The notes under the pieces: generated by a model | The model's database searches: none | Seen by the model: only the letters and a program-made list of their open reading frames with translations | What the model was told of the DNA's origin: nothing | Translations under genes and position numbers: made by a program | NCBI GenBank assembly: GCA_026397375.1 | Contig: JAPLUZ010000022.1 | Coordinates: 24,234-88,233, forward strand | DNA length: 64,000 nucleotides | Reading direction: 5' to 3' | DNA from: Candidatus Aenigmatarchaeota archaeon | GTDB taxonomy: Archaea; Aenigmatarchaeota; Aenigmatarchaeia; GW2011-AR5 | Part shown: positions 1 to 64,000 of the stretch, in pieces | How positions within the stretch are numbered: position 1 is the stretch's first letter | Layout of the letters: each line of letters opens with the position of its first letter

Positions 1-157
1 AATTGCAGGAAAAATGTGTTGTCACAGAAAAGTGAATTGATATAGTTTGCAGTGAAGTAATGCTTATAAGAGCCTGATTCCATTTCTTTAGGATGGCAGA
101 GGAGCAGGACTGAACTTGCTACGCATTCAGCCTTGCTTCATTCTCCTTTTTTCACAG

Positions 158-181
158 ATTTTTGATATTATTTTTGATATT
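158..181 (+). repeat. Perfect 12-bp tandem duplication atttttgatatt x2 in the promoter region of the mevalonate-entry operon
   Basis: Read directly: 158-169 and 170-181 are identical; TATA-like tttataag at 213-220 lies ~28 bp upstream of the ATG at 248. Confidence 0.8.
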
Positions 182-247
182 TTTTAATCGTTGCTACCAA
201 ATTGCGACACCTTTATAAGAGTTTCTGTAATTAGGGTTTTGTTCATT

Positions 248-1297
248 ATGACACAAATAGGTATAACGGGCTACGGGTCCTACGTGCCGCGCTTCAGAAT
301 AAAAGTAGAGGAAATAGCAAAAGTCTGGGGTGCTGATGCAGAGGCAATAAAAGACGGCCTGCTTGTTGACGAGAAGAGTGTGCCTGGCAGTGATGAGGAC
401 ACTATTACTATTTCTGTAGAAGCGGGAAAAAATGCGCTGAAAAGAGCACAGATAGACAGAAAAAAAATAGGCGCCCTGTTCATAGGCAGCGAAAGTCACC
501 CGTATGCTGTAAAGCCTTCCGGCACTGTTGTTGCTGAAGCTCTTGGTTTGAGCACAAATTTGCTGGTGGCGGACATTGAATTTGCATGCAAGGCAGGAAC
601 AGCTGCAATGCAGTGCTGCTATGGGCTTGTAAAAGCAGGCGAGATAGAATACGGCCTTGCAATCGGGGCTGACACTTCACAGGGCAGGCCTGGAGATGCG
701 TTGGAATATACAGCAGGCGCCGGCGGGGCTGCATTTATAATTGGAAAAAATCCAATAGTTGAGATAGAAGGCATGACTTCTTTTACGACAGATACTCCAG
801 ATTTCTGGCGCAGGGAAGGCGAAGATTTTCCACGTCACGGATCACGCTTTACAGGCGAACCTGCTTATTTCAAGCATGTGATAAGCGCGAGTAAGATGAT
901 GATGGAAAAATTGGGATTAACTGCGAAAGATTTTGATTATGTTGTTTTACACACGCCTAACGGCAAGTTTCCAATGCGCGCTTCGAAAATTCTGGGCTTT
1001 GAAAAGGAGAAAATAATGCCGTCGATGATTGTAACAAAAATAGGCAATACGTATTCAGGCGCAAGCCCACTGGCGCTCTGCAATGTTCTGGATACAGTAG
1101 CAAAGCCTGGCGACCGCATACTTATGACGTCTTACGGGTCGGGCGCCGGCAGTGATTCGTTTTCCCTTGTTGTCACAGACAGGCTGTTGGCTGTAAGGGA
1201 TCTTGTTACAAAGACGAATGAGTACATCGAAAAGAAACAGTACATAAGCTATGGCCAGTATGCAAAACTGAGGAAAAAATTGAAGGGGATGGAATAA
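248..1297 (+). CDS. Hydroxymethylglutaryl-CoA synthase (archaeal type)
   Basis: ORF 191..1297, likely real start at ATG 248 ([15 protein letters not shown]...); thiolase-fold condensing enzyme of typical archaeal HMGCS length; co-operonic with thiolase and a DUF35 protein. Confidence 0.8.
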
Positions 1298-1575
1298 TGA
1301 GTGATGCAAGATACCATACAATTGTTTTATCAGAACCGACGGAAAAGCGAGTTGCACTTATACTTGGTTCTACGGTTCAGAATTCTAACAGGATCTTGCG
1401 GGACTGTCCTGATGCTGATGAATTCGGTATTTGCCCGGCTTGGGCGAGCCCCATGGAGATGTATAAAAATATGGGTTCTACCGTCGTGTACATAGACATG
1501 GCATTTCCGAATTATGAAAGTGTTGTCAGAAGATTTGAGGAGCTTGCAAGAAAAACAGAAGGTGCCAAATCATGA
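1297..1575 (+). CDS. Hypothetical 92-aa protein, translationally coupled between HMGCS and thiolase
   Basis: Start overlaps the HMGCS stop and its stop overlaps the thiolase start (ATGA); no recognisable motif. Confidence 0.45.
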   Translation: MSDARYHTIVLSEPTEKRVALILGSTVQNSNRILRDCPDADEFGICPAWASPMEMYKNMGSTVVYIDMAFPNYESVVRRFEELARKTEGAKS

Positions 1576-2738
1576 GAAACATAGCTGTTGTTGGAACGCA
1601 CCAGACAAAGTTCGGAGAGCTTTGGGACAAGTCGCTGCGAGATCTGGCTGTGGAAGCAGGCCTCGGAGCAATAAAGAATTCCGGCTTGGAGAAAAGCCAG
1701 ATACAGGCATTGTATGTTGGAAATATGTCAGCTGGCAGATTTGTCGGGCAGGAGCACCTTGGTGCTTTGATAGCTGATAATTTAGGATTGAAAGGTGTGC
1801 CTGCCACACGCTGCGAAGCTGCGTGTGCCTCAGGAAGCGTGGCTTTTCGTGATGCTTATTTTGCTGTTGCGTCTGGTGACATAGACGCTGCGCTTGTCGT
1901 TGGAGTGGAAAAAATGACTGACATCCACGGTAGTGGTGTACTCACTACGTTAGCGGCTGCTGGCGACCAGGAATGGGAAGCCTCAATGGGGCTAACATTT
2001 GCCGGACTCTATGCGCTGATGGCAAGAAAACATATGCACGACTTCCATACAACAAGAGAACAGATGGCCCAAGTAGCTGTTACTAATCATAAAAACGGAT
2101 TGAAGAACAAATTAGCGCAATTCCAGATGGCAATAACGCTGGAAGATGTGCTTACATCAACGATGATTGCTGACCCATTAAGGCTGCTGGATTGTTCACC
2201 TATAACTGACGGTGGCGCAGCTGTTGTTATTACCAGCGAAGATCTTGCCAAAAAGCTGGGTGGCCAGCCTATCTATGTATTGGGAACTGGCAAAGGGACA
2301 GATACGATAGCGCTGCACGACAGAAAGTCTTACACAGAACTGCTTTCTACGAAGCTGGCTGCTAGGCGGGCTTATGAGCAGGCAGGACTTCGGCCACAGG
2401 ATATAGATGTGACAGAGGTCCACGACTGCTTCACGATAAACGAGATAATAGCTATGGAGGACCTGGGATTTGTGGAGAAAGGCAAAGGCGGCAAATTCGT
2501 TGAGGATGGAGAGATAGATATTAATGGCTCTGTGCCTACCAATACGTGCGGCGGCCTGAAGGTCTGCGGTCATCCTGTCGGCGCAACTGGTGTAAGACAA
2601 ATTGCAGAAATTGTACAGCTGTTAAAAGGTGAATGTTTCAATCCGATAAACGGGGCTGAAATCGGACTGAACCTGAATATAGGCGGGTCTGGTGCGACTG
2701 CCGTTGTAAATATATTCGGGAAGGAGCCGAAGGTGTAA
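1572..2738 (+). CDS. Acetyl-CoA C-acetyltransferase (acetoacetyl-CoA thiolase)
   Basis: 388 aa; thiolase motifs (CEAACASGS active-site Cys region; C-terminal GHPVGATG... and NIGGSGAT). Confidence 0.85.
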   Translation: MRNIAVVGTHQTKFGELWDKSLRDLAVEAGLGAIKNSGLEKSQIQALYVGNMSAGRFVGQEHLGALIADNLGLKGVPATRCEAACASGSVAFRDAYFAVASGDIDAALVVGVEKMTDIHGSGVLTTLAAAGDQEWEASMGLTFAGLYALMARKHMHDFHTTREQMAQVAVTNHKNGLKNKLAQFQMAITLEDVLTSTMIADPLRLLDCSPITDGGAAVVITSEDLAKKLGGQPIYVLGTGKGTDTIALHDRKSYTELLSTKLAARRAYEQAGLRPQDIDVTEVHDCFTINEIIAMEDLGFVEKGKGGKFVEDGEIDINGSVPTNTCGGLKVCGHPVGATGVRQIAEIVQLLKGECFNPINGAEIGLNLNIGGSGATAVVNIFGKEPKV

Positions 2739-2740
2739 TT

Positions 2741-2992
2741 ATGCAAAGGGGGTTTTTGGTTGAGGGGGATGTTGTAGAAGTACAAGTAAAGGGCTTGGAA
2801 GATGGGCATACGGATCTTGTGAGGATTTATCATGTTATAGATGACGAGGTTTGCGCGTATCCTGAGAATATAAGTTTCCCGTGGATGAAGGATATTTGCA
2901 CCTACACGCTTGATGATGTTAAAAATGTCATTATTGGTCTTACTCCGCTGTTTCCCATGCAGTATCAGCCAATAACCAAGTATGTTAGGTAA
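2741..2992 (+). CDS. Hypothetical 83-aa protein in the mevalonate operon
   Basis: Starts 3 nt after the thiolase stop, same strand, unknown fold. Confidence 0.4.
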   Translation: MQRGFLVEGDVVEVQVKGLEDGHTDLVRIYHVIDDEVCAYPENISFPWMKDICTYTLDDVKNVIIGLTPLFPMQYQPITKYVR

Positions 2993-2997
2993 TAATT

Positions 2998-3225
2998 ATG
3001 ACATATAAACTTAGCTTTGACCCTGCGCAGCTGCCGCCCAGGAGTGAATGGAAAAGAACAACAGTATTGTTAAACGCTCCGTCCCGTGAACATATAGGGA
3101 TTTTGTCAGTTATGAAGGGCTGCGGTAAAAACGATGTTATACTTGATGCATTAACAAGATACATTAAAGAAGCTGGTTTTGATCCGTTCAAAAAACCAAA
3201 AAACATCATAGTAGAATATGAGTGA
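2998..3225 (+). CDS. Hypothetical 75-aa protein in the mevalonate operon
   Basis: Its stop overlaps the start of the DUF35 gene (ATGA). Confidence 0.4.
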   Translation: MTYKLSFDPAQLPPRSEWKRTTVLLNAPSREHIGILSVMKGCGKNDVILDALTRYIKEAGFDPFKKPKNIIVEYE

Positions 3226-3629
3226 TAATCATGCCGCATAGAGGATCTGTACCGATGTCGTGGAGACTGGCAAAGCACAGGTACGCTATGGTAGGCGTAA
3301 AATGTAGGAAGTGTGGAGCTGCGCATTTCCCGCCGCGCATGGTGTGCATGGATTGCGGCAGCCAGGACATGGACAAGTTCCAGTTTTCCGGCAACGGAGA
3401 GATATTATCCTACACGGTAATTCATACTGCACCAGAAGGGTTTGAAAAACAAACACCATATGCCATTGCCTTGGTCAAGCTGGAGGAAGGACCTGTGGTC
3501 AGTGGACATGTTATCAACAAAGAAAGCATAGAAATAGGAAAGCAGGTAAGTATGGTTTTCAGGAAGCTCTATGAGGATGGCAAAGCCGGAGTTATCAACT
3601 ACGGATTCAAGTTTGAGGTAGTTGAGTAG
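3222..3629 (+). CDS. DUF35-family Zn-ribbon/OB-fold protein (scaffold subunit of the archaeal thiolase/HMGCS complex)
   Basis: 135 aa; CRKCG...CMDCG zinc ribbon followed by an OB-like C-terminus; the three genes sit together in one operon here. Confidence 0.7.
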   Translation: MIIMPHRGSVPMSWRLAKHRYAMVGVKCRKCGAAHFPPRMVCMDCGSQDMDKFQFSGNGEILSYTVIHTAPEGFEKQTPYAIALVKLEEGPVVSGHVINKESIEIGKQVSMVFRKLYEDGKAGVINYGFKFEVVE

Positions 3630-3872
3630 TAGGTTAAGAAAGATTATTAGAAACTTCTCAAAATGTTGGCCATCTCAATTGTCATTAATAGTTGTTAACA
3701 GTTAAACTACATTTGCCAGAATTCTTAACAAAACAAGGAATTATTTGCAAAAACCAACACTGACCCTGTTGCTTCCTGTCAAAAGCAATAAATTAACCTC
3801 GATTTCTTATGCAAGATAGGATACCTCCTCTTCCTATAACAATGTTATATATAGTTAGTAGTATATGCGTGA

Positions 3873-3897
3873 GTGCACTGGAAATTATGGGGTGCTC
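3873..3897 (+). promoter_or_regulatory. ORB-like origin recognition box with downstream G-string (gtgCACTGGAAAttatGGGGtg)
   Basis: Resembles the archaeal ORB dyad core (TTCCAGTGGAAAC) followed by a GGGG string. Confidence 0.5.
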
Positions 3898-3930
3898 TAC
3901 TTTTTCTAACATAGACTTTGGAAAACATCT

Positions 3931-3943
3931 ATTTCCAGTGGAG
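3931..3943 (+). promoter_or_regulatory. Mini-ORB-like element aTTTCCAGTGGAG, inverted relative to the ORB at 3873-3897
   Basis: 11/13 match to the TTCCAGTGGAAAC mini-ORB core; forms an inverted pair with 3876-3884. Confidence 0.5.
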
Positions 3944-4040
3944 ATATTTTTATATACTCTCCATGAGAAATAGTGGTGTTAACGTGGATGGCTTTTTTGT
4001 TTACCAAAGGCTGGCTGTCCTTAACTAGTGGGGTGTTGGT

Positions 4041-5276
4041 GTGAAGTTAGAGACTACAATACAAAATAACATATTTTCGCAGTATCTTCAGAAAGAAAAC
4101 ATATTCAAGGATAAGAAATTTTTGACTTCTTCTTTTGTTCCAGACAAGATAACACACAGGGACGGTGAAATTAGGCAAATAGGCTCAATCCTGGCGCCTG
4201 TCCTGAAGGGCTACAGTGCCAATAACATATTCATCTACGGCACCTGCGGTACTGGCAAGACCATATGCGCCAAGTTCATTATCAACCAATTAAAGGAAAT
4301 TTCTGACAAAAATGGCCATAAAATAAAGGTCATCTACGTAAACTGCAAGATGAAGAGGGTAGCTGACACAGAATACAGGCTTTTTGCCCAGCTGCTCAAG
4401 GAATTAGGAGAGTATGTTCCAGATACAGGATTGCCAACAGACGTGCTTTACAGAAAGTTCTTTGAAAAAGTAGAAACAGCAAAGTGCACCCACATCCTTA
4501 TACTGGATGAAATAGACACCCTTGTAAAGAAGGTTGGCGACGAGTTTCTCTATAATTTCACAAGAATAAACCAGGAGCTAAAGCAGAGCCACCTCACAAT
4601 TGTAGGTATAACAAATGACCTGTCAATAAGAGACAACCTGGACCTCAGGGTAAAATCCTCGTTGTCTGAAGAGGAGATATTGTTCAAGCCGTACAATGCA
4701 AACCAGCTGAAGGACATATTAGAAGAAAGGGCGAACAGCGGCTTTATCTCAGGCGTTATAGAAGAACCGGTAATAGCAAAGTGCGCAGCCATAGCTGCAC
4801 AAGAACATGGGGACGCAAGAAGGGCGCTGGACCTGCTGCGTGTTGCCGGCGAGATAGCAGAGCGCTCTGGCGAAGACACGGTTACTGAAAAGCATGTTGA
4901 CATAGCAGAGCAAAAGATAGACCTGGACCGCGTAACAGAAACAGTAAAAGTGCAGCCAACCCAGTCACAGGCTGTGCTGTATTCAATAATTCTATTGAAA
5001 AACAAGATTAATGACCAGAAAAAATGGGTGGACAAAAGGCTTATGACAGGCGACGTTTTTGACCAATACTGCCAGATATGCGCTTCCAACGGCCTGAAGT
5101 CATTGACACAAAGAAGGGTTTCAGACCTGATAAGCGAATTGGACATGCTGGGCATAATAAATGCAAAGGTCATCAGCAACGGCCGCCATGGAAGGACAAG
5201 GGAGATAATACCAGCCATGAATGAAACAGTCCTTGGCAAAGTAACTACTTTCCTTTCTGAGAAGTTTTCGGTGTGA
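4041..5276 (+). CDS. cdc6: Orc1/Cdc6 replication initiator
   Basis: 411 aa; AAA+ Walker A GTCGTGKT, Walker B ILILDEID, C-terminal winged-helix region; GTG start; next to the candidate origin. Confidence 0.85.
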   Translation: MKLETTIQNNIFSQYLQKENIFKDKKFLTSSFVPDKITHRDGEIRQIGSILAPVLKGYSANNIFIYGTCGTGKTICAKFIINQLKEISDKNGHKIKVIYVNCKMKRVADTEYRLFAQLLKELGEYVPDTGLPTDVLYRKFFEKVETAKCTHILILDEIDTLVKKVGDEFLYNFTRINQELKQSHLTIVGITNDLSIRDNLDLRVKSSLSEEEILFKPYNANQLKDILEERANSGFISGVIEEPVIAKCAAIAAQEHGDARRALDLLRVAGEIAERSGEDTVTEKHVDIAEQKIDLDRVTETVKVQPTQSQAVLYSIILLKNKINDQKKWVDKRLMTGDVFDQYCQICASNGLKSLTQRRVSDLISELDMLGIINAKVISNGRHGRTREIIPAMNETVLGKVTTFLSEKFSV

Positions 5277-6364
5277 ATATGAAAGAAGAGGTAGTGAGGA
5301 AGTTTCTCCAGAAAGGGAGACTTCTTTCACCGGATATTTTAGAGAAGTTGGTCAGCGGACAGATAGACGAAACTATGGTACTCTATGATGATCTGGTTAT
5401 AACAAACGCCAGACAGAAAGACAAGGAAGAATTTACAATTTTAAAGAACATAACAAAAAAGAAGGAAGAAGCCAGCGCCGAGGATTTTGCCAAATTCTAC
5501 AGGTCAAAATACGAAAAGACCGTCAGTATTCTTGCAACACGCCTGCAGAAAGACTTCATCTCATTAAACAAAGTGGATAATTTTCGAAATGAAATATATG
5601 TAACAGGCATTGTCAAAGACGTGCAGAAAAAAGATGAAAAATTTATAATAGAGCTTGAAGATCTTACAGGCTCCGGAAAAATAGTTTTTGACGGCGAGCA
5701 GGACGTGGATTTGGACGATGTGGTGGCTGTCAGGTGCGTATCAGCCGGAAACATACTTTTTGGCAAGCAGATTATATATCCGGATGTTCCATTAAGACAG
5801 CCAAAGACCGGTTCTGGTAGTGCATGTTTTATCTCAGGTCTTAACCTACACGAAGCAGCAAAACAGGATGCTGAGAAATTCTTTAGATGGTTTTCAGAAC
5901 AGCACGCTGACCTGCTTTTTGTAGCTGGCGACATAGGCGACAAGGACGTTTTTGAGAAATATGTAAACATATACTGCTCTCAAAAAACTATCTTTGTTAT
6001 CCCTGGAAATAAAGATAAGGACGAGGAGTATCCGCAGACGCCTATAATTTTTGACAACAAAAACATCGTTTCAATAAGCAATCCAGGAATGGTGGAAGTG
6101 AATGGCCTGGTAATACTGCTTATTCATAACTTTAACACGGACATGCTGAAAAAGCGTTATCTCGGCCGATCAAAATGTATTATGGACGAGGACGAATTGG
6201 TATTAGATATAACGCCCGACATCGTTTGTCACAGCGCTGCGGACTCGCAGGTTACAAATTATAAGTCAATAACAATGGTTACTTCTGGGTCCCTGCTTGC
6301 CGACTTCAGGCCAGTTGTAATAGATTTTGGCACCAGAGAAGCACAGCAGAATAAAATAGAATAG
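5273..6364 (+). CDS. PolD small-subunit (DP1)-like protein with OB-fold and degenerate calcineurin-like phosphoesterase domain
   Basis: 363 aa; OB-like EDLTGSGKIVFDG; PDE motifs altered: SGLNLHE (motif I Asp/His lost), GDIGD kept, GNKD instead of GNHD, CHSA instead of GHVH; start overlaps the cdc6 stop (probable ATG at 5279). Confidence 0.55.
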   Translation: MNMKEEVVRKFLQKGRLLSPDILEKLVSGQIDETMVLYDDLVITNARQKDKEEFTILKNITKKKEEASAEDFAKFYRSKYEKTVSILATRLQKDFISLNKVDNFRNEIYVTGIVKDVQKKDEKFIIELEDLTGSGKIVFDGEQDVDLDDVVAVRCVSAGNILFGKQIIYPDVPLRQPKTGSGSACFISGLNLHEAAKQDAEKFFRWFSEQHADLLFVAGDIGDKDVFEKYVNIYCSQKTIFVIPGNKDKDEEYPQTPIIFDNKNIVSISNPGMVEVNGLVILLIHNFNTDMLKKRYLGRSKCIMDEDELVLDITPDIVCHSAADSQVTNYKSITMVTSGSLLADFRPVVIDFGTREAQQNKIE

Positions 6365-6385
6365 AAATAAAAGCACTGCAGACAT

Positions 6386-9088
6386 GTGATAAAAATGAAG
6401 TTTCAAATACTGGACATTGATTATTTTCTAAATAACAACAAGCCCGTTCTCAGAATATTCGGCAAACAGGAAGACGGGACATCGGTCTGCGGCATGTACG
6501 ACAAGCTGGAGCCATATTTTTATATAAGGCTTGGCGTATCATTTGACAAGGCACTGGATGAAATGGAGAAAATGAGGGAAATAAAGAATGTGGAGCAGGC
6601 AGAAAGGTTCGTGCCTCTCGGGTACCAAACAAGCAAGACAAAACTATTGAAGGTTACATTATGGAACCCGCAGGAAGTGCCAACCGTAAAATCAAAGCTA
6701 ATTGAATTGGGCATAGCAAAAGATATTTTCGAAGCGGACATACTTTTCAAGTATAGGTTTATGATTGATCACGGGTTCTATGGCATGCAATGGGTTGAAG
6801 CAGACGGAGAGTCGACAAAGACTGTAAAATCAAAGGTCAAAACCTATAAAATAAATTCCATAAAACCAATTGAAAAACAGGAGAACGCGCCAATAAGTTA
6901 CATGGCATTTGATATAGAATGCGTGCCGTCGGACCCAAAAAGACCGCTTGACGCCAGAAAAGATCCAATAGTGATGATATCCTTGTCTTTTGTGCCTGAA
7001 TACAGAAACAAAAAAGACATTGTACTTGTTGCAAAGCCTTTCACCGGCGAAGGGACAAAGGGATTTGCCAATGAGAAAGAGATGCTCGAAGAGTTTCTGA
7101 ATATTATAGAAACGTATGACCCGGATGTGCTCACAGGCTACAACATAAATTCCTTTGACTTTCCATACATTGTAGAAAGGCTGAAGCAGAACAAGCTCAA
7201 CGCATGCATAGGCAGGACAGACAAGGAGGCCTTCTCAAGAGAGTTTGGCATAACCAATGAATTTATTGTTACAGGCAGGGTCGTTGTCGACCCGTACCAG
7301 ATATTGAAAAGGGATCCGTGGGTAAAATTTCACAGGTACGACCTCAATACAGTGGCAAAGCAGCTGCTGAATGAAGAAAAACATGCAGTTGAATACGGAG
7401 AAATGGCAGGACTATGGAATGGAGGAAAAGAAGGCCTTTCCAGGCTTATAGAATACTGCAGAAGGGATGCTGATCTATCACTTAAACTGGTCTTGAACAG
7501 GGGAATGCTGGACAAATTCTTTGAACTGTCGAAGATATCAGGCCTGCTTTTACAGGACGTATTCGGCGGCCAGACAAGGCGCATAGAAGTAATGCTTTTG
7601 CATGAATTCAGGAAAAGGGATTTCGTAATGTCCGCCGCGCCGTCACGCAATGACATGAGCAGAAGAACAGGCGAAAGAAAGGACAACGAACTGAAAGGCG
7701 CAACTGTCCTGGAGCCGAAAAAGGGCCTGCACGCAGAAGGCTGTGTTCTGGTTTTGGATTTCAAAAGCCTGTACCCGTCTATAATGAGAACATTTAATGT
7801 ATCCCCTGACTCGGTATTGCTCGACAAAGAACTTATAGAAAAAGTGAAATCACACCAGTCACCTACAGGAACACATTTCGTTGATGGGGAAATTTACCAG
7901 GGAATATTTCCTTTTGTGCTTACAAAATTGCTCGATGCAAGAGGTGCAATAAAGAAGCAGATGAAGACAAGCGCAGGAGATGAGAAAAGGATATTGAATG
8001 CAAAACAGCTCGCGCTGAAAGATATATGCAATTCCTTTTACGGATACACAGGTTACATACGCGCCCGCCTGTACATGATAGACGTTGCCAATAGCATAAC
8101 AGGCTACGGCAGGGATAACATAGAAAAAACAAGAAAGCTGATTGAAGAAAACTTTGACGTGGAAGTTGTTTACGGAGACACGGATAGCATATTTTTGAAA
8201 ACAAAAACAACAAATCTTGAAGAAGCACAGGAACTTGGCACAAAAATATCCAAGTTCATTACAGAGAGGCTGCCGGGCTATCTGGAATTAGAATTCGAGA
8301 AAATATACAGGACATTCCTCATACTTTCAAAGAAGCGCTACGCAGGATGGAAATTTGAAAAGGTCGGAGACAAATGGAATGACGAAATGGAAATGCGCGG
8401 CATAGAAACCGTGCGCAGGGACTGGTGCATGCTTGTATCCGATGTGATGAACGAGGTCTTGAGAATTGTTCTGAAAGAAGGGGATCTGCAGGCGGCAATA
8501 ACATGCGTCAAGGATATTTTGGACAAGCTGCGCAAGGGAAAAATACCAATGGAAAAATTGACAATAATCAAAGGCATTACACAGAGCCTGGATGCATACA
8601 AAGGAACGCTGCCTCATATAGAACTTGCAAAAAAACTGGCTATAAGAAATCCACACGACCCGCCAAAGGTCGGGGACCGCCTGGAGTTTGTCATAATCAA
8701 GGGAAACCAGATGCTGTCAAAGAGGTCAGAAGACCCCAGATACGCAGAGCAGAATAACATACAGATAGATTCAGACTACTACATAAACAGCCAGCTATTC
8801 CCGCCAATAGAGAGAATATTTGCAGCCGTTGGCATTGATAAGAGCGAGATTTTCGGCAGCGGTCATCAGGCAAGCCTGGGTGACCTGCTTTCCGGAAAGA
8901 AGAGAACAATGAAACACGACATCGAAATAGAATACAAAAAACTGGAAGGAATAGAAGAGTTCATCTGCAAGAAATGCAACAAATCTTACAGGAGAATACC
9001 GCTTTCAGGCGTGTGTGAATGCGGCGGAGAATTGCTAATGAGCTACCACGGATCTGTAGGAGACAAAATAATTCTGGACAAAAAATAA
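6386..9088 (+). CDS. polB: Family B DNA polymerase (PolB), exonuclease and polymerase motifs intact
   Basis: 900 aa; Exo I FDIE, Exo II YNINSFDFPY, Exo III YCRRDA; Pol A DFKSLYPSI, Pol B KDICNSFYGYTGY, Pol C YGDTDS; C-terminal Cys4 zinc fingers; probable start ATG 6395. Confidence 0.9.
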   Translation: MIKMKFQILDIDYFLNNNKPVLRIFGKQEDGTSVCGMYDKLEPYFYIRLGVSFDKALDEMEKMREIKNVEQAERFVPLGYQTSKTKLLKVTLWNPQEVPTVKSKLIELGIAKDIFEADILFKYRFMIDHGFYGMQWVEADGESTKTVKSKVKTYKINSIKPIEKQENAPISYMAFDIECVPSDPKRPLDARKDPIVMISLSFVPEYRNKKDIVLVAKPFTGEGTKGFANEKEMLEEFLNIIETYDPDVLTGYNINSFDFPYIVERLKQNKLNACIGRTDKEAFSREFGITNEFIVTGRVVVDPYQILKRDPWVKFHRYDLNTVAKQLLNEEKHAVEYGEMAGLWNGGKEGLSRLIEYCRRDADLSLKLVLNRGMLDKFFELSKISGLLLQDVFGGQTRRIEVMLLHEFRKRDFVMSAAPSRNDMSRRTGERKDNELKGATVLEPKKGLHAEGCVLVLDFKSLYPSIMRTFNVSPDSVLLDKELIEKVKSHQSPTGTHFVDGEIYQGIFPFVLTKLLDARGAIKKQMKTSAGDEKRILNAKQLALKDICNSFYGYTGYIRARLYMIDVANSITGYGRDNIEKTRKLIEENFDVEVVYGDTDSIFLKTKTTNLEEAQELGTKISKFITERLPGYLELEFEKIYRTFLILSKKRYAGWKFEKVGDKWNDEMEMRGIETVRRDWCMLVSDVMNEVLRIVLKEGDLQAAITCVKDILDKLRKGKIPMEKLTIIKGITQSLDAYKGTLPHIELAKKLAIRNPHDPPKVGDRLEFVIIKGNQMLSKRSEDPRYAEQNNIQIDSDYYINSQLFPPIERIFAAVGIDKSEIFGSGHQASLGDLLSGKKRTMKHDIEIEYKKLEGIEEFICKKCNKSYRRIPLSGVCECGGELLMSYHGSVGDKIILDKK

Positions 9089-9128
9089 TCACTTAAATAA
9101 ATTTCAAAGAAATTATAAAGGGAAAGAT

Positions 9129-9377
9129 ATGGCACTTGAAATTGAGATGGCAACATACAACAAGGAACTACCGAGGCTACTATCACAAACAGGAAAACAC
9201 GTTCTTATTATTGAAGATCGTGTAATAGATACATATGTCGGCTATGACGCCGCTCTAAAAAGGGGCTATATGGAAGCTGGCATCGGCAAACCATTTTTGG
9301 TCAAAAAAATTGCCAAGGAAGATATACAATTTTTCACAAGAAATATTACTTCTGCTTCTGTTGTTTATACACAGTAG
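9129..9377 (+). CDS. Hypothetical small protein (82 aa)
   Basis: ORF only; K/E-rich, weak pattern GKHVLIIEDRVID. Confidence 0.3.
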   Translation: MALEIEMATYNKELPRLLSQTGKHVLIIEDRVIDTYVGYDAALKRGYMEAGIGKPFLVKKIAKEDIQFFTRNITSASVVYTQ

Positions 9378-9380
9378 AAA

Positions 9381-9662
9381 TCAGCCGATGTAATTTTCAT
9401 CGTCTTTTACAGGCTCTGCACTTTCTTCTGCCTGCTGTACAGGCTGCTCAACAACTTGCCCATCCAGTGCTGTTATTTTCTTCTTTCTTATGCGCTCTAC
9501 GGGACCTAGATATTTACTTGTGACCTTTTTGCCCATGCGGATTGATTCATAGTAGTACTTTCTTCCGTTTATTGTTTTCACGTGCCTGTTTGTCATAAGA
9601 ATCAAGTCAAATTTTCCAGTATTTAAGTATTTCTGGAGCGCAACTTCTAAATCAAAACCCAC
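9381..9662 (-). CDS. Hypothetical protein (93 aa) with acidic C-terminal tail
   Basis: ORF only. Confidence 0.25.
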   Translation of the reverse strand: MGFDLEVALQKYLNTGKFDLILMTNRHVKTINGRKYYYESIRMGKKVTSKYLGPVERIRKKKITALDGQVVEQPVQQAEESAEPVKDDENYIG

Positions 9663-9705
9663 AAATTACGACAAGAATTAGTAAAAAAATCAAAAAAAGA
9701 AGTTT

Positions 9706-9894
9706 TTAGATATCTCTTCCCTTAATTGTTGACCTTCTGTTTGCTTTTGATCTTTCAGCTGCGCGGTCAACCAACCTTAAAACTTCCTTGTGCAAGGCAT
9801 CTACGGCATCGCTACCAAGGTTCATTTTTTTCTTCTTTGCATATGCCCTTATCTTGCTTTTTACTACGAAAGAATCTGCCATTTTTATCACCAC
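9706..9894 (-). CDS. Small histone-fold-like DNA-binding protein (putative)
   Basis: 62 aa; LGSDAVDALHKEVLRLVDRAAERSKANRRSTIKGRDI aligns by eye with the alpha2-loop-alpha3 region of archaeal histones (...RKTIKAEDI). Confidence 0.3.
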   Translation of the reverse strand: MVIKMADSFVVKSKIRAYAKKKKMNLGSDAVDALHKEVLRLVDRAAERSKANRRSTIKGRDI

Positions 9895-10002
9895 TCAAAA
9901 TAAGAAAGCCGCTGTAAAATGTGTTTTACGCATTTTATTGCAACTTTCTGATGAGTATTTGAGAAATAAGGATTTAAGCCTTATTTTTGCATTTTACGGC
10001 GA

Positions 10003-11190
10003 TTACAGGAAAGCGTAGAACAATATTGCCGGCAGTATTAGCACACCCATTAGACAGCCACGCTTCACACCAATGAGATTAACAAATATGCCAAAAGCCG
10101 TGCATATGACAAGAATAATTAAACCAAGGGCGCCGGTAAAAACAAATGTCATTACACATATCAGCACTATAACAATTTTGCTTATCAGCGCGTAGTCTAT
10201 TCTCTGGGCAAAATTAAGAAAAGATTTTGTCAATTTTAACGTGAGCAGGGCTGCCACACCGATACAAATTACAAAGACAGACAAAATAAGCAAAAGCTCA
10301 TTGAAGCCTATTTCAGTTATCTGGCTGATTGCAACTGCAAGGCCACTTCTCGACTTACTAATCAGCCAAAGGCAGGCAATGGAGAAAATTGCATTTACCA
10401 TTGTTAGAGAACCAATTGTTATCAAAAAGGATTTTTCATTTTTAGTTATTGATGCCAAGGATGCAAGTTCACTGGACCCAACACCAGGCAGAAAGCCAGC
10501 TACAATGCCAGCCGCTGTGCCTGAAAATACAGACCGGACAACCGTCTTCTTTGATACAAAAAAAGTCCCCCTTTTCTGCTTAGGTATGGACGACCTCTGC
10601 TTCAGCTGCAGAAACATAATGCTAACACCAAAGAAACCGGAAAGAACAGGAAACAGGATTAGCGTCTCATTAACAGGTATTTTGCCAATCAAAAGTCCGA
10701 TCAGGCCAGCCGCAAGAAATACAAACAAGGCAATAAATTTTTTGCTGCCGTCTTCTGTCAAAATCATCAGCAAAGCAATAAAGATCAGAAAAAGATAAAT
10801 GAAGCCTTTTATGGCGGCAAAAACTACAGGAACAATTAATGCAAGAAATGGAAGCAGCAAAAGAAACAGCAAAGCCGATAAAACGCTGCCGGTAACGGCA
10901 AGTTTTACAGCCTCATAACCATGGCCAGACATCAGCATTTTATGCGCAGGCAAGACGGCCATTTCATTTCCCTCGTCTGGCGCACCAAGAAGAAAAGAAG
11001 GAATAAAATCAACAATAGTATTTGTAATGCCCATTGCCACTATGAAAACAATCAGATTTACCACAGGAATGTTAACAGCAAGCAGAAATGGCACAGCGAG
11101 AATTATCATGTTCGGATGAATGCCCGGCAGCAGGCCCATAATTATTCCTGCAAGTATGCCTAGAACCAGGAACAAAAGAATTTCGATCAT
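10003..11190 (-). CDS. TctA-family (DUF112) multi-pass membrane transporter subunit (putative)
   Basis: 395 aa, about 10-12 TM segments with repeated G-LPG-G motifs (GLLPGIHPN, GFLPGVGSSE). Confidence 0.35.
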   Translation of the reverse strand: MIEILLFLVLGILAGIIMGLLPGIHPNMIILAVPFLLAVNIPVVNLIVFIVAMGITNTIVDFIPSFLLGAPDEGNEMAVLPAHKMLMSGHGYEAVKLAVTGSVLSALLFLLLLPFLALIVPVVFAAIKGFIYLFLIFIALLMILTEDGSKKFIALFVFLAAGLIGLLIGKIPVNETLILFPVLSGFFGVSIMFLQLKQRSSIPKQKRGTFFVSKKTVVRSVFSGTAAGIVAGFLPGVGSSELASLASITKNEKSFLITIGSLTMVNAIFSIACLWLISKSRSGLAVAISQITEIGFNELLLILSVFVICIGVAALLTLKLTKSFLNFAQRIDYALISKIVIVLICVMTFVFTGALGLIILVICTAFGIFVNLIGVKRGCLMGVLILPAILFYAFL

Positions 11191-11335
11191 TGCATATTAC
11201 GATTGTGAAAGGATAAATTTTACGGATTCGTGACACAAATCAATTTTCTCAATACACCTTCTTGCATTAAATTTTCAAAATAGCAATTACAGAACCATTA
11301 CTAATCTTTAAATCGGCTGGAAAATAATTATTCCT

Positions 11336-11677
11336 ATGTTCGGAAACCCTGATCCTAAAAAGCTGGAAAAGATGATGAAGAAGCTAAACATGAATATACA
11401 ACAGATAGAAGCAGACGTAGTTGTGATAAAAACAAAAGCCAAAAACATCGTCATTTCCAAGCCGGAAGTAATGCTGACAAACATGATGGGCCGTGACGTG
11501 TACCAGATAACCGGCGAAGTTTCTGAATCCCAACAGGTTAATGAAGAGGACATAAGGATGGTTATGGAGAAAACAGGAAAAGACCGGGATGCGGTTGTAA
11601 GAAAATTAGAGGAATTAAATAACGACCTGGCAAGGGCAATTATCGAGCTAAGGGAAGCCGAAGGCGACAAAAAGTGA
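11336..11677 (+). CDS. nac: Nascent polypeptide-associated complex protein (archaeal NAC alpha)
   Basis: 113 aa; NAC domain plus C-terminal UBA-like segment DRDAVVRKLEELNNDLARAIIEL. Confidence 0.7.
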   Translation: MFGNPDPKKLEKMMKKLNMNIQQIEADVVVIKTKAKNIVISKPEVMLTNMMGRDVYQITGEVSESQQVNEEDIRMVMEKTGKDRDAVVRKLEELNNDLARAIIELREAEGDKK

Positions 11678-11889
11678 AAAAAGAAGATCATAAGGTACTG
11701 AGCGGTTATGCAATATTTCTTGTCGGCCTGGTGTTTTTAATAGAGTCTGTTGTCTTGGCGTATGTAGTGAGCCAGTTACCAGTACAAATAATAGGGCCTA
11801 CGGCCCCGGTAGCCTGGGGATACACTGCAGTAAAGTTTCTCGCTGGTGTAGTAGGCTTATACTACGGGCTGGAAACAATAAGGGCATAA
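11674..11889 (+). CDS. Small two-TM membrane protein, translationally coupled to nac
   Basis: 71 aa hydrophobic ORF; GTG start overlaps the nac stop. Confidence 0.35.
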   Translation: MKKEDHKVLSGYAIFLVGLVFLIESVVLAYVVSQLPVQIIGPTAPVAWGYTAVKFLAGVVGLYYGLETIRA

Positions 11890-11891
11890 TT

Positions 11892-13649
11892 TTATTTCTC
11901 TTTTCTTGTCATGTATTCGATTATTGTACCATAGGCAGGACGGGCTATGAGAACACCAACCAATACGCCCATTATGGTTATGATTGCGAAACCGCGCAGT
12001 GTCGGGAATCCAAACAAAAGGGGCAGCATGGCTGCAATGACGGTGCCGGCTGATCCGAAGACAACAAAGAAGGCGTTCTTTAGTTTCTCCCTCAGGGTCT
12101 CTATTCTTTCCTCTTCTTTTCTAAGGGTACGGTCAAGAATTATTATCTGGCTGTCAACACCGGTTCCGACTGATGCTATTATTCCTGCTATGGCTGCAAG
12201 GTCTATTGTCCAGCCTATAACAACGGAAAATCCAAGAACAATCAGGACTTCGCTCAACGATATGAATAGCATTGGTATTACCAGTTTTGGATGTCTATAG
12301 CGGGCAGAAACAACAATTATAATGCCAAGTATTGCGGCCAAGCCGGCCAGGGCGGCATTCTTCAGGAAACCTATACCAAGCGTAGGAGAAATTGTGTCCA
12401 GCTGCACAATCTGCACACTGGTTGGAAGAGCGCCTGATCTAAGTATAGATTGCAAGCTTGCCCTGGATTTTATTGCACTGTCTTTTGTCGGGGCAGATCC
12501 GCTTATCGATATTTCAGTCTCTGTCCTGCCCTGCAGGGAAGATGCAATGTTCAGGGCGTCTATGTATTTGTCATCCAGATAAAAATATATTAGCTGGTCA
12601 AGATAACCTGTTGCCAGTATTTTTGTATTAGCTGTGATCCAGGCAAATTTCTGCGCACCACCGCTGCTTAGCTGGACGCCGAAGGACCACTTGTAGGTAC
12701 CTCCGGTTACAGGTTCAAGTCGCGATCTCTGGGGGTCAAAAAAGACGGTTTTTATGTCGTCACCGCTGAAAACAGTTGATGTCATGTTCAAATTGTTTGA
12801 AATGGAATTAAGTGAGAAAGGTATGCCGGATAATATGAAATTATTGCCAACGTTAACGGTATTGCCGTCGTAAGATATGGAAGAATTTCCTACTACTATA
12901 TTGTATTTTTTGTCAAGGTTGATAACAGCTTTTCCGTTCTGTACTGGTATTAACAATGATATCTTGGCTTCAAACTTACCCTGCTTTTCTAACAGGTCTT
13001 TAAGTTCGTCTACGGTACCGCCGGCTATGCTTATTTCTACAAAGCCCTTATTTTGATAGTAAACAGGACGAAATATAGATTCCCTCAGGCCATAGACATT
13101 TATCCTCGTCTGTAAAGTGGATATTATCTGTTCTAGAGTAGAATTGCTTGTCGTATTCGGCTCCAGCGTGGCACGCACCCCACCTTTTATATCCAAACCA
13201 AATTTTAGATTATTGTAGGGCGATGGCTCGGCGGTGATGCCCAGCGTGCCATTTAATTTTACAAAGCGCATTCCTTTGCTGGTTTCTATCTTTGTCAGGT
13301 CATAATAGCTCTGCGACAAAACATTTTGGTCAGCATTTATGTCATTTATTTTGTAAATGATATCACCAGCCACTATTCCGGGTATGGTGGCATTCTTGCC
13401 GACTGATGTTACGATAAAGCCTGACGGATTGAGATTCGGTGCTATCAGAATAATTGCAATTAATATGAAAAATAGCCAGAGAAGAATTTTCCAGTTTTTT
13501 ATAAAGTCTCTTGGGAGCACAAGACCAAGAGAAATTACTATTATTATCAGCGAGGCCGTAATTGGGACTACGTTGCTGAAAGATACAGCTAACAAAATAA
13601 TTACGAGGGCTACCCAACCTATAAATTTTGCTTTAGAGCCTATTTTCAT
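11892..13649 (-). CDS. secD: Protein-export membrane protein SecD
   Basis: N-terminal TM, large extracytoplasmic domain, C-terminal TM bundle; follows secF on the same strand; start taken at MKIGSKAKF to avoid a long overlap. Confidence 0.55.
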   Translation of the reverse strand: MKIGSKAKFIGWVALVIILLAVSFSNVVPITASLIIIVISLGLVLPRDFIKNWKILLWLFFILIAIILIAPNLNPSGFIVTSVGKNATIPGIVAGDIIYKINDINADQNVLSQSYYDLTKIETSKGMRFVKLNGTLGITAEPSPYNNLKFGLDIKGGVRATLEPNTTSNSTLEQIISTLQTRINVYGLRESIFRPVYYQNKGFVEISIAGGTVDELKDLLEKQGKFEAKISLLIPVQNGKAVINLDKKYNIVVGNSSISYDGNTVNVGNNFILSGIPFSLNSISNNLNMTSTVFSGDDIKTVFFDPQRSRLEPVTGGTYKWSFGVQLSSGGAQKFAWITANTKILATGYLDQLIYFYLDDKYIDALNIASSLQGRTETEISISGSAPTKDSAIKSRASLQSILRSGALPTSVQIVQLDTISPTLGIGFLKNAALAGLAAILGIIIVVSARYRHPKLVIPMLFISLSEVLIVLGFSVVIGWTIDLAAIAGIIASVGTGVDSQIIILDRTLRKEEERIETLREKLKNAFFVVFGSAGTVIAAMLPLLFGFPTLRGFAIITIMGVLVGVLIARPAYGTIIEYMTRKEK

Positions 13650-14493
13650 TTTTATGCGCCTTTCTTTCCAGCCAAAATCTGAGAAAGCCGGAATTTGTGA
13701 ACCAGGTTGCAGGCATGTCAATGCACAACCCTATAATAAGAACCATGGCAATTTGCTCTATTACAAGAGAGCCAGAGACAAAGTACATTGCCAACAAAGC
13801 GGCCAGTGTGGTCATTGTCATAGTCAATCCGGTTTTCATGGCCTTCTTTACACTTTCACTGTAGTTGTGGCGACCACTTTTCAAAAGTTCGGATGTGAGC
13901 AGTATGTCGGTATCTACAGAGTAGCCTATCAACGTAAGAAGTGCTACAAAAACAGGCAGAGAAAGCGCCACACCAATTAAGCTGATTACGGCTATGGTAC
14001 CAATTATGTCAGTTATAGCCGCGAGCAGGACCGTTGATGCTGGCACAGGCGATCTGAATAAAATAAATACAGTTATTGCCATTAGCACAAAGGCGATTAT
14101 CAAATAGAGCTGGGTCTGCTGGAAGAATATGTTTCCCAAGGACGGGCCGACAATGCGAATGTTTGGCTGGCCCTTATACTGAACAATAGAGCCAAGCTGT
14201 GATATGACTTCTTTTTCATCTTTATCGAAGGGTATTTCTATGATCAGGGACTTTGTTAAACCAGAAGCAATCTTTACACTTGCATAGGGAAAAGCCGCCT
14301 GAACTTTATTCAGATCCACGTCGTTTACCTCGACTGTTATTACTCTTCCACCGCTGAGGTCTGCATCCCTCTTCATGAAGGAACCGGTAGTGACAATATT
14401 GTTTGCAATAACACCTATGGAAAACAGAAGGAATACTATCGTTATCAGCATCAAAAATTTCCAATGCTTATCGATAACATTAAAGATTGCCAT
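13633..14493 (-). CDS. secF: Protein-export membrane protein SecF
   Basis: 286 aa; periplasmic head then 5 TM with LIGYSVDTDILL region typical of SecF. Confidence 0.55.
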   Translation of the reverse strand: MAIFNVIDKHWKFLMLITIVFLLFSIGVIANNIVTTGSFMKRDADLSGGRVITVEVNDVDLNKVQAAFPYASVKIASGLTKSLIIEIPFDKDEKEVISQLGSIVQYKGQPNIRIVGPSLGNIFFQQTQLYLIIAFVLMAITVFILFRSPVPASTVLLAAITDIIGTIAVISLIGVALSLPVFVALLTLIGYSVDTDILLTSELLKSGRHNYSESVKKAMKTGLTMTMTTLAALLAMYFVSGSLVIEQIAMVLIIGLCIDMPATWFTNSGFLRFWLERKAHKNENRL

Positions 14494-14629
14494 ATGTCCA
14501 AAACATTAACACAAACAAACTTAAAATAGATTCCACCCAGAAAAATTACGTTTGTATTCTAATTGCATTACTTATTTTCATAATCCTACAATGAAACACT
14601 TTTTAATAAATTCCAGTGAAACGATAGAA

Positions 14630-15724
14630 ATGCACGATGTTATAATTGTAGGCAGCGGTGTAGCTGGTTCTTATCTGGCATCAAAGCTGCCAAGGAGCCT
14701 GGACACCGTTGTAATAGAAAAAAACAAGGATATAATACCGAAGGACAGTGGCATTGTATCAAAAAGAATAGAGCAGATTCTTGGCAGAGATGCCGAAAAT
14801 TTAGTGGAACATAAAATAGCAAAAATGGATTGCATTTCCCCACTGGGCAATACATTTTCTTTGCGATCGGAGGAGCCGTTTGCCTACATTCTGGAAAGGA
14901 AAAAGTTCGGACTATATTTAAGAAAAAATGCAAAGGAGCGCTGCACCTTTGTAACCGACGGCGTTACTGGCGTGGATTTCTTTGATGATCACGTAAGCGT
15001 AAAAACGGTTTCAGGAGTTTATGACGGAAAAATGGTCATTGGCTGTGATGGAGCGCAATCAACAGTAAGAAAATGCATGGGCATAGAAGGACCAAAAATT
15101 TCGCTGGGAATGATGGTTAAAACAAAGCAGAAATTGCAGGGCGACATAAGCGTTTATTTTAACAAATACTTCTCGCCGGACTTTTTTTCATGGGTAATAC
15201 CACAAACAAATGAGTACGGGCTTATGACTGCTATAAGACCGAGGGAATATTTTCAGTATTTTGTAAGCCGTATGTACCTGCCTAGGGGAGATTTCTACGC
15301 GTACACGATACCTTATACATATACAAAAAGTTACGCTAACCGCGCGTTGCTCATAGGAGATTCCTGCGGCCAGAACAAACCATTAACCGGCGGCGGCATA
15401 ATTTTCTCAATGATGGCAGCAGACCATGCAGCAAAAATAATTGCCGACGCATTTGAAGAAAAAAGGTTTGATCAGCACTTTCTAAGCTTCTACGAAAAAT
15501 ACTGGAAAAAAGATCTGGCGTGGGAAATAGAAAAACAATACCTACTGAGGATGATATACAAGAAACTGACAAATGTGGAGCTGGATGAGATGATCGGTGA
15601 ATTCGGGCCCATTTTATCTTCTTTGAGCGTTTTTGATTATGATAAATTGAGTAAAATGTGGAAGGACCTGCCAAAACTAAAGTTGCTGAAATTTATTTTA
15701 CCAAAAATTTGCAGGGCATTTTAA
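14630..15724 (+). CDS. FAD-dependent geranylgeranyl reductase (digeranylgeranylglycerophospholipid reductase family)
   Basis: MHDVIIVGSGVAGSYLASKL dinucleotide-binding motif at the N-terminus; ORF frame opens at 14552, ATG at 14630 chosen. Confidence 0.65.
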   Translation: MHDVIIVGSGVAGSYLASKLPRSLDTVVIEKNKDIIPKDSGIVSKRIEQILGRDAENLVEHKIAKMDCISPLGNTFSLRSEEPFAYILERKKFGLYLRKNAKERCTFVTDGVTGVDFFDDHVSVKTVSGVYDGKMVIGCDGAQSTVRKCMGIEGPKISLGMMVKTKQKLQGDISVYFNKYFSPDFFSWVIPQTNEYGLMTAIRPREYFQYFVSRMYLPRGDFYAYTIPYTYTKSYANRALLIGDSCGQNKPLTGGGIIFSMMAADHAAKIIADAFEEKRFDQHFLSFYEKYWKKDLAWEIEKQYLLRMIYKKLTNVELDEMIGEFGPILSSLSVFDYDKLSKMWKDLPKLKLLKFILPKICRAF

Positions 15725-15770
15725 TTTTTTGCGATTTTTGAATGTTTAAAAAAGCTATTATCAATCAATA

Positions 15771-17003
15771 ATGAGTCGATTGGCAATGAAGCAAAGGACG
15801 ATAAAATTTTTACAGAAGTATTGGGCATTTTTTGCAATAATTCTAATAGTTGCTTTAGGTACACAAATCAGGCTTTTAGACTACCAATGGTCTTATCTGA
15901 GAAATATAGACTCCTACAATTTTGCAAGGCAGATGGAAGAAATATCGGCAAATGGAGGGCTGCCGGATGTAGATACTTTATCCCTTGCACCTTATGGAGC
16001 TGCAAGAGCAGGGGGCAGCATTGATTTTTACGTATACCTCGGCGCTTACACCTATAATTTTACCAGGCTGTTTATACCAAATTTGTCATGGTTTAATTTT
16101 CTCTTGTGGTTCCCCGCGATCCTTGCTTCGTTAAGCGCAGTGCCAATATATTTCATAGGAAAAACATTTTTTGACAGAAAAGCTGGTGTACTTGCAGCAT
16201 TTTTTCTGATATTTGATCCTTCCATAATATCTCGTACACTCGGCGGGGACCCGGACAGCGATGGCATAGTTCTGATAATGCCACTTATCGCTATGGCAAT
16301 TTTCCTCATCGCTTACAAGTATGCAAATAGCACAAAGAAGTTTGATACAAAATATATTTTGTATACGATATTATCTGGTATAGCAATGGGATTATGGGGG
16401 CTGACCTGGATAGGCTACTGGTATGTGCTCTGGCTTATAACGGGATTCTTGCTGGTGCCTATTATAGCTGAGATAATAAAAAAGAGGAAATTGAGTGCCA
16501 TTGGCAATTTTAAGCATGGCATCATTGTATTTTTTGTAACAATAATAATATTCTTCCTGATAACAATACCAGTTATTGGAACATTTGTTGTTACACAGAC
16601 ATTCTACGGGCCATTCTCCTTTGGCGAGATAAAAAGTGAAGAAAATAACCAGTTCCCCAACGTGTACGTATCTGTCGCCGAGTTACAATCATCAGGTGAT
16701 GTAAAAGATGTAATACAGCGTGCAATCGGAATGAATTTTAGTCAAAATGCGCTGGCAATTATTATTTCGCCGTTCTTTTTGATGATTTATGGTCTTATTT
16801 ACCTCATTTATTCCTACGCCAAAAAGAGGCAGCATTTTGACACGCTGGTATTGCTGCTAATATGGTTTGTCGGGCCTTTCATAGCAACAATCGCTGCTGT
16901 AAGATTTTCCGTTTTGTTTTCGGCACCAATAGCCATAGGAGCTGGAATTTTCCTGGCAAAGCTGCTGAGGATGATAACCGAGGGAGAAAAAATAGAGGAC
17001 TGA
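15771..17003 (+). CDS. aglB: Oligosaccharyltransferase AglB/STT3, N-terminal 12-TM part (split gene)
   Basis: 410 aa polytopic membrane protein; acidic loop motifs (GGDPDSDG, SVAE resembling the SVSE/TIXE motif); ends at TGA 4 nt before the next ORF, which is in a different frame. Confidence 0.55.
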   Translation: MSRLAMKQRTIKFLQKYWAFFAIILIVALGTQIRLLDYQWSYLRNIDSYNFARQMEEISANGGLPDVDTLSLAPYGAARAGGSIDFYVYLGAYTYNFTRLFIPNLSWFNFLLWFPAILASLSAVPIYFIGKTFFDRKAGVLAAFFLIFDPSIISRTLGGDPDSDGIVLIMPLIAMAIFLIAYKYANSTKKFDTKYILYTILSGIAMGLWGLTWIGYWYVLWLITGFLLVPIIAEIIKKRKLSAIGNFKHGIIVFFVTIIIFFLITIPVIGTFVVTQTFYGPFSFGEIKSEENNQFPNVYVSVAELQSSGDVKDVIQRAIGMNFSQNALAIIISPFFLMIYGLIYLIYSYAKKRQHFDTLVLLLIWFVGPFIATIAAVRFSVLFSAPIAIGAGIFLAKLLRMITEGEKIED

Positions 17004-17007
17004 TGAA

Positions 17008-17976
17008 ATGAAATACAAATATATTTATCTTGCAATAGTTTTCATATTCATAGGTTTTTTAATAAATAGTTTCTACATAGCCCCGTCAATAGATATAGTA
17101 AAAGGTGCGGGTCCCGTATTCTCTGAAAACTGGGTAAACTCCATGAACTGGATAAAAAACAATACAGCAGAATGTACAGTAATTGCTACTTATTGGGATC
17201 CAGGCCACTTTATAGCGGAAGTAGCCAGAAGGGCCACGGTTTTTGACGGCGCCCACCAAAATGATCTGTTTACAATAACAAGAGAGGGTAACCTCACGGA
17301 CAGTGAAATATTACAGCTTGCGCCAACAGGAAAATATTCAGTGCAGAAAAAAGAAGTAAATGGCACACTTTACACATTTGTAGCAACCGCCAGGATCCAG
17401 GATATAGGAACGTCACTCTCCACAAGCAACGAGACATTAGCATACGATATTCTAAAACGCTATAACAAACCAGGATGCAAAGAGATGTACTTTTTAGCAA
17501 CTGCGGACCTCATAGGAAAAGCCCACTGGTGGACATATTTTGCATCGTGGAATCCTGTGGACAAGGGAAAGGCTTCTGATTATCTTATGCTTGGACTTAG
17601 CCAGGCAAGACCCGTTGTGCAGCAGAATGCCATAGCCTATACTTTTGCATTTGGCCAGCAGCAGGCCTTTGTTATATACGATAGAAATGACACGCTTTCA
17701 GCGTATTTACAGCAGGGCAATCAGTTTGCCGACATAGAAAAACTGTTTTATTTCAGCAGAAACGGCCAGCCAACCCTTATTCAGAATCAAAATTCTCAGG
17801 TAAAGGGTATGATATGGCTAGATCCTAGCAGGCAAACAATGGTATTTATACCGCCCGAGTTGGAAGACGCAATATTCACACGCATGTTTTTCTTCAACGG
17901 CGCGGGGCTGCAAAAATTTGAATACGTAAACGCGTGGGGCGGAGAAGTTAAGCTATTCAGGATCCAGCTCAGCTGA
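17008..17976 (+). CDS. aglB: Oligosaccharyltransferase AglB/STT3, C-terminal part (TM13 plus soluble domain with WWDYG-like motif)
   Basis: One N-terminal TM helix then ATYWDPGHF (divergent WWDYG) and AYDILKRY (DxxK-like). Confidence 0.55.
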   Translation: MKYKYIYLAIVFIFIGFLINSFYIAPSIDIVKGAGPVFSENWVNSMNWIKNNTAECTVIATYWDPGHFIAEVARRATVFDGAHQNDLFTITREGNLTDSEILQLAPTGKYSVQKKEVNGTLYTFVATARIQDIGTSLSTSNETLAYDILKRYNKPGCKEMYFLATADLIGKAHWWTYFASWNPVDKGKASDYLMLGLSQARPVVQQNAIAYTFAFGQQQAFVIYDRNDTLSAYLQQGNQFADIEKLFYFSRNGQPTLIQNQNSQVKGMIWLDPSRQTMVFIPPELEDAIFTRMFFFNGAGLQKFEYVNAWGGEVKLFRIQLS

Positions 17977-18931
17977 GGAGGGAATTATAGCTGATTCTGA
18001 GTTTCTTTGTGATGTATACAAGCGAGATACCACCCAGAAGATTGAAGTACCATATGGACAGGAATCTGTAGAGCAGCACGCCTGCTATGGCAGTTGAGTA
18101 GTCTATGCCGACGGCGCCCAGGAACAAAGTCATGACAATTTCAGTTGAGCCTATCCCGCCGGGCAGCGCCGTGATGACGCCTATTACCGTGGCAAGAGCA
18201 AAGATGCTTGCGAGGAACAACGGCGACAGGCTTATTCCAAGGGCGAGAAAAACGAGCCAGAGCAGCACGCCTTCTATAAGCCAGGCGGCCAGCGTGACCA
18301 CGAAAGAATAAAACAACCTTTTTCTGGGTATTTTTATTTTTGCAAAGTTTTTCATGAAACCCTCGGATATATTCTTCAGCACAGGCAATTTTTTTACTAT
18401 GCGCAATACCCAGTTCCTTATGCGACGGCTGTAGAGAAAGCCGACGGCAACGATTATTATCAAGATGAATATGAAAGTGCCTGCTAGGCTTATCAGAAAC
18501 AGGGAGGTGTCAATGGTTGTGAAGAAAAACATTGCCACAAAGGACAGGAAAATAAGTGAAATAAGATCAAGAATCCTTTCCCATATAACGGACGGCAAAG
18601 AGGACGACACGGGCTTGCCGGAGTGAAGCTTCAGTATTACGGATTTTATGGGCTCAGCTATCTTGCCAGGCGAGAGGTTGCTTATGGTCACGCCAAGCAG
18701 CTGCACAGGCACGACGGTTGCGAAGGATTCTTTTTCCAGCAGAAGCTGCCACTTCAAGATTCTCAGAACCAGTATGTTAAAGCTTGAGAGCAAAACAGCG
18801 GCTAAAACAAACCGATAGTCACTTTTTGCGAGGAGCTGCGCAAATTTCCCTGGGTCTGCGTACACTATGAGAAGGGCTATGATGAGAACGCTAACGGCCA
18901 ACATTGCCATTTTTATGCGATTTCGCGCCAT
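17969..18931 (-). CDS. Polytopic membrane protein (UPF0104 / lysyl-PG-synthase-TM-like flippase family, putative)
   Basis: About 8 TM, 320-356 aa; start chosen at an internal Met to avoid overlap with the divergent GT2 gene. Confidence 0.3.
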   Translation of the reverse strand: MARNRIKMAMLAVSVLIIALLIVYADPGKFAQLLAKSDYRFVLAAVLLSSFNILVLRILKWQLLLEKESFATVVPVQLLGVTISNLSPGKIAEPIKSVILKLHSGKPVSSSLPSVIWERILDLISLIFLSFVAMFFFTTIDTSLFLISLAGTFIFILIIIVAVGFLYSRRIRNWVLRIVKKLPVLKNISEGFMKNFAKIKIPRKRLFYSFVVTLAAWLIEGVLLWLVFLALGISLSPLFLASIFALATVIGVITALPGGIGSTEIVMTLFLGAVGIDYSTAIAGVLLYRFLSIWYFNLLGGISLVYITKKLRISYNSLLS

Positions 18932-18983
18932 AGTACCTAGATAATAAAGTATCAATAAAAAGCCATCGTTCAATAGTGATAAA

Positions 18984-19928
18984 ATGAGCCAGCCAGCAGT
19001 TTCCGTCATCATATCCGTGTTCAATCGCAAGGAGCACATGGAAAAATGCCTAGCTGCAATGCTAAAATCCAGCTATAAAAATTACGATCTCATAGTTGTC
19101 GACGGCGGCTCCAGAGACGGAACTTTGGAGATGCTGAGGGAAGCAGAAAAGAAAAACAAAAAACTGAAGGTTTTTGTCGACAAAACTCCAGGAAGAAATC
19201 CAGCCAGGAACACGGGCATAAAAAAGGCAACTGGGGAACTGCTGATTTTTGTTGATTCCGACTGCATTGTGGACAAAAATTGGATGAAGGAAATCGTCAG
19301 ACCATTTGACGATCCGACTGTCGGCGGCGTTATAGGAAGGACAATTGCAGATAAAAAAGGCCTTTTTTGGTACCACATGGAGAACGATTACCTCCAATTC
19401 ATAGGGCATAACAGCGCCTATAGAAAATCCATCATCAAAAAAATAGGTTGTTTCGACCTAAGATTTAAAACAGCCAGGGAAGACACCGACCTTGCATGGA
19501 CTGTTATTGACCTTGGATACAAAATGGTTCATTGCAATAATGCGGTAATGACGCATTTGTCAAGGAGGGTCTCCGCAAGATACAGAATAAAGAATCAGAG
19601 GGCATTCATTTATGACGGGTTACTGTATAGAAAACACAAAAATCTGTACAAAAAGTATTTCTACGTAAAAGGCATGCCAGCAACCCTCTGGCCCAGCATA
19701 TTTTCGCCTGTTGTATTTTTGTTCTTCGTGTATTCACTAATTTTCTACAGAACAATTGCAGATGTCATGATTTTTGTTTACATCATTATTGTCGTGAAAA
19801 AACTCATAGGCAACAAAAATGGAACGTTAAGAGAAAACGCGGAGTTCTTTCTGTTGATATGGATCCTCCCTTTATCAAGGGTTTATTACTTTATGAAGGG
19901 ATGGATATTTGTGAGGGATAAAATATGA
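18984..19928 (+). CDS. GT2-family glycosyltransferase with C-terminal TM anchor (dolichyl-phosphate sugar transferase-like)
   Basis: VSVIISVFNRKEHM...DLIVVDGGSRDGT...FVDSDC (DxD region), C-terminal hydrophobic segments. Confidence 0.7.
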   Translation: MSQPAVSVIISVFNRKEHMEKCLAAMLKSSYKNYDLIVVDGGSRDGTLEMLREAEKKNKKLKVFVDKTPGRNPARNTGIKKATGELLIFVDSDCIVDKNWMKEIVRPFDDPTVGGVIGRTIADKKGLFWYHMENDYLQFIGHNSAYRKSIIKKIGCFDLRFKTAREDTDLAWTVIDLGYKMVHCNNAVMTHLSRRVSARYRIKNQRAFIYDGLLYRKHKNLYKKYFYVKGMPATLWPSIFSPVVFLFFVYSLIFYRTIADVMIFVYIIIVVKKLIGNKNGTLRENAEFFLLIWILPLSRVYYFMKGWIFVRDKI

Positions 19929-20677
19929 TATTCCTTCTTGGTCACAGAGGATTTGTTGGTAGCGCCATAGCAAAATATCTGGGAAAAAATAATGTAGATT
20001 TCACGGGCATAGACAGAGAGAACTATAATAGCTTTGCCGGCAAGAAGTGCGACATTTTTATAAATGCCGGCGGGTCTTCAAAGAAAAGGCTTGCTGATCA
20101 GGACCCAAAGAAAGATTTTGAGCTTAATGTTTTGTCGACGCTTAACACGGTCTTGGACTTCAAGTTCAAAAAATATATACTTGTATCTTCTGTGGAAGTC
20201 TACAACGACGTTTTCAATCCTATAAACAACAAAGAAGACAAAGAAATAGATCCAAACAAACTTAGCAACTATGGCTTCAGCAAGTGGCTGTGCGAGCAGA
20301 TTGTTAAGAAGAACTGCAAAAACTGGCTAATCTTCCGCCTGGGTGGCATGGTTGGCTCCGGCATTAAGAAGAATGCCATATTTGATCTTATGAATTCAGG
20401 ATCTTTGTTTGTTAGCCCCAAGTCAGAATACCAGTACATAAATACGGATGATGTGGCACGTTTTATTTATCTGCTGAGAAACAGAAAAAATGAAATATTT
20501 AACCTGTGCGGTTCAGGAACGATAACGCTGGAAGATGTGGCAAAACACATGGGAAAAAATCTTAACAGGAATCTGTACAAGCTTAGAAAAGAAATTTACA
20601 ACATAAATATAATGAAAATTAAAAAAATAGGAAAAATACCTGAAACAAAAGAAACTATATTCAAATTTGTTGATTGA
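19925..20677 (+). CDS. NAD(P)-dependent sugar reductase/epimerase (RmlD-like short form)
   Basis: N-terminal LLGHRGFVGSAI Rossmann motif, YxxxK in YGFSKWL. Confidence 0.45.
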   Translation: MIFLLGHRGFVGSAIAKYLGKNNVDFTGIDRENYNSFAGKKCDIFINAGGSSKKRLADQDPKKDFELNVLSTLNTVLDFKFKKYILVSSVEVYNDVFNPINNKEDKEIDPNKLSNYGFSKWLCEQIVKKNCKNWLIFRLGGMVGSGIKKNAIFDLMNSGSLFVSPKSEYQYINTDDVARFIYLLRNRKNEIFNLCGSGTITLEDVAKHMGKNLNRNLYKLRKEIYNINIMKIKKIGKIPETKETIFKFVD

Positions 20678-21189
20678 TAAATATGACTCTAAAACTGCAT
20701 GTGGGCTGCGGAACTAAAAAACTTGAGGGCTATGTAAATTGCGATATAGCAAAAGATGTCAATCCCGATGTGGTAGTAGATATATGCGCCCTTTCTAAAA
20801 AATTCAAGAAGAAAAGCGTGGACGAAATATTAACAGAGCACATGCTGGAACATGTAGATGATTTTGTAAAGGCTATGAAGGAGATACACGCCGTATTGAA
20901 GAAAGGCGGAAAAGCCCACATAGTTGTCCCCTACGCGACAATACCGAGTGCTTTTCACCCTCATCATAAGTGGTATTTCACAAAAGAGAGCTTTTCACCG
21001 TTTCACAAGGATAATTCCCTGCGATACTACTATGATTTTCATTTTTCATCGGTAAAAACAAAGATAGTTTTTAGCAGACAGATGTTCTTCATGACAAAAC
21101 TTGCAAACAAGATGACCTGGCTTTATGAAAACTCCGGATTGGCCTGGTTGTTTCCGGCAAAAGAATTGCACGTAGAACTTACAAAATAA
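20674..21189 (+). CDS. Class I SAM-dependent methyltransferase
   Basis: LHVGCGTKKLEGYVNCDI motif I. Confidence 0.5.
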   Translation: MINMTLKLHVGCGTKKLEGYVNCDIAKDVNPDVVVDICALSKKFKKKSVDEILTEHMLEHVDDFVKAMKEIHAVLKKGGKAHIVVPYATIPSAFHPHHKWYFTKESFSPFHKDNSLRYYYDFHFSSVKTKIVFSRQMFFMTKLANKMTWLYENSGLAWLFPAKELHVELTK

Positions 21190-21191
21190 GA

Positions 21192-22136
21192 CTATAGTCT
21201 TATTCCATTGGGATAGTTATTTTCGAACCATCTTATTGTTTTTTCCAAACCATCTTTCAGAAAAGTTGAACATTCAAAATTTAGCAGACTCTTCATTCTT
21301 CCGGTATCAAATATTTTTCTCATCTGGCCATCAGGCTTGGTCGTATCCCACACTATTTTTCCCCCATAGCCTATCAGATTCGATATAGTCTCTACCAGTT
21401 CTCTTATCGATGTCTCTGTACCAGATGATATATTTATCAATTCGTTTCCATCGTAGGTCTCCGTTGCTTTTATTATGGCTTCAGCAACATCTTCGACATA
21501 AACAAAGTCTCTTGTTGGAGTTCCTGACCCCCATACAACAACCTCTGGCAGGTCATTCATTTTAGCCTCGTAAAACCTTCTTATTAGCCCTGGTATGACA
21601 TGAGAATAATTGGGATGAAAGTTGTCGTGAGGGCCGTACATGTTGCCGGGCACAAGGGTTATGGCGTTAAGATTATACTGATTTCTATAGGCATTGGCCT
21701 GCACAAAGCCCATAGCCTTCGCCAGTGAGTAGGGTGCACTTTCATTTTGCGGATAGCCCTCAAACAGACTGTTTTCTGCTATCGGGCTTTTGGCTTTTGC
21801 AGGATAGCTGCAGCCACCTATGCAGGTTACAAATTTTTTTACACCATGTTTCGAGGCTTCATGAATAGTAGACGTGTTTATTACAAGGTTTCTATAGGAA
21901 AAATCAGCCGGATACATTTTATTTGCAAGTATTCCTCCAACGTAGGCTGCCAGATGAATAACTATGTTTGGCTCGATATCTGAAAACATTTTTCTTACTT
22001 CTTTTTGTTCTGTCAGGTCATAGTCTTTTGACGAAACAGCCACTATATTTTTGTAGCCAGATGATTCCATATGTTTTACAAGGTTTGTACCAAGGAAGCC
22101 AGTCGACCCGGTTACAAGAATTTTATCATTTTTCAT
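21192..22136 (-). CDS. fcl: GDP-L-fucose synthase (GDP-4-keto-6-deoxy-D-mannose 3,5-epimerase/4-reductase, Fcl/WcaG)
   Basis: Long stretches nearly identical in pattern to E. coli Fcl: AAYVGGILANKMYPADF, PGNMYGPHDNFHPNYSHVIPGLIRRF, VVWGSGTPTRDF. Confidence 0.8.
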   Translation of the reverse strand: MKNDKILVTGSTGFLGTNLVKHMESSGYKNIVAVSSKDYDLTEQKEVRKMFSDIEPNIVIHLAAYVGGILANKMYPADFSYRNLVINTSTIHEASKHGVKKFVTCIGGCSYPAKAKSPIAENSLFEGYPQNESAPYSLAKAMGFVQANAYRNQYNLNAITLVPGNMYGPHDNFHPNYSHVIPGLIRRFYEAKMNDLPEVVVWGSGTPTRDFVYVEDVAEAIIKATETYDGNELINISSGTETSIRELVETISNLIGYGGKIVWDTTKPDGQMRKIFDTGRMKSLLNFECSTFLKDGLEKTIRWFENNYPNGIRL

Positions 22137-22141
22137 AACAA

Positions 22142-23089
22142 TCAGAAATTTGTGTAATGCCTATCATACAGCATTGCATAACCTTTTATGAGTTCTTCTA
22201 TTCCATCCTCAAGGGAATACTGGCAGCGGAACCCCTTGGCCATTATTTTTTTGTTGGAAACTATGTAATTTCTTTTGTCAGGATCTTTGCCAATCTCGGA
22301 TTCCTGTATGTGGAAGTCTTTTCCATGCTTTTTGAGAATTTCCTTGATTTTCCACGACAGTTCTTCCTTTGAAAGATTGGCGTCTTCCAGACCAACATTA
22401 TATGGTTCATTTTTCATGGCATCAAAGTTTTCTATGCAAAATTCAAAGCATCGGGCAGCGTCCCTTACATGTAAATAATTTCTTTTGAAATGCTTCTCAA
22501 ACAAAACAATATAGCCATCTCTTATGGCCTTATAAACAAAGTTATTCACGAGGAGGTCGAGGCGCATTCTTGGAGAGAAACCGAAGCAGGTGGCAAATCT
22601 CAAGGTTATTACATTGTTACTTTTCAAAAGCTCCCTTTCTGCCTCAACCTTTGTTACGCCATAGACTGATATGGGTTCCAGAGGTGTCTCTTCGGTACAA
22701 AATACGTCACCGGTTTTTGTTCCGTAGCCGCTGTTGGTCGTAGGAAAAATTATTTTTTGATTTTCCTCTCGAAGCCGATTTATCAAAGCTATTGCCTGGT
22801 AATTTATCGCATTAGTTGTTTCAGGATGTTTCTCCGATGCGCCGGCACCGACAATAGCCGCAAGGGGTATAATGAAATCAAATTTTGGCAGTATAGACCT
22901 CAGAAGCTTTTCTTCCCTTACATCGCCATAGATGAAATGAAAGTTCTTTTTATGAAATAGATGCAGTAACGAGTTCTGGTTATACATTAGATTATCAAGA
23001 ACAGTTACATCATGACCCTCGTTAACTAACAGCTCGGATAGCACTGAACCTAAATAGCCCGCGCCGCCGGTTATTAATATGTTTTTCAT
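22142..23089 (-). CDS. NAD-dependent nucleotide-sugar epimerase/dehydratase (candidate 4,6-dehydratase partner of Fcl)
   Basis: ITGGAGYLGSVL Rossmann, YGVTK catalytic YxxxK; adjacent to and co-oriented with fcl. Confidence 0.5.
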   Translation of the reverse strand: MKNILITGGAGYLGSVLSELLVNEGHDVTVLDNLMYNQNSLLHLFHKKNFHFIYGDVREEKLLRSILPKFDFIIPLAAIVGAGASEKHPETTNAINYQAIALINRLREENQKIIFPTTNSGYGTKTGDVFCTEETPLEPISVYGVTKVEAERELLKSNNVITLRFATCFGFSPRMRLDLLVNNFVYKAIRDGYIVLFEKHFKRNYLHVRDAARCFEFCIENFDAMKNEPYNVGLEDANLSKEELSWKIKEILKKHGKDFHIQESEIGKDPDKRNYIVSNKKIMAKGFRCQYSLEDGIEELIKGYAMLYDRHYTNF

Positions 23090-23247
23090 GAGCTAACTGT
23101 AAAGATAAAAAATATTAAAGCCTTGATTAGGGCATTATTTTAAGCAATTTTGCTGCTTTTTTGACGTTATTCACAATGATATCCTGACCATAAAAAAGGT
23201 TTTATTTGTTTATCTTTCTATCTTAGATGTAATTATGAGACGATGAG

Positions 23248-24765
23248 ATGAAATACGCAGAAAGAATCGCTAAAAATACCTTTGCGGTCTTAATACTTGG
23301 ATTGCTCGGCACGCTTCTCGGATACGGTTTAAGGGTGTACCTAGCCCATAATCTGAGCATTGTCGAATTTGGAATGATATATTCAGTTCTTGGCTTTCTT
23401 TATTTCCTAAGTACATTCAAAGATCTCGGATTAGGTCAAACAGTGACAAAATTTGCCGCAGAGTTCAGAATTAAAAATGAAAAAACCAACTTAAAATCAC
23501 TAATATCTTTCTCGTTCCTAATACAACTGGTTGCAGGGATTATTATATTTTGTATTTTGTACACATTTTCCGACTTTATGGCAATGAATTTTTTTCACAA
23601 CCCATCAGCGGGCATCCTTGTAAAAATACTGAGCATAGATTTCCTGATAGGATTTACCGTATTCCGAGCTGTTCTGCAAGGATTCCAAAAGATGAAAATT
23701 TATGCGCTTCTGGAACCTGTAAGAATAGTACTGATTTTCCTGATTTTCTTCTATATCACCATATTTACAACCCTGGGTGCCAAAGAAGTTGCACTGAGCT
23801 ATCTTTTGTCAGCAGCTGTCATAGATACAGCGCTGTTTATTTACATTTTCAAGATTTACAGGTCTTATAAAACAGAAAAAATAACAACAAACATAGTTAC
23901 AAGGCTGGTCAGATTTAGTGCCACTCTTTTTACAGGGTCCATAGCAAGCATTACAGTATCGTCCATAGACGTAATCATGATAACTTTCTTCCTGTCGTTA
24001 AAGGATGTGGCTCTCTATCAGGCAGCCATGCCCACGGCCTACCTGCTTTCCATATTTTCCACGGCATTGGGAATATCCCTTTTGCCATCGGTTTCAGAAA
24101 TATGGAATTCAAGAAAAAAGAATATGCTTGGCAAGGGTATATCCCTTGTGCTCAGGGCACTTTTCATTTTCATAATACCCTTTGTAATAATTTTTGTAAC
24201 GTTTCCAGAGCTCATTTTGAATATTATTTTCGGCGGCGCCTATACGGCTGCTGCAAGTCTTCTGCAGATTTTTGCAATATCTCTGATATTTTATAGTATG
24301 TATGGTACAATGTCTACTGTTCTGGTAAGCATTGGACGCGCAGGCACGGCAACAAAAATAATAATAGTAACAGCGGTGATTAGTGCCCTGCTTAATGTCA
24401 TTTTAATCAATACAATCGGAGTAATTGGTGCTGCCCTGTCTTCGCTAATTTCATATTTGGCGGCTTCTATCATGGCCTATAGATCGCTGAATAAATATGT
24501 AAACCTTAAGTTTGATTTTAAGTCCCTGCTAAAGGCGTTCATTGGCGGAACAATAGCCGTAGCGATAATTTTTATAATAAAAAATATCCTGATAATGAGC
24601 CCGGTCCTGGAAGCTGTAATCAGCCTTGTTTTCGGGATTGCGTTCTACGCAGCATTTATAATTATATTTAAGGTTGTCAAGAAATCTGATATAAGAATAC
24701 TTAAGGAGATTGACATGAAGATACCTTCATTCATCCTGAGGATTTTGAAAAGGGTTGTAGAATGA
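23248..24765 (+). CDS. Wzx-like oligosaccharide flippase (MOP/polysaccharide biosynthesis protein family)
   Basis: 505 aa, about 12-14 TM helices, typical size and topology. Confidence 0.6.
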   Translation: MKYAERIAKNTFAVLILGLLGTLLGYGLRVYLAHNLSIVEFGMIYSVLGFLYFLSTFKDLGLGQTVTKFAAEFRIKNEKTNLKSLISFSFLIQLVAGIIIFCILYTFSDFMAMNFFHNPSAGILVKILSIDFLIGFTVFRAVLQGFQKMKIYALLEPVRIVLIFLIFFYITIFTTLGAKEVALSYLLSAAVIDTALFIYIFKIYRSYKTEKITTNIVTRLVRFSATLFTGSIASITVSSIDVIMITFFLSLKDVALYQAAMPTAYLLSIFSTALGISLLPSVSEIWNSRKKNMLGKGISLVLRALFIFIIPFVIIFVTFPELILNIIFGGAYTAAASLLQIFAISLIFYSMYGTMSTVLVSIGRAGTATKIIIVTAVISALLNVILINTIGVIGAALSSLISYLAASIMAYRSLNKYVNLKFDFKSLLKAFIGGTIAVAIIFIIKNILIMSPVLEAVISLVFGIAFYAAFIIIFKVVKKSDIRILKEIDMKIPSFILRILKRVVE

Positions 24766-25742
24766 AAAAAGCATTGATAACAGGTGCAGACGGTTTTATA
24801 GGATCGCATCTTGCAGACATACTTCTATCGAAAGGGCTGGAGGTAATATGCCTTGTACATAAAAAAGGCCTAATTAAAAATATAGCCCACATAAAAAATA
24901 AAGTAAAAATTATCGATTGCGATGTTACAAACAAAAAAAGGATTGAAGATATTATAAAAAACACAAAGCCTGACTACATATTCCACTTAGCAGCGCAGAG
25001 TTTTGTTATGCCATCATGGAAAGACCCAGAATTAACGTTCAAAACAAACATATTCGGAACATTTTATCTTCTTGAAGCTGTTAGAAAAGCTGGAATAGCC
25101 CCAATTATTGTGGTTGCCTGCTCTTCTGCGGAATACGGACTTAACTATGAACATGAAATACCTATAAAGGAAACAAAAGAGTTCCGACCGTCTTCTCCAT
25201 ATGCCGTAAGCAAGATAGGCACCGACATGATTTCCTACCTCTATTGGCAAACTTACAAAATGAAGATAATAAGAATGCGCTTCTTCAACATAACAGGACC
25301 CAGAAAAACTAACGACGCGTGCTCTGATTTTGCTAAAATGATAGCAAAAGTAGAAAAAAGCGATAAAAGTATAATAGAGGTTGGATACCTTGGCGGCATA
25401 CGTGACTATACAGATGTAAGGGATGCTGTTAATGCCGTATGGCTTCTTGCGGCAAAAGGCAAGTATGGCGAGGCTTATAACATATGCACAGGCAATAGAT
25501 ACAAAGTAGAAGACCTGCTTAAAAAACTTCTTTCCATCTCAAACAAGAAAATAGAAATAAAGAAGGACCCAAAAAAATACAGACCACTGGAAGATCCGAT
25601 TTTTGTCGGCGATAATACAAAAATTAGAAGCCTTGGCTGGATCCCAATGATACCTATAGAGAAGACACTCGGAGATATGCTTGCATACTGGAGAGAGAGA
25701 ATGTATAGGTTTAAACGTAGTTATAGTGCTACAAGGAAATGA
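24762..25742 (+). CDS. GDP-mannose 4,6-dehydratase / GDP-4-keto-6-deoxymannose reductase family enzyme (Gmd/Rmd-like)
   Basis: ITGADGFIGSHL, YAVSK, FFNITGPRKT (compare Gmd FNHESPRRG). Confidence 0.55.
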   Translation: MKKALITGADGFIGSHLADILLSKGLEVICLVHKKGLIKNIAHIKNKVKIIDCDVTNKKRIEDIIKNTKPDYIFHLAAQSFVMPSWKDPELTFKTNIFGTFYLLEAVRKAGIAPIIVVACSSAEYGLNYEHEIPIKETKEFRPSSPYAVSKIGTDMISYLYWQTYKMKIIRMRFFNITGPRKTNDACSDFAKMIAKVEKSDKSIIEVGYLGGIRDYTDVRDAVNAVWLLAAKGKYGEAYNICTGNRYKVEDLLKKLLSISNKKIEIKKDPKKYRPLEDPIFVGDNTKIRSLGWIPMIPIEKTLGDMLAYWRERMYRFKRSYSATRK

Positions 25743-25850
25743 ACAGGATATAATTTACTTGTGCACTATATGCGAAACCATAAAGCATGATTACGACTTT
25801 ATGGATTCACTATAAATACATTTCTATTTTTATTGTTCTAGGCGAAACTT

Positions 25851-26795
25851 ATGAGGGCAATGGTTACCGGCGGGGCAGGATGTATCGGATCCGAGCTAGT
25901 TGAAAGACTGCTGAAAGAAGGACACGAGGTAGTAGTCTATGACAATTTCTCTACAGGCAAAGAGGAGCATATTGAGGCCTTTAGCAGCAATAAAAAATTA
26001 CATATAATTAATGGAGACATTCTTGATCTTGAAAAACTTACTGCATCCATGAACAACATAGATGTTATTTTTCATCTTGCAGCATACTCTACAACAAAAT
26101 TTCAGGAAGGCGATCCTACAGACACAGCATTGAAAAACAACATAATAGGCACATATAACGTACTGGAAGCTATGCGTATCAACGAAGTAAAAAACATAAT
26201 TTTTACGTCGTCACAGGCAGTATACGGAGAGGGCAAGAAAGCCTTTTCGGAGGAATCCCAGCTAAACCCAATATCGTTTTACGGGGCCTCGAAAGCGGCA
26301 GGGGAACAATTCATAAGAGGGTTCTGCAGCTCTTACGGCATGAGGTCATGGATATTTCGCTTTGCGAACGTTGTCGGCGGCAAAAGCAGAAAGTCCGGCG
26401 GAAACGTCATAACAGACTTCGTCGCAAAATTAAGAAAGAACCCTGCGGAGCTGGAGGTACTTGGAGACGGCACACAGGAAAAGTCCTATCTTACTATTGA
26501 CGATTGCGTAGACGCAATACTTTTCTGCTTTGCAAAATCAAAGGAGAATGTAAACGTTTTCAACATAGCCAGCACGGACACGATAAAAGTCGCGGATATA
26601 GCAAGCATAGTGATTGCGGAGATGAAACTCAAAGCCGCGATAAGATACACCGGCGGCGACCGCGGGTGGAAGGGCGACGTGCCGTACACGAGACTGGATA
26701 CGTCAAAGATAACAAAGCTAGGATGGAAGGCGAGATTCAGCTCTGGCGATTCTATTAGGCTAGCTGCAAGGGCTTCCGCTAAAAACGTTTTTTAA
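25851..26795 (+). CDS. NAD-dependent epimerase/dehydratase (UDP-sugar 4-epimerase-like)
   Basis: VTGGAGCIGSEL, YGASK. Confidence 0.55.
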   Translation: MRAMVTGGAGCIGSELVERLLKEGHEVVVYDNFSTGKEEHIEAFSSNKKLHIINGDILDLEKLTASMNNIDVIFHLAAYSTTKFQEGDPTDTALKNNIIGTYNVLEAMRINEVKNIIFTSSQAVYGEGKKAFSEESQLNPISFYGASKAAGEQFIRGFCSSYGMRSWIFRFANVVGGKSRKSGGNVITDFVAKLRKNPAELEVLGDGTQEKSYLTIDDCVDAILFCFAKSKENVNVFNIASTDTIKVADIASIVIAEMKLKAAIRYTGGDRGWKGDVPYTRLDTSKITKLGWKARFSSGDSIRLAARASAKNVF

Positions 26796-26823
26796 CCTTT
26801 TTTCTCGCTAGAACATAGAATAT

Positions 26824-27819
26824 TTAAAAAACTTTTAATTTTTTTATCATTTTAGGAAGAACAGGTAGTATTTTTCTTGGTATAAAGAACAAAGGAAAAA
26901 TGTAAAACCAGAAATTCGGATATTTCCAATGAAGTTTGAAAAGAAATAACATTCTTCTTAAATTTAATCTTCCTTTAAGTTTTGTATCGTATACCTCACA
27001 TTTCATGGAATATGAAATATAGTTGTTTACAAATTTGTATATCGCAATTGATCCATAATAATGTTTTACATCTAATAAAATTTTATGGAACCATATAATA
27101 TTTATGTCAAAAGAATCTAAATTATCAACTTCTTTATCAGCCCCTTTTTTATTTTCGTTGTATCTAGTTGTGTTAAAATATTGTGTTACAAGTATTTTAT
27201 CAGATGACAGAGCAGATTTGTTAATTCCGCACGCAGAAAGAACAATAAAATAATGAACTATTCCACTACCAATATAATTTTTTGTTTTGATAAATATTTT
27301 TTTTATAAGGTCCCTTCTAATTATGTTTATAGATACAAAGACAAGATAATGAGCTACTTTACCTAAAAATTCATTTGACGTAAGCTTTTCGGTACTGTTT
27401 ATATCTATTATTTTTTTATTAAAAACTTTACCGGTTTTGAAATTCTTTATTTTATAATTGACAGTGATGATACCGACTTTATTATTATTTTCTATCAATT
27501 TCTTTACATAATCTATAGCATCGTTATTCATTACATCATCATCACCAAAAAGCCATATGTACTTGCCTTTAGCCTTTTTAATGCCTGATAAAATATTTTT
27601 ATCAAATTCCAAATTTTTCCCATTTCTGAAATATCTAACGAAAGGATATTTTTTTGCGTATCCCTTACAGAGCAACATTGTATTGTCTTTTGAGGCGTTA
27701 TCAGAAATTAATATTTCTATACCTTTCGGATTTTGTGATACTATGCTATCTAAAGCCATTTTAAGATGATAGGATCTGTTATAAGTTGGTATAACAATAG
27801 AAATTTCTGGAGCTCTCAT
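26824..27819 (-). CDS. GT2-family glycosyltransferase
   Basis: ISIVIPTYNRSYHL...ILISDNASKDNT...FGDDD; very AT-rich gene. Confidence 0.65.
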   Translation of the reverse strand: MRAPEISIVIPTYNRSYHLKMALDSIVSQNPKGIEILISDNASKDNTMLLCKGYAKKYPFVRYFRNGKNLEFDKNILSGIKKAKGKYIWLFGDDDVMNNDAIDYVKKLIENNNKVGIITVNYKIKNFKTGKVFNKKIIDINSTEKLTSNEFLGKVAHYLVFVSINIIRRDLIKKIFIKTKNYIGSGIVHYFIVLSACGINKSALSSDKILVTQYFNTTRYNENKKGADKEVDNLDSFDINIIWFHKILLDVKHYYGSIAIYKFVNNYISYSMKCEVYDTKLKGRLNLRRMLFLFKLHWKYPNFWFYIFPLFFIPRKILPVLPKMIKKLKVF

Positions 27820-28030
27820 TAAGATGCACTTTAACGATATCTGTAACTTAACCGCTAGATCGCGTTCTTTATTACAATTGATAGAAATGTTTTTTAAGGT
27901 TATAAAATATGAAAATGAGTAAAATATAATCCAATAAAAAAGTGTCTTTTAGTACGAATAAAATATCGAGAAATTTCTCAGAAAAAAGAAATTTAAGAGT
28001 ATTTAAAAATTATATAGTAAAGTCAATAGA

Positions 28031-29023
28031 ATGAAGCATCCACTGGTTAGTTTTGTGATAATAGCTCTGAATGAAGAGAAAAACATAGGAAAATTAATCA
28101 AATCTATAAAAAACAACACTTACAAGGAAGTAGAAATAGTAGTCGTCGACGGCGGGTCGAAGGACAAAACAGTACAAATAGCAAGAAAGATGGGGGCAAG
28201 AATAATAAAAGAGATTGGAAATAAGGGGCCCGGAAATGCAAAAAACCAAGGGGTTTCTGCGGCAAAGGGTAAAATAGTAATACGAATAGATGCCGACTTA
28301 AAAGGCATAAACAAAAAGTTTATCGAAAATATAGTAAAAAGATTTAGTGAAAATGGAGTTATTGCTGTAGCACCAAGAAAACATGAAGCGCTATCGACAT
28401 TTTGGGAAAAAAGTATATACGAAAACCGGCAACTTACCCATTTTATATTTAATGCTATTAGAGGCAGATTTCAAACAATAGATAAGAAAACAGAATCATG
28501 GTACTTGTACCCGATTGCTATGTTAAGAAAAACATTTTTTGAGGTAGGTGGATATGATAATGTGGGGTTCGAAGATCGTTTATTTCTCAAAAAATTTGAC
28601 AAATACTGTAAAGAAAATAGCGTAAAATGTGTTCACGAATCTAAAAGTATAATGTATATGTCTCATCCTCAAACTCTTGACGAAATACTTAAACAATACG
28701 AGTGGTATTCCAGGGGTGCTATACAATACTTTCAACTGACTGGCGACAAGAAGGAATTTTTGCTTTTCTTGATTCTGCTTTCCCAGCCATTATTGATAGC
28801 AAGTGTATTTATGATTAATTTTCATATTTTATTCAAAGTTTTATCTGCTTTATATCTGATAAAAATTATTTTTCTGACTTTGTATTTTGTTATTTACAGA
28901 AAATTCCACGTTGTTGTCACACCTATACTTGATTTTTTTGGTGGGGTGTGGAAGTACTATGGCTTAATAAGGCTCGCAAAGATGAAAATTAAAAAATCCG
29001 ACAGAATATACTCTAGAGGCTGA
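28031..29023 (+). CDS. GT2-family glycosyltransferase with C-terminal TM helices
   Basis: VSFVIIALNEEKNI...EIVVVDGGSKDKT...IDAD. Confidence 0.65.
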   Translation: MKHPLVSFVIIALNEEKNIGKLIKSIKNNTYKEVEIVVVDGGSKDKTVQIARKMGARIIKEIGNKGPGNAKNQGVSAAKGKIVIRIDADLKGINKKFIENIVKRFSENGVIAVAPRKHEALSTFWEKSIYENRQLTHFIFNAIRGRFQTIDKKTESWYLYPIAMLRKTFFEVGGYDNVGFEDRLFLKKFDKYCKENSVKCVHESKSIMYMSHPQTLDEILKQYEWYSRGAIQYFQLTGDKKEFLLFLILLSQPLLIASVFMINFHILFKVLSALYLIKIIFLTLYFVIYRKFHVVVTPILDFFGGVWKYYGLIRLAKMKIKKSDRIYSRG

Positions 29024-29044
29024 CTGTATGACTGTATGACTGTA
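29021..29044 (+). repeat. 3 x 8-bp tandem repeat tgactgta at the stop codon of the GT2 gene
   Basis: Read directly: tgactgtatgactgtatgactgta. Confidence 0.8.
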
Positions 29045-29077
29045 ATATGGTAGATCAAAATTTTATAGGGGGATATA

Positions 29078-29785
29078 GTGGACCAAAAAAAATATTACAA
29101 CGACCTGTCGAAGGGAAAGATAAAGGTAAGAGACATAGACATAAAATTCACCTCAAAATGGCTTGAAAAAAGCGTGATAAACTTCGCAGACCTTGGTAAG
29201 GACCTAAAAGTTCTGGACGCAGGGTGCGGAAGGGGGAGGCTTGAGGACAAGCTGGTTGGAAAATGCGACATAATAGGAGTAGATATATCAGCAGGGGAGA
29301 TAACTAGGGCTAAAACTGGTAAATTCCTTGTTTCGGATGTGACACAGCTGCCATTCGATTCAAACGTATTCGACAGAATAATATCCATGGAGGTTGTAGA
29401 GCACCTTCCATCCAAAGATAAAGTCAGGCATTTTTTTGAAGAATCGTACAGGATACTAAAGCCTGGCGGCGTGCTGAGCTTGTCTACCCCAAACGTGAAT
29501 AACCTCGTGTTCTTTTTTACACATATTGTAAAGGGAAAAAGAAATCCCAACCCAGTATTGCACCCTACCATGCTTACAAAGAAATATTTAGTAAAGACGG
29601 CGAAAGAGGCAGGATTTAACATAAAAATATTCAAAACGTACCTTTTCCCTATACCCGTTCCAAGATACGAGTATATATTTCCGACATATTTGATGAAGAT
29701 TCTAAATAAAATTGGTGAACTGCCAGGATTTGGTAGTGTATCTTTCGGATTTGTAATGAAAGCGGAAAAGCGCAATGAGCCTTGA
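29078..29785 (+). CDS. Class I SAM-dependent methyltransferase
   Basis: VLDAGCGRGRL motif I, ISMEVVEHL motif. Confidence 0.6.
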   Translation: MDQKKYYNDLSKGKIKVRDIDIKFTSKWLEKSVINFADLGKDLKVLDAGCGRGRLEDKLVGKCDIIGVDISAGEITRAKTGKFLVSDVTQLPFDSNVFDRIISMEVVEHLPSKDKVRHFFEESYRILKPGGVLSLSTPNVNNLVFFFTHIVKGKRNPNPVLHPTMLTKKYLVKTAKEAGFNIKIFKTYLFPIPVPRYEYIFPTYLMKILNKIGELPGFGSVSFGFVMKAEKRNEP

Positions 29786-29837
29786 CGAAAGTCTTGTTCT
29801 CAAGGCACGCAAAATATAATGCTTTTTAAACGCATGC

Positions 29838-31031
29838 ATGACTACTAAGGTTATGAAAATACTTCTGACTACTGCCGGCGGTGTTGTAAGAGGGATTGAG
29901 AGCTGGCCCGAGTATGGCATAGCGAGGGAGCTAGTAAAAAAAGGGCATGAAGTCACTGTTTACTCCTCGATATCTGTGAAAAAAGTCTTCAAGAACGCAA
30001 AGAAAAAAGAAAATATAGACGGCATAGACGTGGAGCGATTCAATCCAGTATCACCGGCATCATTTTTCAAAACAGTAAGAAACGACTTTGACGTCATACA
30101 CATGCACCATTTGGGCTACTTGTCTCCAATATCAAGCTATGCGTGTCTTGCAAGCAAAATAAAAAAGACGCCGACTGTTTTTACGGTCCACGGAATATAT
30201 CACGATCCTTTTGTTGTGAAAGATACGCAGGACCCATTTTCGCAAAAAATAAACTATAATGTAACAAAAAGTTTACGGTCACGCCCGTGGAGATTTCCTA
30301 ACTGGTTCGTTCATTTGCCTCTTTTCTCATCAAACAGGATAACGGCACTTACAGAATGGGAGAAAAAAGAACTGTCAAAATTTGATGTTGATGGTAGAAA
30401 GATAGATGTAGTGCCAAACGGTATCTACACAAAAAAAATTCAAAAAGTAAGAAATGGAAAGGCCTTCAGGGAAAAGCATAACCTGGACGGTCCTTTTGTT
30501 CTTTTTCTTGGACAGCCGATAAGAAGAAAAGGCCCTGAGTATCTGATTAAGGCACTCCCAAGCATTTTAAAGAAGATACCAGATCTGACCTGCGTTTTTG
30601 CAGGCTACAAATCGGACAAACACCTTGAAGACTTGTGCAAACGGCTAGGGCTTGAAAATAACATAAAATTCTTGGGATTTCTAGAAGAGGAGGAAAAAAT
30701 ACAGGCTATGAAGGCTGCAGAAACGTTCGTTTTTCCCACTCTTTACGAAGGATTTGGCATACCTTTGATAGAAGCCATGGCTGCCGGCTGCCCTATCGTC
30801 ACAACAAATGTTGCAGGCGTGCCAGAGATAGTTGAAAACAACAAGAATGGCCTGCTTACGAGGCCTAAGGACGAAAAAGACCTGGCAAGAAACATAATAA
30901 AGATGTTGTCCAGCAGTAAAATGAGGAAAAAAATGTCGGCAAATAATGTAAAAAAATCCAAGAAGTATGACTGGAAAAATGTCATAAGCCTTTACGAAAA
31001 ATGCTTCGAAAGAGCTATTTCTCAGCCATGA
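29838..31031 (+). CDS. GT4-family (GT-B) glycosyltransferase
   Basis: C-terminal EGFGIPLIEAMAAGCPIVTT signature. Confidence 0.7.
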   Translation: MTTKVMKILLTTAGGVVRGIESWPEYGIARELVKKGHEVTVYSSISVKKVFKNAKKKENIDGIDVERFNPVSPASFFKTVRNDFDVIHMHHLGYLSPISSYACLASKIKKTPTVFTVHGIYHDPFVVKDTQDPFSQKINYNVTKSLRSRPWRFPNWFVHLPLFSSNRITALTEWEKKELSKFDVDGRKIDVVPNGIYTKKIQKVRNGKAFREKHNLDGPFVLFLGQPIRRKGPEYLIKALPSILKKIPDLTCVFAGYKSDKHLEDLCKRLGLENNIKFLGFLEEEEKIQAMKAAETFVFPTLYEGFGIPLIEAMAAGCPIVTTNVAGVPEIVENNKNGLLTRPKDEKDLARNIIKMLSSSKMRKKMSANNVKKSKKYDWKNVISLYEKCFERAISQP

Positions 31032-31093
31032 TATTGTATATATCGTCCTGAAGAGATACTATGTTTTTTGCCGAAGTTTCTGTAACGCTTTTC

Positions 31094-31908
31094 TCAGTTA
31101 TAAGATAAAAATTTTTTGAAGCCCATGGACTTTATCATTTCAATAAATTCTTTTGGCGTGGTTCCAGCCTTCCTAACATAACTAGGCACGAACTCCGCTA
31201 TGAGGCGTATGTTTTTGTTGCGACGGATGATATTTTTCATGCCTCTGAAAGCTTCGTATTCTCCGCCTTTCACGTCTATTTTTATTAGGTCTATTTTTTT
31301 CACACGATTTTTATTGCAGAAATCGTCCAGTCTAAAGCATTTTACACGCATCTTTTTGCTGGATTTGAATTTTGTGCTGTGTGTGCCGCTATCGCCTGAC
31401 AGGAAAAAATCTGTGCTTCCTGTTTTGCTGGTTATGCAAGCCTTCTCAATCATGACGTTTTTGTAGTTGTTTATCTTGACATTCTTTTGCAGCAATTCGT
31501 GATTTTGAGGAGCAGGCTCAAATGCGTACACACGCCCGCTTGGGCCGACAAGTTTGGCAGCCCGCAAGGTAAAGTAGCCTACGTGTGCGCCTATGTCCAC
31601 AAAAACCGACCCGAGTTTCAAGTATTTTTCTAGTAGCGTGATTATAGGCTTGTCAGCCTGAACATGTACATGCGCATAGATGACGTGTCCCCAAGGTCTA
31701 GAAACATCTTGTGTTCACCGACAGCTTCCAAGCTAACAGCTTTCGGCTTCAGAGAATAAAATATTTTCGTATAAATGTGCCCTATGGGCTTGAATCGTGT
31801 CAGATAGGTTCCTTCCAGTTTTCTGCACACGGCCATGAATAGAGTTATTAGAATTTTTTTCATTAGTATTTTAATATGACTGGTGTTTAAGACTTTACTT
31901 GATCCCAA
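31094..31908 (-). pseudogene. FkbM-family methyltransferase interrupted by a frameshift (88-aa N-part plus 175-aa C-part)
   Basis: C-part contains VFVDIGAHVGYFTLRAA (FkbM motif I); its frame remains open upstream (..HVIYAHVHVQADKPIITLLEKYLKLGS..) until it meets the end of the 88-aa ORF in another frame; no ATG at the start of the C-part. Confidence 0.4.
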
Positions 31909-33068
31909 TTATGAGTATGAAAATAATGCTTTTAGCATCAAGCCAGGTATCTATACCGCCGGATAAGGGCGGAGCAATAGAAGCAATAGTATACGAGCTT
32001 GCGAATTTTCTTAGTTCTGAGAATGAAGTATACGTAATTTCCAGAAGGTCCTTTACGGGCAGCAAGGCCAGCTACATTGTAGTTAACTCTGAAATCAGAA
32101 AAAACAAACTGGCGGCCATTGTAGAGGATTTTCTTTACGGAATAAAGTGCATAAAAGAAGTCAGAAAAATAAAGCCTGACATACTACACATGCACACAAC
32201 CTTCACGTCATTTCCAATAGCGCTTTTCAAGAAATTTCTCCCTGCAGGAACAAGGATTGTCTACACTTCCCACAGTCCTGCCTGGACAGTGCCGGACAAT
32301 GAAATAGGAATAATAAATAAGATTTTCAACTGTCTGGAGGCGTTTATTGTCAGAAGGTCGGATATGGCTACGGCAGTTTCAGAGTCTTTGCGAGACGGCA
32401 TGATAAAAAGAAACGTCTCCGATAAAAGCAAAATAGTTACAATAGAGAATTTTACAAGGCCAGACGTTTTTTCTAATAAATATGGGAAAAAATGGAAAGA
32501 CGAGAGAAAAATAAAAGGGCCTGTTGTACTTTTTGTCGGCAAACTGACAAAAACAAAGGGAATTCCTTATTTGCTCAGGTCTGTCAAAGAAGTAAAGGAA
32601 AAAATACCTGATGTGATGTATGTGTTGGTTGGATCATTAGAACATGAGCAAAAACTTGGTTATAACCCATGGATGAAAATAGTAGAAGAGGACAAAATCA
32701 AAAATAACGTATATTTTGCCGGAAGCGTGCCTGTGGCAGAGATCCCTAGAATCTATTCATCTGCCGACCTGTTTGTTCTGCCTTCTCTCAGGGAAGGGAT
32801 GCCACTGGTCGTAATGGAAGCGCTATCTACGGAACTGCCAATAGTAACAACGAAAGTGTCCGGCACAAAGGAAGTTGTAAACAGCAGATGCGCCATATTT
32901 GTCAGAAGAAAAGATAGCAAAGATATTGCAAAGGCTGTTATTAGAATACTTTCAGACAAGAAGCTTGCAAAAAGAATGTCTCTGGAATCAAAAAAAATAT
33001 CTAAAAAATTTGAGAAGAACAATGTGCTTAAAAAATATCTTGACCTTTATTATGCAATCAAGAAGTGA
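31899..33068 (+). CDS. GT4-family glycosyltransferase
   Basis: EGMPLVVMEALSTELPIVTTKVSG signature. Confidence 0.7.
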   Translation: MIPIMSMKIMLLASSQVSIPPDKGGAIEAIVYELANFLSSENEVYVISRRSFTGSKASYIVVNSEIRKNKLAAIVEDFLYGIKCIKEVRKIKPDILHMHTTFTSFPIALFKKFLPAGTRIVYTSHSPAWTVPDNEIGIINKIFNCLEAFIVRRSDMATAVSESLRDGMIKRNVSDKSKIVTIENFTRPDVFSNKYGKKWKDERKIKGPVVLFVGKLTKTKGIPYLLRSVKEVKEKIPDVMYVLVGSLEHEQKLGYNPWMKIVEEDKIKNNVYFAGSVPVAEIPRIYSSADLFVLPSLREGMPLVVMEALSTELPIVTTKVSGTKEVVNSRCAIFVRRKDSKDIAKAVIRILSDKKLAKRMSLESKKISKKFEKNNVLKKYLDLYYAIKK

Positions 33069-33129
33069 TTCTAAGATTTAAACTAGTTCGAAATAAAGCC
33101 ATTTAATTCTTTCCCATTAACAAATAGCT

Positions 33130-34059
33130 ATGAAAATATCTGTCATAATTCCTACAAAGGACTACGATGAAGGACTTAGGAGATGCCTGACGAGCATTAG
33201 CAAGCAGGACTACAAAAATAAGGAAATTATAGTTGTCGGTACAAAAGAGGAGACAAGTAAAATAGCAAAAGAATTCGGCGCCAAATTTTTCCTTGACAAG
33301 GCAAAAACTATAGGCAATTCTTATTCGGTCGGCGCCAAAAATGCCAAAGGCGGCGTAGTAGCCTTTTTAGACGACGACTGCATTGCGCTAAAAAACTGGC
33401 TGACCAAGATAAACAAGGAATTCGAAAATGACAAGGATTTGATGGCATTTGGCGGGGAAGATATTATAGATGAGAAAAGATCTTCCTATTTTCAGACGGC
33501 CCTATTTCAGCTGGATATTCCAAGAATTTACAAGTCAATAGTTTATGGCAAAAGGGCCCGCGACAAATTACGCGCATGTAACATAGCTTACAGGAGAAGC
33601 GTTTTCAGCAAATTTGATTTTAACAAGGACCTTATAAGTTTACAGGAACCGGAGCTGCACCACCGCCTTTACGAGAGCGGGGCAAAGATGAAATTCGATC
33701 CCAGTATAATTGTATATCACGAAAGGCGAAAAAATATAAAATCCGTCTTCAAACAAATGTATAGAAACGGCAAAGCAAAAATAGCTGTTATAGGAATGCA
33801 CAAGAAAATGATAGCTCCATACGATATTTTGATGTTTCTTTCTATCGTGATAAGCTTGATATCCGTCATTTCACTTACGTTTACTTCAAGAATGTTGACA
33901 TACTGGGTAGCGCTTCTTTTGCTATATTTTATCCTGAAGCCAGTGATAATACTGATGAAGACAAGAAATATGAGGTTTTATTTTACTCTTTTTAAGATAG
34001 TATTTGTAAGAGAATTGGCTTATGCGCTTGGATTAATTTCCGGTATTTTCGGAAAATAG
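33130..34059 (+). CDS. GT2-family glycosyltransferase with C-terminal TM segments
   Basis: ISVIIPTKDYDEGL...AFLDDDC. Confidence 0.65.
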   Translation: MKISVIIPTKDYDEGLRRCLTSISKQDYKNKEIIVVGTKEETSKIAKEFGAKFFLDKAKTIGNSYSVGAKNAKGGVVAFLDDDCIALKNWLTKINKEFENDKDLMAFGGEDIIDEKRSSYFQTALFQLDIPRIYKSIVYGKRARDKLRACNIAYRRSVFSKFDFNKDLISLQEPELHHRLYESGAKMKFDPSIIVYHERRKNIKSVFKQMYRNGKAKIAVIGMHKKMIAPYDILMFLSIVISLISVISLTFTSRMLTYWVALLLLYFILKPVIILMKTRNMRFYFTLFKIVFVRELAYALGLISGIFGK

Positions 34060-34081
34060 ATATTTTGGAAGGGGCTGTAAA

Positions 34082-35179
34082 ATGAAAATAGCTTTTGTAA
34101 TACCTGCTTACTATCCCGCTGTGATAGGCGAGTCTCTATACGCGCAGGAGCTGGCAAAATACTTGATTAAGAAAGGACATGAAGTGAATGTATATACACA
34201 TATTAGCGGCAACCTAAAAGAAAGCGAAATAGCAGACAATGTTAAAATAACTAGAGTTAAAATAAAGGAAATTTTTGATGGCAGCTTTTATTTTTCATCG
34301 GACTACATCAAATCCATACTTAAAGAAAAATTTGATATAATCCACTCGCATCACTATGGATATTTTCCAGCAACAGCCGGATTTATTGCGGCTAAATTAA
34401 CAAAAACCCCACATGTTTTTGGGACCTACTATCATCCCCCGGTTTATGGAAGACTGAGATGGCTACAATTCATGGCGTATCATTTTACCCAGGGGCTTCC
34501 CATACTTAGATTTTCTGACAGTGTATTGCCGCATACGCTGTATGAAAAGAAAATGCTTCTCAAAATAGGCGGCAAAGAGGATAATATGAAAATCCTGCCA
34601 AACATTGTAGATACGAATACATTTATGCCTGGCCATGATAAAACCAAAACAATCCTTTTTGTCGGCAACTTCATTTATGAAAAAGGCGCACATATAGCAT
34701 TTGATATAGCAAGCCAACTGCTGGAACAGAGAAAAGATATTAGATTTGTTTTTATTGGTAACGCCTACGAGCCAAAACTAATGCCTAAGATAAATCAATT
34801 GAGCAAAAGCAAGAATGTTTTGTTTCTGAAAAATCTCAGGAAGTCGGAGTTGGTAAGGTGGTACCAGAAAGCTTCCGTATTTCTTTTGCCATCTAAATAT
34901 GAAGCATTTTCAAGGGGCATTGCCGAGGCAGAATCTTGTAGTATTCCTGTTGTCTCAACCAGAGTCGGCGCCATACCGGAAGTTGTTAAGGACGGGAAAA
35001 GCGGCTTTCTTGTTGACTATGGCGAGTGGGATGAAATGAGGCAACACATAGAGTACCTGCTTGATAACCTATCTGAGGCGAAGAAAATGGGAAAGAGAGG
35101 AAGAGAACACATAGTGAAAAATTTTGACACAGAAATAGTTGCAGAAAAACTCGAAAAAATATACAAGGATTTGGTGTGA
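34082..35179 (+). CDS. GT4-family glycosyltransferase
   Basis: EAFSRGIAEAESCSIPVVSTRVGAIPE signature. Confidence 0.65.
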   Translation: MKIAFVIPAYYPAVIGESLYAQELAKYLIKKGHEVNVYTHISGNLKESEIADNVKITRVKIKEIFDGSFYFSSDYIKSILKEKFDIIHSHHYGYFPATAGFIAAKLTKTPHVFGTYYHPPVYGRLRWLQFMAYHFTQGLPILRFSDSVLPHTLYEKKMLLKIGGKEDNMKILPNIVDTNTFMPGHDKTKTILFVGNFIYEKGAHIAFDIASQLLEQRKDIRFVFIGNAYEPKLMPKINQLSKSKNVLFLKNLRKSELVRWYQKASVFLLPSKYEAFSRGIAEAESCSIPVVSTRVGAIPEVVKDGKSGFLVDYGEWDEMRQHIEYLLDNLSEAKKMGKRGREHIVKNFDTEIVAEKLEKIYKDLV

Positions 35180-35247
35180 GTTTTACTTAACGCATTTTAT
35201 CATTTTATAATAGGTTTGAAATCCAACGGGCATTTCAGCAATTATGG

Positions 35248-37020
35248 CTATTTTTTCCAATTATCCTGCGGCACGTATTTTAGCGCCTCTTTTAGTTCTT
35301 GCTCTGAAAGGAACGGCTTCATATCGTACACAGGTCGTGCATAGCTTGCCTTTGGAAGCGTCCAATATGTGACAGGGACCTTGATATCAAGGAGTGCCGG
35401 GCCGTTGTTTCCCGAAAGCCATTTGATTGCCTCCTCAAGCTCGCTTGATTTTTCAACCATCCTTGCCGGAATGCCATAGGCATTTGCAACTTTCACAAAG
35501 TCAGGGGCGTCATAGCCGTCCACGCTGCCGATGAGTCTACCCTCAAAATTCTCTGTCTGGAACTGCGTGAGCATGCCAAGCGAATTGTTGTTGATGATGA
35601 TTATCTTCATCGGGATTTTATTCCGCACAATTGTTTGCAATTCCTGGATGTTGATCTGAAAACCACCATCGCCGCAAACCGCCCACACACGTCGCGAAGT
35701 GTCTGAAAGCCATGCCCCGATTGCGGTTGGAACTGCGCATCCCATCGGGCCCATACCTCCGTTTGTGAGCACAATCTGGCCTTTTTTCACCTTCCAGGAT
35801 TGGGCAAACCACATCTGGTGCGAACCCACATCCACACTGACTATGTCGCGCTCGCCCGCCACGGCGGAAACAACTTCTATCGCCTTGTTAGGGCTTATTT
35901 TCAAATGCCCGATTTTTTGCTCGTGGTGCTCGTATTTTTCCTTAAGCACGTTCAAGTGGCTTATCCATTCAGTTTTTACTTCCATCTTTGGCAGCGCATC
36001 CATCGTCTGTTTGAGGAAATTTTTGATGTCGACATTTATGGAAAGTTCTTCGCGCACCGAAGCCCCAAGCTCGTACTCGTCTATGTCCACATGCACGATT
36101 TTTGCGGCAGGGGCGAATTTTGCTGCTTGTACTCCCACTTGCCGGGAATCCAGCCTTGCTCCCAGGACGATTATCAGGTCAGCATTCGCAAGCGCAAGAT
36201 TGGAATACCGCTGCCCATATGTGCCGATAAACCCGTAATATAAAGGATTGTAATTCTCAACCGCATCCGTTCCCATGAGGCTTGCTACAAACGGGATTTT
36301 GGTTTTTGTGATAAATAATTCTACCTCATAAGTTGCCCCGGATAGCCTTACCCCATGCCCTAAAAGTAGCATCGGTCTTTTTGCCTCTGCCAGAAGGGAG
36401 GTGAACTTGGAAATCTGACTTGTGGTCGCATTCCTAGGCTTATTCATAGCGGCATGCTCTGCAGAGCCAAGAAATCCTGCCTGCGCATCAGGGGTTATTT
36501 CGGCCTTTTGCACGTCAAATGGAAAATCTAGCAGTACTGGGCCGTTCCGCCCGTGGGTTGCGATAAAAAAGGCTTTCTCAATCTCGTAGCGTGTTTTGGC
36601 AGGGTCAGATATCCGCACCGCGTACTTGGTTATCGGCCTTACTATGGACACTATGTCGGTCTCCTGAAAGCCAACCTGCCTGCGTTTGCCAGTTACATTG
36701 GACTCAAACGTGTTCACCTGTCCAGTTATGAAGATTACCGGCAATGACGCATAAAAGGCGCTCCCGATTCCAGTTATCAGGTTGGTCGCCCCGGGTCCGC
36801 TGGTTGCCATGGCAAGACCAGGCTTTTTGCTCACCACTGCCTGCCCTTCGGCTGCAAATGAGGTAGACTGCTCATGGTGCATGGTGTATAGCTTGAAATT
36901 CTTGCACGCACAGGAATCCGCCAAATAGCCAAGGGCGCCGCCGATTATGAAAAACCCATGGCTTATGCCGTTTGCTGTCAGGCACTCTACAACATAGTCT
37001 GAAACCTTCATTAAAAACAC
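35248..37020 (-). CDS. Thiamine-diphosphate-dependent acetolactate-synthase-like enzyme (YerE-like candidate branched-chain sugar synthase)
   Basis: 590 aa, ThDP enzyme architecture (N-terminal Pyr domain, central domain, C-terminal ThDP-binding GDGxF..N motif: CGDGGFQINIQEL); sits inside the CDP-sugar gene cluster. Confidence 0.6.
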   Translation of the reverse strand: MFLMKVSDYVVECLTANGISHGFFIIGGALGYLADSCACKNFKLYTMHHEQSTSFAAEGQAVVSKKPGLAMATSGPGATNLITGIGSAFYASLPVIFITGQVNTFESNVTGKRRQVGFQETDIVSIVRPITKYAVRISDPAKTRYEIEKAFFIATHGRNGPVLLDFPFDVQKAEITPDAQAGFLGSAEHAAMNKPRNATTSQISKFTSLLAEAKRPMLLLGHGVRLSGATYEVELFITKTKIPFVASLMGTDAVENYNPLYYGFIGTYGQRYSNLALANADLIIVLGARLDSRQVGVQAAKFAPAAKIVHVDIDEYELGASVREELSINVDIKNFLKQTMDALPKMEVKTEWISHLNVLKEKYEHHEQKIGHLKISPNKAIEVVSAVAGERDIVSVDVGSHQMWFAQSWKVKKGQIVLTNGGMGPMGCAVPTAIGAWLSDTSRRVWAVCGDGGFQINIQELQTIVRNKIPMKIIIINNNSLGMLTQFQTENFEGRLIGSVDGYDAPDFVKVANAYGIPARMVEKSSELEEAIKWLSGNNGPALLDIKVPVTYWTLPKASYARPVYDMKPFLSEQELKEALKYVPQDNWKK

Positions 37021-37063
37021 CGCTCATCTTATTTTTAAGGCTTTGCTTTCCAGTTCTTCATAA

Positions 37064-38005
37064 TCATTCCTTATAGAAATCCATATTCTTTTTAAACCAC
37101 TTAACAGTCTTCTTTAATCCCTCTTCTATCGTGTTCTCCGTCCTCCAGCCAAGCATTTTTTTCGCTTTTGAAGTGTCAGCTACCCAACACGAAGGCTCGT
37201 GGTCCCATCTTTTCTCCTTTTTTATCAACGGTTTCAACGCAGAGCCGGAAATTCTTATTATTTTGTTTGTCACGTCAAGGACGTTGTGCTGCCTGCCGGA
37301 GCCAAGATTTATGATTTCACCCCTTGATTTTCCAAGCTTTTTGGCAGCAGTTCTGTAGGCCCTGGTTACGTCCTCCACAAAAATAAAGTCCCTTACAGCC
37401 TTGGGAGTGTTCACAACAGGCCTTTTTTTGGCCATGCAGGAAAATATCGTCTGCGGTATCAGCCTTGTCGAACCTTCAAAATATCCGTAAATAGAGAAGG
37501 GTCTGAATGTGACAAGAGGTACATCCTCTTCTTTGGACCATGTCTGGCAAAGGAGCGTTGCAGCAGCCTTAGAGGACGCGTAAAAGCTCACTGGTTCCAG
37601 AGAATCTGTCTCCTTGATGGGATGGTTTTTTATTCCGTATTCCGACGAGCTGCCTGTATTGACAAACATATCCAAGGATTTTGGACACACTTTTAGAAGA
37701 TTAAGGATTCCCGTCAGGTTGGTCTTTATTATGTTTTCCCTGTCTTTCTGAAAATGATAACCGCCGTAGGTGGCCATGTGATATATAACGTCAGGTTTGT
37801 CGCTCTTTACTGCAGATTCCAGTGATGTTATGTCTAAGATATCGCCGGTGTGAACGTTCAAATCAGGAAAAATGTCCTTTATTCGCCACAAGTTAGAGGT
37901 TTTTCTCGTCATAACATGAACTTCATCACCATGACTGATAAGTTCCCTGGAAAGGCAGGCGCCCACAAAGCCCGTTGCGCCCGTTATCAAAACCCTGTCT
38001 GACAT
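37064..38005 (-). CDS. NAD(P)-dependent CDP-sugar 4-reductase/epimerase-like SDR (RfbJ/RfbS/YerF-like)
   Basis: ITGATGFVGACL, YASSK; divergent from rfbF. Confidence 0.5.
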   Translation of the reverse strand: MSDRVLITGATGFVGACLSRELISHGDEVHVMTRKTSNLWRIKDIFPDLNVHTGDILDITSLESAVKSDKPDVIYHMATYGGYHFQKDRENIIKTNLTGILNLLKVCPKSLDMFVNTGSSSEYGIKNHPIKETDSLEPVSFYASSKAAATLLCQTWSKEEDVPLVTFRPFSIYGYFEGSTRLIPQTIFSCMAKKRPVVNTPKAVRDFIFVEDVTRAYRTAAKKLGKSRGEIINLGSGRQHNVLDVTNKIIRISGSALKPLIKKEKRWDHEPSCWVADTSKAKKMLGWRTENTIEEGLKKTVKWFKKNMDFYKE

Positions 38006-38118
38006 AAGTAGGTTGACTTATCATTAAATTATTTAAAACGACCAAGGACGCGGGTTCTAAAGTGAGATTATAGGCTGTATAATAAGGGTATAAAAACTTT
38101 TCTCTGTTTAACTTTCAT

Positions 38119-38895
38119 ATGAAAGTTGCAATACTGTGTGGAGGCCTTGGTACAAGACTTAAGGAAGAGACAGAATTCCGGCCAAAACCCCTAGTGGAAA
38201 TAGGTGGTAAGCCTATATTGTGGCATATCATGAAAATTTACTCGTATGCAGGATTCAAAGATTTCGTTTTATGCCTGGGCTATAAGGGCGATATGATAAA
38301 GAATTATTTCTTGAATTATGAAACTACAGAAAATGACTTTACAATAGACTTTTCTAATAAAAAATCAATAACACTGCATAATAATTCAAATAAAACCGAA
38401 GATTGGAGAATAACATTTGCCGATACGGGATTAAATTCCATGACAGGCGCCAGGGTTAAAAGAATTGAAAAATTTATAGATGGAAATGAGTTCATGTTAA
38501 CCTATGGAGACGGTGTTGCCAATGTGAATGTTAATGATATTATTAAATTTCACAGAAACCACGATAAAATAGGAACTGTTCTCGGCGTGAGGCCACCGTC
38601 AAAATTTGGCGAGATGGCTTTGGATACCAACAGAGTTATATCTTTTGTAGAAAAACCAAATTCGACCCAGGGCTTTGTAAATGGCGGGTTTTTTGTATTC
38701 AAAAATGGGATTTTTGATTACTTGAATGAAAATGAAGACTGTATTTTAGAGAAAGAACCGCTGGAAAATCTTGCCACTAATGGACAACTCATGATGTATC
38801 CTCATGAAGGATTTTGGCAATGTATGGACACTTATAGAGACTTCTTGTATTTGAACCAGCTCTGGCCAAATGCCCCATGGAAACGGTTGCTATGA
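38119..38895 (+). CDS. rfbF: Glucose-1-phosphate cytidylyltransferase
   Basis: MKVAILCGGLGTRLKEETEFRPKPLVEIGGKPILWHIMKIYS closely matches the RfbF/DdhA N-terminus. Confidence 0.85.
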   Translation: MKVAILCGGLGTRLKEETEFRPKPLVEIGGKPILWHIMKIYSYAGFKDFVLCLGYKGDMIKNYFLNYETTENDFTIDFSNKKSITLHNNSNKTEDWRITFADTGLNSMTGARVKRIEKFIDGNEFMLTYGDGVANVNVNDIIKFHRNHDKIGTVLGVRPPSKFGEMALDTNRVISFVEKPNSTQGFVNGGFFVFKNGIFDYLNENEDCILEKEPLENLATNGQLMMYPHEGFWQCMDTYRDFLYLNQLWPNAPWKRLL

Positions 38896-39869
38896 ATGAA
38901 AACACATGGTCAGGAAAGAATGTTTTTGTAACGGGTAGCAGCGGCTTTCTAGGAGCTTGGGTTACAGAAAAATTGATAGGACAGGGTGCAAATGTTGTCA
39001 CTCTTTTGCGCGACGATGTGGCAAGATCGTACTTCCATTTAGAAGGACTAGACAAAAAAGTTACCACAGTAAGAGGTTCGCTGGAAGATTACTTACTGGT
39101 CGAAAGAATACTAAATGAGTATGAGATTGAGACTTGTTTTCATCTTGCCGCACAGACAATAGTTGGCACTGCTAATAGATCGCCTCTTTCGACATTTGAG
39201 TCAAACATAAGAGGTACTTGGAATGTTCTTGAGGCGGCAAGAAACAGCGAGGTTATGAAGGCAATGGTTGTGGCGTCTACGGATAAGGTTTATGGGGAAT
39301 CGACCAGTCTTCCATACAGGGAGACGGATCGGCTGGGTGCAAAACACCCCTACGACGTTTCTAAAGCGTGTGTGGATATGTTGTGCTCTTCCTATTTTCA
39401 TACCTATGGATTGTCGGTGGCAATAACCAGGTGCGGAAATATATTTGGCGGGGGGGACCTGAATTTTAACAGAATAGTTCCCGGTACAATACGTTCGGCA
39501 TTAATTAAAGAAAGACCCGTCATAAGGAGCGACGGCAAACTAGTTCGTGACTATGTATATGTGGAAGATATTGCCGATGCAAATATCCTTCTAGCTGATA
39601 CACTTCTTAGGGGAAGAGAAAAAGGCGAAGCATTTAATTTTAGTTTGGAACAGCCGCAAAGCGTAATTGAAGTAACCCAGAAGATATTAAGCGCTATGAA
39701 TTCTGATCTACAACCAATAATTTTGAATCAAGATTTGAAAGAAATCAATAAACAATATCTTTCTTCCGAAAAAGCAAGGGCGAGATTAGGCTGGAAACCA
39801 AAGTGGACTTTTGATTCGGGTATAAGAAAAACAATAGATTGGTATAAGAAATTTATCAATTCCTATTAG
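38877..39869 (+). CDS. rfbG: CDP-glucose 4,6-dehydratase
   Basis: WSGKNVFVTGSSGFLGAW..., YDVSK, GNIFGGGD; typical RfbG/DdhB pattern and position. Confidence 0.8.
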   Translation: METVAMNENTWSGKNVFVTGSSGFLGAWVTEKLIGQGANVVTLLRDDVARSYFHLEGLDKKVTTVRGSLEDYLLVERILNEYEIETCFHLAAQTIVGTANRSPLSTFESNIRGTWNVLEAARNSEVMKAMVVASTDKVYGESTSLPYRETDRLGAKHPYDVSKACVDMLCSSYFHTYGLSVAITRCGNIFGGGDLNFNRIVPGTIRSALIKERPVIRSDGKLVRDYVYVEDIADANILLADTLLRGREKGEAFNFSLEQPQSVIEVTQKILSAMNSDLQPIILNQDLKEINKQYLSSEKARARLGWKPKWTFDSGIRKTIDWYKKFINSY

Positions 39870-39875
39870 AATAGG

Positions 39876-41213
39876 ATGATTTTTATGTCGGATAAATTAG
39901 AAAGCCTTAAGGCTGAAATACTAAAAAAAGTAAGGGAGTATCAGAATACTCGTGAAGCTGAATCAAAAGGATTTGACAGAAAAAATCCAAAGGTTCCTGT
40001 ATCAGGAAAAGTTTTTGACGAAGAAGACGTAGCGACTCTTATAGATTCTTCTCTTGATTTTTGGTTAACCGCAGGTAAGTTTACTGATATGTTTGAAAGC
40101 GAACTTGCCAAACTCTTCGGTTTAAGGTACGCTTTAATGACCAATTCTGGGTCATCTGCCAATTTAATTGCGCTTTCGGCGCTGACAAGTAAATTTCTTG
40201 GTGATTCAAAATTAAATGACGGTGACGAGGTTATAACAGCAGCTGCGTCTTTTCCCACTACGGTGAATCCCATATTTCAATGCGGATTAGCACCGGTATT
40301 TTTAGACGTCGAACTTGATACGTACAATATAGATACTTCGAAAATAGAGGAGACGATAACAAATAAAACAAAAGCAATAATGATTGCGCATACGCTTGGA
40401 AATCCTTTTGATGTTAAAAAGATTACAAAAATATGTCAGGACTATAATCTATTTTTGATAGAGGACTGCTGCGACGCTCTTGGATCGAAATTTAATGGAA
40501 AAATGGTCGGAACATTTGGAGACGTTTCTACAATGAGTTTCTATCCGGCCCATCATATTACAACTGGCGAGGGCGGCGCGGTTTTTACCGACAACCCCAT
40601 GATCAAACGTGCAGCAGAATCAATCAGAGACTGGGGGCGTGATTGCTGGTGTAAAACCGGGTGCGACGGTACGTGCGGCAAAAGATTTGACTGGAAGCTG
40701 GGAAATTTGCCACACGGCTACGATCATAAGTATATCTACGCAAACGTAGGCTATAACCTCAAGGCTACAGATATGCAGGCCGCAATCGGGTGCTCACAAC
40801 TGAAGAAATTATCAAATTTTATAAAAATACGTAAAGATAATTTTGAATTTTACCTGAAATTCTTCAGAAAATACAATAATTTTTTCATTTTACCTAAAAT
40901 CTATGATGGTGCTGATATGAGTCCGTTTGGATATTTGATTAACATACATTCCGATGCACCATTCAAACGCCAAGAGTTGGTTAGATATTTAGAATCAAAG
41001 GGCATTGCCACAAGAATGCTCTTCGGCGGAAATTTAACAAAACAACCCGCATACATGGACAAAAAATACAGGGTTATTGGCGGTCTTGAAAATACAGACA
41101 GTCTCATGAACAATGCATTCTGGATTGGTGTTTATCCCGGCATAAATAACGAAATGCGAGAATATGTTGTGGAAATTTTTGCTGATTTTTTGGAAAATTT
41201 AGATAGTAATTAA
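39876..41213 (+). CDS. rfbH: CDP-6-deoxy-D-xylo-4-hexulose 3-dehydrase (E1, PMP-dependent, RfbH/DdhC)
   Basis: Long near-colinear match to Salmonella RfbH; SFYPAHHIT with His replacing the PLP-Lys, and four Cys of the 2Fe-2S motif WGRDCWCKTGCDGTCGKRF. Confidence 0.85.
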   Translation: MIFMSDKLESLKAEILKKVREYQNTREAESKGFDRKNPKVPVSGKVFDEEDVATLIDSSLDFWLTAGKFTDMFESELAKLFGLRYALMTNSGSSANLIALSALTSKFLGDSKLNDGDEVITAAASFPTTVNPIFQCGLAPVFLDVELDTYNIDTSKIEETITNKTKAIMIAHTLGNPFDVKKITKICQDYNLFLIEDCCDALGSKFNGKMVGTFGDVSTMSFYPAHHITTGEGGAVFTDNPMIKRAAESIRDWGRDCWCKTGCDGTCGKRFDWKLGNLPHGYDHKYIYANVGYNLKATDMQAAIGCSQLKKLSNFIKIRKDNFEFYLKFFRKYNNFFILPKIYDGADMSPFGYLINIHSDAPFKRQELVRYLESKGIATRMLFGGNLTKQPAYMDKKYRVIGGLENTDSLMNNAFWIGVYPGINNEMREYVVEIFADFLENLDSN

Positions 41214-41219
41214 TTTTTA

Positions 41220-41927
41220 TTAGTTATCAAATTTTTTGGTTAGTTTAAACAAAATTATATTTTTTATAAACTCAAGTACGATATAGAACTTTACATTTGA
41301 CTTTCCTTTTTTTCTTTTTGAGTATATCGATTGTACTTCACCTACTTTGAAATTTTTCTTTCTAGCTTTTACCAATAGTTCCGTGTCTATGAAAGAATCC
41401 AGTGCCCTTAATTTCAGTGACTCGTAGCAGCCCCTTTTCATGAGTTTTGGATAGCCGTTGATATCCCTGCTAATACCACCAAAAATTAGCGGACAAACAA
41501 AATAATTATAAGAAGCTGAAACGAATTTTCTGTAAAAATTATACTCCCTTGCCGTTCTTGTAACTTTGCATATATCCAGGTTTTCTTTTATTAATTTTTT
41601 GTAAACACTTAGTAATGCAGTGGCCGGAATTTCGTTATCGCCACCAGTCCAGCCAACAACTTCGCCTTTTGCGTGCTTCAGACCTTGCAGCAGCCCATTG
41701 CCGTACCCTATATTTTTATGTACGGTAACGACTTTTACCCTATCATTTCTTAATTTATCAAGTATTTCCCCTGTTTTGTCGCGAGAACCGTTATTAATGG
41801 CTATTATTTCATAGTTTATTTTATGTTTTTTCAGAAGATTGGAATGAAGTAGAATAACATCTTTTACATTATCTTCTTCGTTGTAGAAAGGTATGACAAC
41901 CGATAAATCATATTTCATATATCTCAT
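41220..41927 (-). CDS. GT2-family polyprenyl-phosphate sugar synthase (DPM1/GtrB-like)
   Basis: LSVVIPFYNEEDNV...; 235 aa. Confidence 0.6.
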   Translation of the reverse strand: MRYMKYDLSVVIPFYNEEDNVKDVILLHSNLLKKHKINYEIIAINNGSRDKTGEILDKLRNDRVKVVTVHKNIGYGNGLLQGLKHAKGEVVGWTGGDNEIPATALLSVYKKLIKENLDICKVTRTAREYNFYRKFVSASYNYFVCPLIFGGISRDINGYPKLMKRGCYESLKLRALDSFIDTELLVKARKKNFKVGEVQSIYSKRKKGKSNVKFYIVLEFIKNIILFKLTKKFDN

Positions 41928-41958
41928 CTTAGATTAGAACACGATCGTATTTAAAATA

Positions 41959-43614
41959 TTAAATATTGATGTCTGTGACATTGTAAACGAAGGTCGAATA
42001 GCCTAGAATAGCGTCTGGCGTTCTTTCTCTTAACCAGGAATAGCAATCCCTTCTAATCATGTTTAACATATCGATGGAAATTGCGTAGATCCCATTAGCA
42101 GGTTGGCAGCTGGCGTAAGAGAAATTACCATAATAATTCCAGAAAGATTTTGGAATTGGCGTGGATATGTACAGACTGGTTAAGTTATGCTGCTTTGCGT
42201 ACTTGCCTACTTCATTTATTCCCTGACCAATGTCTATGTTGGCGTCACTAAGCCACAAATAACCATTTTCAGGCTTTCCTATGAACTGGTTGAAATATGA
42301 CATATTGTAAGGCAGGAATGTCACTGCTTCAAACACGTACCATATGAGAAGTGCAATTATAAATAAATTCAGAATTCTTTTTTGATGTTTTTTTAGGTTC
42401 GCGGTTACTATGCTGCTTAAAATAACAAAAATAAACGGGTAGGCTATCATCAAATGTCTTAGACCTATGTCGAATCCGATAAAGAAAGATAAGAAGATAA
42501 AAGTAGCAATTATTGGAAGTACAATAAACAGCCAGTCTTTTTTCATCTTAATTTTCTTCGAAGCCAAAAATATTGTGAACATAAACAAGAATAAAAGGAT
42601 AGAAATGGGCGTTTTTATCAAGTAAGCAATTATGTAAAAATACCACCAGCCGTGTACCGACGTCTCACCCATTAGGAAGCTTATATGGCCTTCGGTAGAA
42701 TGCCATATGTTATATCCTAGGGCAGCATTCAGATACGCCGGAACAGGAACAGGAACATTCATTAAATTTGTTACTAAAGATTTCATGCCTTCGCTGTGAA
42801 ATGTCTGATTTATAAAATCCGTCGCCTTTTCATTTGAATGAACGACATTTATCATGCTGTCGAACTGGAATCCATAAAAAGCCCATATAACAAGAAAAGC
42901 AATTATGTAATAAATGACAGCCCTTTTAGCGGTTTTTAACGATATTTTTCCGAAATAAAAGAATAACACAAGTGTTATAGGTATTAACAGCAGAGCAGTG
43001 AATTTACTTAGCAGTGCAAGACCCAGGGCAAATCCTGCTATAATTAAAGATGATTTACTTGAATTTTTGAGAAGACACCAAAAGTAATAGACCGCTATAA
43101 ATATAAAAGTGGTTGCCACCAAATCACTGGTGACTATGGAAGAATTACCCAGTATAGTAGGCTCGAAGGAAAATAGAATCAGCGCGATAAGTGCTGCCTT
43201 GTTTCCATATAGTTTTCTTGACCATCTGAAAATAAAGAACCCCAAAAGCACTCCGGTAAGTGCTATGGGAAGCCTTGTTAGGAACAACAGATTATCCAGC
43301 CCATAGGCCTGTGCATTTGCTGACATGTCAAACGGCTTGTGGGACCAAACAGGATTTTTATCGAATATCAAAAAAATACTGTTTATGTAGTACGACAGAA
43401 CAGGATGAGACCTTAAAACGAAAGGACTGCCAGGGCCAAAGTCTTTTGTTTCTATAAGGTATTTTCCAACACCCGGATAAAACTGCTCATCACCGATCAT
43501 GCCGATATTCAGGATTATGTAAACGGATTGAATAAAATATATAAGTAGGAGAAGTGCGGCAAAGATCTCTACTCTATTTTTATAAATAAACTTGTAAATA
43601 TTTTTTGGAATCAT
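41959..43614 (-). CDS. GT-C fold membrane glycosyltransferase (ArnT/PMT-like, GT39/83-type)
   Basis: 551 aa, more than 10 TM, polytopic architecture typical of lipid-linked-sugar-dependent transferases; very AT-rich. Confidence 0.5.
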   Translation of the reverse strand: MIPKNIYKFIYKNRVEIFAALLLLIYFIQSVYIILNIGMIGDEQFYPGVGKYLIETKDFGPGSPFVLRSHPVLSYYINSIFLIFDKNPVWSHKPFDMSANAQAYGLDNLLFLTRLPIALTGVLLGFFIFRWSRKLYGNKAALIALILFSFEPTILGNSSIVTSDLVATTFIFIAVYYFWCLLKNSSKSSLIIAGFALGLALLSKFTALLLIPITLVLFFYFGKISLKTAKRAVIYYIIAFLVIWAFYGFQFDSMINVVHSNEKATDFINQTFHSEGMKSLVTNLMNVPVPVPAYLNAALGYNIWHSTEGHISFLMGETSVHGWWYFYIIAYLIKTPISILLFLFMFTIFLASKKIKMKKDWLFIVLPIIATFIFLSFFIGFDIGLRHLMIAYPFIFVILSSIVTANLKKHQKRILNLFIIALLIWYVFEAVTFLPYNMSYFNQFIGKPENGYLWLSDANIDIGQGINEVGKYAKQHNLTSLYISTPIPKSFWNYYGNFSYASCQPANGIYAISIDMLNMIRRDCYSWLRERTPDAILGYSTFVYNVTDINI

Positions 43615-43626
43615 TTAACTCACGCA

Positions 43627-45183
43627 CTAAATTTTTTTATAGATAAGAATATAACCGTTCTGCTCCGGACTAAACCTATGGTGAACCGGGTCTGGAAATT
43701 CTGACCATTGCTCGCCGGTATTATGAACAGTAAAAATCTCATATTTTGCTGTATTGATGTAAAGATCTAGGTTAGCATTCGGCGATGTTGTGGCATTATC
43801 TATAATAATCCATCTGTAAGATTCGTTAAGTTCGGATAAGTTGTTTCTAGATATTATATTTTCTTGGGATGCATTAAGATACATTACAAAGGCTTGTGGT
43901 GGCACATAATTCGACATCAGAAATATTTTATCCCCCTTAACATAGGTCTGCGAAACGACTTTTATTACGGATTCGCTGGAATATTCATAATGATGGGTTG
44001 CCTCGTACAAATAATCGAAAAAATAATACCTGGGCTGTAAGCTTCTTGATAAAAATCTGTCAGTAACTTCCTGCGTGGCATACGAGCCCAGATCAACATT
44101 TCTAATGAAATTTAATGGAATAATATTGATAAAGTTTGTGAAAACTAAAATAATCAGAATGATAAATCCTAGAAACTTCATTGCATTATTCTTTCTTGCA
44201 AAGAACATTTGAGAAATAACATATGCAATAAGAATAGATGCAAGCGGAAGTAAAACAATAAGTTTTCTTATGGAAATAGGTCCTGTAACACTGATAAGAG
44301 AGGACAGCACCAGGATGGTGATTATTATTGTCAAGAAGAGACGATGCTCGGTACTTAATTTTCTCCAGTTAATTTTGTTCTTTTTTACAAGATACAGACC
44401 AAGCACAACAATAGCAGGCGGCAGGAAGAACACCAGCAGATAGAAAACACCAGATGCAATATTCAGCAGGAGAAACCCCGTGTTGAAAACCGATGAAAGA
44501 GGGCTAAGGGTCTGCCTAGAGTACAGCCACAAGATAATTAGCGGCAGTGAAAATATCCCAATCAAAATGAATGGGCTGAAAATATTTTTGATGTTGTTCC
44601 TTCTTTCAATAATAGAAAATAAAAATAAGCCGGCTATTAGATAAATGCCCACCTCTGCATGCGTGTAAAATAGAATTACAGAAGAAATTATGAATGGCAG
44701 CATGGAATTCTTCCTGTTTTTCATGAATCTGATAAAGAAGAAAATTGTCAACAGGGAAAAGAACATCAGCATGGAATAGTACCGTCCGTGGCGGGCATGA
44801 AGATAAAACAACGTGGAAAATATCACAAGCAGGAAGGCTATTATTCTTGTCTTCCTATCCTTTACGTTTTCTTTCAAAAAGACGAAGTAGAGTACTAGAA
44901 ATAATATGCCAAATACGGCGGATACAAACCTAATGGAAAATTGGTTAAGACCAAAAACCAGTACTGACAAAGAAGTTAGATAAAGGTGTGGAAGCGTGAC
45001 AAGAGAGACCTGAAGATCACCAGGATACCCGATTTTTATTATTTCCTGAGACCTTTCCACGACGTAGGCTTCGTCGGTGGGGCCAATAAACCTGTCGCCT
45101 AAATTATAAAATAAAAGAAGTGCGGCCAGAACTAAACATATAATAAAAAAACATTTCTCATAATTTTTAGATGTGAAATGCAT
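43627..45183 (-). CDS. GT-C fold membrane glycosyltransferase (ArnT/PMT-like), paralog of the preceding gene
   Basis: 518 aa, more than 10 TM. Confidence 0.5.
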   Translation of the reverse strand: MHFTSKNYEKCFFIICLVLAALLLFYNLGDRFIGPTDEAYVVERSQEIIKIGYPGDLQVSLVTLPHLYLTSLSVLVFGLNQFSIRFVSAVFGILFLVLYFVFLKENVKDRKTRIIAFLLVIFSTLFYLHARHGRYYSMLMFFSLLTIFFFIRFMKNRKNSMLPFIISSVILFYTHAEVGIYLIAGLFLFSIIERRNNIKNIFSPFILIGIFSLPLIILWLYSRQTLSPLSSVFNTGFLLLNIASGVFYLLVFFLPPAIVVLGLYLVKKNKINWRKLSTEHRLFLTIIITILVLSSLISVTGPISIRKLIVLLPLASILIAYVISQMFFARKNNAMKFLGFIILIILVFTNFINIIPLNFIRNVDLGSYATQEVTDRFLSRSLQPRYYFFDYLYEATHHYEYSSESVIKVVSQTYVKGDKIFLMSNYVPPQAFVMYLNASQENIISRNNLSELNESYRWIIIDNATTSPNANLDLYINTAKYEIFTVHNTGEQWSEFPDPVHHRFSPEQNGYILIYKKI

Positions 45184-45236
45184 ATGATTTTCATTGAATT
45201 AAACTTATAAAAAACAGTAAACTCTATAAAAGTCGA

Positions 45237-46169
45237 TTACATAGCAATGATTTCTTCTAATCCCCTCTTAATAGAGTATTCAGGTTTATAGCCCAAAGAT
45301 TTCGTTATCTTGCTTACATCAGCTTTCTGGAAATCTATGTAATTTTTTACAGTGTTCTTGACGTACTTAGGCTGTATTTTTTTGTTCAAAACACTGTTGA
45401 GCATTTTCACAAGGTCATTAAGGCTGGTAGCTTTTCCTGTTCCAACATTGAAGATCTCGCCTATCATCTTCTTTTTTGTTGCTGCTGCAAGGATATTCGC
45501 CTGACAAATATCTTTGACGTAGATGAAGTCTCTTGTCTGCTCGCCTGTACCATAAATTACAGGCCGCTCGTCTTTTTTCATGGCCCAGAGAAATTGCGTT
45601 ACAAGGTTTGCAAATTTTGTTTTTCCCTCTTCGTGGGGACCGTATACACTCATGTAGCGCAGCCCAACAGTTTCCAGACCGTATTCTATGCCATAGAGAG
45701 CTGCGAGATGCTCGTTCATGAGCTTGGAGGATGCGTAAAAATTAACAGGAACAACTTTCATATCTTCCCTCAGCAGAGCCTTAGTATTTCCATAGATGGA
45801 AGACGTGGACGCATACACAACCCGTTTCACATTATTTATTCTGGCCGCATTGAGAATATGAATAAAACCGTCTATGTTCACAGATAGGGCTTCTTTCAGA
45901 TTTTCCCTAAACATGGGCGAGGACGAGGCGGCAGCTTGGTTAAAAATAACATCAACACCTTTTGTTATTTTTAACAGAAGATCTAGATCGCGTATATCGC
46001 CATCTACCAGTTCTATTTTATCTCTGATCCTTTCAAGGTTTTTTTCAATGCCAAGGAAGAAATTATCAAGAACAACAACTTTGTGACCTTTCTTAATCAG
46101 TTCTTCCACTAGGTTTGAGCCGATAAACCCCGCTCCGCCGGTTACAAGACATTTCATAATTATCAACAC
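45237..46169 (-). CDS. NAD-dependent nucleotide-heptose/hexose epimerase (HldD-like)
   Basis: VTGGAGFIGSNLV, YASSK, and RYMSVYGPHEEGKTKFANLV resembling the HldD FNVYGPREGHKGSMASV segment; adjacent to heptose genes. Confidence 0.4.
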   Translation of the reverse strand: MLIIMKCLVTGGAGFIGSNLVEELIKKGHKVVVLDNFFLGIEKNLERIRDKIELVDGDIRDLDLLLKITKGVDVIFNQAAASSSPMFRENLKEALSVNIDGFIHILNAARINNVKRVVYASTSSIYGNTKALLREDMKVVPVNFYASSKLMNEHLAALYGIEYGLETVGLRYMSVYGPHEEGKTKFANLVTQFLWAMKKDERPVIYGTGEQTRDFIYVKDICQANILAAATKKKMIGEIFNVGTGKATSLNDLVKMLNSVLNKKIQPKYVKNTVKNYIDFQKADVSKITKSLGYKPEYSIKRGLEEIIAM

Positions 46170-46179
46170 ATCAAAAAGT

Positions 46180-47472
46180 TTAAGAAATCAACGGAAATTC
46201 TCTCCTGACTTTTTTAAGTCTTTCAGGCGTCCCTATATCTTTTATGTAAGCATCGGATAAATATCCGTATATTTTTTCCTTGTTAAGCAACTTGAACAAA
46301 ACATCTTTTTCTATATTTGAAATACCGTTTGGTATACGATCTAAAATTTTAGTCCTTAGTACCATTATTCCCACGTTGGCAGTTTTGTGAATATCTTGGC
46401 CACGGCCTATATATTTTGTCACCTCATTTTTTTCATTAATTTTTATAATATCGCTATCTATAGGGTGGTCGGTCTTACGCAGAACAACAGTTGCAATTCC
46501 GCTATGAGAAAAATGAAACCTCAAAAGAGAACCGATATTCATGTTTGTTATTACATCACCATTCAGCACAATAATATTTTCAGCATTAACAAGGTACTGT
46601 GCAGCATTTTTTATTGCGCCGCCTGTGCCCAAAGGCTCTTTTTCCCCTGGATAGTCTATGTGAACGCGGAATTTTCTGCCGTCACCGAAATAGGCCTTTA
46701 TTTTGTCAACGAGATAAGAACCGCAAATAACTATTTCATTTACTCCATATTTCTTCAGGAGATTTATGTGATATTCTAATACAGGTTTGCCGTTAATGGG
46801 GATCATGGGCTTTGGCAGGTCTTTTGTAAGTGGCAGAAGCCTTTCGCCTTTACCGCCGGCAAGAATAATTGCCTTTGTTTTTATCAAATTCCTAATTAGC
46901 GTGGCCGCATTTAACAATGTGTCACATTCGTAATCTGCTTTTATGTCATGTTTTTTGTCTTTCCCTGCGACACCGGTCTTTACAAGTATTGTCCTTGTTC
47001 CGGCGTTTTTACCTGCTAATATATCAACCGTACGATCGCCGACAGTGAAGGATCCAGTAAGGTCTACGTTATATTTTTTAGCGGCTTCCAGTATCATACC
47101 AGGATTTGGCTTTCTGCAACTACATTCTACCCTGTATTTTTTTGCATGCTCTGGAACATCACTGTATTGCTCTGGGTGATGGGGACAGAAATAAAAATCG
47201 TCTATGTGGGCGCCCCTTTTCATCAAATCTTTTTGAACTTTATCGTTTATTTTTTTCACGCCGTCTTCAGATATCAGGCCTCTTGCGACCTGTGGTTGGT
47301 TTGTCACAACGATGACCTTTACGCCACTTTTATTCAACATCTTTATGCCTTCTGCTGCGCCGTCTTCAAGTTCTATTTCTTCTGGCTTTACAACAAGGGA
47401 AGTCTTCTTCGTCACTGTTCCATCCCTGTCAAGAAAGACGGCTCGCATAAAATCACATGGCATCGTAGCCAA
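46180..47472 (-). CDS. Bifunctional D,D-heptose 1,7-bisphosphate phosphatase (GmhB, HAD) / D,D-heptose-1-phosphate nucleotidyltransferase (HddC-like) fusion
   Basis: N-term VFLDRDGTV...CSCRKPNPGM (GmhB signature); C-term KAIILAGGKGERLLPLTKDLPKPMIPINGKPVL nucleotidyltransferase. Confidence 0.75.
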   Translation of the reverse strand: MATMPCDFMRAVFLDRDGTVTKKTSLVVKPEEIELEDGAAEGIKMLNKSGVKVIVVTNQPQVARGLISEDGVKKINDKVQKDLMKRGAHIDDFYFCPHHPEQYSDVPEHAKKYRVECSCRKPNPGMILEAAKKYNVDLTGSFTVGDRTVDILAGKNAGTRTILVKTGVAGKDKKHDIKADYECDTLLNAATLIRNLIKTKAIILAGGKGERLLPLTKDLPKPMIPINGKPVLEYHINLLKKYGVNEIVICGSYLVDKIKAYFGDGRKFRVHIDYPGEKEPLGTGGAIKNAAQYLVNAENIIVLNGDVITNMNIGSLLRFHFSHSGIATVVLRKTDHPIDSDIIKINEKNEVTKYIGRGQDIHKTANVGIMVLRTKILDRIPNGISNIEKDVLFKLLNKEKIYGYLSDAYIKDIGTPERLKKVRREFPLIS

Positions 47473-48037
47473 ACAAGTTCTTTATGACAAGAGCACATAC
47501 CCTGTGGTAAGCAATTATATGGCCTTCCTGTATTATTGATACATTGGAAGCAGGTATGTTTAGAAGAAAATCAGCAATTTCTTTTATTTTGCCTCCAGAT
47601 TCTCCTGTAAAACCAATTGTTGTAGCACCTATTTTCTTTGCTTCTTCCATAGCATTTATTACATTCATGGAATTGCCGCTGGTGCTTATGCCTATTATTA
47701 CGTCACCTTTTTTTGCATTGGCTTGGACAAAGCGTACGAAACACATGTCGTAGTTGAAGTCATTGCTTATTGCTGTCAGGGCCGACATGTTAGAAGGCGT
47801 TAAAGCAGACAGGGCTTTCCTACCTTTATCTATGGACGACAGCTGACCTTCGAACTCGGCAGCAAAGTGATTGGCGTCGGCCGCAGAGCCGCCGTTGCCG
47901 AAGATAAGTAATTTACCGTCATTCTGGTAGCATTTTGTTATAACTTCGGCCACATCTTCTATGGATTTCAAATCTAAGGAATCAACCATTTTTTTGTGCA
48001 TATCTATTTTGTCTTTGAGGTAATTCATTTTTATCAC
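47453..48037 (-). CDS. gmhA: Sedoheptulose-7-phosphate isomerase (phosphoheptose isomerase, SIS domain)
   Basis: LLIFGNGGSAADANHFAAEF SIS motif, 194 aa. Confidence 0.75.
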   Translation of the reverse strand: MIKMNYLKDKIDMHKKMVDSLDLKSIEDVAEVITKCYQNDGKLLIFGNGGSAADANHFAAEFEGQLSSIDKGRKALSALTPSNMSALTAISNDFNYDMCFVRFVQANAKKGDVIIGISTSGNSMNVINAMEEAKKIGATTIGFTGESGGKIKEIADFLLNIPASNVSIIQEGHIIAYHRVCALVIKNLFGYDAM

Positions 48038-49032
48038 CCTACAAAAGAGAAGTTTATACGCTTCGCACCAAAGGGCGCAATGGCATCCATTATTTTTTCC
48101 TGATTTTTTGAAAAGAAAACAGCGCAGCCACCACCACCTGCTCCAAGGAATCGCCCACCAAGGGCACCAGCGTCCATGGCAGCTGAGTATACGTCTTCTA
48201 CACGTGCATTTGATATGGAGGTTGCCAGATTTTTCTTTAGTATCCAGTCCTTGTGCATGAGGCGGCCGAAATCTTCAAACCTTCCCTCCTCAAGGGAGGC
48301 CCTTATTTTCTCCACGTTGCCCCTTCTATCAATTAGAACATCAATAACTTCTGATTTTTTCTCTTTCTGCTCCTTGTGAATATCCTTGCCTTTTGTTTCA
48401 CGCTTGATATAAACAAGAAGCAATTTGTCTTCAAGGGATTTCAGATCTGCCTGGGACAAATTTAATCTCTTTGTCTCGACACGCCGGTTGGCGAATTTCA
48501 TATAATTTAATCCACCAATGGCAGATGCCCATTGGTCCTGGTAACCGCCGGCAACACCACAGACATTTCTTTCCAGATGGTAAGCCAACCGAGCCACCTG
48601 TGTTGGCGGCATTATTATATCATTGAATTTGTTGAAAGCCTTTATTACAGCTATGGCATGGGCTGCACTACCGCCAAGACCGCTTTCCAGCGGAGCGTCG
48701 GTCCATGTTTTGACTTCTATGCCTGTGTTGCCGTAGTGTTTAATTATAACTTTGGTCAGATTCAGTTCTCTGACATCAAAATTCATATCTTCCAGCGCAT
48801 CGAATGCAATTTCATCGCCGGTTTCCATGGATTTTATAACTATTTTGCCGTCGGTACGCTCATCTATTGAACAATAGGAGAACATGTTAACCGCGGCATT
48901 TACAGTGTTACCCCAGCCTATCAGGTTCATGTAATAATCCGTATCGCCGCAGCTGCCAAAGGTTATCCTCACAGGAGATTTTTCCGCTATCATAAAATCC
49001 ACTCTACTTGTCGTAACCAAGGTCCCTTGCAT
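48034..49032 (-). CDS. GHMP-family D-glycero-alpha-D-manno-heptose 7-phosphate kinase (HddA-like)
   Basis: GHMP motif ESGLGGSAAHAIAV; 332 aa; operonic with gmhA and gmhB-hddC. Confidence 0.6.
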   Translation of the reverse strand: MQGTLVTTSRVDFMIAEKSPVRITFGSCGDTDYYMNLIGWGNTVNAAVNMFSYCSIDERTDGKIVIKSMETGDEIAFDALEDMNFDVRELNLTKVIIKHYGNTGIEVKTWTDAPLESGLGGSAAHAIAVIKAFNKFNDIIMPPTQVARLAYHLERNVCGVAGGYQDQWASAIGGLNYMKFANRRVETKRLNLSQADLKSLEDKLLLVYIKRETKGKDIHKEQKEKKSEVIDVLIDRRGNVEKIRASLEEGRFEDFGRLMHKDWILKKNLATSISNARVEDVYSAAMDAGALGGRFLGAGGGGCAVFFSKNQEKIMDAIAPFGAKRINFSFVG

Positions 49033-49247
49033 TCCTCAGGGTTTCTATAGTCTCTAGCATGGGGGCTGGCAGGCCTGTAAGTTCTTTGTCTGAAATAGCC
49101 GCTTCATCCTTATAAACAACGCCCGTAACTTGGTCTATAGAATAATTATGACCACCGCTTTCGTCTATTGGAATAAGATAAAACACATCTTTCGTATGCA
49201 ACACCTTCTAATTGATGCTGGAATTGGTTTTAAATAGGTTAAATGTT

Positions 49248-49267
49248 CATACTTTTTCATACTTTTT
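49248..49267 (+). repeat. 10-bp tandem repeat catacttttt x2 immediately upstream of the RHH-nucleotidyltransferase gene (candidate operator)
   Basis: Read directly; ends 11 bp before ATG 49279. Confidence 0.7.
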
Positions 49268-49278
49268 CGACAGAAGGT

Positions 49279-50115
49279 ATGAATATGATAAAAAGAGTAA
49301 CAATAACTGTAAAGCAGGACCTGTTAAGAAAACTGGACAGGATGATAGATAGGCAACATGTAAAAAACAGGTCCCATGCAGTGGAGCAATTAATAATAAG
49401 GGGCTTATCGAAGACGGATTTGGATACGGCTATTATAATGGCGGGCGGCGATGGGGCAAGATTAAGGCCAATAACCTATGAAATACCCAAGCCGCTTATA
49501 CCTGTTAAGGGAAGGCCGGTTCTTGAACACCAATTAAACATGCTAAAAAACTATGACATAAGAAATGTCACTCTGGCTGTTGGCGAAAACTATGAAAAAA
49601 TAAAAGAGTATTTTGGAAATGGCAACAAGTTCGGAATTAACATAGAGTATCTGGTTGAGCAGAGGTCTATGGGAAATGTAGGTGCCCTGAGTCTGATAAA
49701 AAATAAAATAAAAAACACATTTATCGTTCTGAATGTGGATGCATTAATAAATCCTGACATTTCTGAGATGTACACCTTCCATAAAAAAGAAGGCAGGCTG
49801 GCTACGGTTCTGCTGGCGCAGGTTGACGATCCAAGTGACTACGGCGTGGCAAAAATGCGCGGCAGTCAGATAATAGATTTTGAAGACAGGCCAAGCCGCA
49901 CAGAATCAAACCTGGTTGATGCCAGCTTCTACATATTCGAGCCAGAGGTTCTAAAATTTATGAAAAAAGGAAAAATGATGATGAAGGACCTGCTTAAAAT
50001 TCTGGTGCAGGAAAACCAACTGTCTGGTTTCTTATATGATGGCTTCCTCTTCGACGTAGCAACGCATGAAGGCTATGAAAGGGCTATTAAAAACTGGAAA
50101 CCAGCCTTTGCTTGA
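49279..50115 (+). CDS. Ribbon-helix-helix (NikR/CopG-like) DNA-binding domain fused to a sugar-phosphate nucleotidyltransferase domain
   Basis: N-term KRVTITVKQDLLRKLDRMIDRQHVKNRSHAVEQLIIRGL (compare NikR RVTITLDDDLLETLDSL...NRSEAIRDIL); C-term IMAGGDGARLRPITYEIPKPLIPVKGRPVLEH NTP-transferase. Confidence 0.6.
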   Translation: MNMIKRVTITVKQDLLRKLDRMIDRQHVKNRSHAVEQLIIRGLSKTDLDTAIIMAGGDGARLRPITYEIPKPLIPVKGRPVLEHQLNMLKNYDIRNVTLAVGENYEKIKEYFGNGNKFGINIEYLVEQRSMGNVGALSLIKNKIKNTFIVLNVDALINPDISEMYTFHKKEGRLATVLLAQVDDPSDYGVAKMRGSQIIDFEDRPSRTESNLVDASFYIFEPEVLKFMKKGKMMMKDLLKILVQENQLSGFLYDGFLFDVATHEGYERAIKNWKPAFA

Positions 50116-50145
50116 TCTTTTAAGATTAAATATTCAAAATTTAGC

Positions 50146-51993
50146 ATGCGGTTGCTAAACTGCATTCTAATCCTATTTTTCCTTGCTTACCCGTCACACG
50201 CTATAATCATAAATGAAGTAATGTACAATCCTATCGGTTCTGATAGCGGAAACGAATGGCTAGAAATCTACAATAATGATACAGAAACATACAATCTAAC
50301 AGGATGGAAAATAAATATTGATGACACAGACCATACGCTTAATGTCCCGCCAAGCAACGGCGGGATAGGATCAATGATAGTTGACCCTGGTAATTATGTC
50401 ATAATAGCGCAGGATGCAATAAAATTTTTGAGTAATTATCCAAGCTACAATGGAACGGCCATCGACAGCTCTTGGGATAATCTAGTAAATTCTGTAAACA
50501 AAACCATATGGATAAGAAATTCCACAAATGTATTTCATAACATAACAACCTTTGCTAATTTAACAGAAGGAAAAACGTTTTGCCTGATTAACAGCATCTT
50601 TATGGGATGCGACCCAACACCAGGATATGTCAATGGTCTTGTACAAAATACTACAGGTCAGACTGACGAACAAAACAATATAACCGGTTCGTGTGATTTA
50701 GGGCTATGGATAGAAACAAGTTCGGATGTTTATAACGTTTCCACAATTTATTTTGACATCAAAGTAAATGATACAAACTGCACTGAAAAAGATACCACGA
50801 TAAATTATTATATTCAAGATTTGTTCGGTAACATTGTAAAAGCGCCTGTCGATTCGGTCATCAATTTAGCATGTACGGCGTCTTTGCAGCACCAGTGGAC
50901 GCCCGATGACATGCAGGGTTCAGAAGCGTACTATATAATTGGGAATATTGTGAACGCAGACTGTAATGACACAAACATGAATAACAATGTCGCCTCAAGA
51001 CTAATAGTTGTCAAAGGAAACAACATTCAGACAGGTTCTTCTATAGATATAATTTCTGTTGATATGGGTTCTGACAATTCTGTAAAATATGGAGAAGCGG
51101 CTAACATAAAAATAAGGGCATATCGGGGCGATACATCAAAATATGCAATAGATGTTTGGATAGAGAATTCAGGCAAAAAACTCAGCAGTATAAGCACAAT
51201 GCATGCAAAGAACAAGTTCACCGAATACGAATTTCAGGTTCCTGTCCAATTGAAATCAAATTGCGACAACGCTTTCAATGATGGCGAATACGACGTTATC
51301 GCTGACGGCTTGGACATAACAAAAACAGCAAAGATAAATATTTCAGGCATCTCAACAACAAACTGCAAGACAATAACTATAAGCACAAGCGGTGGCGGAA
51401 GCAACTCGTATAGCTACACACCAAGCGAATTGTTTTCCCACGAAATAACAAAATATGAAAGTACCGCGGAAACAGGCGAAGAAATAGAAACTATTGTAAA
51501 CATAGTCAATAATTTCACAACACAGAAAAACTTCACGGTATATTCCTATGTTTACAAAGGCAACAATCCTGTTTCTTCCGGCCTTAATGAGAAGAATGAA
51601 TGGAAGGGCGGTTATACGGCAAACTCAATATCGTTTCTGCTTAATCCAAAGGAATCAAAGAACATTGTTCTAAAGAATAAGATAGATGAAGACACAGAGC
51701 AAGGCATGTATAATTTTAGAGTAAGAATAAAAGTTGACGGCAAGGACAATGATATAACAAAGGATATTTACGTCATAAAATCAAACACGACAAATATCAT
51801 TTCTTCTGCAGGATCGGGAATAGATTCTGGCGCAAAATCAAACAATATAATCGCAACCAACAGAACAATAGAAAAAGTTTCTAAAATGACGGGATTGATT
51901 ACAGACAAACCCAAGATAAACTCGAACTTGAATATATTTCAGCCGCCTTTGATTGTTCTGTTTAATTTTATAATGGCACTTTTCTGGGCATAA
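50146..51993 (+). CDS. Secreted/anchored lamin-tail-domain (LTD) surface protein, Asn/Thr-rich with many N-X-S/T sequons (candidate S-layer or surface glycoprotein)
   Basis: Signal peptide, LTD signature IINEVMYNP...NEWLEIYNNDTETYNLTGW, more than 25 N-X-S/T sequons, C-terminal hydrophobic anchor. Confidence 0.6.
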   Translation: MRLLNCILILFFLAYPSHAIIINEVMYNPIGSDSGNEWLEIYNNDTETYNLTGWKINIDDTDHTLNVPPSNGGIGSMIVDPGNYVIIAQDAIKFLSNYPSYNGTAIDSSWDNLVNSVNKTIWIRNSTNVFHNITTFANLTEGKTFCLINSIFMGCDPTPGYVNGLVQNTTGQTDEQNNITGSCDLGLWIETSSDVYNVSTIYFDIKVNDTNCTEKDTTINYYIQDLFGNIVKAPVDSVINLACTASLQHQWTPDDMQGSEAYYIIGNIVNADCNDTNMNNNVASRLIVVKGNNIQTGSSIDIISVDMGSDNSVKYGEAANIKIRAYRGDTSKYAIDVWIENSGKKLSSISTMHAKNKFTEYEFQVPVQLKSNCDNAFNDGEYDVIADGLDITKTAKINISGISTTNCKTITISTSGGGSNSYSYTPSELFSHEITKYESTAETGEEIETIVNIVNNFTTQKNFTVYSYVYKGNNPVSSGLNEKNEWKGGYTANSISFLLNPKESKNIVLKNKIDEDTEQGMYNFRVRIKVDGKDNDITKDIYVIKSNTTNIISSAGSGIDSGAKSNNIIATNRTIEKVSKMTGLITDKPKINSNLNIFQPPLIVLFNFIMALFWA

Positions 51994-52025
51994 GAACTTT
52001 TCGCTATATTGTAACACTGATTGGC

Positions 52026-52715
52026 ATGTTTCTAAAAAATTACCCTGCAATGAAGGTAGAAAATTGCCTTGTCATAACAGACCTGCATATAGGAATAACA
52101 AAGGATATTTACGACAGGGGCATAACCATACCTAACCAGGCAGAAAAATTGGCTGTTAAAATAAACAAGTTAAAGGCCCTGACTCATACAAGGAGATTAG
52201 TTCTTCTGGGAGATATCAAGCATAAGGTTTCAGGATTCTCAGTTCTGGAGAAATACGAGCTGGAAAGGTTCTTCTCAAAACTGAAGTTCAAAGATATCAT
52301 AATTGTAAAGGGCAACCATGACGGCAACATAGAAAAAATGCTGCCAAAGGGCAAAATAAGCGTAAGAAAGACCTTCGGTCTGGGCGAATATTTTTTCACG
52401 CACGGCCACAGAAAAATAAAGACGACAAAGAAAATAATAGTCATAGGACACAACCAGCCTCATATAAAATTCCGCGATGAGATGAGAGCTGTTTATGTGG
52501 AGCCTGTGTGGGTCAGGGGCAGGTTAAAGGGAAAGCTTAAGGGTAAGAAACTCATAATTGTTCCGGCCTTCAATGATCTCTGCGGCGCGACAATTGTGAA
52601 TAAGGACAAGCTCCTGGGACCGATAGCAAAGCAATTAAACAAGAGGGCTACACACATATTTCTGTTGGATGGAACGGATTTAGGCAGCCTGATGGATTTG
52701 AAAATAAAAGAGTGA
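52026..52715 (+). CDS. Binuclear metallophosphoesterase (MPE-like nuclease partner of Lhr)
   Basis: DLHIG, GDIKHK, GNHDG motifs; 229 aa; immediately upstream of lhr. Confidence 0.6.
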   Translation: MFLKNYPAMKVENCLVITDLHIGITKDIYDRGITIPNQAEKLAVKINKLKALTHTRRLVLLGDIKHKVSGFSVLEKYELERFFSKLKFKDIIIVKGNHDGNIEKMLPKGKISVRKTFGLGEYFFTHGHRKIKTTKKIIVIGHNQPHIKFRDEMRAVYVEPVWVRGRLKGKLKGKKLIIVPAFNDLCGATIVNKDKLLGPIAKQLNKRATHIFLLDGTDLGSLMDLKIKE

Positions 52716-52719
52716 TACC

Positions 52720-55491
52720 ATGACATTTACACTGTTTTCAGAAAAGATGCAAAAATTGATAAGAGAAAGGGGATTTCTGGAGCCCACGCTGGCCCAGCAG
52801 ATGGGTATGCCCGAGATTTTGAAGGGCACCAATGTGCTTATCATAGCTCCAACGGGCATAGGCAAGACCGAGGCGGCTATGCTGCCATTAATAGACATGG
52901 TTGCCAAGCAGGAGAGCAAACCTATATCCGTGCTCTATATAACACCGCTGCGCTCTCTGAACCGAGACCTGCTGGACAGGCTTTTTTGGTGGGCTGACAA
53001 GATGGGAATAGAAATAGGTGTCAGGCATGGCGACACTTCTGCAGCGGAGCGAACAGCACAGCGGGAAGCGCCGCCTCACATCCTGATAACAACGCCGGAG
53101 ACTTTACAGGCTGTGCTTACGGGAAAACTAATACGCGAACATTTTAGAAATGTAAAATATGTTGTTGTAGACGAGATACACGAGCTTATAGAAAGCAAAA
53201 GAGGAACCCAGCTTTCCGTTGTTTTAGAACGCCTAGAAGAATTGTCAAAAGATTTTCAGAGAATAGGATTGTCAGCTACAGTAGGTTCACCGCAGCTTGT
53301 CGCAGATTTCCTTGGCAAAAATGTAAAAATAATTCATGCTGATGCTACAAAGAAATATAACATAAGAGTAGAAGCGCCGGTGCCTGGACTGAAGGATAAG
53401 CAGATGGCTGACGATCTGGTTATCGGGGAAAATACGACAGCCCGGCTTCGCCGACTGTATGAACTGATAAAGGAACACACTTCTGTGCTGGCATTCACCA
53501 ATACAAGGGAGACCGCCGAAGTTCTATCGTCTCGTTTGCGAAGCTTGGACAGGGAATTGAAACAAGCAGTGCACCACGGTTCGCTGTCAAAAGAAAGAAG
53601 AATAAGAAATGAGCAGTCTTTCAAGAAGCAGGAGCTGAAGTCACTAATTGCAACAAGTTCCCTGGAGCTTGGCATAGATATCGGATCGATAGACCTGGTT
53701 ATACAATACATGTCGCCAAGGCAAGTCTCTAAACTGATACAGCGTGTCGGAAGGTCAGGTCATGGCATTGGAAGGACAAGCAAGGGCATAATAATTTCAG
53801 GTGACGAAGACCTGTTCGAGTCGGCTGTAATAGCGAAGCACGCCATGGAGAAAAGGCTTGAAGAATTAACAATGCACGAAAAGGCATACGACGTTCTTGC
53901 AAACCAGATAGTTGGGAATGTGATGGAAAATTATTCCATGCCCAGCGATAAAATATATGAAATAATAAAGAGGGCTTATCCTTACAGGGATTTGAAGAAA
54001 AAAGAATTCCTGGAAGTTCTGCAATTTTTGGAAACACTTCATTTAGTATGGCTAGACAAAACAAAGGACGGATACGAAGTAAAAAGAAGGAAGAAGGCGT
54101 TCACCTATTATTTTGAGAACCTGTCAACAATACCGGACAAGAGGCAGTACAAGATTGTATCTGTTATAGAAAATGAGCCGATAGGCAGTCTGGACGAAGA
54201 ATTTGTCGCGGAACACGGCCAGGCAGGCAACAAGTTCGTATGCGCCGGGCGTGCGTGGAAAATAATCCAGGTCTACCCCGACAAGGTGATGGTAGAACCA
54301 ATAGAAGACATAGAGTCGGCTATACCGGCGTGGGAAGGCGAGCTCATACCAGTGCCCTTTGCCGTTGCCCAGGACGTCGGAAGACTCAGGAAAATGATTA
54401 TTTCCAACGAAGAAAAGGCAAAAGAATTCCCCATGGATTCCACTTCATTCAAAGAAATGAAGAAAACCATAGAGAAGCACGCAGAAAAACACCAGATACC
54501 GGATGACAAAACCATGCTTATAGAGAATTACAAGGACTTTGTAATAATCCATTCCTGCTGCGGATCGCTTGTGAATGGTACATTGGGGAAATACATTTCA
54601 GCTATCCTCACAGCAGAGACTGGCGTGGCTGTGAACATAAAGAGCGATCCATACAGGATAATGCTGCAGACAGTAGCGAAGTCACAGGACGTCAAAAGAA
54701 TAATCGAAGAAGCAGCTAACATGGAAAATGTGCTTAAAGCGTCCATGGAAAGATCGTCGCTGTTCAAGTGGCGCTTCCTTCAGGTCGCAAGAAGGTTCGG
54801 AATAATATCCCGGAGTGTGAAATACGACAAATTAAACGTGAACAAGATAGTCACAGCATACATGAATTCGCCTGTCTATGAGGCGACGATGAATGAAGTC
54901 TTCATGGATAAAATGGACGTGGAAAATACGGAAAACATAATAAAGAAAATAAAGGACGGATCAATAAAAATGCACATCCAGGAAGGACTGAGTTATCTGG
55001 GCGAGCTGGGACTGGTGCAGCAATTTTCAGAGGTAATGAAACCGAGGCTGCCGCAAAAAGAGATTTATCTTGCATTCAAAAAGAGGCTGCTCACCACAAG
55101 GGTGAGACTTCTGTGCGTGAACTGCGGCGAGTATAATCTTGTTATGACTGTAAGAAACGTGGATCAGGAGCCGGACTGCCCGCACTGTGGATCTCGTCTT
55201 ATAGCCGTTCTAAGAAGAGGTCAAATAAATGCGCAGGGTATTGTAAGAAAGAAAATAAAGAAGAAAGAACTTACAAAGGAAGAACAGGAAGAATTCCAGT
55301 CTGTCAGACGGTCAGCAGACCTTGTCATAGTTTACGGAAGAAAGGCTGTTGAATGCCTGGCAGGTCATGGCGTCGGGCCGCAGACGGCCGCGCGAATCCT
55401 GTCGATGCTGCAGCCAAATAAGGAACTTTTCTATAAAAGCATACTAGAGGCGGAGAAGCAGTTTGCCCGCACGAAGATATACTGGAAATAG
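52720..55491 (+). CDS. lhr: Lhr-type (Lhr-core) superfamily-2 DNA helicase with C-terminal Zn-finger
   Basis: 923 aa; Walker A APTGIGKT, DEIHE box, SAT, QRVGRSGH motif VI, C-terminal CxxC...CPHC. Confidence 0.75.
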   Translation: MTFTLFSEKMQKLIRERGFLEPTLAQQMGMPEILKGTNVLIIAPTGIGKTEAAMLPLIDMVAKQESKPISVLYITPLRSLNRDLLDRLFWWADKMGIEIGVRHGDTSAAERTAQREAPPHILITTPETLQAVLTGKLIREHFRNVKYVVVDEIHELIESKRGTQLSVVLERLEELSKDFQRIGLSATVGSPQLVADFLGKNVKIIHADATKKYNIRVEAPVPGLKDKQMADDLVIGENTTARLRRLYELIKEHTSVLAFTNTRETAEVLSSRLRSLDRELKQAVHHGSLSKERRIRNEQSFKKQELKSLIATSSLELGIDIGSIDLVIQYMSPRQVSKLIQRVGRSGHGIGRTSKGIIISGDEDLFESAVIAKHAMEKRLEELTMHEKAYDVLANQIVGNVMENYSMPSDKIYEIIKRAYPYRDLKKKEFLEVLQFLETLHLVWLDKTKDGYEVKRRKKAFTYYFENLSTIPDKRQYKIVSVIENEPIGSLDEEFVAEHGQAGNKFVCAGRAWKIIQVYPDKVMVEPIEDIESAIPAWEGELIPVPFAVAQDVGRLRKMIISNEEKAKEFPMDSTSFKEMKKTIEKHAEKHQIPDDKTMLIENYKDFVIIHSCCGSLVNGTLGKYISAILTAETGVAVNIKSDPYRIMLQTVAKSQDVKRIIEEAANMENVLKASMERSSLFKWRFLQVARRFGIISRSVKYDKLNVNKIVTAYMNSPVYEATMNEVFMDKMDVENTENIIKKIKDGSIKMHIQEGLSYLGELGLVQQFSEVMKPRLPQKEIYLAFKKRLLTTRVRLLCVNCGEYNLVMTVRNVDQEPDCPHCGSRLIAVLRRGQINAQGIVRKKIKKKELTKEEQEEFQSVRRSADLVIVYGRKAVECLAGHGVGPQTAARILSMLQPNKELFYKSILEAEKQFARTKIYWK

Positions 55492-55521
55492 AACTGTAAT
55501 TTCTTTGTACCATTTTTGTAA

Positions 55522-56481
55522 TTGCAAGAAATTATGTTCCACGCTTTTATACATATATTACAAATTAGGCTGATGTCACATCCAATAATATCTAAGCTTC
55601 TTGTCGAGACTGGTGCGTACAGGGACCTTGATACGCCGGTCATACTGACTTCAGGACGCATAGGCATATACTACGTAAACACAGAAAAACTTCTTCAGGA
55701 CGGCGGCAAGTTCAATGATTATGGCGATAATTCACAACAGATGATAGCACATGCAATGCTAGTCATGAATGACAATCCATCCTTTGGAAAAGTAATAGAT
55801 ATAATGTCTGCAGAAATTGACAGTATGTTTCTATCAGACGACAGCAAAAATGCAAGGGCCATTTCAGGCGGGCAGAGAAGGGACTGGCTGTTCTCAGGGC
55901 CGGTCGCTGCAATGCTAGGTTATCCACACATTTCTTTATACAAGGATGGAAGATTCTACGCTCTTTCACACGACTTCTCCAAAGACGTATCAATAGGTGG
56001 CTATAGTGCTGTACACGTTTCGGACCTCATGACAAGCGGTTCAAGTTCCTATGATTCAAGGGAAACTCCGCCGACAGGATGGATACCAATGATAAGAACC
56101 GGCAATGCAAGAATCCATAAACTTGCAACAGTCGTTTCAAGACTCGAGGGTGGCGAGCAGGCACTGAAGAAGGCAGACGTTGACGTTTTTTCATTTGTTC
56201 AGATAGACGAGGACTTTGTCAGGGCGCAGTCAAAAAACACGAAAGCGTTGGAATATGTAAAAGACCCAGACGGCTGGAGCGAAAGGTTTTTGAGGGAGCA
56301 GGGCGTTGAAGCTTTCGTGAATGCATTCGGCCCGGATGCCATGAAGAAGGATGCAAGGGCATTGAAGTTTCTCAAGGTTTATAAGAACATACTGGACGAA
56401 GACGGCGGAAAGAAATACAATGAGTTAAGTTCTAAAGTAAAAGAAAAATTCGGTACAGACATAACACAGATGGGTGCTTGA
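55522..56481 (+). CDS. Orotate phosphoribosyltransferase-like protein with about 100-aa C-terminal extension
   Basis: PRTase-like segments (ILTSGRIGIYYVN; VHVSDLMTSGSS PRPP-binding-like), adjacent and overlapping pyrF; longer than a canonical PyrE. Confidence 0.4.
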   Translation: MQEIMFHAFIHILQIRLMSHPIISKLLVETGAYRDLDTPVILTSGRIGIYYVNTEKLLQDGGKFNDYGDNSQQMIAHAMLVMNDNPSFGKVIDIMSAEIDSMFLSDDSKNARAISGGQRRDWLFSGPVAAMLGYPHISLYKDGRFYALSHDFSKDVSIGGYSAVHVSDLMTSGSSSYDSRETPPTGWIPMIRTGNARIHKLATVVSRLEGGEQALKKADVDVFSFVQIDEDFVRAQSKNTKALEYVKDPDGWSERFLREQGVEAFVNAFGPDAMKKDARALKFLKVYKNILDEDGGKKYNELSSKVKEKFGTDITQMGA

Positions 56482-57382
56482 TATGATGTTCAAAAAACTT
56501 TGGCTAGAAACGGTAGAAAGAAAAAACTCAATTCTATGCGCAGGTCTGGACCCTGCTGATACCGAGATGAAAAGAGGACCTGAGAGCCTTCCGGCTGGAG
56601 TCAAAAAATATGACTGGACGATGAAATACATAGAAATGGTCGCTCCTTATTGTGCAGGGCTGAAATTTAATATCAATTACTGGAAAGGATTGACTGATAT
56701 CGAGCATTACGGAGAACAAGAAGGAAAGAGCGACCCGGAAATATTAAAAAAAGCATTGAATCTTGCCAGAGATCGTGAGTTAGTTATAATCGAAGACAGC
56801 AAACTGCCGGACATAGGAGCAACAAATGATGCTGGCATGTATTATGCTGAAAGGGCCGATGCAGTAACAGTTGCACCATTTGCAGGAAACCTGGGAGAAA
56901 TGTCAGAGCAAGCGAAGAAAAGGAACTTAGGCATCATAACAATGTGCATAATGAGCAACCCAGAGTACGAAATAGAAAAGAATAAACTGGTTCCGATACC
57001 AGAGTCTGAAAGAGTAGGTATTTATCCTGAAATTGATGTGATCTCAATAAATGGCCAGAACTATGTCAAGCAATATCTATGGCTGGCTTATAAAACAAAG
57101 CAGTTTGATGTTCCTGGTGCTGTCATAGGTGCTCCAAGTGCCAAGAATCATGTAAAGGAAGAAGAAGTACAAAAGGCAAGCATATACTTGAAGAATAAAG
57201 GAATTCTGATACCAGGAATAGGAAAGCAGGGCGGAGAAGCAAACATACTATTCAAATATTTCCCATCAGAAGACTGCATTGCCAACGTCGGAAGGGCGTT
57301 GATGTTTCCTGAAAACGGAGATCAGGAAGCGGCTGCAAAATACTACTTTGGAATGTTGAATGATCTGAGAGCAAAGAAGTAA
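56474..57382 (+). CDS. pyrF: Orotidine-5-phosphate decarboxylase, type 2 (long form)
   Basis: ILCAGLDP N-terminal motif, EDSKLPDIGATN (DxKxxDIG), PGIGKQGG. Confidence 0.65.
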   Translation: MLDMMFKKLWLETVERKNSILCAGLDPADTEMKRGPESLPAGVKKYDWTMKYIEMVAPYCAGLKFNINYWKGLTDIEHYGEQEGKSDPEILKKALNLARDRELVIIEDSKLPDIGATNDAGMYYAERADAVTVAPFAGNLGEMSEQAKKRNLGIITMCIMSNPEYEIEKNKLVPIPESERVGIYPEIDVISINGQNYVKQYLWLAYKTKQFDVPGAVIGAPSAKNHVKEEEVQKASIYLKNKGILIPGIGKQGGEANILFKYFPSEDCIANVGRALMFPENGDQEAAAKYYFGMLNDLRAKK

Positions 57383-57409
57383 TTTAAGCCTTGTTCTAAA
57401 ACTAATTGA

Positions 57410-58047
57410 ATGGAAAAAGAAATAGAAGACAATTACATAAAAGCAGGCAAGATAGCGGTGGAAGGAAAGGAAGAGGCAAGAAGGATAGTAAAGCCGGGTG
57501 TAAAATTTCTTGATATTGCCGAAGGGTTGGAACAATTCATACGCCAGGCAGGCGGACAGCCGGCTTTTCCCATAAACATTTCTATAAACGACATAGCTGC
57601 GCACCACACGCCGACAAAAAACGATATGGCTGTGATAAATGACAGTGATATTGTGAAGATAGACCTAGGTGTTCACATAGACGGCTATGTGGCTGATACG
57701 GCTGTGACGATAAATTTCAACCCAGATTACGACGATCTTGTAAAAGCTGCGGAGGCTGCTCTGCAGGAAGCGGTAAAAGAAGTAAGACCAGATGCCCTGC
57801 TGTCGGATATATCAACGACGATAGAAAATACAATAAAGGGATTTGGCTACAAGCCGATAGAAAACCTTACAGGGCACGGATTGGCGCAGTATGATTTGCA
57901 TACGGAGCCTACTGTAATTGCGCGAACGCGGCGCAATCCACGACTTTTTCGTGCTGAAGGAATCAAAGAAGGGCATGGTTTCCCAGGCTGAACACACGTT
58001 AATAGTCAAGGACAAGCCGATCGTGATAACAAAATAAAACGTGGAAT
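57410..58047 (+). pseudogene. map: Methionine aminopeptidase (type 2/archaeal) remnant with internal deletion of about 95 codons plus frame change
   Basis: N-terminal 2/3 aligns colinearly with archaeal MetAP (GGQPAFPINISINDIAAHHTP, VHIDGYVADTAVT) then stops after IKEGHGFPG; the C-terminal tail AEHTLIVKDKPIVITK appears in frame +1 at 57990-58047. Confidence 0.5.
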
Positions 58048-58619
58048 ATATATACTTTCGTTTGACTAATAGAATTAGTGATTCTATGATAGCTATAGTC
58101 GACAACGGCAAAGGCGCAGATGATATAGAAAGATTTATTCGCGGGGCAAAAGAAGTCGTGACACCAAATGAGGCGTTGAAGTCAAAGGCATCTGCTTTTA
58201 TCCTGACAGATGGCGACATGAAACACCAGAAAGCCAATGTGGAACTCATTAAAAAAACAAACAAGCCATTGCTTGGAATAGGTATTGGTTATATATTTCT
58301 AGGTGTAGCATATGGCGCGAAAACAAAGGAAACGAAATTCGATAAAACAGATCACGCAAAAATAGAACATGCATGTCCATTAACACTGGACCTGAAGAAA
58401 ATGTTCACGGTCATGCAGAACTGCCGTCACGCATTTATAGAGCTGCCGGAGAACTTTCAAGTTGTTGCCTCTTCTCCAAAATATGAGTACAAAATAATAT
58501 CTGAGAACAACAAACCATTCTTCGGCGTACACTTCAACCCGGAGATGGGCGGTGACGGATTAAAAATAATAGACAACTTTGTGAAGTTTGTGGACATCTG
58601 GGGAAAGTACCACAGTTGA
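58041..58619 (+). CDS. Class I glutamine amidotransferase-like protein (GuaA-subunit-A-like) lacking catalytic Cys and His
   Basis: Colinear with archaeal GMP synthase subunit A, but GICLGHQ is GIGIGYI and GVQFHPE is GVHFNPE. Confidence 0.5.
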   Translation: MEYIYFRLTNRISDSMIAIVDNGKGADDIERFIRGAKEVVTPNEALKSKASAFILTDGDMKHQKANVELIKKTNKPLLGIGIGYIFLGVAYGAKTKETKFDKTDHAKIEHACPLTLDLKKMFTVMQNCRHAFIELPENFQVVASSPKYEYKIISENNKPFFGVHFNPEMGGDGLKIIDNFVKFVDIWGKYHS

Positions 58620-58666
58620 AAGTAAAAACAATTTCTTAGAGGTTTTTATAGATTGATCTCAAATAT

Positions 58667-59095
58667 ATGACTATGAACTGGAAAAAGTTCAGCAGGGGAG
58701 TATTTCTTGTAAATGTTCTTGGTATCATATATAACAAAAACACTGGAAAGATACTGATCGGAAGAAGACAAAACGATCCTCATATAAAAAAACTTTCTTG
58801 GTGTTTCCCTGGTGGTCGGCCCTCTTATGGAAAGGATCTGGAATTCTATCTCAAAAAGGAAATAAAAACAAAGACCGGGCTGTCCGTAAATGTTAAGGAA
58901 GCTGTTTTTGCAAAGACATACCCTGAAAACCGCAAATTTCTTTCTATTTATTATTATTGCGAACCTGTAGGCAAAAAAGAAAAGCCCGGCGAGAAGTTTG
59001 TCGAGCTCAAATGGATAAAGCCAGACGCTGCAAAGAAATATTTTACCACGTCCCTGCATCCAAAACTGTGGAAGTATCTTAGAGAATTAAAATGA
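58667..59095 (+). CDS. Nudix-fold protein with degenerate Nudix box
   Basis: PGGRPSYGKDLEFYLKKEIKTKTGL: spacing of the Nudix box conserved but REuxEE catalytic residues replaced (KEIKTK). Confidence 0.45.
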   Translation: MTMNWKKFSRGVFLVNVLGIIYNKNTGKILIGRRQNDPHIKKLSWCFPGGRPSYGKDLEFYLKKEIKTKTGLSVNVKEAVFAKTYPENRKFLSIYYYCEPVGKKEKPGEKFVELKWIKPDAAKKYFTTSLHPKLWKYLRELK

Positions 59096-59250
59096 TCAGG
59101 CTTCTTACAAGTTTATCATTATTCTGATAAGTAATGGCTTTCTTGCTACATTTTCTTCTGGCAGATGAAACGGACAGAATGCCGCTTCCATGCCCTTTAT
59201 CTTGTAGGTAAACATCGTAGGTAGTTCACAAACCATGCATTTCATTTTCA

Positions 59251-61548
59251 TCAACCCATGTAGTTTGTTTCTTCTTCCATTGCATGCTGCTTTTTCTTCT
59301 TCAGGACGGATTCGTAGTACTGGTTCATTTCCTGCGTAAGCGAAGGTTTTATTTCTTTCAAAGCATTCTCAAAGTCGTGCTTCGTCACTTCAGCCGCTTC
59401 TAAATTTCTTCTCATGGCAAATATGCCAGCTTCACGGCATACTGCTTCCAGGTCAGCGCCGGAGTAGCCATTGGTTTCTTCTGCGATATGTTTTATATCT
59501 ACATCCTTCTCAATGGGCATGTTCTTTGTGTGGACCCTTAATATTTCTAATCTTGCTGTTTCATCTGGCGTATGCACAAGTATTTGCCTGTCAATGCGGC
59601 CCGGCCTCAGCAATGCGGAATCGAGCATGTCCGGCCTGTTTGTTGCAGCGACAACAATGACTCCCTGAAGATCTTCAAGACCAGAGATTTCTGACAATAG
59701 CTGGGATACGACACGCTCGGTGACTTGACTATCAGCTGATCCGCCCCTTTTTGGCACCAATGAGTCTACTTCGTCAAAAAATATTATACATGGAGATACC
59801 TGGCGTGCTCTTCGGAATATATCACGCACGTGCTTTTCACTTTCACCAACCCACATGGACAAAAGTTCCGGTCCTTTAACGGAAATAAAGTTGGCGCCGC
59901 TTTCGTTGGCAATAGCCTTTGCCAGCAGGGTCTTTCCAGTGCCTGGAGGTCCATACAACAGCACGCCGGTTGGTGATTTTATGCCCAGTCTCTTGAAAGA
60001 ATCAGGATATTTCAGCGGCCATTCTATTGTCTCTTGCAGCAGCTTCTTCACGTCTTCTAGGCCGCCTATGTCTGTCCATTTGACCTGTGGAATTTCTATG
60101 AGGACTTCCCGCATGGCAGATGGCTCAACCATTCTCAAAGCCTGTTCAAAGTCCTCTTTCGTCACGATGAGCTTCTTCAATATATCCTGCGGTATCGGCG
60201 TGTTGTCTTTTATCATGTTTATGTCCGGAAGAACCCTACGCACCGCGTACATGGCTGCTTCTTTGCACAGGGCAGCTATGTCAGCACCTACGTAGCCGTA
60301 AGTTATTTCAGCTGTTTTTGTGAGGTCAACATTCTTGGCAAGAGGCATTCCTCTTGTGTGAATCTGCAGAATTTCTTTCCTGCCGTCCTTGTTAGGCACG
60401 CCAAGCTCTATTTCCCTGTCAAATCTGCCTGGTCGACGTAATGCAGGGTCTATAGAATTGGGTATATTTGTTGCCCCTATTATGATAATCTTGCCTCTGC
60501 TCTTTAGTCCGTCGAGAAGTGTGAGCAACTGTGACACGACACGCTTTTCCACTTCACCTTTTACCTCTTCTCTTTTTGGAGCAATTGCATCCAGTTCATC
60601 AATAAATATTATGCTTGGCGCATTTTTCTCAGCCTGGTCAAAAACCTTGCGGAGATTTTCTTCAGACTCGCCGTAGAACTTGCTCATGATTTCCGGGCCG
60701 TTGATTACAAAGAAACGTGCGCCGCTTTCGTTGGCAACGGCCTTTGCCAGAAGCGTTTTACCTGTTCCAGGAGGGCCATGAAGCAGAATACCGCGTGGCG
60801 GCTCTATGCCTAAGCGCTCAAAAAGCTCCGGGTGCTTTAGTGGCAACTCTATCATTTCCCTAACTTTTTTCACTTCTTCATGCAGACCGCCCAAGTCTTC
60901 GTAAGTAACTTCTGGTATTTTTTCCTCTTCCAACGGCTTTGTTGCCTGCGGCAGAAGTTCTATATCTGTTGCCCTTGTTATACGAACAGTACCTTTTGGT
61001 TCTGTATTTACAACAACGAATTTTTCTTCACCAAAAGGCGTGAACATAAAATCATTAATATCAACGCCGAAAAATTGCTCAAACAATGTTGCCTGACTTC
61101 GTCTATCTTGAACAATAGGATTAGGAATTATTATGTCGCCTGTTACTACAGGGCGCATTAAGAGATTTTGCTTAAGCAGGTTTCCGCCCATGTGAATAAT
61201 TATTCCCTTGCGGGCGGGCGCTATGGTAACGGATTTGGCTTCTTTCACGTCGGATTTCTTTATCTTTATGGCCTCGCCAATACCGGCGCCGCAATTTCTT
61301 CTCTCAAGGCCGTCCATCCTTATTACGTCCAGGCCCACGTCAACTGGATAGGCCCTAACGGCTATTGCTGCTGTCTTCCTCTTACCTTCTATTTCGATAA
61401 CGTCGCCTTCGCTGACGTTTATGCCCTTCATGTCCTTGGCAGAAATGCGGACGATACCTCTACCAAAATCCCCTCTTTCGGTAAGCTCGCCGACCTTGAG
61501 CTTCAAACCATTGCCGTTTTTATCACCATTTTCTTTTTCTTCTGGCAT
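59251..61548 (-). CDS. cdc48: CDC48/VCP-like AAA+ ATPase (VAT homolog), two AAA domains
   Basis: 765 aa; two Walker A (GPPGTGKT x2), two Walker B ([16 protein letters not shown]), N-terminal double-psi barrel region similar to Thermoplasma VAT. Confidence 0.9.
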
Positions 61549-61593
61549 AGCTAATCACTATTTATTTTGTATATCATTTATTTATGTTAAACC

Positions 61594-61941
61594 TTACTGT
61601 TCATGAAACAACTGTTCTATTTTTCCCCTGTCTTTTATCATTGCCTCCATCATTTCGCACTCCACTTTGTCAGACCATTCCTGAAAGTAACTCATGACGC
61701 GGTCCATGTTTTCCATGGCTATCATAAAGGCTGAGTCGGCTATCTTCACGTGTGGTATTTCGTCGAGCAATCCCGGCCTTCTGTATTCGTACTTCTTGCC
61801 GTTTTTCGGGACTGTCTGGTTCCATCCGTGCAGCTCTTTGAAAAACTTTATTCTTTCGTAGTCGGAATCAAACTTTTCCGGATTCGTATGAAACGTAATT
61901 ATCGCGACTGGCACACCATTGTTTCTAATCTCTACTCTCAT
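61594..61941 (-). CDS. Hypothetical protein (115 aa)
   Basis: ORF only, no overlap, plausible promoter spacing. Confidence 0.3.
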   Translation of the reverse strand: MRVEIRNNGVPVAIITFHTNPEKFDSDYERIKFFKELHGWNQTVPKNGKKYEYRRPGLLDEIPHVKIADSAFMIAMENMDRVMSYFQEWSDKVECEMMEAMIKDRGKIEQLFHEQ

Positions 61942-62087
61942 TACGACACCTCAGACAAATAACTATTTGCTGAGTTAGAGTAATGTAGTATACTAAAAGT
62001 ATTTAAGTTTTACGGTTGGACGTTCTGTCGAGGTAGCGGTTGGGTGATTTGTGACATGTTTATATTTAGTCTAAACAATGTAGTAAA

Positions 62088-62855
62088 ATGAGAATTGGCG
62101 GCATACCAAACTTTTTAAGAAGTGTTTTTTTGGTCGGCGGCATTATTAATCTTATTGTAGACCTTATAATCTTTGTTGTCATTCTAATATTTTTGATCAA
62201 ATTTAATGCCCCCTGGGAGATTTTTTTAATAGTCATTCTGGGCTTTGCCATTGCGATTTCTTTCAGCATACTACGCATCTACAGACTAAAGTCTCTGGAT
62301 TTGTCAGTAAGGGAAATTCCAAAGCGAGTAGACGCAATGCAACCAACAGATAAATCAGAAGCAGCGTTCGAGCCTCAAAGTAACGTCGGCGGCGAAAAAA
62401 TAATTGGTGCTATATATGGCATTTTATACGGCGGATGGAAAACCAATGTTCAAGTAATGGGCGTTGGCGGCATGTCACACCCTGAAAATTCTATGTTTAT
62501 TACAAACAAAAGAGTAATTTTTGTGTGCGTGCCTGTCCCCGGCGGAGGGCGTTCGTTAGGTAGAATGGATTTTACTAAGATGAATGTCGCAATAAACAAC
62601 GAATATATTGAAGAAGAGGGCAAAAGAATGATCGAGAATATGACGCCACAGCAAATTCTCGAATTCGATAAAAACAATTATGATATACCGCTGAATAAAA
62701 TAAAAGAAATAAATTCTGGACTTTTCAAAGCCGGAATAAATTTTGTTACAACAGACGGCAAAAAATTCAGATTTTTGGTAAGGAAAAAAGAACAGATGAC
62801 GGAACTTAAATTGATATTTGCCAAGTATCTACCACAAATACTAGTGAAAATATAA
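62088..62855 (+). CDS. Membrane-anchored hypothetical protein (two N-terminal TM helices plus soluble domain)
   Basis: 255 aa ORF; hydrophobic N-terminus. Confidence 0.35.
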   Translation: MRIGGIPNFLRSVFLVGGIINLIVDLIIFVVILIFLIKFNAPWEIFLIVILGFAIAISFSILRIYRLKSLDLSVREIPKRVDAMQPTDKSEAAFEPQSNVGGEKIIGAIYGILYGGWKTNVQVMGVGGMSHPENSMFITNKRVIFVCVPVPGGGRSLGRMDFTKMNVAINNEYIEEEGKRMIENMTPQQILEFDKNNYDIPLNKIKEINSGLFKAGINFVTTDGKKFRFLVRKKEQMTELKLIFAKYLPQILVKI

Positions 62856-63175
62856 CTGTATTTATGTTTAATTCTCTTTTGTTTTGCTGCTATTGAAAGA
62901 ATGATATTATATATTCGGTGTATCAGTCGTATATAGGACAGCATCTGCGGAATGGCACTACCTTAATTGACAGTATTTACTTTCTCATGTGCTTGAAGAA
63001 CTGGATCTGCCTCTCCCTTTTCAGCGCCTTTTCGTAGGAGCTGAAGATCCCGAGCTTCTTTTTGCCGTCGTGAGAGAACAGAACATACTTTTTGCCGACC
63101 TTTTTGATAACCATGCAATCACATTCTGATTATATATTTGAGCGATTTAAATCCTCTCTCGTTTTTAGTGTAAAC

Positions 63176-63853
63176 ATGAAGATGCTGACAAACAGCCCTA
63201 TTGATAAACTATTGGACGGCGGGCTGGAAAAGGACGCAATAACCAATATTTACGGGCCGCCGGGCACAGGAAAAACAAACATAGCACTGTCAGCAACACT
63301 GGCGTGTTTGAAGGACAAAAAAGTTGCCTACGTGGATACAGAAGGCTCGTTTTCTCTGGAAAGATTCAAGCAGATGGGCGGAACTGAGAAGGATCTGAAA
63401 AACATAATTATGGTTCACGTGCATGACTGGAAGGAGCAGCACAAGAAGATAATGGAACTGGAAAAAATAATAGAGAAGGAAAAAGACGTAGGCCTGGTTG
63501 TTGTCGACTCGCTTGTGGCACTGTACAGGCTGGAAATGGATGAAAAGAACTTTTCTCTTGTGAACAAACAGCTGGCAACGCAGTATTCCATATTCTCAAA
63601 AATTACCAGGACAAAAAATATTCCCATACTCGTTACAAACCAAGTATACAGCAAAGGCGATGAAATAGAGATAACCAGCAGGCAGGTGGCAAGGTACTGG
63701 AGCAAGACGCTTGTGGAATTAAGGAGACTGGAAAAAGACAACCAGCGCATAGCTATCCTGAGAAAGCATCGCAGCCTGGCCGAAGGCAGAAGTATAGAGT
63801 TTGAAATAACAGAAAAAGGATTGAAGGAAACAAAGGTTTTTGGCGTTTTCTAG
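63176..63853 (+). CDS. radB: DNA repair and recombination protein RadB (RecA/RadA paralog)
   Basis: [30 protein letters not shown] (Walker A), VVVDS Walker B; about 225 aa, typical RadB size; frame opens at 63092. Confidence 0.75.
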   Translation: MKMLTNSPIDKLLDGGLEKDAITNIYGPPGTGKTNIALSATLACLKDKKVAYVDTEGSFSLERFKQMGGTEKDLKNIIMVHVHDWKEQHKKIMELEKIIEKEKDVGLVVVDSLVALYRLEMDEKNFSLVNKQLATQYSIFSKITRTKNIPILVTNQVYSKGDEIEITSRQVARYWSKTLVELRRLEKDNQRIAILRKHRSLAEGRSIEFEITEKGLKETKVFGVF

Positions 63854-64000
63854 ATCAGGCTCAGCGAGCCTTTGTAGATAAGGATTATAACGAGCAGAAC
63901 TTTCAGCGGCCACAGGCCTGTCACGGCAAAGAAGATGAACAATGCGCAGATTATGTCGACCATGCCGAAAATGACGCCCACGGAGTCGGCGACACTGGCT
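63850..64000 (-). CDS. C-terminal fragment of a membrane protein running off the window end
   Basis: Minus-strand frame reads ...ASVADSVGVIFGMVDIICALFIFFAVTGLWPLKVLLVIILIYKGSLSLI* with its stop at 63850-63852. Confidence 0.3.
   Translation of the reverse strand, partial: ASVADSVGVIFGMVDIICALFIFFAVTGLWPLKVLLVIILIYKGSLSLI

Follow-up and report, generated by a model that had tools for sequence, protein, structure and literature searches.

Small coupled genes between the HMG-CoA synthase, thiolase and DUF35 genes of an Aenigmarchaeota archaeon are lineage-specific additions to the mevalonate-entry operon

In archaea, the thiolase, HMG-CoA synthase (HMGCS) and DUF35 genes form an operon whose encoded complex channels acetoacetyl-CoA into the mevalonate pathway, a function reportedly described by Vögeli et al. 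in PNAS in 2018. Related DUF35-thiolase complexes are described in PMC12960953 and bioRxiv 10.1101/2024.07.05.601840. The operon is among the most rigidly organised of archaeal metabolic gene clusters. Among 153 related loci, all of which share the same gene order, the median gap between HMGCS and thiolase is 19 nt, and the median gap between thiolase and DUF35 is 22 nt (132 loci), the usual junctions being empty. A compact operon is therefore the norm, and the original prediction was right in treating the adjacency of the three genes as the usual archaeal arrangement and inserts between them as unusual.

The locus studied here lies within a 64-kb stretch of Aenigmarchaeota DNA (the window) and carries the same three genes in the same order, all of them full length. 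The HMGCS is of the archaeal type, matching NCBIfam TIGR00748 (550 bits) and NF003274 (554 bits), and is 79% and 77% identical to the proteins of the two closest relatives, L001 and L081, respectively. The thiolase is of the PRK06064 type (83% and 77% identity to the same two relatives), and the DUF35 protein matches Pfam OB_ChsH2_C (E = 5.6e-18) and zf-ChsH2 (E = 7.2e-11). The three genes are adjacent and on the same strand, and the genes flanking the operon are syntenic with those of the relatives. The window differs from the described arrangement in having three small genes, orf92, orf83 and orf75, between the subunit genes, and is thus a lineage-restricted variant of a known operon.

The six ORFs occupy positions 248 to 3629, and the spacing from one to the next is between -4 and +5 nt (Table 1), so that the tight packing of the small ORFs among the enzyme genes, as originally claimed, is borne out. 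The accompanying claim of an ATGA overlap at three junctions is correct for orf92/thiolase only. The HMGCS/orf92 junction is instead TAATG, a 1-nt overlap, while that between orf75 and DUF35 is either a GTGA overlap at the in-frame GTG 3222 or a 5-nt gap before ATG 3231. The latter start appears more likely, since homologous DUF35 proteins begin with MPHRGSV (or MPHRSTV).

Table 1. Features of the mevalonate-entry operon and its upstream region in the window.
Feature	Coordinates	Strand	Remarks
Perfect tandem 12-nt repeat, ATTTTTGATATT x2	158..181	+	Upstream of the operon promoter
TATA-box-like TTTATAAG	212..219	+	~30 nt upstream of the HMGCS ATG; read from sequence
HMG-CoA synthase, archaeal type, 349 aa	248..1297	+	ATG start; mechanical ORF from TTG 191
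orf92 (NT120_00770)	1297..1575	+	Position G1; both ends overlap neighbours
Acetoacetyl-CoA thiolase, 388 aa	1572..2738	+	NCBIfam NF004720 (551 bits); Pfam Thiolase_N, Thiolase_C_1
orf83 (NT120_00780)	2741..2992	+	Position G2; 2 nt past the thiolase stop
orf75 (NT120_00785)	2998..3225	+	5 nt past orf83
DUF35 scaffold protein, zinc ribbon + OB fold, 132 aa	3231..3629	+	From ATG 3231

The distance between the TATA-box-like element and the HMGCS ATG implies that the operon mRNA is leaderless or has a short leader. ATG 248 has no Shine-Dalgarno-like match in front of it, and positions 1-247 contain stops in all six frames. Thiolase, orf83, orf75 and DUF35, on the other hand, each have a Shine-Dalgarno-like motif of their own, with AGGTG located 9-13 nt upstream of the thiolase ATG and also preceding orf83. 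Internal terminators or structured RNAs between the genes were rejected, as neither a terminator-like site on the + strand nor an Rfam match was found within the operon block. The six genes look like one transcription unit.

Each of the three small ORFs is a real protein-coding gene. All are stop-free along their entire length (p = 0.0027, 0.0023 and 0.0038 for orf92, orf83 and orf75, respectively; 20,000 shuffles), as are six inserts found in relatives (p <= 0.005 each). Their codon-usage log-likelihoods per codon are 0.067, 0.164 and 0.124, in the same order, compared to a maximum of 0.026 among 78 shadow ORFs in the window; the score of orf92 is the weakest of the three, and the codon usage of the small ORFs is host-like. 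Neither Pfam nor NCBIfam gave a match for any of them, and a word-indexed search of 5.8 billion proteins returned for each only self-matches, annotated as hypothetical proteins of a Candidatus Aenigmarchaeota MAG. No relatives were found in PADLOC or PHROGs, nor among phages, plasmids or IMG/VR viral contigs, and as far as can be seen from these searches the small ORFs appear to be neither mobile-element- nor defence-derived. By tblastn, no homologues or paralogues were detected at E < 0.1 in 160 operon loci or in the window itself. An origin from pieces of HMGCS, thiolase or DUF35 was also rejected: a single comparison out of 27 gave p = 0.02, which is no more than chance would produce.

The small ORFs are additions specific to one small Aenigmarchaeota clade; outside it, the operon is compact in nearly every case. 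The two closest relatives, L001 and L081, also keep coupled ORFs at the two junctions, and this is seen only within the clade of the window; the arrangement is thus found in three genomes, all of them MAGs or metagenome contigs. At 4-fold degenerate sites of the flanking genes, the three loci are only 29-45% identical, i.e. saturated. The presence of coupled ORFs at both junctions of three syntenic loci despite this saturation indicates that they are maintained by selection. The small proteins themselves are 21-29% identical, versus 72-84% for the flanking enzymes, and in both the G1 and G2 alignments codon position 3 is less conserved than position 2. Absence from orthologous operons had been put forward as the sign of spurious or decaying frames. 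Distant relatives do lack the ORFs, but L001 and L081 retain them at both junctions, with similarity that is weak but non-random for orf83 and marginal for orf92, while orf75 is without a counterpart in any related operon. The related genomes L003, L005 and L082 carry no inserts, and a further small gene of L001 and L081 (G0, see below) is missing from the window; the small proteins are therefore dispensable. Unrelated ORFs occupy the HMGCS/thiolase junction in L002 and L008. A genome-wide habit of intercalating small ORFs was considered and rejected, as the 64-kb window holds no other operon with small ORFs sandwiched between larger genes of the same strand.

The product of orf92 is a small acidic protein (92 aa, pI 5.3) whose counterparts at the HMGCS/thiolase junction are coupled ORFs of 140 aa in L001 and 181 aa in L081. 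It shares the G1 position and coupling on both sides, with mixed similarity: shuffle p = 0.0175 against the L081 protein and p = 0.53, not significant, against that of L001. BLASTP against these counterparts gave nothing significant, and a two-sequence HMM built from them did not rank orf92 first among the 712 open segments of the window, while hhalign of orf92 against the G0/G1 alignment gave P = 0.016. The identity of the family is suggested by G0, a better-preserved paralogue that overlaps the HMGCS start in L001 and L081. The L081 G0 protein matches Pfam Response_reg (48 bits, E = 1.5e-12) over profile positions 1-64 of 111, and coverage by G0 ends at position 64/66 of 111. The G1 protein of L001 is similar to the G0 proteins (p < 0.0005 and p = 0.002), and the G1 profile matches PDB receivers, CheY and others, over 30 residues of the alpha2-beta3 region (E = 0.007). 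The G0 paralogues alone match Response_reg; orf92, L001 orf140 and L081 orf181 do not.

On these alignments, the G0/G1 family derives from a response-regulator receiver truncated after helix 3. Like CheY-type receivers (PF00072), G0 of L001 and L081 has the DD pair of beta1 and the LLD(I/V)xMPG phospho-acceptor segment. Unlike them, family members end at about position 64 of 111 and so lack the Thr/Ser and Lys of beta4 and beta5, have a novel N-terminal extension and are without a kinase or output domain; the G1 members, orf92 included, have also lost the DD pair. orf92 does not have a complete (beta-alpha)5 domain, as it ends ~20 residues past the aspartate-containing strand, a truncation that accounts for the missing Thr/Ser and Lys positions. 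Its acidic pocket is incomplete: GS stands where the DD pair would be, and the aspartate of YIDM alone is kept. orf92 thus probably belongs, in shrunken form, to a family that arose from a truncated receiver, although the link to orf92 itself is marginal; it would be a shortened pseudo-receiver version of G0/G1 that retains only the aspartate aligned with the phospho-acceptor. In a lineage with little two-component signalling, G0/G1 would be a case in which a signalling domain was trimmed and put to new use as a free-standing mini-protein. A search with the G0/G1 alignment also returned one receiver-like stretch on a viral contig.

orf83 encodes another small acidic protein (83 aa, pI 4.6), with positional counterparts at the thiolase/DUF35 junction of L001 (orf93) and L081 (orf76). 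Smith-Waterman shuffle tests of the three G2 pairs, each a single pre-specified comparison, gave p = 0.0115, 0.0055 and 0.0005. BLASTP of orf83 against its counterparts gave nothing significant, and the two-sequence HMM from L001 and L081 did not rank it first among the 712 open segments. The G2 proteins thus share the same junction and a detectable similarity, with weak HMM support. orf83 has no match in Pfam, NCBIfam, PHROGs, PADLOC or the PDB, nor among phages or viral contigs. Its single-sequence AF2 model is all-beta but has an uninformative pLDDT of 45. orf83 belongs to a small orphan family whose fold is probably all-beta.

The third protein, orf75, is basic (75 aa, pI 9.2) and occurs at the operon position in this genome alone, with no counterpart in L001, in L081 or in any of the 160 operon loci. 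A phmmer search of 1.84 billion representatives identified three relatives (P0004-P0006; E = 2e-5 to 8e-4, 35-39% identity). While orf75 alone has no match in Pfam or the PDB at E <= 10, RHH_1 is matched by two of the four family members (best E = 2.5e-5) and VapB_antitoxin by one (E = 0.003); P0006 carries a weak precomputed RHH_1 match. Positions 19-59 of the family profile, comprising an RTTV strand and two helices, align to VapB26, CopG, YiiF, MazE and NikR (E = 0.12-1.3). The single-sequence AF2 monomer is uninformative (pLDDT 43). Through its homologues, orf75 is assigned to a small ribbon-helix-helix (CopG/VapB-like) family, and it is predicted to be a DNA-binding-type protein that was acquired in this genome only. 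It resembles the CopG/Arc/MetJ superfamily (RHH_1, PF01402; VapB antitoxins) in being small and basic and in its RTTVLL strand, helix, G-x-N turn and second helix. It differs in falling below every Pfam threshold, in the conserved family tail GFDPxKKPKxIxVxY and in having no toxin partner, and its location in a metabolic operon is unusual for such regulators. Elsewhere, its homologues are solitary or adjoin paralogues rather than toxins.

The view that none of the three ORFs has a recognisable motif thus no longer applies to orf92, whose family traces to a truncated receiver domain by the G0 Pfam match and the G1 profile, nor to orf75. The original prediction also allowed for fragments of a decayed gene. 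For orf75 this is rejected, as the protein is no shorter than its homologues; for orf83 it is unsupported, and for orf92 it is only partly apt, given the length of 92 aa versus 140-181 aa for its counterparts. In no case is the ORF a piece of a larger known gene.

Taken together, we favour, with moderate confidence, the view that these are genuine lineage-specific small genes whose products act as dispensable, fast-evolving accessory or regulatory factors of the operon, adjacency being the sole argument that ties them to the enzymes. The small proteins would be made together with the enzymes, either by termination-reinitiation or from their own Shine-Dalgarno-like sites. Their rapid divergence and dispensability point to accessory or regulatory factors rather than core subunits. 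A core structural role in the complex is unlikely because of the contrast in identity between the small proteins and the enzymes, the variable lengths at G1 and the absence of the small proteins from all other archaea. orf92 and orf83 would most likely be adaptors that bind the enzymes or each other and so modulate assembly or activity, and orf75 would most likely act at the operon promoter, as a dimeric repressor or autoregulator. The candidate site for orf75 is the tandem ATTTTTGATATT repeat, a speculative operator proposed from a single repeat. The window has no further copy of the exact 12-mer, and none was found in L001 or L081; an occurrence upstream of ribbon-helix-helix homologues in L162 was rejected as a chance match, being a single copy 235 nt from the gene. 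In its most specific form, in which orf92 with its G0/G1 relatives and the orf83 family are dedicated regulators or adaptors of the channeling complex and orf75 sets transcription of the operon, the proposal is unlikely. Were this regulatory reading true, it would provide the first case of lineage-specific control, at the protein level, of carbon entry into the archaeal mevalonate pathway, in a DPANN archaeon that may rely on its host for lipids; should the small proteins bind the complex, no earlier protein regulators of archaeal mevalonate entry would be known. A clade that keeps extra coupled genes across saturating divergence also offers a natural experiment on the birth, retention and decay of small proteins within an essential operon.

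A possible, if somewhat unlikely, account is that the ORFs are passengers: DNA inserted at the gene junctions whose frames stay open for the sole reason that an early stop would break translational coupling or have polar effects on the essential genes downstream. The peptides would then have no enzyme-related function. This would fit the very fast divergence, the wide variation in length at a single junction (92, 140 and 181 aa), the start/stop overlaps preserved in the window, L001 and L008, the unrelated ORFs at the same junction in L002 and L008, and the dispensability implied by sister genomes with compact operons. However, residual amino-acid similarity extends beyond synonymous saturation, as seen in the p-values for the G2 pairs and for G1 versus G0, and orf75 is a complete member of a family recognisable as DNA-binding. 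Furthermore, with their own Shine-Dalgarno-like motifs at thiolase, orf83, orf75 and DUF35, coupling through open frames is not obviously required. Even as passengers, the ORFs would illustrate selection for open frames without strong sequence constraint.

The main idea of the original prediction, that the small proteins are stoichiometric extra subunits of the channeling complex, now appears quite doubtful. It is in keeping with the tight packing against the three subunit genes and with the constant G1 and G2 positions in three genomes, but neither the enzymes nor DUF35 are truncated and all are highly conserved, and thus nothing is missing for a new subunit to replace. In addition, the small proteins change much more rapidly than the surfaces to which they would have to bind and are missing from ~150 other operons, those of sister genomes included, and the predicted fold of orf75 is of a DNA-binding type.

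We consider it highly improbable that the insert is the remnant of a mobile module, e.g. a toxin-antitoxin pair with orf83 as the toxin and orf75 as the ribbon-helix-helix antitoxin. Such a module is suggested by the VapB_antitoxin match of one orf75 relative, by the alignment of the family profile to VapB26 and MazE, and by an imperfect 24-nt inverted repeat that brackets orf83 and orf75; the repeat, however, is A/T-rich and just 71% complementary. A genuine antitoxin and ParE pair does occupy the HMGCS/thiolase junction in the bacterial, Ignavibacteria-like loci L122 and L039, where small genes likewise sit exactly at the junction of an intact operon. That insertion is a recognisable module, whereas none of the window ORFs matches a toxin family, and an archaeal clade shares them through common descent. 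Moreover, a ribbon-helix-helix partner is lacking beside the orf83 counterparts of L001 and L081, orf83 matches no Pfam, NCBIfam, PHROGs or PADLOC entry, the homologues of orf75 do not adjoin toxins, and codon usage is host-like, with no phage, plasmid or viral matches. Finally, spurious frames, or pieces of one decayed larger gene, can be given almost no credence: although all three ORFs are orphans in the word-indexed search and orf92 combines the lowest coding score with a length below that of its counterparts, such frames are at odds with the open-frame and codon-usage tests, the ORFs resemble neither the flanking genes nor any larger protein, they persist across saturated divergence, and orf75 aligns with its homologues from end to end.

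Positions 248-3629 of the window are occupied by six plus-strand ORFs, namely: HMG-CoA synthase (HMGCS), orf92, thiolase, orf83, orf75 and DUF35. Searches with the Pfam and NCBIfam models returned zero matches for orf92, orf83 and orf75. The original prediction placed ATGA overlaps at three junctions. Only that of orf92 and thiolase (4-nt overlap) is literally ATGA, whereas HMGCS and orf92 share TAATG (1-nt overlap), and orf75 and DUF35 are joined by a GTGA overlap or separated by 5 nt, depending on the DUF35 start chosen. The ATG at 3231 is favoured, since DUF35 homologues start with MPHRGSV. The thiolase/orf83 and orf83/orf75 gaps are 2 nt and 5 nt, respectively. AGGTG precedes both thiolase and orf83, AGGT precedes orf75 and GTGAT precedes DUF35; such motifs count for little, as they are common in A+T-rich DNA (21% of random positions). 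Neither plus-strand terminator-like sites nor Rfam families were found inside the six-gene block, in which small ORFs and enzyme genes are closely packed. Window 1-247, upstream of HMGCS, is closed in all six frames. It contains a TATA-like element and a tandem repeat whose exact 12-mer has its sole occurrence in the window there, a layout that points to a leaderless mRNA for the operon and to a possible operator.

Features of the operon, its upstream region and the loci compared with it
Feature	Coordinates	Strand	Remarks
Tandem repeat ATTTTTGATATT x2	window 158-181		perfect, 12 nt; 30 nt upstream of TATA-like TTTATAAG
TATA-like TTTATAAG	window 212-219		~30 nt 5' of HMGCS ATG
HMG-CoA synthase	window 248..1297	+	TIGR00748, 550 bits
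orf92	window 1297..1575	+	small ORF
Thiolase	window 1572..2738	+	NF004720, 551 bits
orf83	window 2741..2992	+	small ORF
orf75	window 2998..3225	+	small ORF
DUF35	window 3231..3629	+	OB_ChsH2_C + zf-ChsH2
Inverted repeat	window 2738-2761 / 3194-3217		imperfect, 24 nt
DUF35-cdc6/orc1 stretch	window 3630-4040		411 nt, A+T-rich
Marginal ORF	window 3809..3973		54 aa
cdc6/orc1	window 4041..5276
G0	L001:4129-4536; L081:590-988		overlaps HMGCS start; novel N-terminal region + receiver
orf121	L002:5626-5991		HMGCS/thiolase junction, coupled
orf109	L008:1111-1440		HMGCS/thiolase junction, coupled
Antitoxin + ParE toxin pair	L122:3080-3552; L039:5496-5968		exactly between HMGCS and thiolase; Pfam ParE_toxin E = 7e-7
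ORF resembling HMG-CoA reductase	L001:775-2148		457 aa; ~2.4 kb upstream of HMGCS
Conserved membrane protein	L001:2738-3544	opposite
orf75 relatives, tandem paralogues	L162:2462-2912		68 + 66 aa
Small ORFs	L163:5001-5246, 6721-6966, 7248-7478, 9996-10241		76-81 aa

With the thiolase as query, 80 related loci were fetched from species-representative genomes and another 80 from metagenomes. They generally share the order HMGCS-thiolase-DUF35; HMGCS and thiolase are separated by a median of 19 nt (153 loci), and thiolase and DUF35 by a median of 22 nt (132 loci). Gene-sized junction inserts (ORFs of at least 68 aa) are found in few loci: the window; its two closest relatives, L001 (thiolase 83% identical to the window's; inserts orf140 and orf93) and L081 (77%; orf181 and orf76); and L002, L008, L122 and L039. 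Some other loci have junction gaps of 120-220 nt in which an ORF is absent or merely short, and in L131 DUF35 is ~3 kb distant. In a neighbour-joining tree of HMGCS and thiolase, the window, L001 and L081 form one clade, nested in a group that also contains the compact operons L003, L005 and L082. Downstream, the window, L001 and L003 share the gene order cdc6/orc1, PolD small subunit, 900-aa protein, as do L081 and L008 up to the ends of their contigs; these loci are therefore orthologous. The window's proteins carry a Candidatus Aenigmarchaeota MAG annotation.

In the wider clade lie L002 and L008, whose sister genomes are those of the compact L003, L005 and L082. In similarity searches, orf121 and orf109 resemble nothing; against the compact operons of the sister genomes, this means that genes were either gained repeatedly at one junction or have diverged past recognition. 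The HMGCS/thiolase junction accepts insertions in distant lineages too, as seen from the toxin-antitoxin pairs of L122 and L039, which are bacterial, Ignavibacteria-like loci. Archaeal-type HMGCS-thiolase-DUF35 operons, whose thiolases share 54-56% identity with that of the window, are present in L017, L029, L034, L039, L052, L060, L071 and L080, under the MAG labels Ignavibacteria, Melioribacter, KSB1, Calditrichia, Aerophobetes, Bacteroidota and Stahlbacteria.

The flanking genes are saturated at their 4-fold degenerate sites, which are only 29-45% identical among the window, L001 and L081, and the enzymes of the window are 72-84% identical to those of L001 and 59-77% to those of L081. All inserts in the relatives are open (6/6, p <= 0.005 each), which is notable because unconstrained DNA would lose any frame across a saturated distance. 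Pairs of inserts were compared by their Smith-Waterman scores against 2,000 composition-preserving shuffles. For the thiolase/DUF35 junction, the p values are 0.0115 (orf83 vs. L001 orf93), 0.0055 (orf83 vs. L081 orf76) and 0.0005 (L001 orf93 vs. L081 orf76); for the HMGCS/thiolase junction, they are 0.0175 (orf92 vs. L081 orf181), 0.03 (L001 orf140 vs. L081 orf181) and 0.53 (orf92 vs. L001 orf140). With BLASTP and two-sequence HMMs, the pairs are at or below the detection limit. On these scores, orthology of orf83 with orf93 and orf76 is very probable, and that of orf92 with orf140 and orf181 is probable, though not certain. A counterpart of orf75 was found in none of the 160 operon loci. The small genes have been long retained in one small clade, evolve several-fold faster than their neighbours and are dispensable in sister lineages. 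As the main alternative, open frames would be maintained solely to protect the expression of the essential downstream genes. This would account for both the rapid divergence and the changes in length, but it leaves unexplained why residual similarity between the proteins survives at saturated divergence.

A profile built from the three ORFs at the HMGCS/thiolase junction matches the alpha2-beta3 (phospho-acceptor) segment of CheY-type receivers (E = 0.007), and receivers make up most of the 22 matches listed. L001 and L081 have an additional gene upstream of HMGCS, G0, which is 45% identical between them. The Pfam Response_reg model (PF00072) matches G0 with 48 bits in L081 (E = 1.5e-12) over profile positions 1-64 of 111, the receiver ending after helix 3, and the protein is recognizable as an unmistakable truncated receiver. 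The 64-kb window has no G0. Furthermore, orf140 of L001 shows significant paralogy to G0 (p < 0.0005 and p = 0.002). Together, the CheY-type profile matches, the G0 match and the orf140-G0 paralogy indicate that a receiver truncated after helix 3 gave rise to the junction family. orf92 aligns weakly with the truncated-receiver family (hhalign P = 0.016), is 50-90 residues shorter, has no DD pair and is not recognized as a PF00072 member; it cannot be a working phospho-receiver.

orf83 is acidic (pI 4.6) and, by a model of low confidence (pLDDT 45), predicted to be all-beta; it matches nothing in any library searched. Scanning 1.84 billion representative proteins in full with HMMER yielded three relatives of orf75 (E = 2e-5 to 8e-4, 35-39% identity), and the family alignment has a conserved RTTV strand, two helices and the tail GFDPxKKPKxIxVxY. 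RHH_1 matches two of the four members (best E = 2.5e-5) and VapB_antitoxin one, the core of the family profile aligns with VapB26, CopG, YiiF, MazE and NikR, and orf75 is basic (pI 9.2), all of which identifies it as a ribbon-helix-helix (RHH) protein. A toxin-antitoxin remnant, to which the VapB_antitoxin match would be suited, is less likely; the relatives are found in unrelated contexts, solitary or beside paralogues, and none lies beside a toxin. Those in L162 are tandem paralogues, and those in L163 and L164 occur with another RHH_1-positive gene among several ORFs of 76-81 aa; all three contexts are unconnected with isoprenoid metabolism.

A codon-usage model, for which 41 long ORFs of the window served as the training set, gives orf92, orf83 and orf75 scores of 0.067, 0.164 and 0.124 per codon, compared to a mean of 0.183 (5th percentile 0.037) for 80-codon pieces of true genes and at most 0.026 for all 78 shadow ORFs. 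They are stop-free over their full length with p = 0.0027, 0.0023 and 0.0038, respectively. The three ORFs are real genes, and spurious or decayed frames are a less likely explanation. Across the whole window, a crude gene map shows no further case of a small ORF lying between larger genes of the same strand; intercalation is a trait of this operon and not genome-wide.

We propose that translation of the small proteins is coordinated with that of the enzymes and that they would serve as accessory or regulatory factors rather than core subunits. orf75 may be a dimeric DNA-binding regulator, with the ATTTTTGATATT repeat upstream of the TATA-like element as its candidate operator, and orf92 and orf83 are putative adaptors. 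Of the components, the operon with its complex is already known, as are RHH proteins and (pseudo-)receivers; our literature search found no paper on small genes within the HMGCS/thiolase/DUF35 operon, nor on the operon in Aenigmarchaeota. New are the intercalated small genes, the truncated-receiver mini-protein family and the orphan family of thiolase/DUF35-junction ORFs. The insert pattern, which is limited to three uncultured genomes, is real and evolutionarily informative, and the functions given above are proposals.

Several further features of these loci were observed. The inverted repeat flanking orf83 and orf75 is A/T-rich and 71% complementary, and is probably due to chance. The stretch between DUF35 and cdc6/orc1, where the marginal ORF is the sole one in the crude gene map, is likely a replication-origin region. 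Finally, in L001 a conserved membrane protein, also found in L002 and L003, is encoded between HMGCS and an ORF that looks like HMG-CoA reductase.

Follow-up and report, generated by a model that had tools for sequence, protein, structure and literature searches.

The window, a 64-kb stretch of DNA, very likely contains the replication operon that lies near oriC in a genome of the Aenigmarchaeota (DPANN), with an apparently dead DP1 homologue and a PolB-CTD as replicase. The source is a Candidatus Aenigmarchaeota MAG, the DP1-like protein being identical to MCX6815374.1 and the PolB to MCX6815375.1. A 411-bp spacer is followed in order by orc1/cdc6, the DP1-like gene and the PolB gene (Table 1), and each feature listed in a preliminary description of this DNA was found where it had been placed. 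Origin firing and protein binding at the locus are predictions from the sequence.

Table 1. Features of the candidate replication operon (positions in the window).
Feature	Position	Strand	Basis or remark
Gene-free spacer, candidate oriC, 411 bp	3630..4040		Upstream of orc1/cdc6; no ORF; AT-rich; ORB-matrix matches
ORB (dyad + G-string), left arm of conserved inverted pair	3759..3784	-	Top matrix match in window, score 10.4
AT-rich segment between inverted ORBs, candidate unwinding element	3785..3871		87 bp, 68% AT
ORB TGCACTGGAAATTATGGGGTG, right arm	3872..3897	+	Second-ranked matrix match in window
Mini-ORB, perfect dyad TCCACTGGAAA, without G-string	3922..3944	-	TCCANTGGARA match
Weak third ORB TCCATGAGAAATAGTGGTGTT	3958..3983	+	Fourth-ranked matrix match in window; three mismatches to consensus
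orc1/cdc6 initiator, 411 aa	4041..5276	+	TIGR02928, NF001625, Pfam Cdc6_lid + Cdc6_C
Inactivated DP1 homologue, 363 aa (OB fold + degenerate phosphoesterase)	5273..6364	+	Profiles, fold, residue alignment
Family B DNA polymerase (PolB), 900 aa	6386..9088	+	Pfam; exonuclease and polymerase motifs intact
Cys4 module of PolB C-terminus, Zn-III-of-DP2 type	8957..9055	+	Residues 858-890, C861/C864/C877/C879, YRRIP loop

Gene order and conservation of the locus

The initiator scored 408.9 bits against TIGR02928 (cut-off 181) and 479.6 bits against NF001625, slightly below the cut-off of 501, and it carries both Pfam domains named in Table 1. As had been described, the cdc6 stop codon (TGA, 5274-5276) overlaps the start of the 363-aa gene if the latter begins at the candidate GTG at 5273; the NCBI start is an ATG at 5279, two bases past the cdc6 stop, and that of PolB is an ATG at 6395.

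The order cdc6, DP1-like gene, PolB-CTD is that of the majority of related Aenigmatarchaeota loci. In 33 of 34 close loci cdc6 lies directly upstream of the DP1-like gene, and PolB-CTD comes immediately after that gene, on the same strand, at 22 of the 34, with 4 more in which it is nearby; it also directly follows divergent DP1-like genes at 8 loci. No PolB was found within the flank in 5 close relatives that have cdc6 and the DP1-like gene, and thus co-transcription is not obligatory. Linkage of oriC, cdc6 and DP1 is conserved in Euryarchaea (PMC2643942). Our search of the 64-kb window gave no DP2-sized or DP2-like ORF; Aenigmarchaeota have been reported to lack DP2 and to have an inactive DP1 and a PolB with a DP2 zfIII-like CTD (PMC7544198), and DP2 is also reported missing in PMC12680538.

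The DP1-like protein

The 363-aa protein is a homologue of DP1 and the B subunits with a decayed active site rather than a generic metallophosphoesterase, and the DP1-type architecture first proposed for it, an OB fold plus a calcineurin-like phosphoesterase domain (PDE), was recovered by both profile and fold. The NCBIfam DP1 models matched it with an E-value of 1e-28, although the score, 100 bits, stayed below the cut-off of 445. When the PDB was searched with the family profile, DP1 was the best match (E = 1e-26), and no eukaryotic B subunit in the PDB was matched by this sequence profile at E ≤1. The AF2 model of the protein (pLDDT 94.5) has a B-subunit-type fold, for which Foldseek returned DP1 as best match (E = 1e-24, TM 0.73) and next the eukaryotic B subunits p50/Pol31, p59/Dpb2 and Pol alpha B (E ~1e-16 to 1e-17, TM 0.57-0.65), so that it is nearer DP1 than any eukaryotic B subunit.

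Alignment with the family and with canonical DP1 bore out the alteration of the metal-ligand motifs: of the 8 catalytic or metal-ligand residues the protein retains 3, namely the Asp of motif II, the Asn of motif III and the His of motif IV, and it has lost the other five positions. In motif I, Asp is replaced by Gly and His by Asn; GNHD has become GNKD; and GHxH is gone, with a one-residue deletion. This decay is graded across the DP1-like family, the copy in the window being among the more decayed. The GNHD histidine is kept in 0 of 84 relatives, and all seven metal ligands are kept in 20 of the 84, which suggests that some family members may bind metal or keep residual activity. The canonical DP1s from the same scan have every motif intact, are ~505 aa long and adjoin a true DP2. 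From its residues the protein in the window is presumably catalytically dead, and we infer that it serves as a non-catalytic B subunit of PolB.

PolB and its C-terminal zinc module

That a complete PolB comes straight after the 363-aa gene was confirmed by both Pfam polymerase domains (DNA_pol_B, E = 1.4e-114; DNA_pol_B_exo1, E = 4.6e-37) and by motifs Exo I-III and Pol A, B and C, read in the translation as FDIE, NSFDFPY, YCRRDAD, DFKSLYPS, KDICNSFYGY and YGDTDS. It resembles Thermococcales PolB and the catalytic subunit of Pol delta about equally, in both cases at roughly 1e-106.

The C-terminal Cys4 module of PolB is, by sequence comparison, homologous to Zn-III of DP2. It aligned with positions 1013-1046 of TIGR00354 (DP2; E = 3e-6) and with residues 1127-1159 of T. 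kodakarensis DP2 (E = 3.4e-4), it is conserved in 30 related PolBs as FvCkkCxKsYRRmPLxGxCeCGGE, and the family profile matches Micrarchaeota DP2 in its Zn-III region and nowhere else. The homology between PolB and DP2 is limited to ~32 residues, and family profile comparison detected in PolB no counterpart of the helical bundle found in the C-terminal domain of DP2; the CTD of the Aenigmatarchaeota PolB-DP2CTD has been termed degenerate (PMC12680538). Zn-III of DP2 docks, via a KxRRxP loop, into the OB/PDE groove of DP1 (PMC6355029). Because PolB ends in a module of this DP1-docking type, the argument for pairing the DP1-like protein with PolB is not only supported but stronger than in the preliminary description. 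The Cys4 module had been overlooked there.

The candidate origin

The spacer, described earlier as a non-coding stretch of ~400 bp before orc1/cdc6, indeed contains no ORF of at least 60 aa, and its AT content is 65% against 59.5% for the window. By definition, an ORB combines a TCCAnnGGAAA dyad with a GGGG(T) string (PMC4010727). With an ORB matrix built from other genomes only, three of the four top matches of the 64-kb window fell in the spacer. At 35 of 39 loci, where 1.9 were expected, the top match of a leave-one-out matrix was upstream of cdc6 and no more than 650 bp away. An inverted ORB pair flanking an AT-rich gap was present in 26 related loci, ~170-280 bp upstream of cdc6, with the minus-strand ORB preceding the plus-strand one by ~100 bp and a gap of median 97.5 bp and 74% AT, against a locus mean of 59%.

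An inverted pair had been proposed for the window as well. Its first element stands as the right arm, and its second (3931-3943) is a mini-ORB, the conserved partner being instead the minus-strand element at 3759-3784. Within the right arm, 3874-3894 has one mismatch to the ORB consensus TCCAnnGGAAAnnnnGGGGTG found upstream of cdc6 in other genomes, and the intervening segment has a 30-nt core, starting at 3835, that is 83% AT. The mini-ORB matches TCCANTGGARA exactly on both strands, forms with 3958-3980 a 23-nt inverted repeat (74% complementary), and has a dyad, TTTCCAGTGGAGA / TTTCCACTGGAGA, that lies at equal distance from cdc6 in loci L027 and L030; a weaker third plus-strand ORB ~80 bp before cdc6 also occurs in related loci. 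The perfect 10-nt inverted repeat of CACTGGAAAT (3876-3885) with ATTTCCAGTG (3931-3940) is weak on its own, since by a rough estimate the chance of such a repeat in 461 bp is ~0.1. The ORBs of the window are degenerate, scoring 6-10 where those of relatives score 20-36, which counts against an origin. These comparisons support an archaeal ORB/Orc1 origin anatomy of the spacer that is conserved among related genomes; the inverted ORBs ~90 bp apart and the weaker ORBs are likely Orc1/Cdc6 binding sites, and the weaker ones overlap the likely cdc6 promoter.

Alternative explanations

The ORB cluster might be no more than an operator through which Orc1/Cdc6 regulates its own promoter, the chromosome firing elsewhere or needing no origin. 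A TTTTTATATA box at 3946-3955, a possible cdc6 TATA element, is flanked by the mini-ORB and the weak ORB; the 1-kb GC-skew profile of the window has no inflection at ~3.9 kb, only 3.9 kb of sequence lying left of the site; and replication that needs no origin has been documented for other archaea (PMC5663688, PMC4010727). Conserved in 26 genomes, however, are inverted ORBs with a 90-bp AT-rich gap between them, the layout by which mapped archaeal origins are defined (PMC4010727), and origin and operator roles are mutually compatible; an operator alone is thus unlikely.

Doubts about the pairing of the two proteins carry less weight. It is very improbable that the DP1-like protein serves a PolD encoded elsewhere and adjoins PolB incidentally: the genome is seen over 64 kb only and 5 related loci have the gene without an adjacent PolB, but neither the window nor, according to PMC7544198 and PMC12680538, the Aenigmarchaeota have DP2, PolB itself carries the docking module, conserved in 30 loci, and every canonical DP1-DP2 pair in the scan has an intact, ~505-aa DP1. 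We give still less credence to an ordinary, active calcineurin-like metallophosphoesterase in an incidental neighbourhood of replication genes. NCBI names the protein 'metallophosphoesterase', Pfam Metallophos is just above its cut-off (23.5 against 21.5 bits) with DNA_pol_E_B below, and three active-site residues persist; this reading is largely refuted by the full OB and PDE architecture, by the top 38 structural matches, all DP1 or eukaryotic B subunits with generic phosphoesterases only at TM 0.3, by the profile match to DP1, by the five lost positions and by phylum-wide synteny with cdc6 and PolB-CTD.

Relation to known systems

The eukaryote-like system of PolB-DP2CTD and DP1 is real, yet it was already described in 2020 and 2025. 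The 'B6-aenigma1' PolB and inactivated DP1 of the same phylum (Kazlauskas et al. 2020, PMC7544198; 'PolB-DP2CTD', PMC12680538) share with our locus a PolB whose only C-terminal Cys4 motif resembles DP2 Zn-III most closely, a DP1 homologue with a degenerate phosphoesterase site, and no DP2 seen, and binding of the Aenigmatarchaeota DP1 to PolB-DP2CTD has been reported from AlphaFold3 and yeast two-hybrid analysis (PMC12680538, 2025 Nat Ecol Evol). There is no essential difference, the locus being another genome of the described group. Keyword searches of the main texts of PMC7544198 and PMC12680538 found no mention of an ORB origin adjoined by an operon of cdc6, DP1 and PolB, of graded active-site decay across the DP1-like family, or of the fact that neither the DP1-like protein nor the PolB is recognised in the public annotation of this MAG. 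Beyond the published system, the locus adds its origin/operon context and the graded decay of the active site, and nothing else.

The euryarchaeal PolD island (Pyrococcus and others; PMC2643942, PMC6355029) has the same order of origin, cdc6, DP1 homologue and catalytic subunit, with an OB and PDE small subunit and a Zn-III/RRxP docking element ending the catalytic subunit. In our locus, by contrast, a B-family polymerase stands in place of the double-psi beta-barrel DP2 as catalytic subunit, no more than ~32 of its residues can be recognised as DP2 C-terminal domain, and the small subunit is ~140 aa shorter and probably dead. Eukaryotic Pol alpha, delta, epsilon and zeta likewise join a B-family subunit with a C-terminal zinc module to an inactivated DP1-fold B subunit, but they have CysA and CysB, whereas the PolB of the locus has one Cys4 motif and no helical-bundle CTD; the Baldrarchaeia enzyme, not the Aenigmatarchaeota one, has been placed closest to eukaryotes (PMC12680538). 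With oriC1-type origins (ORB/mini-ORB, Orc1-1; PMC4010727) the locus shares a cdc6-adjacent position and inverted ORBs around an AT-rich segment; those origins were mapped functionally, whereas ours is known from sequence, with ORBs degenerate relative to relatives.

Proposed mechanism

Sequence comparison shows that Orc1/Cdc6 is encoded beside its own likely binding sites, the inverted ORBs around the AT-rich segment and the weaker ORBs, with the DP1-like and PolB genes packed closely behind cdc6, and that the last ~40 residues of the proofreading PolB form a zinc module copied from DP2 Zn-III. We propose that the RRxP loop of this module would dock with the dead DP1 at its OB/phosphoesterase groove, in the way that DP2 attaches to DP1 in PolD and the CTDs of eukaryotic Pol alpha, delta and epsilon attach to their B subunits. 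With proofreading supplied by the PolB exonuclease, the DP1 nuclease would be dispensable and hence decay. The synteny suggests an oriC-cdc6-DP1(-DP2) island of the ancestral euryarchaeal kind in which PolB-CTD has taken the place of DP2, and the outcome would be a two-subunit, eukaryote-like replicase replacing PolD in the Aenigmarchaeota lineage.

Gene layout and annotation

The three genes of the locus are tightly packed on the plus strand, downstream of a gene-free stretch. The first was identified as an Orc1/Cdc6 initiator by its TIGR02928 score (408.9 bits against a cut-off of 181) and its Pfam domains. Its TGA stop codon (5274-5276) overlaps the GTG at 5273; NCBI starts the DP1-like gene at the ATG at 5279. 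From the end of the DP1-like gene it is 21 nt to PolB if the latter starts at its GTG, or 30 nt if it starts at its ATG.

Both downstream proteins are identical (100%) to database entries encoded on a 103-kb contig in a Candidatus Aenigmarchaeota MAG, the 363-aa protein to MCX6815374.1 ("metallophosphoesterase") and PolB to MCX6815375.1 ("ribonuclease H-like domain-containing protein"). These public names miss the DP1-homologue and PolB functions and leave a complete PolB under-described. An Rfam scan of the window gave no match to RNA families, and promoter and terminator sites were no more frequent than in shuffled sequence in a scan that used no model of archaeal promoters.

Features of the locus and its surroundings (window coordinates)
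Feature	Position	Strand	Size	Remarks
Small ORF pair	2741-3225 (2741-2992, 2998-3225)	+	83 and 75 aa	between thiolase and DUF35 OB-fold gene
Gene-free stretch	3630-4040		411 bp	no ORF of at least 60 aa
orc1/cdc6	4041-5276	+	411 aa	TIGR02928; Pfam Cdc6_lid and Cdc6_C
DP1-like gene	5273-6364	+	363 aa	
PolB gene	6386-9088	+	900 aa	
93-aa ORF (orf93)	9381-9662	-	93 aa	no Pfam match
Basic ORF	9706-9894	-	62 aa	MADSFVVKSKIRAYAKKKKMNLGSDAVDALHKEV...; no Pfam match

The 363-aa protein is a DP1 homologue

In Pfam, the 363-aa protein gave a weak match to Metallophos and one of 21.7 bits to DNA_pol_E_B (PF04042), below the gathering threshold of 29.1; for many of its relatives PF04042 matches are precomputed. 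The NCBIfam equivalogs of DP1, the small subunit of PolD, recognized it at E 1e-28, the best of them, NF003118, with 100.5 bits; this lies below the cut-off of 445, which a Micrarchaeota DP1 taken as a control exceeded with 467 bits. When a family profile made from an alignment of 84 relatives was searched against the PDB, the significant matches were all archaeal DP1 chains (E 1e-26), and eukaryotic B subunits were absent at E ≤1.

Structural comparison led to the same family. An AF2 model computed with the family alignment as input was of high confidence (pLDDT 94.5) and shows an OB fold ahead of a calcineurin-like phosphoesterase domain. Its top Foldseek match was P. abyssi DP1 (E 1e-24, TM 0.73); B subunits of Pol epsilon, zeta/delta and alpha ranked next (TM 0.57-0.65, E about 1e-16 to 1e-17), and generic phosphoesterases came far below both. 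We conclude that the 363-aa protein is a DP1 homologue. It has the OB and phosphoesterase architecture of an active DP1, but neither the equivalog score nor the motif set. For the first 48 residues, which carry the motif KGKLLTPxAL, a sub-profile search of the PDB for the GINS-binding N-terminal domain of DP1 returned only spurious matches to the "KLLTPEA" repeats of CagY, and the full-profile alignment of the family to residues 2-29 of T. kodakarensis DP1 scored -0.8 bits.

Loss of catalytic residues in the DP1-like family

The state of the active site was read from an alignment of the 363-aa protein with its family and with canonical DP1, in which five phosphoesterase motifs (DxH, GD, GNHD, H and GHxH) supply eight catalytic or metal-ligand residues. 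At these positions the protein reads G, N, D, N, K, H, gap, A; three of the eight are retained, namely the motif II Asp, the motif III Asn and the motif IV His. Both residues of motif I are gone (D to G189, H to N191), as are the catalytic His of motif III (GNKD) and the GHxH of motif V, which also has a one-residue deletion. The alteration of the metal-ligand motifs put forward in the preliminary description is thus borne out, and by this alignment the active site has decayed. A reading of motif I as "NLH" was discarded, since the single-protein phmmer alignment behind it was shifted by two residues; the family profile and MAFFT both give G189/N191.

Across the family the loss is graded. All seven metal ligands are present in 20 of the 84 members, the others span every degree of loss, and in none of the 84 does the canonical GNHD histidine occur together with the Asn. 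Relatives with the pattern DHDN.HHH, such as P0017 or P0034, may bind metal. As positive controls we used the DP1s of Micrarchaeota and Hydrothermarchaeota (about 505 aa) found in the same genome scan. These mostly keep the four motifs scanned (DxHxG, GDxxD, GNHD, GHxH), two of the six each being off at one (DLQIG in locus L052, GDHD in L042), and among the controls so tested the DP1 of L036 passed the NCBIfam cut-off. In L036 and L039 the gene downstream of DP1 is a genuine DP2, scoring 1324 and 1299 bits, respectively, where the cut-off is 1269.

PolB carries a DP2-type C-terminal module

The PolB, which the preliminary description had called complete, indeed has Exo I-III and Pol A, B and C motifs that are all intact in translation. 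Its similarity to Thermococcales PolB hardly differs from that to the catalytic subunit of Pol delta (both about 1e-106). Given that the alignment to Thermococcales PolB stops at about residue 836, the last 60 or so residues constitute an extension. Within it, residues 858-890 (EEFICKKCNKSYRRIPLSGVCECGGELL) correspond to Zn-III, the module at the C-terminus of DP2 (the large subunit of PolD), with matches both in TIGR00354 (positions 1013-1046, E 3e-6) and in a PDB chain of T. kodakarensis DP2 (residues 1127-1159, E 3.4e-4). The C-terminus has one CxxC...CxC motif, and 30 related PolBs show strong conservation of the module. In Micrarchaeota DP2 a profile of the PolB tails matches the 32 residues of Zn-III only, with no match to the helical bundle of that protein. 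This module, DP2-like as judged by its sequence, is the piece that the first reading of the locus had overlooked.

Between the point where the canonical PolB thumb ends and the zinc module lies QASLGDLL (8867-8890, residues 828-835), whose counterpart in relatives, RQxSLxDI(L/M), is conserved. We take it to resemble a PCNA-interacting (PIP-like) tail, and if it is one, the zinc module would have been added after an original PolB C-terminus. A separate observation concerns six related loci (L013, L016, L019, L021, L048 and L053), whose PolB matches fall into two pieces about 1.2-1.4 kb apart, split near motif B at about residue 550-600; this suggests that these PolBs may contain inteins. The PolB of the window has no comparable insertion.

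A candidate origin upstream of cdc6

[quoted passage not shown] When a matrix made from ten such sites, none from the window, was run over the whole window, ranks 1, 2 and 4 fell in the spacer, at 3759-3784(-), 3872-3897(+) and 3958-3983(+), respectively. With leave-one-out matrices, 35 of 39 loci (1.9 expected) had their top match in the 650 bp that precede cdc6, and 26 loci share a layout of minus-strand ORB, AT-rich gap and plus-strand ORB, the gap having a median of 97.5 bp and 74% AT against 59%. In the window the pair 3759-3784(-)/3872-3897(+) encloses 87 bp of 68% AT, with a core at 3835-3866 of 83% AT; two further ORB-like elements lie beside this pair, and cdc6 begins 58 bp past the last one. 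With three of the top four matches in 64 kb, and the layout kept in relatives, the earlier proposal of an ORB-bearing spacer beside cdc6 holds. Of the inverted pair that had been named there, the perfect 10-nt inverted repeat stands, though alone it is weak evidence, but the second element (3931-3943) is a mini-ORB, having the dyad only. A simple pattern count of the dyad over the window shows no enrichment (11 against 9.7 expected); the information is carried only by the full matrix and by clustering, not by dyad counts.

Archaeal origins have been defined by inverted ORBs around an AT-rich segment (PMC4010727). With these, an adjacent cdc6 and conservation in relatives all present, the spacer matches that definition and is a candidate origin. 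The GC skew in a 1-kb profile, with only 3.9 kb of the window to the left of the site, shows no sign change near 3.9 kb. Since the mini-ORB and the weak ORB at 3958-3983 bracket a TATA-like box (TTTTTATATA), we infer that cdc6 may be autoregulated.

Gene order in related loci

Scanning one genome per species gave 55 loci, in which gene order was counted by tblastn. Those nearest to the window locus are all from Aenigmatarchaeota MAGs. In 33 of 34 close relatives cdc6 is directly upstream of the DP1-like gene, and in 22 a PolB with the C-terminal module (PolB-CTD) is directly downstream and co-directional; in the others it lies close by in a changed arrangement (4), is missing from the flank (5) or falls beyond the contig end (3). 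Synteny extends to the thiolase and DUF35 genes on the upstream side and to a 395-aa membrane protein on the downstream side. Eight further loci have a very divergent, fully degenerate DP1-like gene with PolB directly downstream, and the module is detectable in all of these PolBs except that of L044.

The five Aenigmatarchaeota loci with no PolB in the downstream flank (L018, L025, L027, L028 and L034; 8-10 kb in four, about 3 kb in L025) retain cdc6 and the DP1-like gene together with the ORB spacer, which indicates that their PolB is encoded elsewhere and that not all of the phylum has the operon. Locus L038 (7808-12628), from a MAG labelled Nanoarchaeota, has cdc6, a degenerate DP1-like gene and a PolB with a CxxC...CxxC tail in the same order; either the system reaches beyond Aenigmatarchaeota or the label is loose. 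Within the 64-kb window we found no DP2 gene.

Neighbouring features

In 15 related loci, among them L005 (13822-14034) and L021 (6972-7211), a homologue of the 93-aa ORF follows PolB directly on the same strand. In the window this ORF has the opposite orientation, and a non-conserved 82-aa ORF (9129-9377) lies between it and PolB. The 93-aa ORF could be an additional conserved member of the replication cluster. The 62-aa ORF is conserved and adjoins the 93-aa ORF in nine related loci; by eye it looks histone-fold-like or DNA-binding. Given that the thiolase and DUF35 genes abut in relatives such as L001, the 83- and 75-aa ORFs look like an insertion of about 480 bp into the HMG-CoA synthase/thiolase/DUF35 cluster. 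At E ≤5 Pfam gave no match for any of these five ORFs. Farther away, within glycosyltransferase, polysaccharide-synthesis and aminotransferase genes (23-47 kb), GC falls sharply at 27001-29000 (0.26-0.33 against about 0.40); this region may be a horizontally acquired surface-glycan island.

Relation to known systems and proposed history

The system itself is already known. PolBs of the group B6-aenigma1 have one DP2 zfIII-like motif, their genomes encode an inactive DP1, and most Aenigmarchaeota lack DP2 (PMC7544198, Kazlauskas et al. 2020); the present locus, an Aenigmarchaeota genome with a single Zn-III-like Cys-rich motif in its PolB, appears to belong here. No archaea other than Aenigmatarchaeota and Baldrarchaeia are reported to lack DP2 and yet retain DP1, and in both DP1 binds PolB-DP2CTD by AlphaFold3 and yeast two-hybrid, the Aenigmatarchaeota PolB CTD being called degenerate (PMC12680538, 2025). 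Keyword searches of the main texts of PMC7544198 and PMC12680538 found no gene order, operon structure or origin context for Aenigmatarchaeota. The observation is confirmed and its interpretation supported; to the published picture, the residue census and the setting of the genes in an operon beside an origin add modestly.

In PolD, the docking site of Zn-III and its KxRRxP loop is the OB/PDE groove of DP1 (PMC6355029). At the present locus Cdc6 would bind the ORBs and open the AT-rich segment, and the operon would yield a two-subunit replicase in which the Zn-III module of PolB tethers the dead DP1. Proofreading by the PolB exonuclease would relax selection on the DP1 nuclease, with which the graded decay observed in the family is consistent. 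A further partner could be encoded by the orf93 homologue, the small conserved gene that immediately follows PolB in 15 relatives.

The gene order would be that of the euryarchaeal oriC-cdc6-DP1(-DP2) island (PMC2643942), with DP2 exchanged for PolB-CTD, and the same order with PolB-CTD in the place of DP2 suggests recombination in place. A complete PolB gene, perhaps with a PIP-like tail, may have recombined into dp2 of an ancestral oriC-cdc6-dp1-dp2 island, so that only the last, Zn-III-coding stretch of dp2 was retained. The operon and origin context supports such a positional swap. That the order records in-place replacement and that, jointly, DP1 decayed independently and unequally among Aenigmatarchaeota lineages is a tentative reading, to which we give somewhat less than an even chance.

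By its sequence, the locus would be a clean example of an archaeal replicase built in the eukaryotic manner, from a B-family subunit, a zinc CTD and a dead DP1-type B subunit. Like a eukaryotic B subunit, the DP1-like protein appears to combine an inactive PDE domain with a zinc-CTD B-family partner, but it stays below the Pfam threshold. The locus bears on how parts of PolB and PolD gave rise to Pol alpha, delta and epsilon; since the eukaryote-like design had earlier been put forward for this lineage together with interaction data, ours is confirmation rather than discovery. The graded loss of catalytic residues over 84 relatives is material for studying how a subunit is inactivated, and if the proposed history is true, the family would be a natural time series from a proofreading subunit to a purely structural B subunit, in parallel to eukaryotes.

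Follow-up and report, generated by a model that had tools for sequence, protein, structure and literature searches.

STT3, AglB and PglB proteins form the universal catalytic subunit of N-glycosylation. To our knowledge, the transmembrane (TM) part and the external domain lie on a single polypeptide in every member of this family described so far, and we know of none that has been described or structurally studied other than as one chain, with TM13 tethering the sequon-binding domain to the catalytic membrane domain. AglB-L of A. fulgidus (PDB 3WAJ/5GMY/7E9S) is a single 868-aa polypeptide with a GT-C fold, 13 TM helices, long EL1 and EL5, and an external domain; PglB of Campylobacter lari and C. 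jejuni (3RCE, 5OGL, 6GXC, 3AAG) is a single chain with a D-x-D motif in EL2, a compact external domain, an MI (Ile-type) pocket and a D/E-x-N-x-S/T sequon. Eukaryotic STT3A and STT3B belong to a multi-subunit membrane oligosaccharyltransferase (OST), but the additional OST subunits are unrelated proteins, and STT3 remains a single chain. Divided enzymes have come to attention elsewhere: Nanoarchaeum equitans reportedly carries split genes for reverse gyrase, RNA polymerase B, alanyl-tRNA synthetase and others, as Waters and colleagues are said to have described in 2003. Alg13/Alg14 and EpsE/EpsF represent a split MurG-like glycosyltransferase with fused and split forms and repeated fission and fusion (PMC4973528, PMC8993221).

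In the locus examined here, it is the catalytic subunit of the OST that is divided. The original prediction had placed an AglB in the window (the whole 64-kb stretch of DNA analysed, from a MAG of Aenigmatarchaeota in the DPANN superphylum) on a 410-aa and a 322-aa ORF lying 4 nt apart in different frames, and we confirmed these as aglB-N (chain 1, ORF1; 15771..17003) and aglB-C (chain 2, ORF2; 17008..17976), both on the forward strand and both starting with ATG. Judged by sequence and predicted structure, for which Pfam, PDB profile searches and AlphaFold/Foldseek were concordant, the two ORFs are two parts of one STT3/AglB, and the worry that profile searches might find them unrelated to STT3 fell away for both halves. 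The locus very probably encodes a naturally split AglB (GT66) made of two polypeptides, which most likely assemble non-covalently in the membrane. The single-polypeptide organization of GT66 is found neither here nor in 61 related loci, and the two-gene AglB is a new architecture for a well-known enzyme. No description of a split AglB was found in the searchable full-text literature, a scope that leaves the AglB phylogeny of Nikolayev et al. 2020 outside, and the only passages on split genes that this literature yielded concerned Alg13/Alg14.

Chain 1 corresponds to the TM1-TM12 part of the enzyme, as originally predicted. It matches the STT3 N-terminal family PF02516 (E=1.8e-27) and can be aligned to residues 6-444 of A. 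fulgidus AglB (AfAglB; alignment to 3waj/5gmy), and its AF2 model (pLDDT 93.3, pTM 0.92) has 12 membrane-length helices, with EL1 at residues 36-85 and EL5 at residues 288-326. The models were built for each chain separately, and the helix numbering of chain 1 is our own reading of the DSSP string. The best 18 Foldseek matches of this model in the PDB were OSTs only (TMq 0.61-0.70), with AfAglB as the best structural match (E=5e-11). The acidic loop motifs that had been noticed in this ORF are real and conserved, and all three acidic features of GT66 (an EL1 Asp, a DXD/DXH-type motif in EL2 and the SVSE/TIXE Glu in EL5) are present as D47, D160-P-D162 and S301-V-A-E304. The first of these, in the LRNIDSY motif of EL1 (15897..15917, forward strand), is the first catalytic Asp by alignment with D47 of AfAglB; residues 42-49 are at least 90% conserved among the best 120 homologues, with D47 near-invariant. 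The second DXD-type metal-binding motif, GGDPDSD in EL2 (16242..16262, forward), aligns with the GFNDHH region of AfAglB, and D160, P161, D162 and D164 are invariant in the same 120 homologues. The EL5 segment FPNVYVSVAELQ (16653..16688, forward) contains S301-V-A-E304, the SVSE/TIXE-type motif with the catalytic Glu, and P296, N297, V298, S301 and E304 are again invariant in that set; we take its SVAE to resemble the eukaryotic SVSE form. In the model, this motif falls within the flexible loop 288-326, which is predicted with lower confidence, as would be expected of EL5. Finally, R378 in the AVRFS segment (16902..16904, forward), invariant among these homologues, aligns with R426 of AfAglB, and both presumably contact the lipid phosphate.

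Chain 2 comprises TM13 and an extracytoplasmic catalytic-core domain. Its family profile, searched against the PDB, aligned best to human STT3A residues 465-561 (E=2.4e-7), a region that covers TM13 and WWDYG, and the best 28 Foldseek matches of its AF2 model (pLDDT 95.6) in the PDB were all OSTs, among them PglB 6gxc as the best structural match (E=4e-12), the C. jejuni PglB C-domain and the P. furiosus AglB soluble domain. The expected order of one TM helix followed by a WWDYG-like motif was borne out. The TM13 equivalent (residues 3-34; 17014..17109, forward) is a predicted N-in signal anchor preceded by MKYK; it is a single helix in the AF2 model, the hydropathy peak of the chain falls at residues 1-31, and the helix aligns with the one preceding WWDYG in STT3A. 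YWDPGH (residues 62-67; 17191..17208, forward) is the family form of the WWDYG Ser/Thr-pocket motif, aligned position by position with that of P. furiosus AglB and human STT3A, and retains the W-D core and the Gly, with Tyr in place of the first Trp and Pro in place of the Tyr; among the best 120 chain-2 homologues, W63 is conserved in at least 90% and Y62, D64, P65, G66 and H67 in all. Canonical definitions of the second pocket motif (DK, DxxKxxx[M/I]; MI) and DK insertion variants are on record (PMC3703281). The original prediction of a DxxK-like motif was right as to the invariant D167 and K171 and inexact as to their spacing, which is DxxxK (D167-L-I-G-K171), one residue more than the canonical DxxK. 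The DK-like (Lys-type) motif DLIGKAHWW (17506..17532, forward; D167, K171, W175) follows strand 159-165 as a helix (167-170 and 172-179 in the model), and D167, L168, K171, W174 and W175 are invariant in the same 120 homologues; the position of K171 in the pocket is predicted. With YWDPG in place of WWDYG and DxxxK in place of DxxK, acceptor specificity, or even function, could differ.

In the AF2 models, the 12 helices of chain 1 and the one helix of chain 2 add up to the 13 TM helices of the GT-C arrangement, in which EL1 is long and a second long and flexible loop, EL5, connects TM9 to TM10. The pair shares with AfAglB-L this fold and external domain as well as the aligned D47, EL2 acidic motif, EL5 xxxE, conserved Arg and WWD-type pocket, but is cut in the TM12-TM13 cytoplasmic loop and spread over two genes, has a smaller external domain (~290 aa), and carries YWDPG and DxxxK where AfAglB-L has WWDYG and the E<>K variant. 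PglB resembles the pair in its EL2 D-x-D and in an external domain of a size similar to that of chain 2, whereas chain 2 has an invariant Lys (Lys-type pocket) in place of the Ile-type pocket of PglB.

In the enzyme that we propose, chain 1 (TM1-TM12) would supply the metal-binding and catalytic acids D47 (EL1), D160-x-D162 (EL2) and E304 of SVAE (EL5) together with the lipid-phosphate Arg R378, and would end in the cytoplasm. Chain 2 would begin in the cytoplasm with MKYK, insert its N-in signal anchor in place of TM13, and export a globular domain whose pocket for the sequon +2 Ser/Thr would be formed by Y-W-D of YWDPGH and K171. With the acidic residues in chain 1 and the Ser/Thr pocket in chain 2, the active site would be a composite of both chains, and the two would have to associate physically for the OST activity that their residues suggest.

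A comparison with orthologs in relatives had been proposed as a check on the split, and in our survey of GTDB species genomes the split proved to be conserved. Separate same-strand halves, broken in the same cytoplasmic loop, were found in 61 of the 67 informative species-level genomes of Aenigmatarchaeota, and in these 61 loci the N-half lies directly upstream of the C-half as a separate ORF. Homology to ORF1 stops at residues 393-410 in the 61 split loci; the best 120 homologues of ORF1 are all 353-468 aa long and those of ORF2 all 289-462 aa, with identity down to 42-44% and adjacent locus tags. A few relatives have a natural single ORF (L042, L052, L066), which is collinear from end to end with ORF1 followed by ORF2, the break corresponding to a short cytoplasmic loop. 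Profile, model, fold search and alignment with fused relatives agree with the original prediction, which had put the break in the cytoplasmic loop ahead of TM13. That approximately 60 related Aenigmatarchaeota species share the cut indicates that the two-piece enzyme is genuine, as opposed to the product of a sequencing error. In three genomes (L013, L015, L067) a 220-aa methyltransferase gene stands between the halves, and in three others (L055, L058, L059) the C-half comes after a GTPase gene; no N-half was found within 4 kb of it, nor any specific candidate for one among the proteins retrieved, and one protein considered for this role (P0267) was rejected upon inspection, having its own adjacent, overlapping C-half gene. 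In one relative (L031), chain 1 itself appears to be interrupted by a frameshift. Where chain 2 of relatives has additional TM helices at its N-terminus, these are mostly paired, giving totals of 1, 3 or 5, so that the N-in/C-out topology would be maintained. An ordinary second full-length aglB may exist elsewhere in these genomes, as our search covered the 64-kb window and roughly 2-9-kb around the loci of relatives.

Both halves are under strong purifying selection: across 10 close pairs, dN/dS is 0.03-0.32 in chain 1 and 0.016-0.13 in chain 2. The pairwise distances measured on one half correlate with those on the other (r=0.905, with 0 of 999 permutations as high), as is expected for any two genes with a common genome history. 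ORF1 and ORF2 sum to 732 aa, compared with 724 aa and upwards in fused relatives, and there are no extra residues at the junction. In a neighbor-joining (NJ) tree, the fused forms are nested within split clades at 80-100% bootstrap and at least two re-fusions are supported, which indicates that fission and fusion have recurred; a single clean fission event was rejected on the same nesting. As with the N. equitans genes, which come from the same superphylum, an enzyme is cut at a domain boundary into two separately translated pieces presumed to reassemble, but those genes are mostly unlinked and encode soluble proteins, whereas split AglB is a polytopic membrane enzyme whose halves are usually adjacent and coupled and whose split or fused state varies from one member of the phylum to another. 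Alg13/Alg14 and EpsE/EpsF likewise are a glycosylation-pathway enzyme that is fused or split depending on lineage; they differ in being GT-B, GT28-like enzymes of a step in LLO synthesis, in which a membrane anchor is separated from a soluble catalytic domain instead of one active site being divided.

This shared history also bears on whether the two genes, though real, might have ceased to form an N-glycosylating OST together, with chain 1 acting, for example, as a GT-C glycosyltransferase or a lipid-linked-oligosaccharide hydrolase and chain 2 serving independently as a binding protein anchored in the membrane. The non-canonical WWDYG and DK motifs and the three genomes in which the C-half stands without a nearby N-half would suit such separate functions. 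We nevertheless consider them quite unlikely, since gene order and tight coupling are maintained in 61 loci, the evolutionary rates of the halves match, and residues needed only for a joint site are retained on both sides of the break (the acidic triad and Arg in chain 1, W-D and the Lys pocket in chain 2); the single-ORF state, repeatedly regained or retained within the same clade, would also be hard to explain.

The junction itself has the features of a coupled operon: the same strand, N-to-C order, a 4-nt spacer, and a site resembling a ribosome-binding site within the upstream coding sequence. Chain 1 ends in tandem in-frame stops (TGA TGA; 17001..17006, forward), the first at 17001-17003 and the second directly after it at 17004-17006, and ORF2 starts 4 nt past the first stop in the +1 frame relative to ORF1. 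The final Glu-Asp codons of chain 1, GAGGAC (16995..17000, forward), form a Shine-Dalgarno (SD)-like site 8 nt before the chain-2 ATG. Among relatives, 31 of 48 loci have an SD-like tetramer at -4..-18 relative to the start of chain 2, compared with 9.8% at random positions, and a ..GED...ED tail is kept in the chain-1 consensus of the best 120 homologues. These sequence features suggest that aglB-N and aglB-C form one operon and are translationally coupled, with GAGGAC serving as the putative ribosome-binding site of chain 2, so that the chains would be made in roughly equal amounts and in the same place.

Across relatives, the junctions vary widely. Of the 58 junctions measured, 44 have a gap of -20 to +16 nt between the halves, and the full range is -20 to +172 nt. 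Every frame relation and each of the three stop codons are represented, and the recognizable types include ATGA overlaps (7 loci), TAAATG (5) and TGAnATG (9). Such varied geometry is in keeping with coupled genes rather than with a conserved recoding site. In principle, a single canonical polypeptide could still be produced by protein trans-splicing or by programmed recoding, whether through a +1 frameshift or through reading past the stop, and a +1 shift would be consistent with the 4-nt spacer and the +1 offset seen in the window. Against this stand the two consecutive stops, the lack of a conserved slippery sequence, overlaps and gaps of up to 20 and 172 nt in whichever frame, and the genomes with a whole gene between the halves or with no N-half within 4 kb of the C-half, which together make recoding highly improbable. 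Split-intein trans-splicing was rejected specifically: no Hint/intein domain was matched in Pfam at E up to 1, and the collinearity and equal length with fused relatives leave no room for intein halves. As for a single aglB broken by a recent frameshift or by an indel from sequencing or assembly, the artefact or pseudogene offered as one option by the original prediction, the MAG source, the two frames 4 nt apart (as a 1-nt indel could give) and the frameshifted relative would allow it, but it is hardly credible when 61 independently assembled species-level genomes share the break with differing stops, frames and spacings, chain 1 in the window ends in tandem stops and chain 2 has a proper ATG preceded by an SD-like site, some relatives have the halves unlinked or separated by a gene, dN/dS is far below 1 in both halves and the catalytic residues are invariant or nearly so. 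The other option, a natural two-chain OST, is the one favored by the phylum-wide break, the purifying selection and the separation of the halves in some relatives.

Beyond the naturally split AglB itself, a stronger proposal would be that the enzyme is modular, pairing a catalytic, lipid-binding chain 1 with a separately encoded acceptor-recognition chain 2 such that the assembly of the subunits tunes OST activity or the specificity for sequons, and that the repeated switching between one and two genes reflects selection and not neutral drift. We regard this as unlikely; were it true, chain 2 could in principle be swapped or regulated independently. This proposal draws attention to chain 2, which can be unlinked and can gain 2-6 extra TM helices.

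A phylum-wide two-polypeptide version implies that the covalent TM13 tether is dispensable, and it marks out the TM12-TM13 loop as a permissive break point. The 61 natural pairs and their fused relatives offer a ready-made system for studying how a composite OST active site is assembled, as well as a clear case of a polytopic membrane enzyme that has undergone fission and fusion more than once. Genome surveys are affected in practice, too. Both chains are deposited as 'hypothetical protein' (MCX6815385.1, a 405-aa version of chain 1 starting at M6, and MCX6815386.1), and the C-half falls below threshold with current Pfam models (E=0.048), so that searches with full-length AglB or Pfam scoring of the C-half would lead to Aenigmatarchaeota being mis-scored as having a truncated OST.

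The genomic context is that of glycan synthesis. Pfam scans bore out the adjacent glycan-synthesis island of the original prediction (17969..45183), which encodes an LPG_synthase_TM protein, four GT2 and three GT4 enzymes, two PMT_2-type GT-C genes, approximately eight sugar epimerase/dehydratase genes, a Wzx-type flippase, a DegT aminotransferase, a nucleotidyltransferase and methyltransferases. The secreted protein encoded at 50146..51993 (forward), which has an LTD domain (Pfam LTD E=1.3e-12) and a hydrophobic tail at its C-terminus, had been called heavily laden with sequons; it does have 18 N-x-S/T sequons at the highest density in the window (2.9 per 100 aa; median 0.39), although this is a modest excess of only 1.4x over the expectation from its own N/S/T-rich composition. 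The island may be the donor source and the LTD protein a candidate substrate, and together they give circumstantial support to the transfer of a lipid-linked glycan to the Asn of N-x-S/T by the split pair. Directly upstream of aglB-N lies an FAD-dependent geranylgeranyl-reductase-like gene (14552..15724, forward; Pfam FAD_binding_3), whose product may be a polyprenol/dolichol reductase. A homologue of this gene is found near the split aglB in 19 related loci, in 18 of them upstream and on the same strand, and SecF lies upstream of the split aglB in 13.

From the ORF calls and the sequence at the junction, we found the coordinates and description of both ORFs in the original prediction to be right. 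ORF1 (aglB-N, chain 1; 15771..17003, + strand, 410 aa) closes with tandem in-frame stops TGA TGA (17001-17006, +), and the ATG of ORF2 (aglB-C, chain 2; 17008..17976, + strand, 322 aa) lies 4 nt past the first of these in the +1 frame; the GAGGAC ahead of this ATG (16995-17000, +) encodes the final Glu-Asp of ORF1 and doubles as a Shine-Dalgarno (SD)-like site. The proteins are exact matches to MCX6815385.1 and MCX6815386.1 (locus tags NT120_00855/00860), both labelled 'hypothetical protein', from a 103-kb contig of a Candidatus Aenigmarchaeota MAG; the phylum Aenigmatarchaeota is placed in kingdom Nanobdellati (DPANN). A search of the 64-kb window found no further STT3-like sequence beyond these ORFs. 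Between a frameshift or error and a naturally split two-chain oligosaccharyltransferase (OST), the two options originally proposed, the conserved break, varied junctions, and dN/dS strongly support the second, and we consider it very probable that ORF1 and ORF2 are such an enzyme.

The structural identification of both ORFs as AglB parts held up in profile searches, AlphaFold2 models, and Foldseek comparisons. ORF1 matches the Pfam STT3 N-terminal family (PF02516) at E=1.8e-27 over residues 37-401, and its alignment covers residues 6-444 of Archaeoglobus fulgidus AglB (AfAglB). Its AlphaFold2 model, based on 120 homologues (pLDDT 93.3, pTM 0.92), contains, on our assignment from the DSSP string, 12 helices of membrane length (approximately 18-35, 86-101, 107-120, 123-147, 164-188, 193-210, 214-238, 241-269, 272-287, 327-352, 356-375, and 377-404), with residues 36-85 as a long first external loop and 288-326 as a loop of lower confidence at the position expected for external loop EL5. 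The best 18 PDB matches (Foldseek) are all AglB/STT3/PglB (TM-score 0.61-0.70, E down to 5e-11), and other GT-C enzymes rank below the OSTs. Searches with ORF2 alone gave only marginal matches (PF22627, E=0.048; P. furiosus AglB, E=0.002), and the ORF2 family profile matches STT3A residues 465-561 (TM13 and WWDYG) at E=2.4e-7. The AlphaFold2 model of ORF2 (pLDDT 95.6) has a long N-terminal helix (3-34) followed by an alpha/beta domain; its best 28 structural matches are all OSTs, including PglB 6GXC (E=4e-12), the C. jejuni PglB C-domain, Pyrococcus AglB soluble domains, and yeast and human STT3. At the level of sequence and predicted structure, these results show ORF1 to correspond to the TM1-TM12 part of AglB and ORF2 to TM13 plus the external catalytic-core domain.

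In single-chain OSTs, the TM domain carries the EL1, EL2, and EL5 acidic residues, the metal, and the lipid-phosphate Arg, and the external domain carries WWD and the DK/MI pocket holding the +2 Ser/Thr. Among the 120 homologues of chain 1, at least 90% keep D47 (LRNIDSY), which aligns with AfAglB D47, and all keep D160-P-D162 (GGDPDSD), S301/E304 of FPNVYVSVAELQ (a SVSE/TIXE-type EL5 motif), and R378, which aligns with AfAglB R426. For chain 2, the stretch aligned with WWDYG has five invariant residues (Y62, D64, P65, G66, H67) and keeps W63 in at least 90% of homologues; D167, K171, W174, and W175 are invariant as well, and the resulting DxxxKxxxW appears to be a pocket motif of the Lys type, with one residue more than the canonical DxxK. 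DK motifs with insertions are on record for Archaeoglobus AglBs (PMC3703281). By sequon density, ORF2, with 5 sequons, ranks second in the window. The sequon N51-N52-T53 (17158-17166, ORF2 residues 51-53) is slightly upstream of YWDPG, within a KNNT segment that hardly varies (N52 in at least 90% of homologues, T53 in all), so the enzyme's own external domain may itself be glycosylated.

The best 120 homologues of each ORF in a 5.8-billion-protein collection include none of full length (353-468 aa for ORF1, 289-462 aa for ORF2), with identity down to 42-44%, and several ORF1/ORF2 homologue pairs have neighbouring locus tags. Across GTDB contigs, searched at one genome per species, a chain-2 relative is encoded at 74 loci, almost all labelled Aenigmatarchaeota: at 61, a chain-1 homologue is encoded by its own ORF, upstream and in the same orientation, with ORF1 homology stopping at residues 393-410; three hold both parts within a single ORF; three have the C-half with no N-half in 4 kb of upstream sequence; and the other seven are cut by contig ends or too short. 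Junctions vary between genomes, with all three stop codons and every frame relation (ATGA overlap, n=7; TAAATG, n=5; TGAnATG, n=9), and the gap between halves is -20 to +16 nt in 44 of 58 junctions measured in relatives. Ahead of the chain-2 start, an SD-like tetramer is present at 31 of 48 loci, versus 9.8% of random positions. For one lineage, a 220-aa SAM-dependent methyltransferase gene separates aglB-N from aglB-C (L013, 2120-2779; L015, 3314-3952; L067, 3300-3959), and homologues of it lie directly beside aglB-C in loci L021 and L014. Elsewhere, aglB-C homologues reading YWDPGYW directly follow a YchF/Obg-like GTPase gene (L055, 3932-4939; L058, 3968-4966; L059, 3959-4951), with no aglB-N on either strand in 4 kb upstream or ~0.7-3 kb downstream; the N-half of these unlinked lineages was not found among the proteins retrieved. 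Between close pairs, dN/dS ranges from 0.03 to 0.32 in chain 1 and from 0.016 to 0.13 in chain 2, and pairwise distances of the two chains are correlated (r=0.905).

Conservation, junction variety, gene insertions, and dN/dS therefore exclude four other explanations of the break. Sequencing error is excluded by the conserved break in 61 loci, the varied junctions, and dN/dS, and a pseudogene by dN/dS far below 1 in both chains together with the conserved motifs. Programmed recoding is excluded by the occurrence of all stops and frames at the junctions, the genes between halves, and the unlinked C-halves. Trans-splicing is likewise excluded, since a Pfam scan found no intein domain in ORF1 or ORF2 and the two together have no surplus residues relative to fused relatives. 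As separate observations, the inserted methyltransferase has a distant methyltransferase relative in the window (29078-29785, 31% identity), and in L031 (2413-3709) the chain-1 gene is apparently divided into overlapping ORFs at 2413-2850 and 2708-3709, whether by a genuine frameshift or by an assembly error, unlike the clean conserved split in the TM12-TM13 loop.

An exhaustive profile search of the chain-1 family against 1.84 billion representatives gave 2,665 hits. The ~38 closest (>180 bits) are almost all at most 500 aa, with three fused exceptions (P0271, 629 aa; P0272, 826 aa; P0274, 727 aa), and among the hits listed below them nearly all are conventional full-length AglBs (mostly 850-1,200 aa); the others are fragments or further short hits. 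The split is therefore limited to this family. Some split-aglB records are named as other phyla (L043, QMSS01000037.1, 'Thermoplasmata'; L072, JAWAMY010000001.1, 'Pacearchaeota'; P0019/P0230, 'Woesearchaeota'); L043 is near-identical to L045 and L072 to L048, both labelled Aenigmatarchaeota, and these records are probably mis-binned or mislabelled MAGs rather than evidence of the split beyond the phylum.

The single-ORF forms L042 (724 aa), L052 (816 aa, MBI2583439.1), and L066 (858 aa) align collinearly end to end with ORF1 and ORF2, and the break maps in them to the short cytoplasmic TM12-TM13 loop (GE(D/G)K), which in L052 has two additional TM helices, the same two-helix insert as in chain-2 extensions. 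In a distance-based neighbour-joining tree of concatenated halves, rooted with long AglBs, L042, L052, and P0272/L066 are nested within split forms, with support of 100% for the clade with L042 and L052, 80-89% for the L042 + L039 group, 92% for L052 + L047 + L026, and 100% for the P0272 + L056 group; P0274 and P0271 lie near the base, the basal place of P0274 having only 46% bootstrap. The closest relatives of the L042 N-half are split proteins (405-410 aa, 57-63% identity). The most economical history has the gene split early in the phylum and rejoined at least twice, a point on which a neighbour-joining tree of MAG data is not decisive; the alternative is repeated fission at the same permissive loop.

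Structures of single-chain PglB and AfAglB, reportedly solved by Lizak et al. in 2011 and Matsumoto et al. in 2013, are said to place the active site between TM and external domains. Because the two conserved sets of active-site residues are here on separate chains, catalysis should need a chain 1-chain 2 complex; the active site would be a composite of both, with activity expected from the complex only. With 12 TM helices, chain 1 would end in the cytoplasm, and chain 2, which opens with MKYK, consistent with the positive-inside rule, and then one TM helix, would insert N-in/C-out as TM13 does. Predicted TM helices ahead of the external domain in relatives are mostly odd in number (1, n=41; 3, n=47; 5, n=9); the extra helices mostly come in pairs, so that topology is kept. 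The tight junction with its SD site suggests translational coupling, by which both chains would be made at one site; we infer this coupling, the assembly of the chains, and OST activity. Many chain-2 proteins have N-terminal extensions of 50-155 aa with extra TM helices (e.g., L043, L045, L049, L050, and the homologues P0020, P0038, P0043, and others; TM totals 1, 3, 5, possibly 7). In the L045/L050 lineage, chain 1 is also extended by a charged stretch of ~60 aa, and P0241 (a 479-aa chain-1 homologue on a 57,694-bp contig), which matched the profile in two stretches, has a ~70-aa insertion with extra hydrophobic segments after the EL5 motif.

Compared with the GT66 STT3/AglB/PglB enzymes, split AglB has the same fold and motifs, yet is two polypeptides with YWDPG and DxxxK motif variants; to our knowledge, all GT66 members described so far are single polypeptides without these variants. 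Other DPANN archaea, such as Nanoarchaeum equitans, are likewise known for split genes. The full-text literature searched, including evolutionary papers and a 2024 review, has no mention of split AglB/STT3, which is apparently undescribed, although earlier notice is possible. Split AglB represents a new architecture for a well-known enzyme, kept across the phylum, and is of moderate interest to specialists in N-glycosylation and membrane-protein evolution, with a practical consequence for annotation, given the 'hypothetical protein' entries. Two papers (PMC4973528, PMC8993221) describe alternating fused and split forms of Alg13/Alg14 in the same pathway, and Aenigmatarchaeota AglB likewise alternates.

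Immediately upstream of aglB-N is a FAD-dependent geranylgeranyl-reductase-like gene (14552-15724, +). A homologue lies near split aglB in 19 related loci (seen in L008, L010, L042, L043, L045, L050, and others), in 18 of them upstream and in the same orientation, and secF lies farther upstream in 13; the product of the reductase-like gene is plausibly a polyprenol/dolichol reductase saturating the glycan carrier. Downstream of aglB-C, Pfam scans identified a glycan-synthesis island (17969-45183) with GT2 and GT4 transferases, epimerases/dehydratases, a flippase, an aminotransferase, a nucleotidyltransferase, and methyltransferases. At its far end, two tandem PMT_2/PMT-type GT-C genes (551 and 518 aa; 41959-43614 and 43627-45183, -) could encode lipid-linked-sugar-dependent O-mannosyl-type or glycan-extending transferases. 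Sequon density in the window peaks in the LTD-domain protein (50146-51993); the description of this protein as sequon-laden stands for density (18 sequons, 2.9 per 100 aa versus a median of 0.39) and less so against its own composition, which predicts 12.6. SecD-like (609 aa) and SecF-like (286 aa) ORFs at 11892-14493 (-) overlap by ~90 nt in the ORF list, which probably misplaces the start or end of SecD. The window also encodes a family B DNA polymerase (6386-9088) and an Lhr-type helicase (52720-55491).
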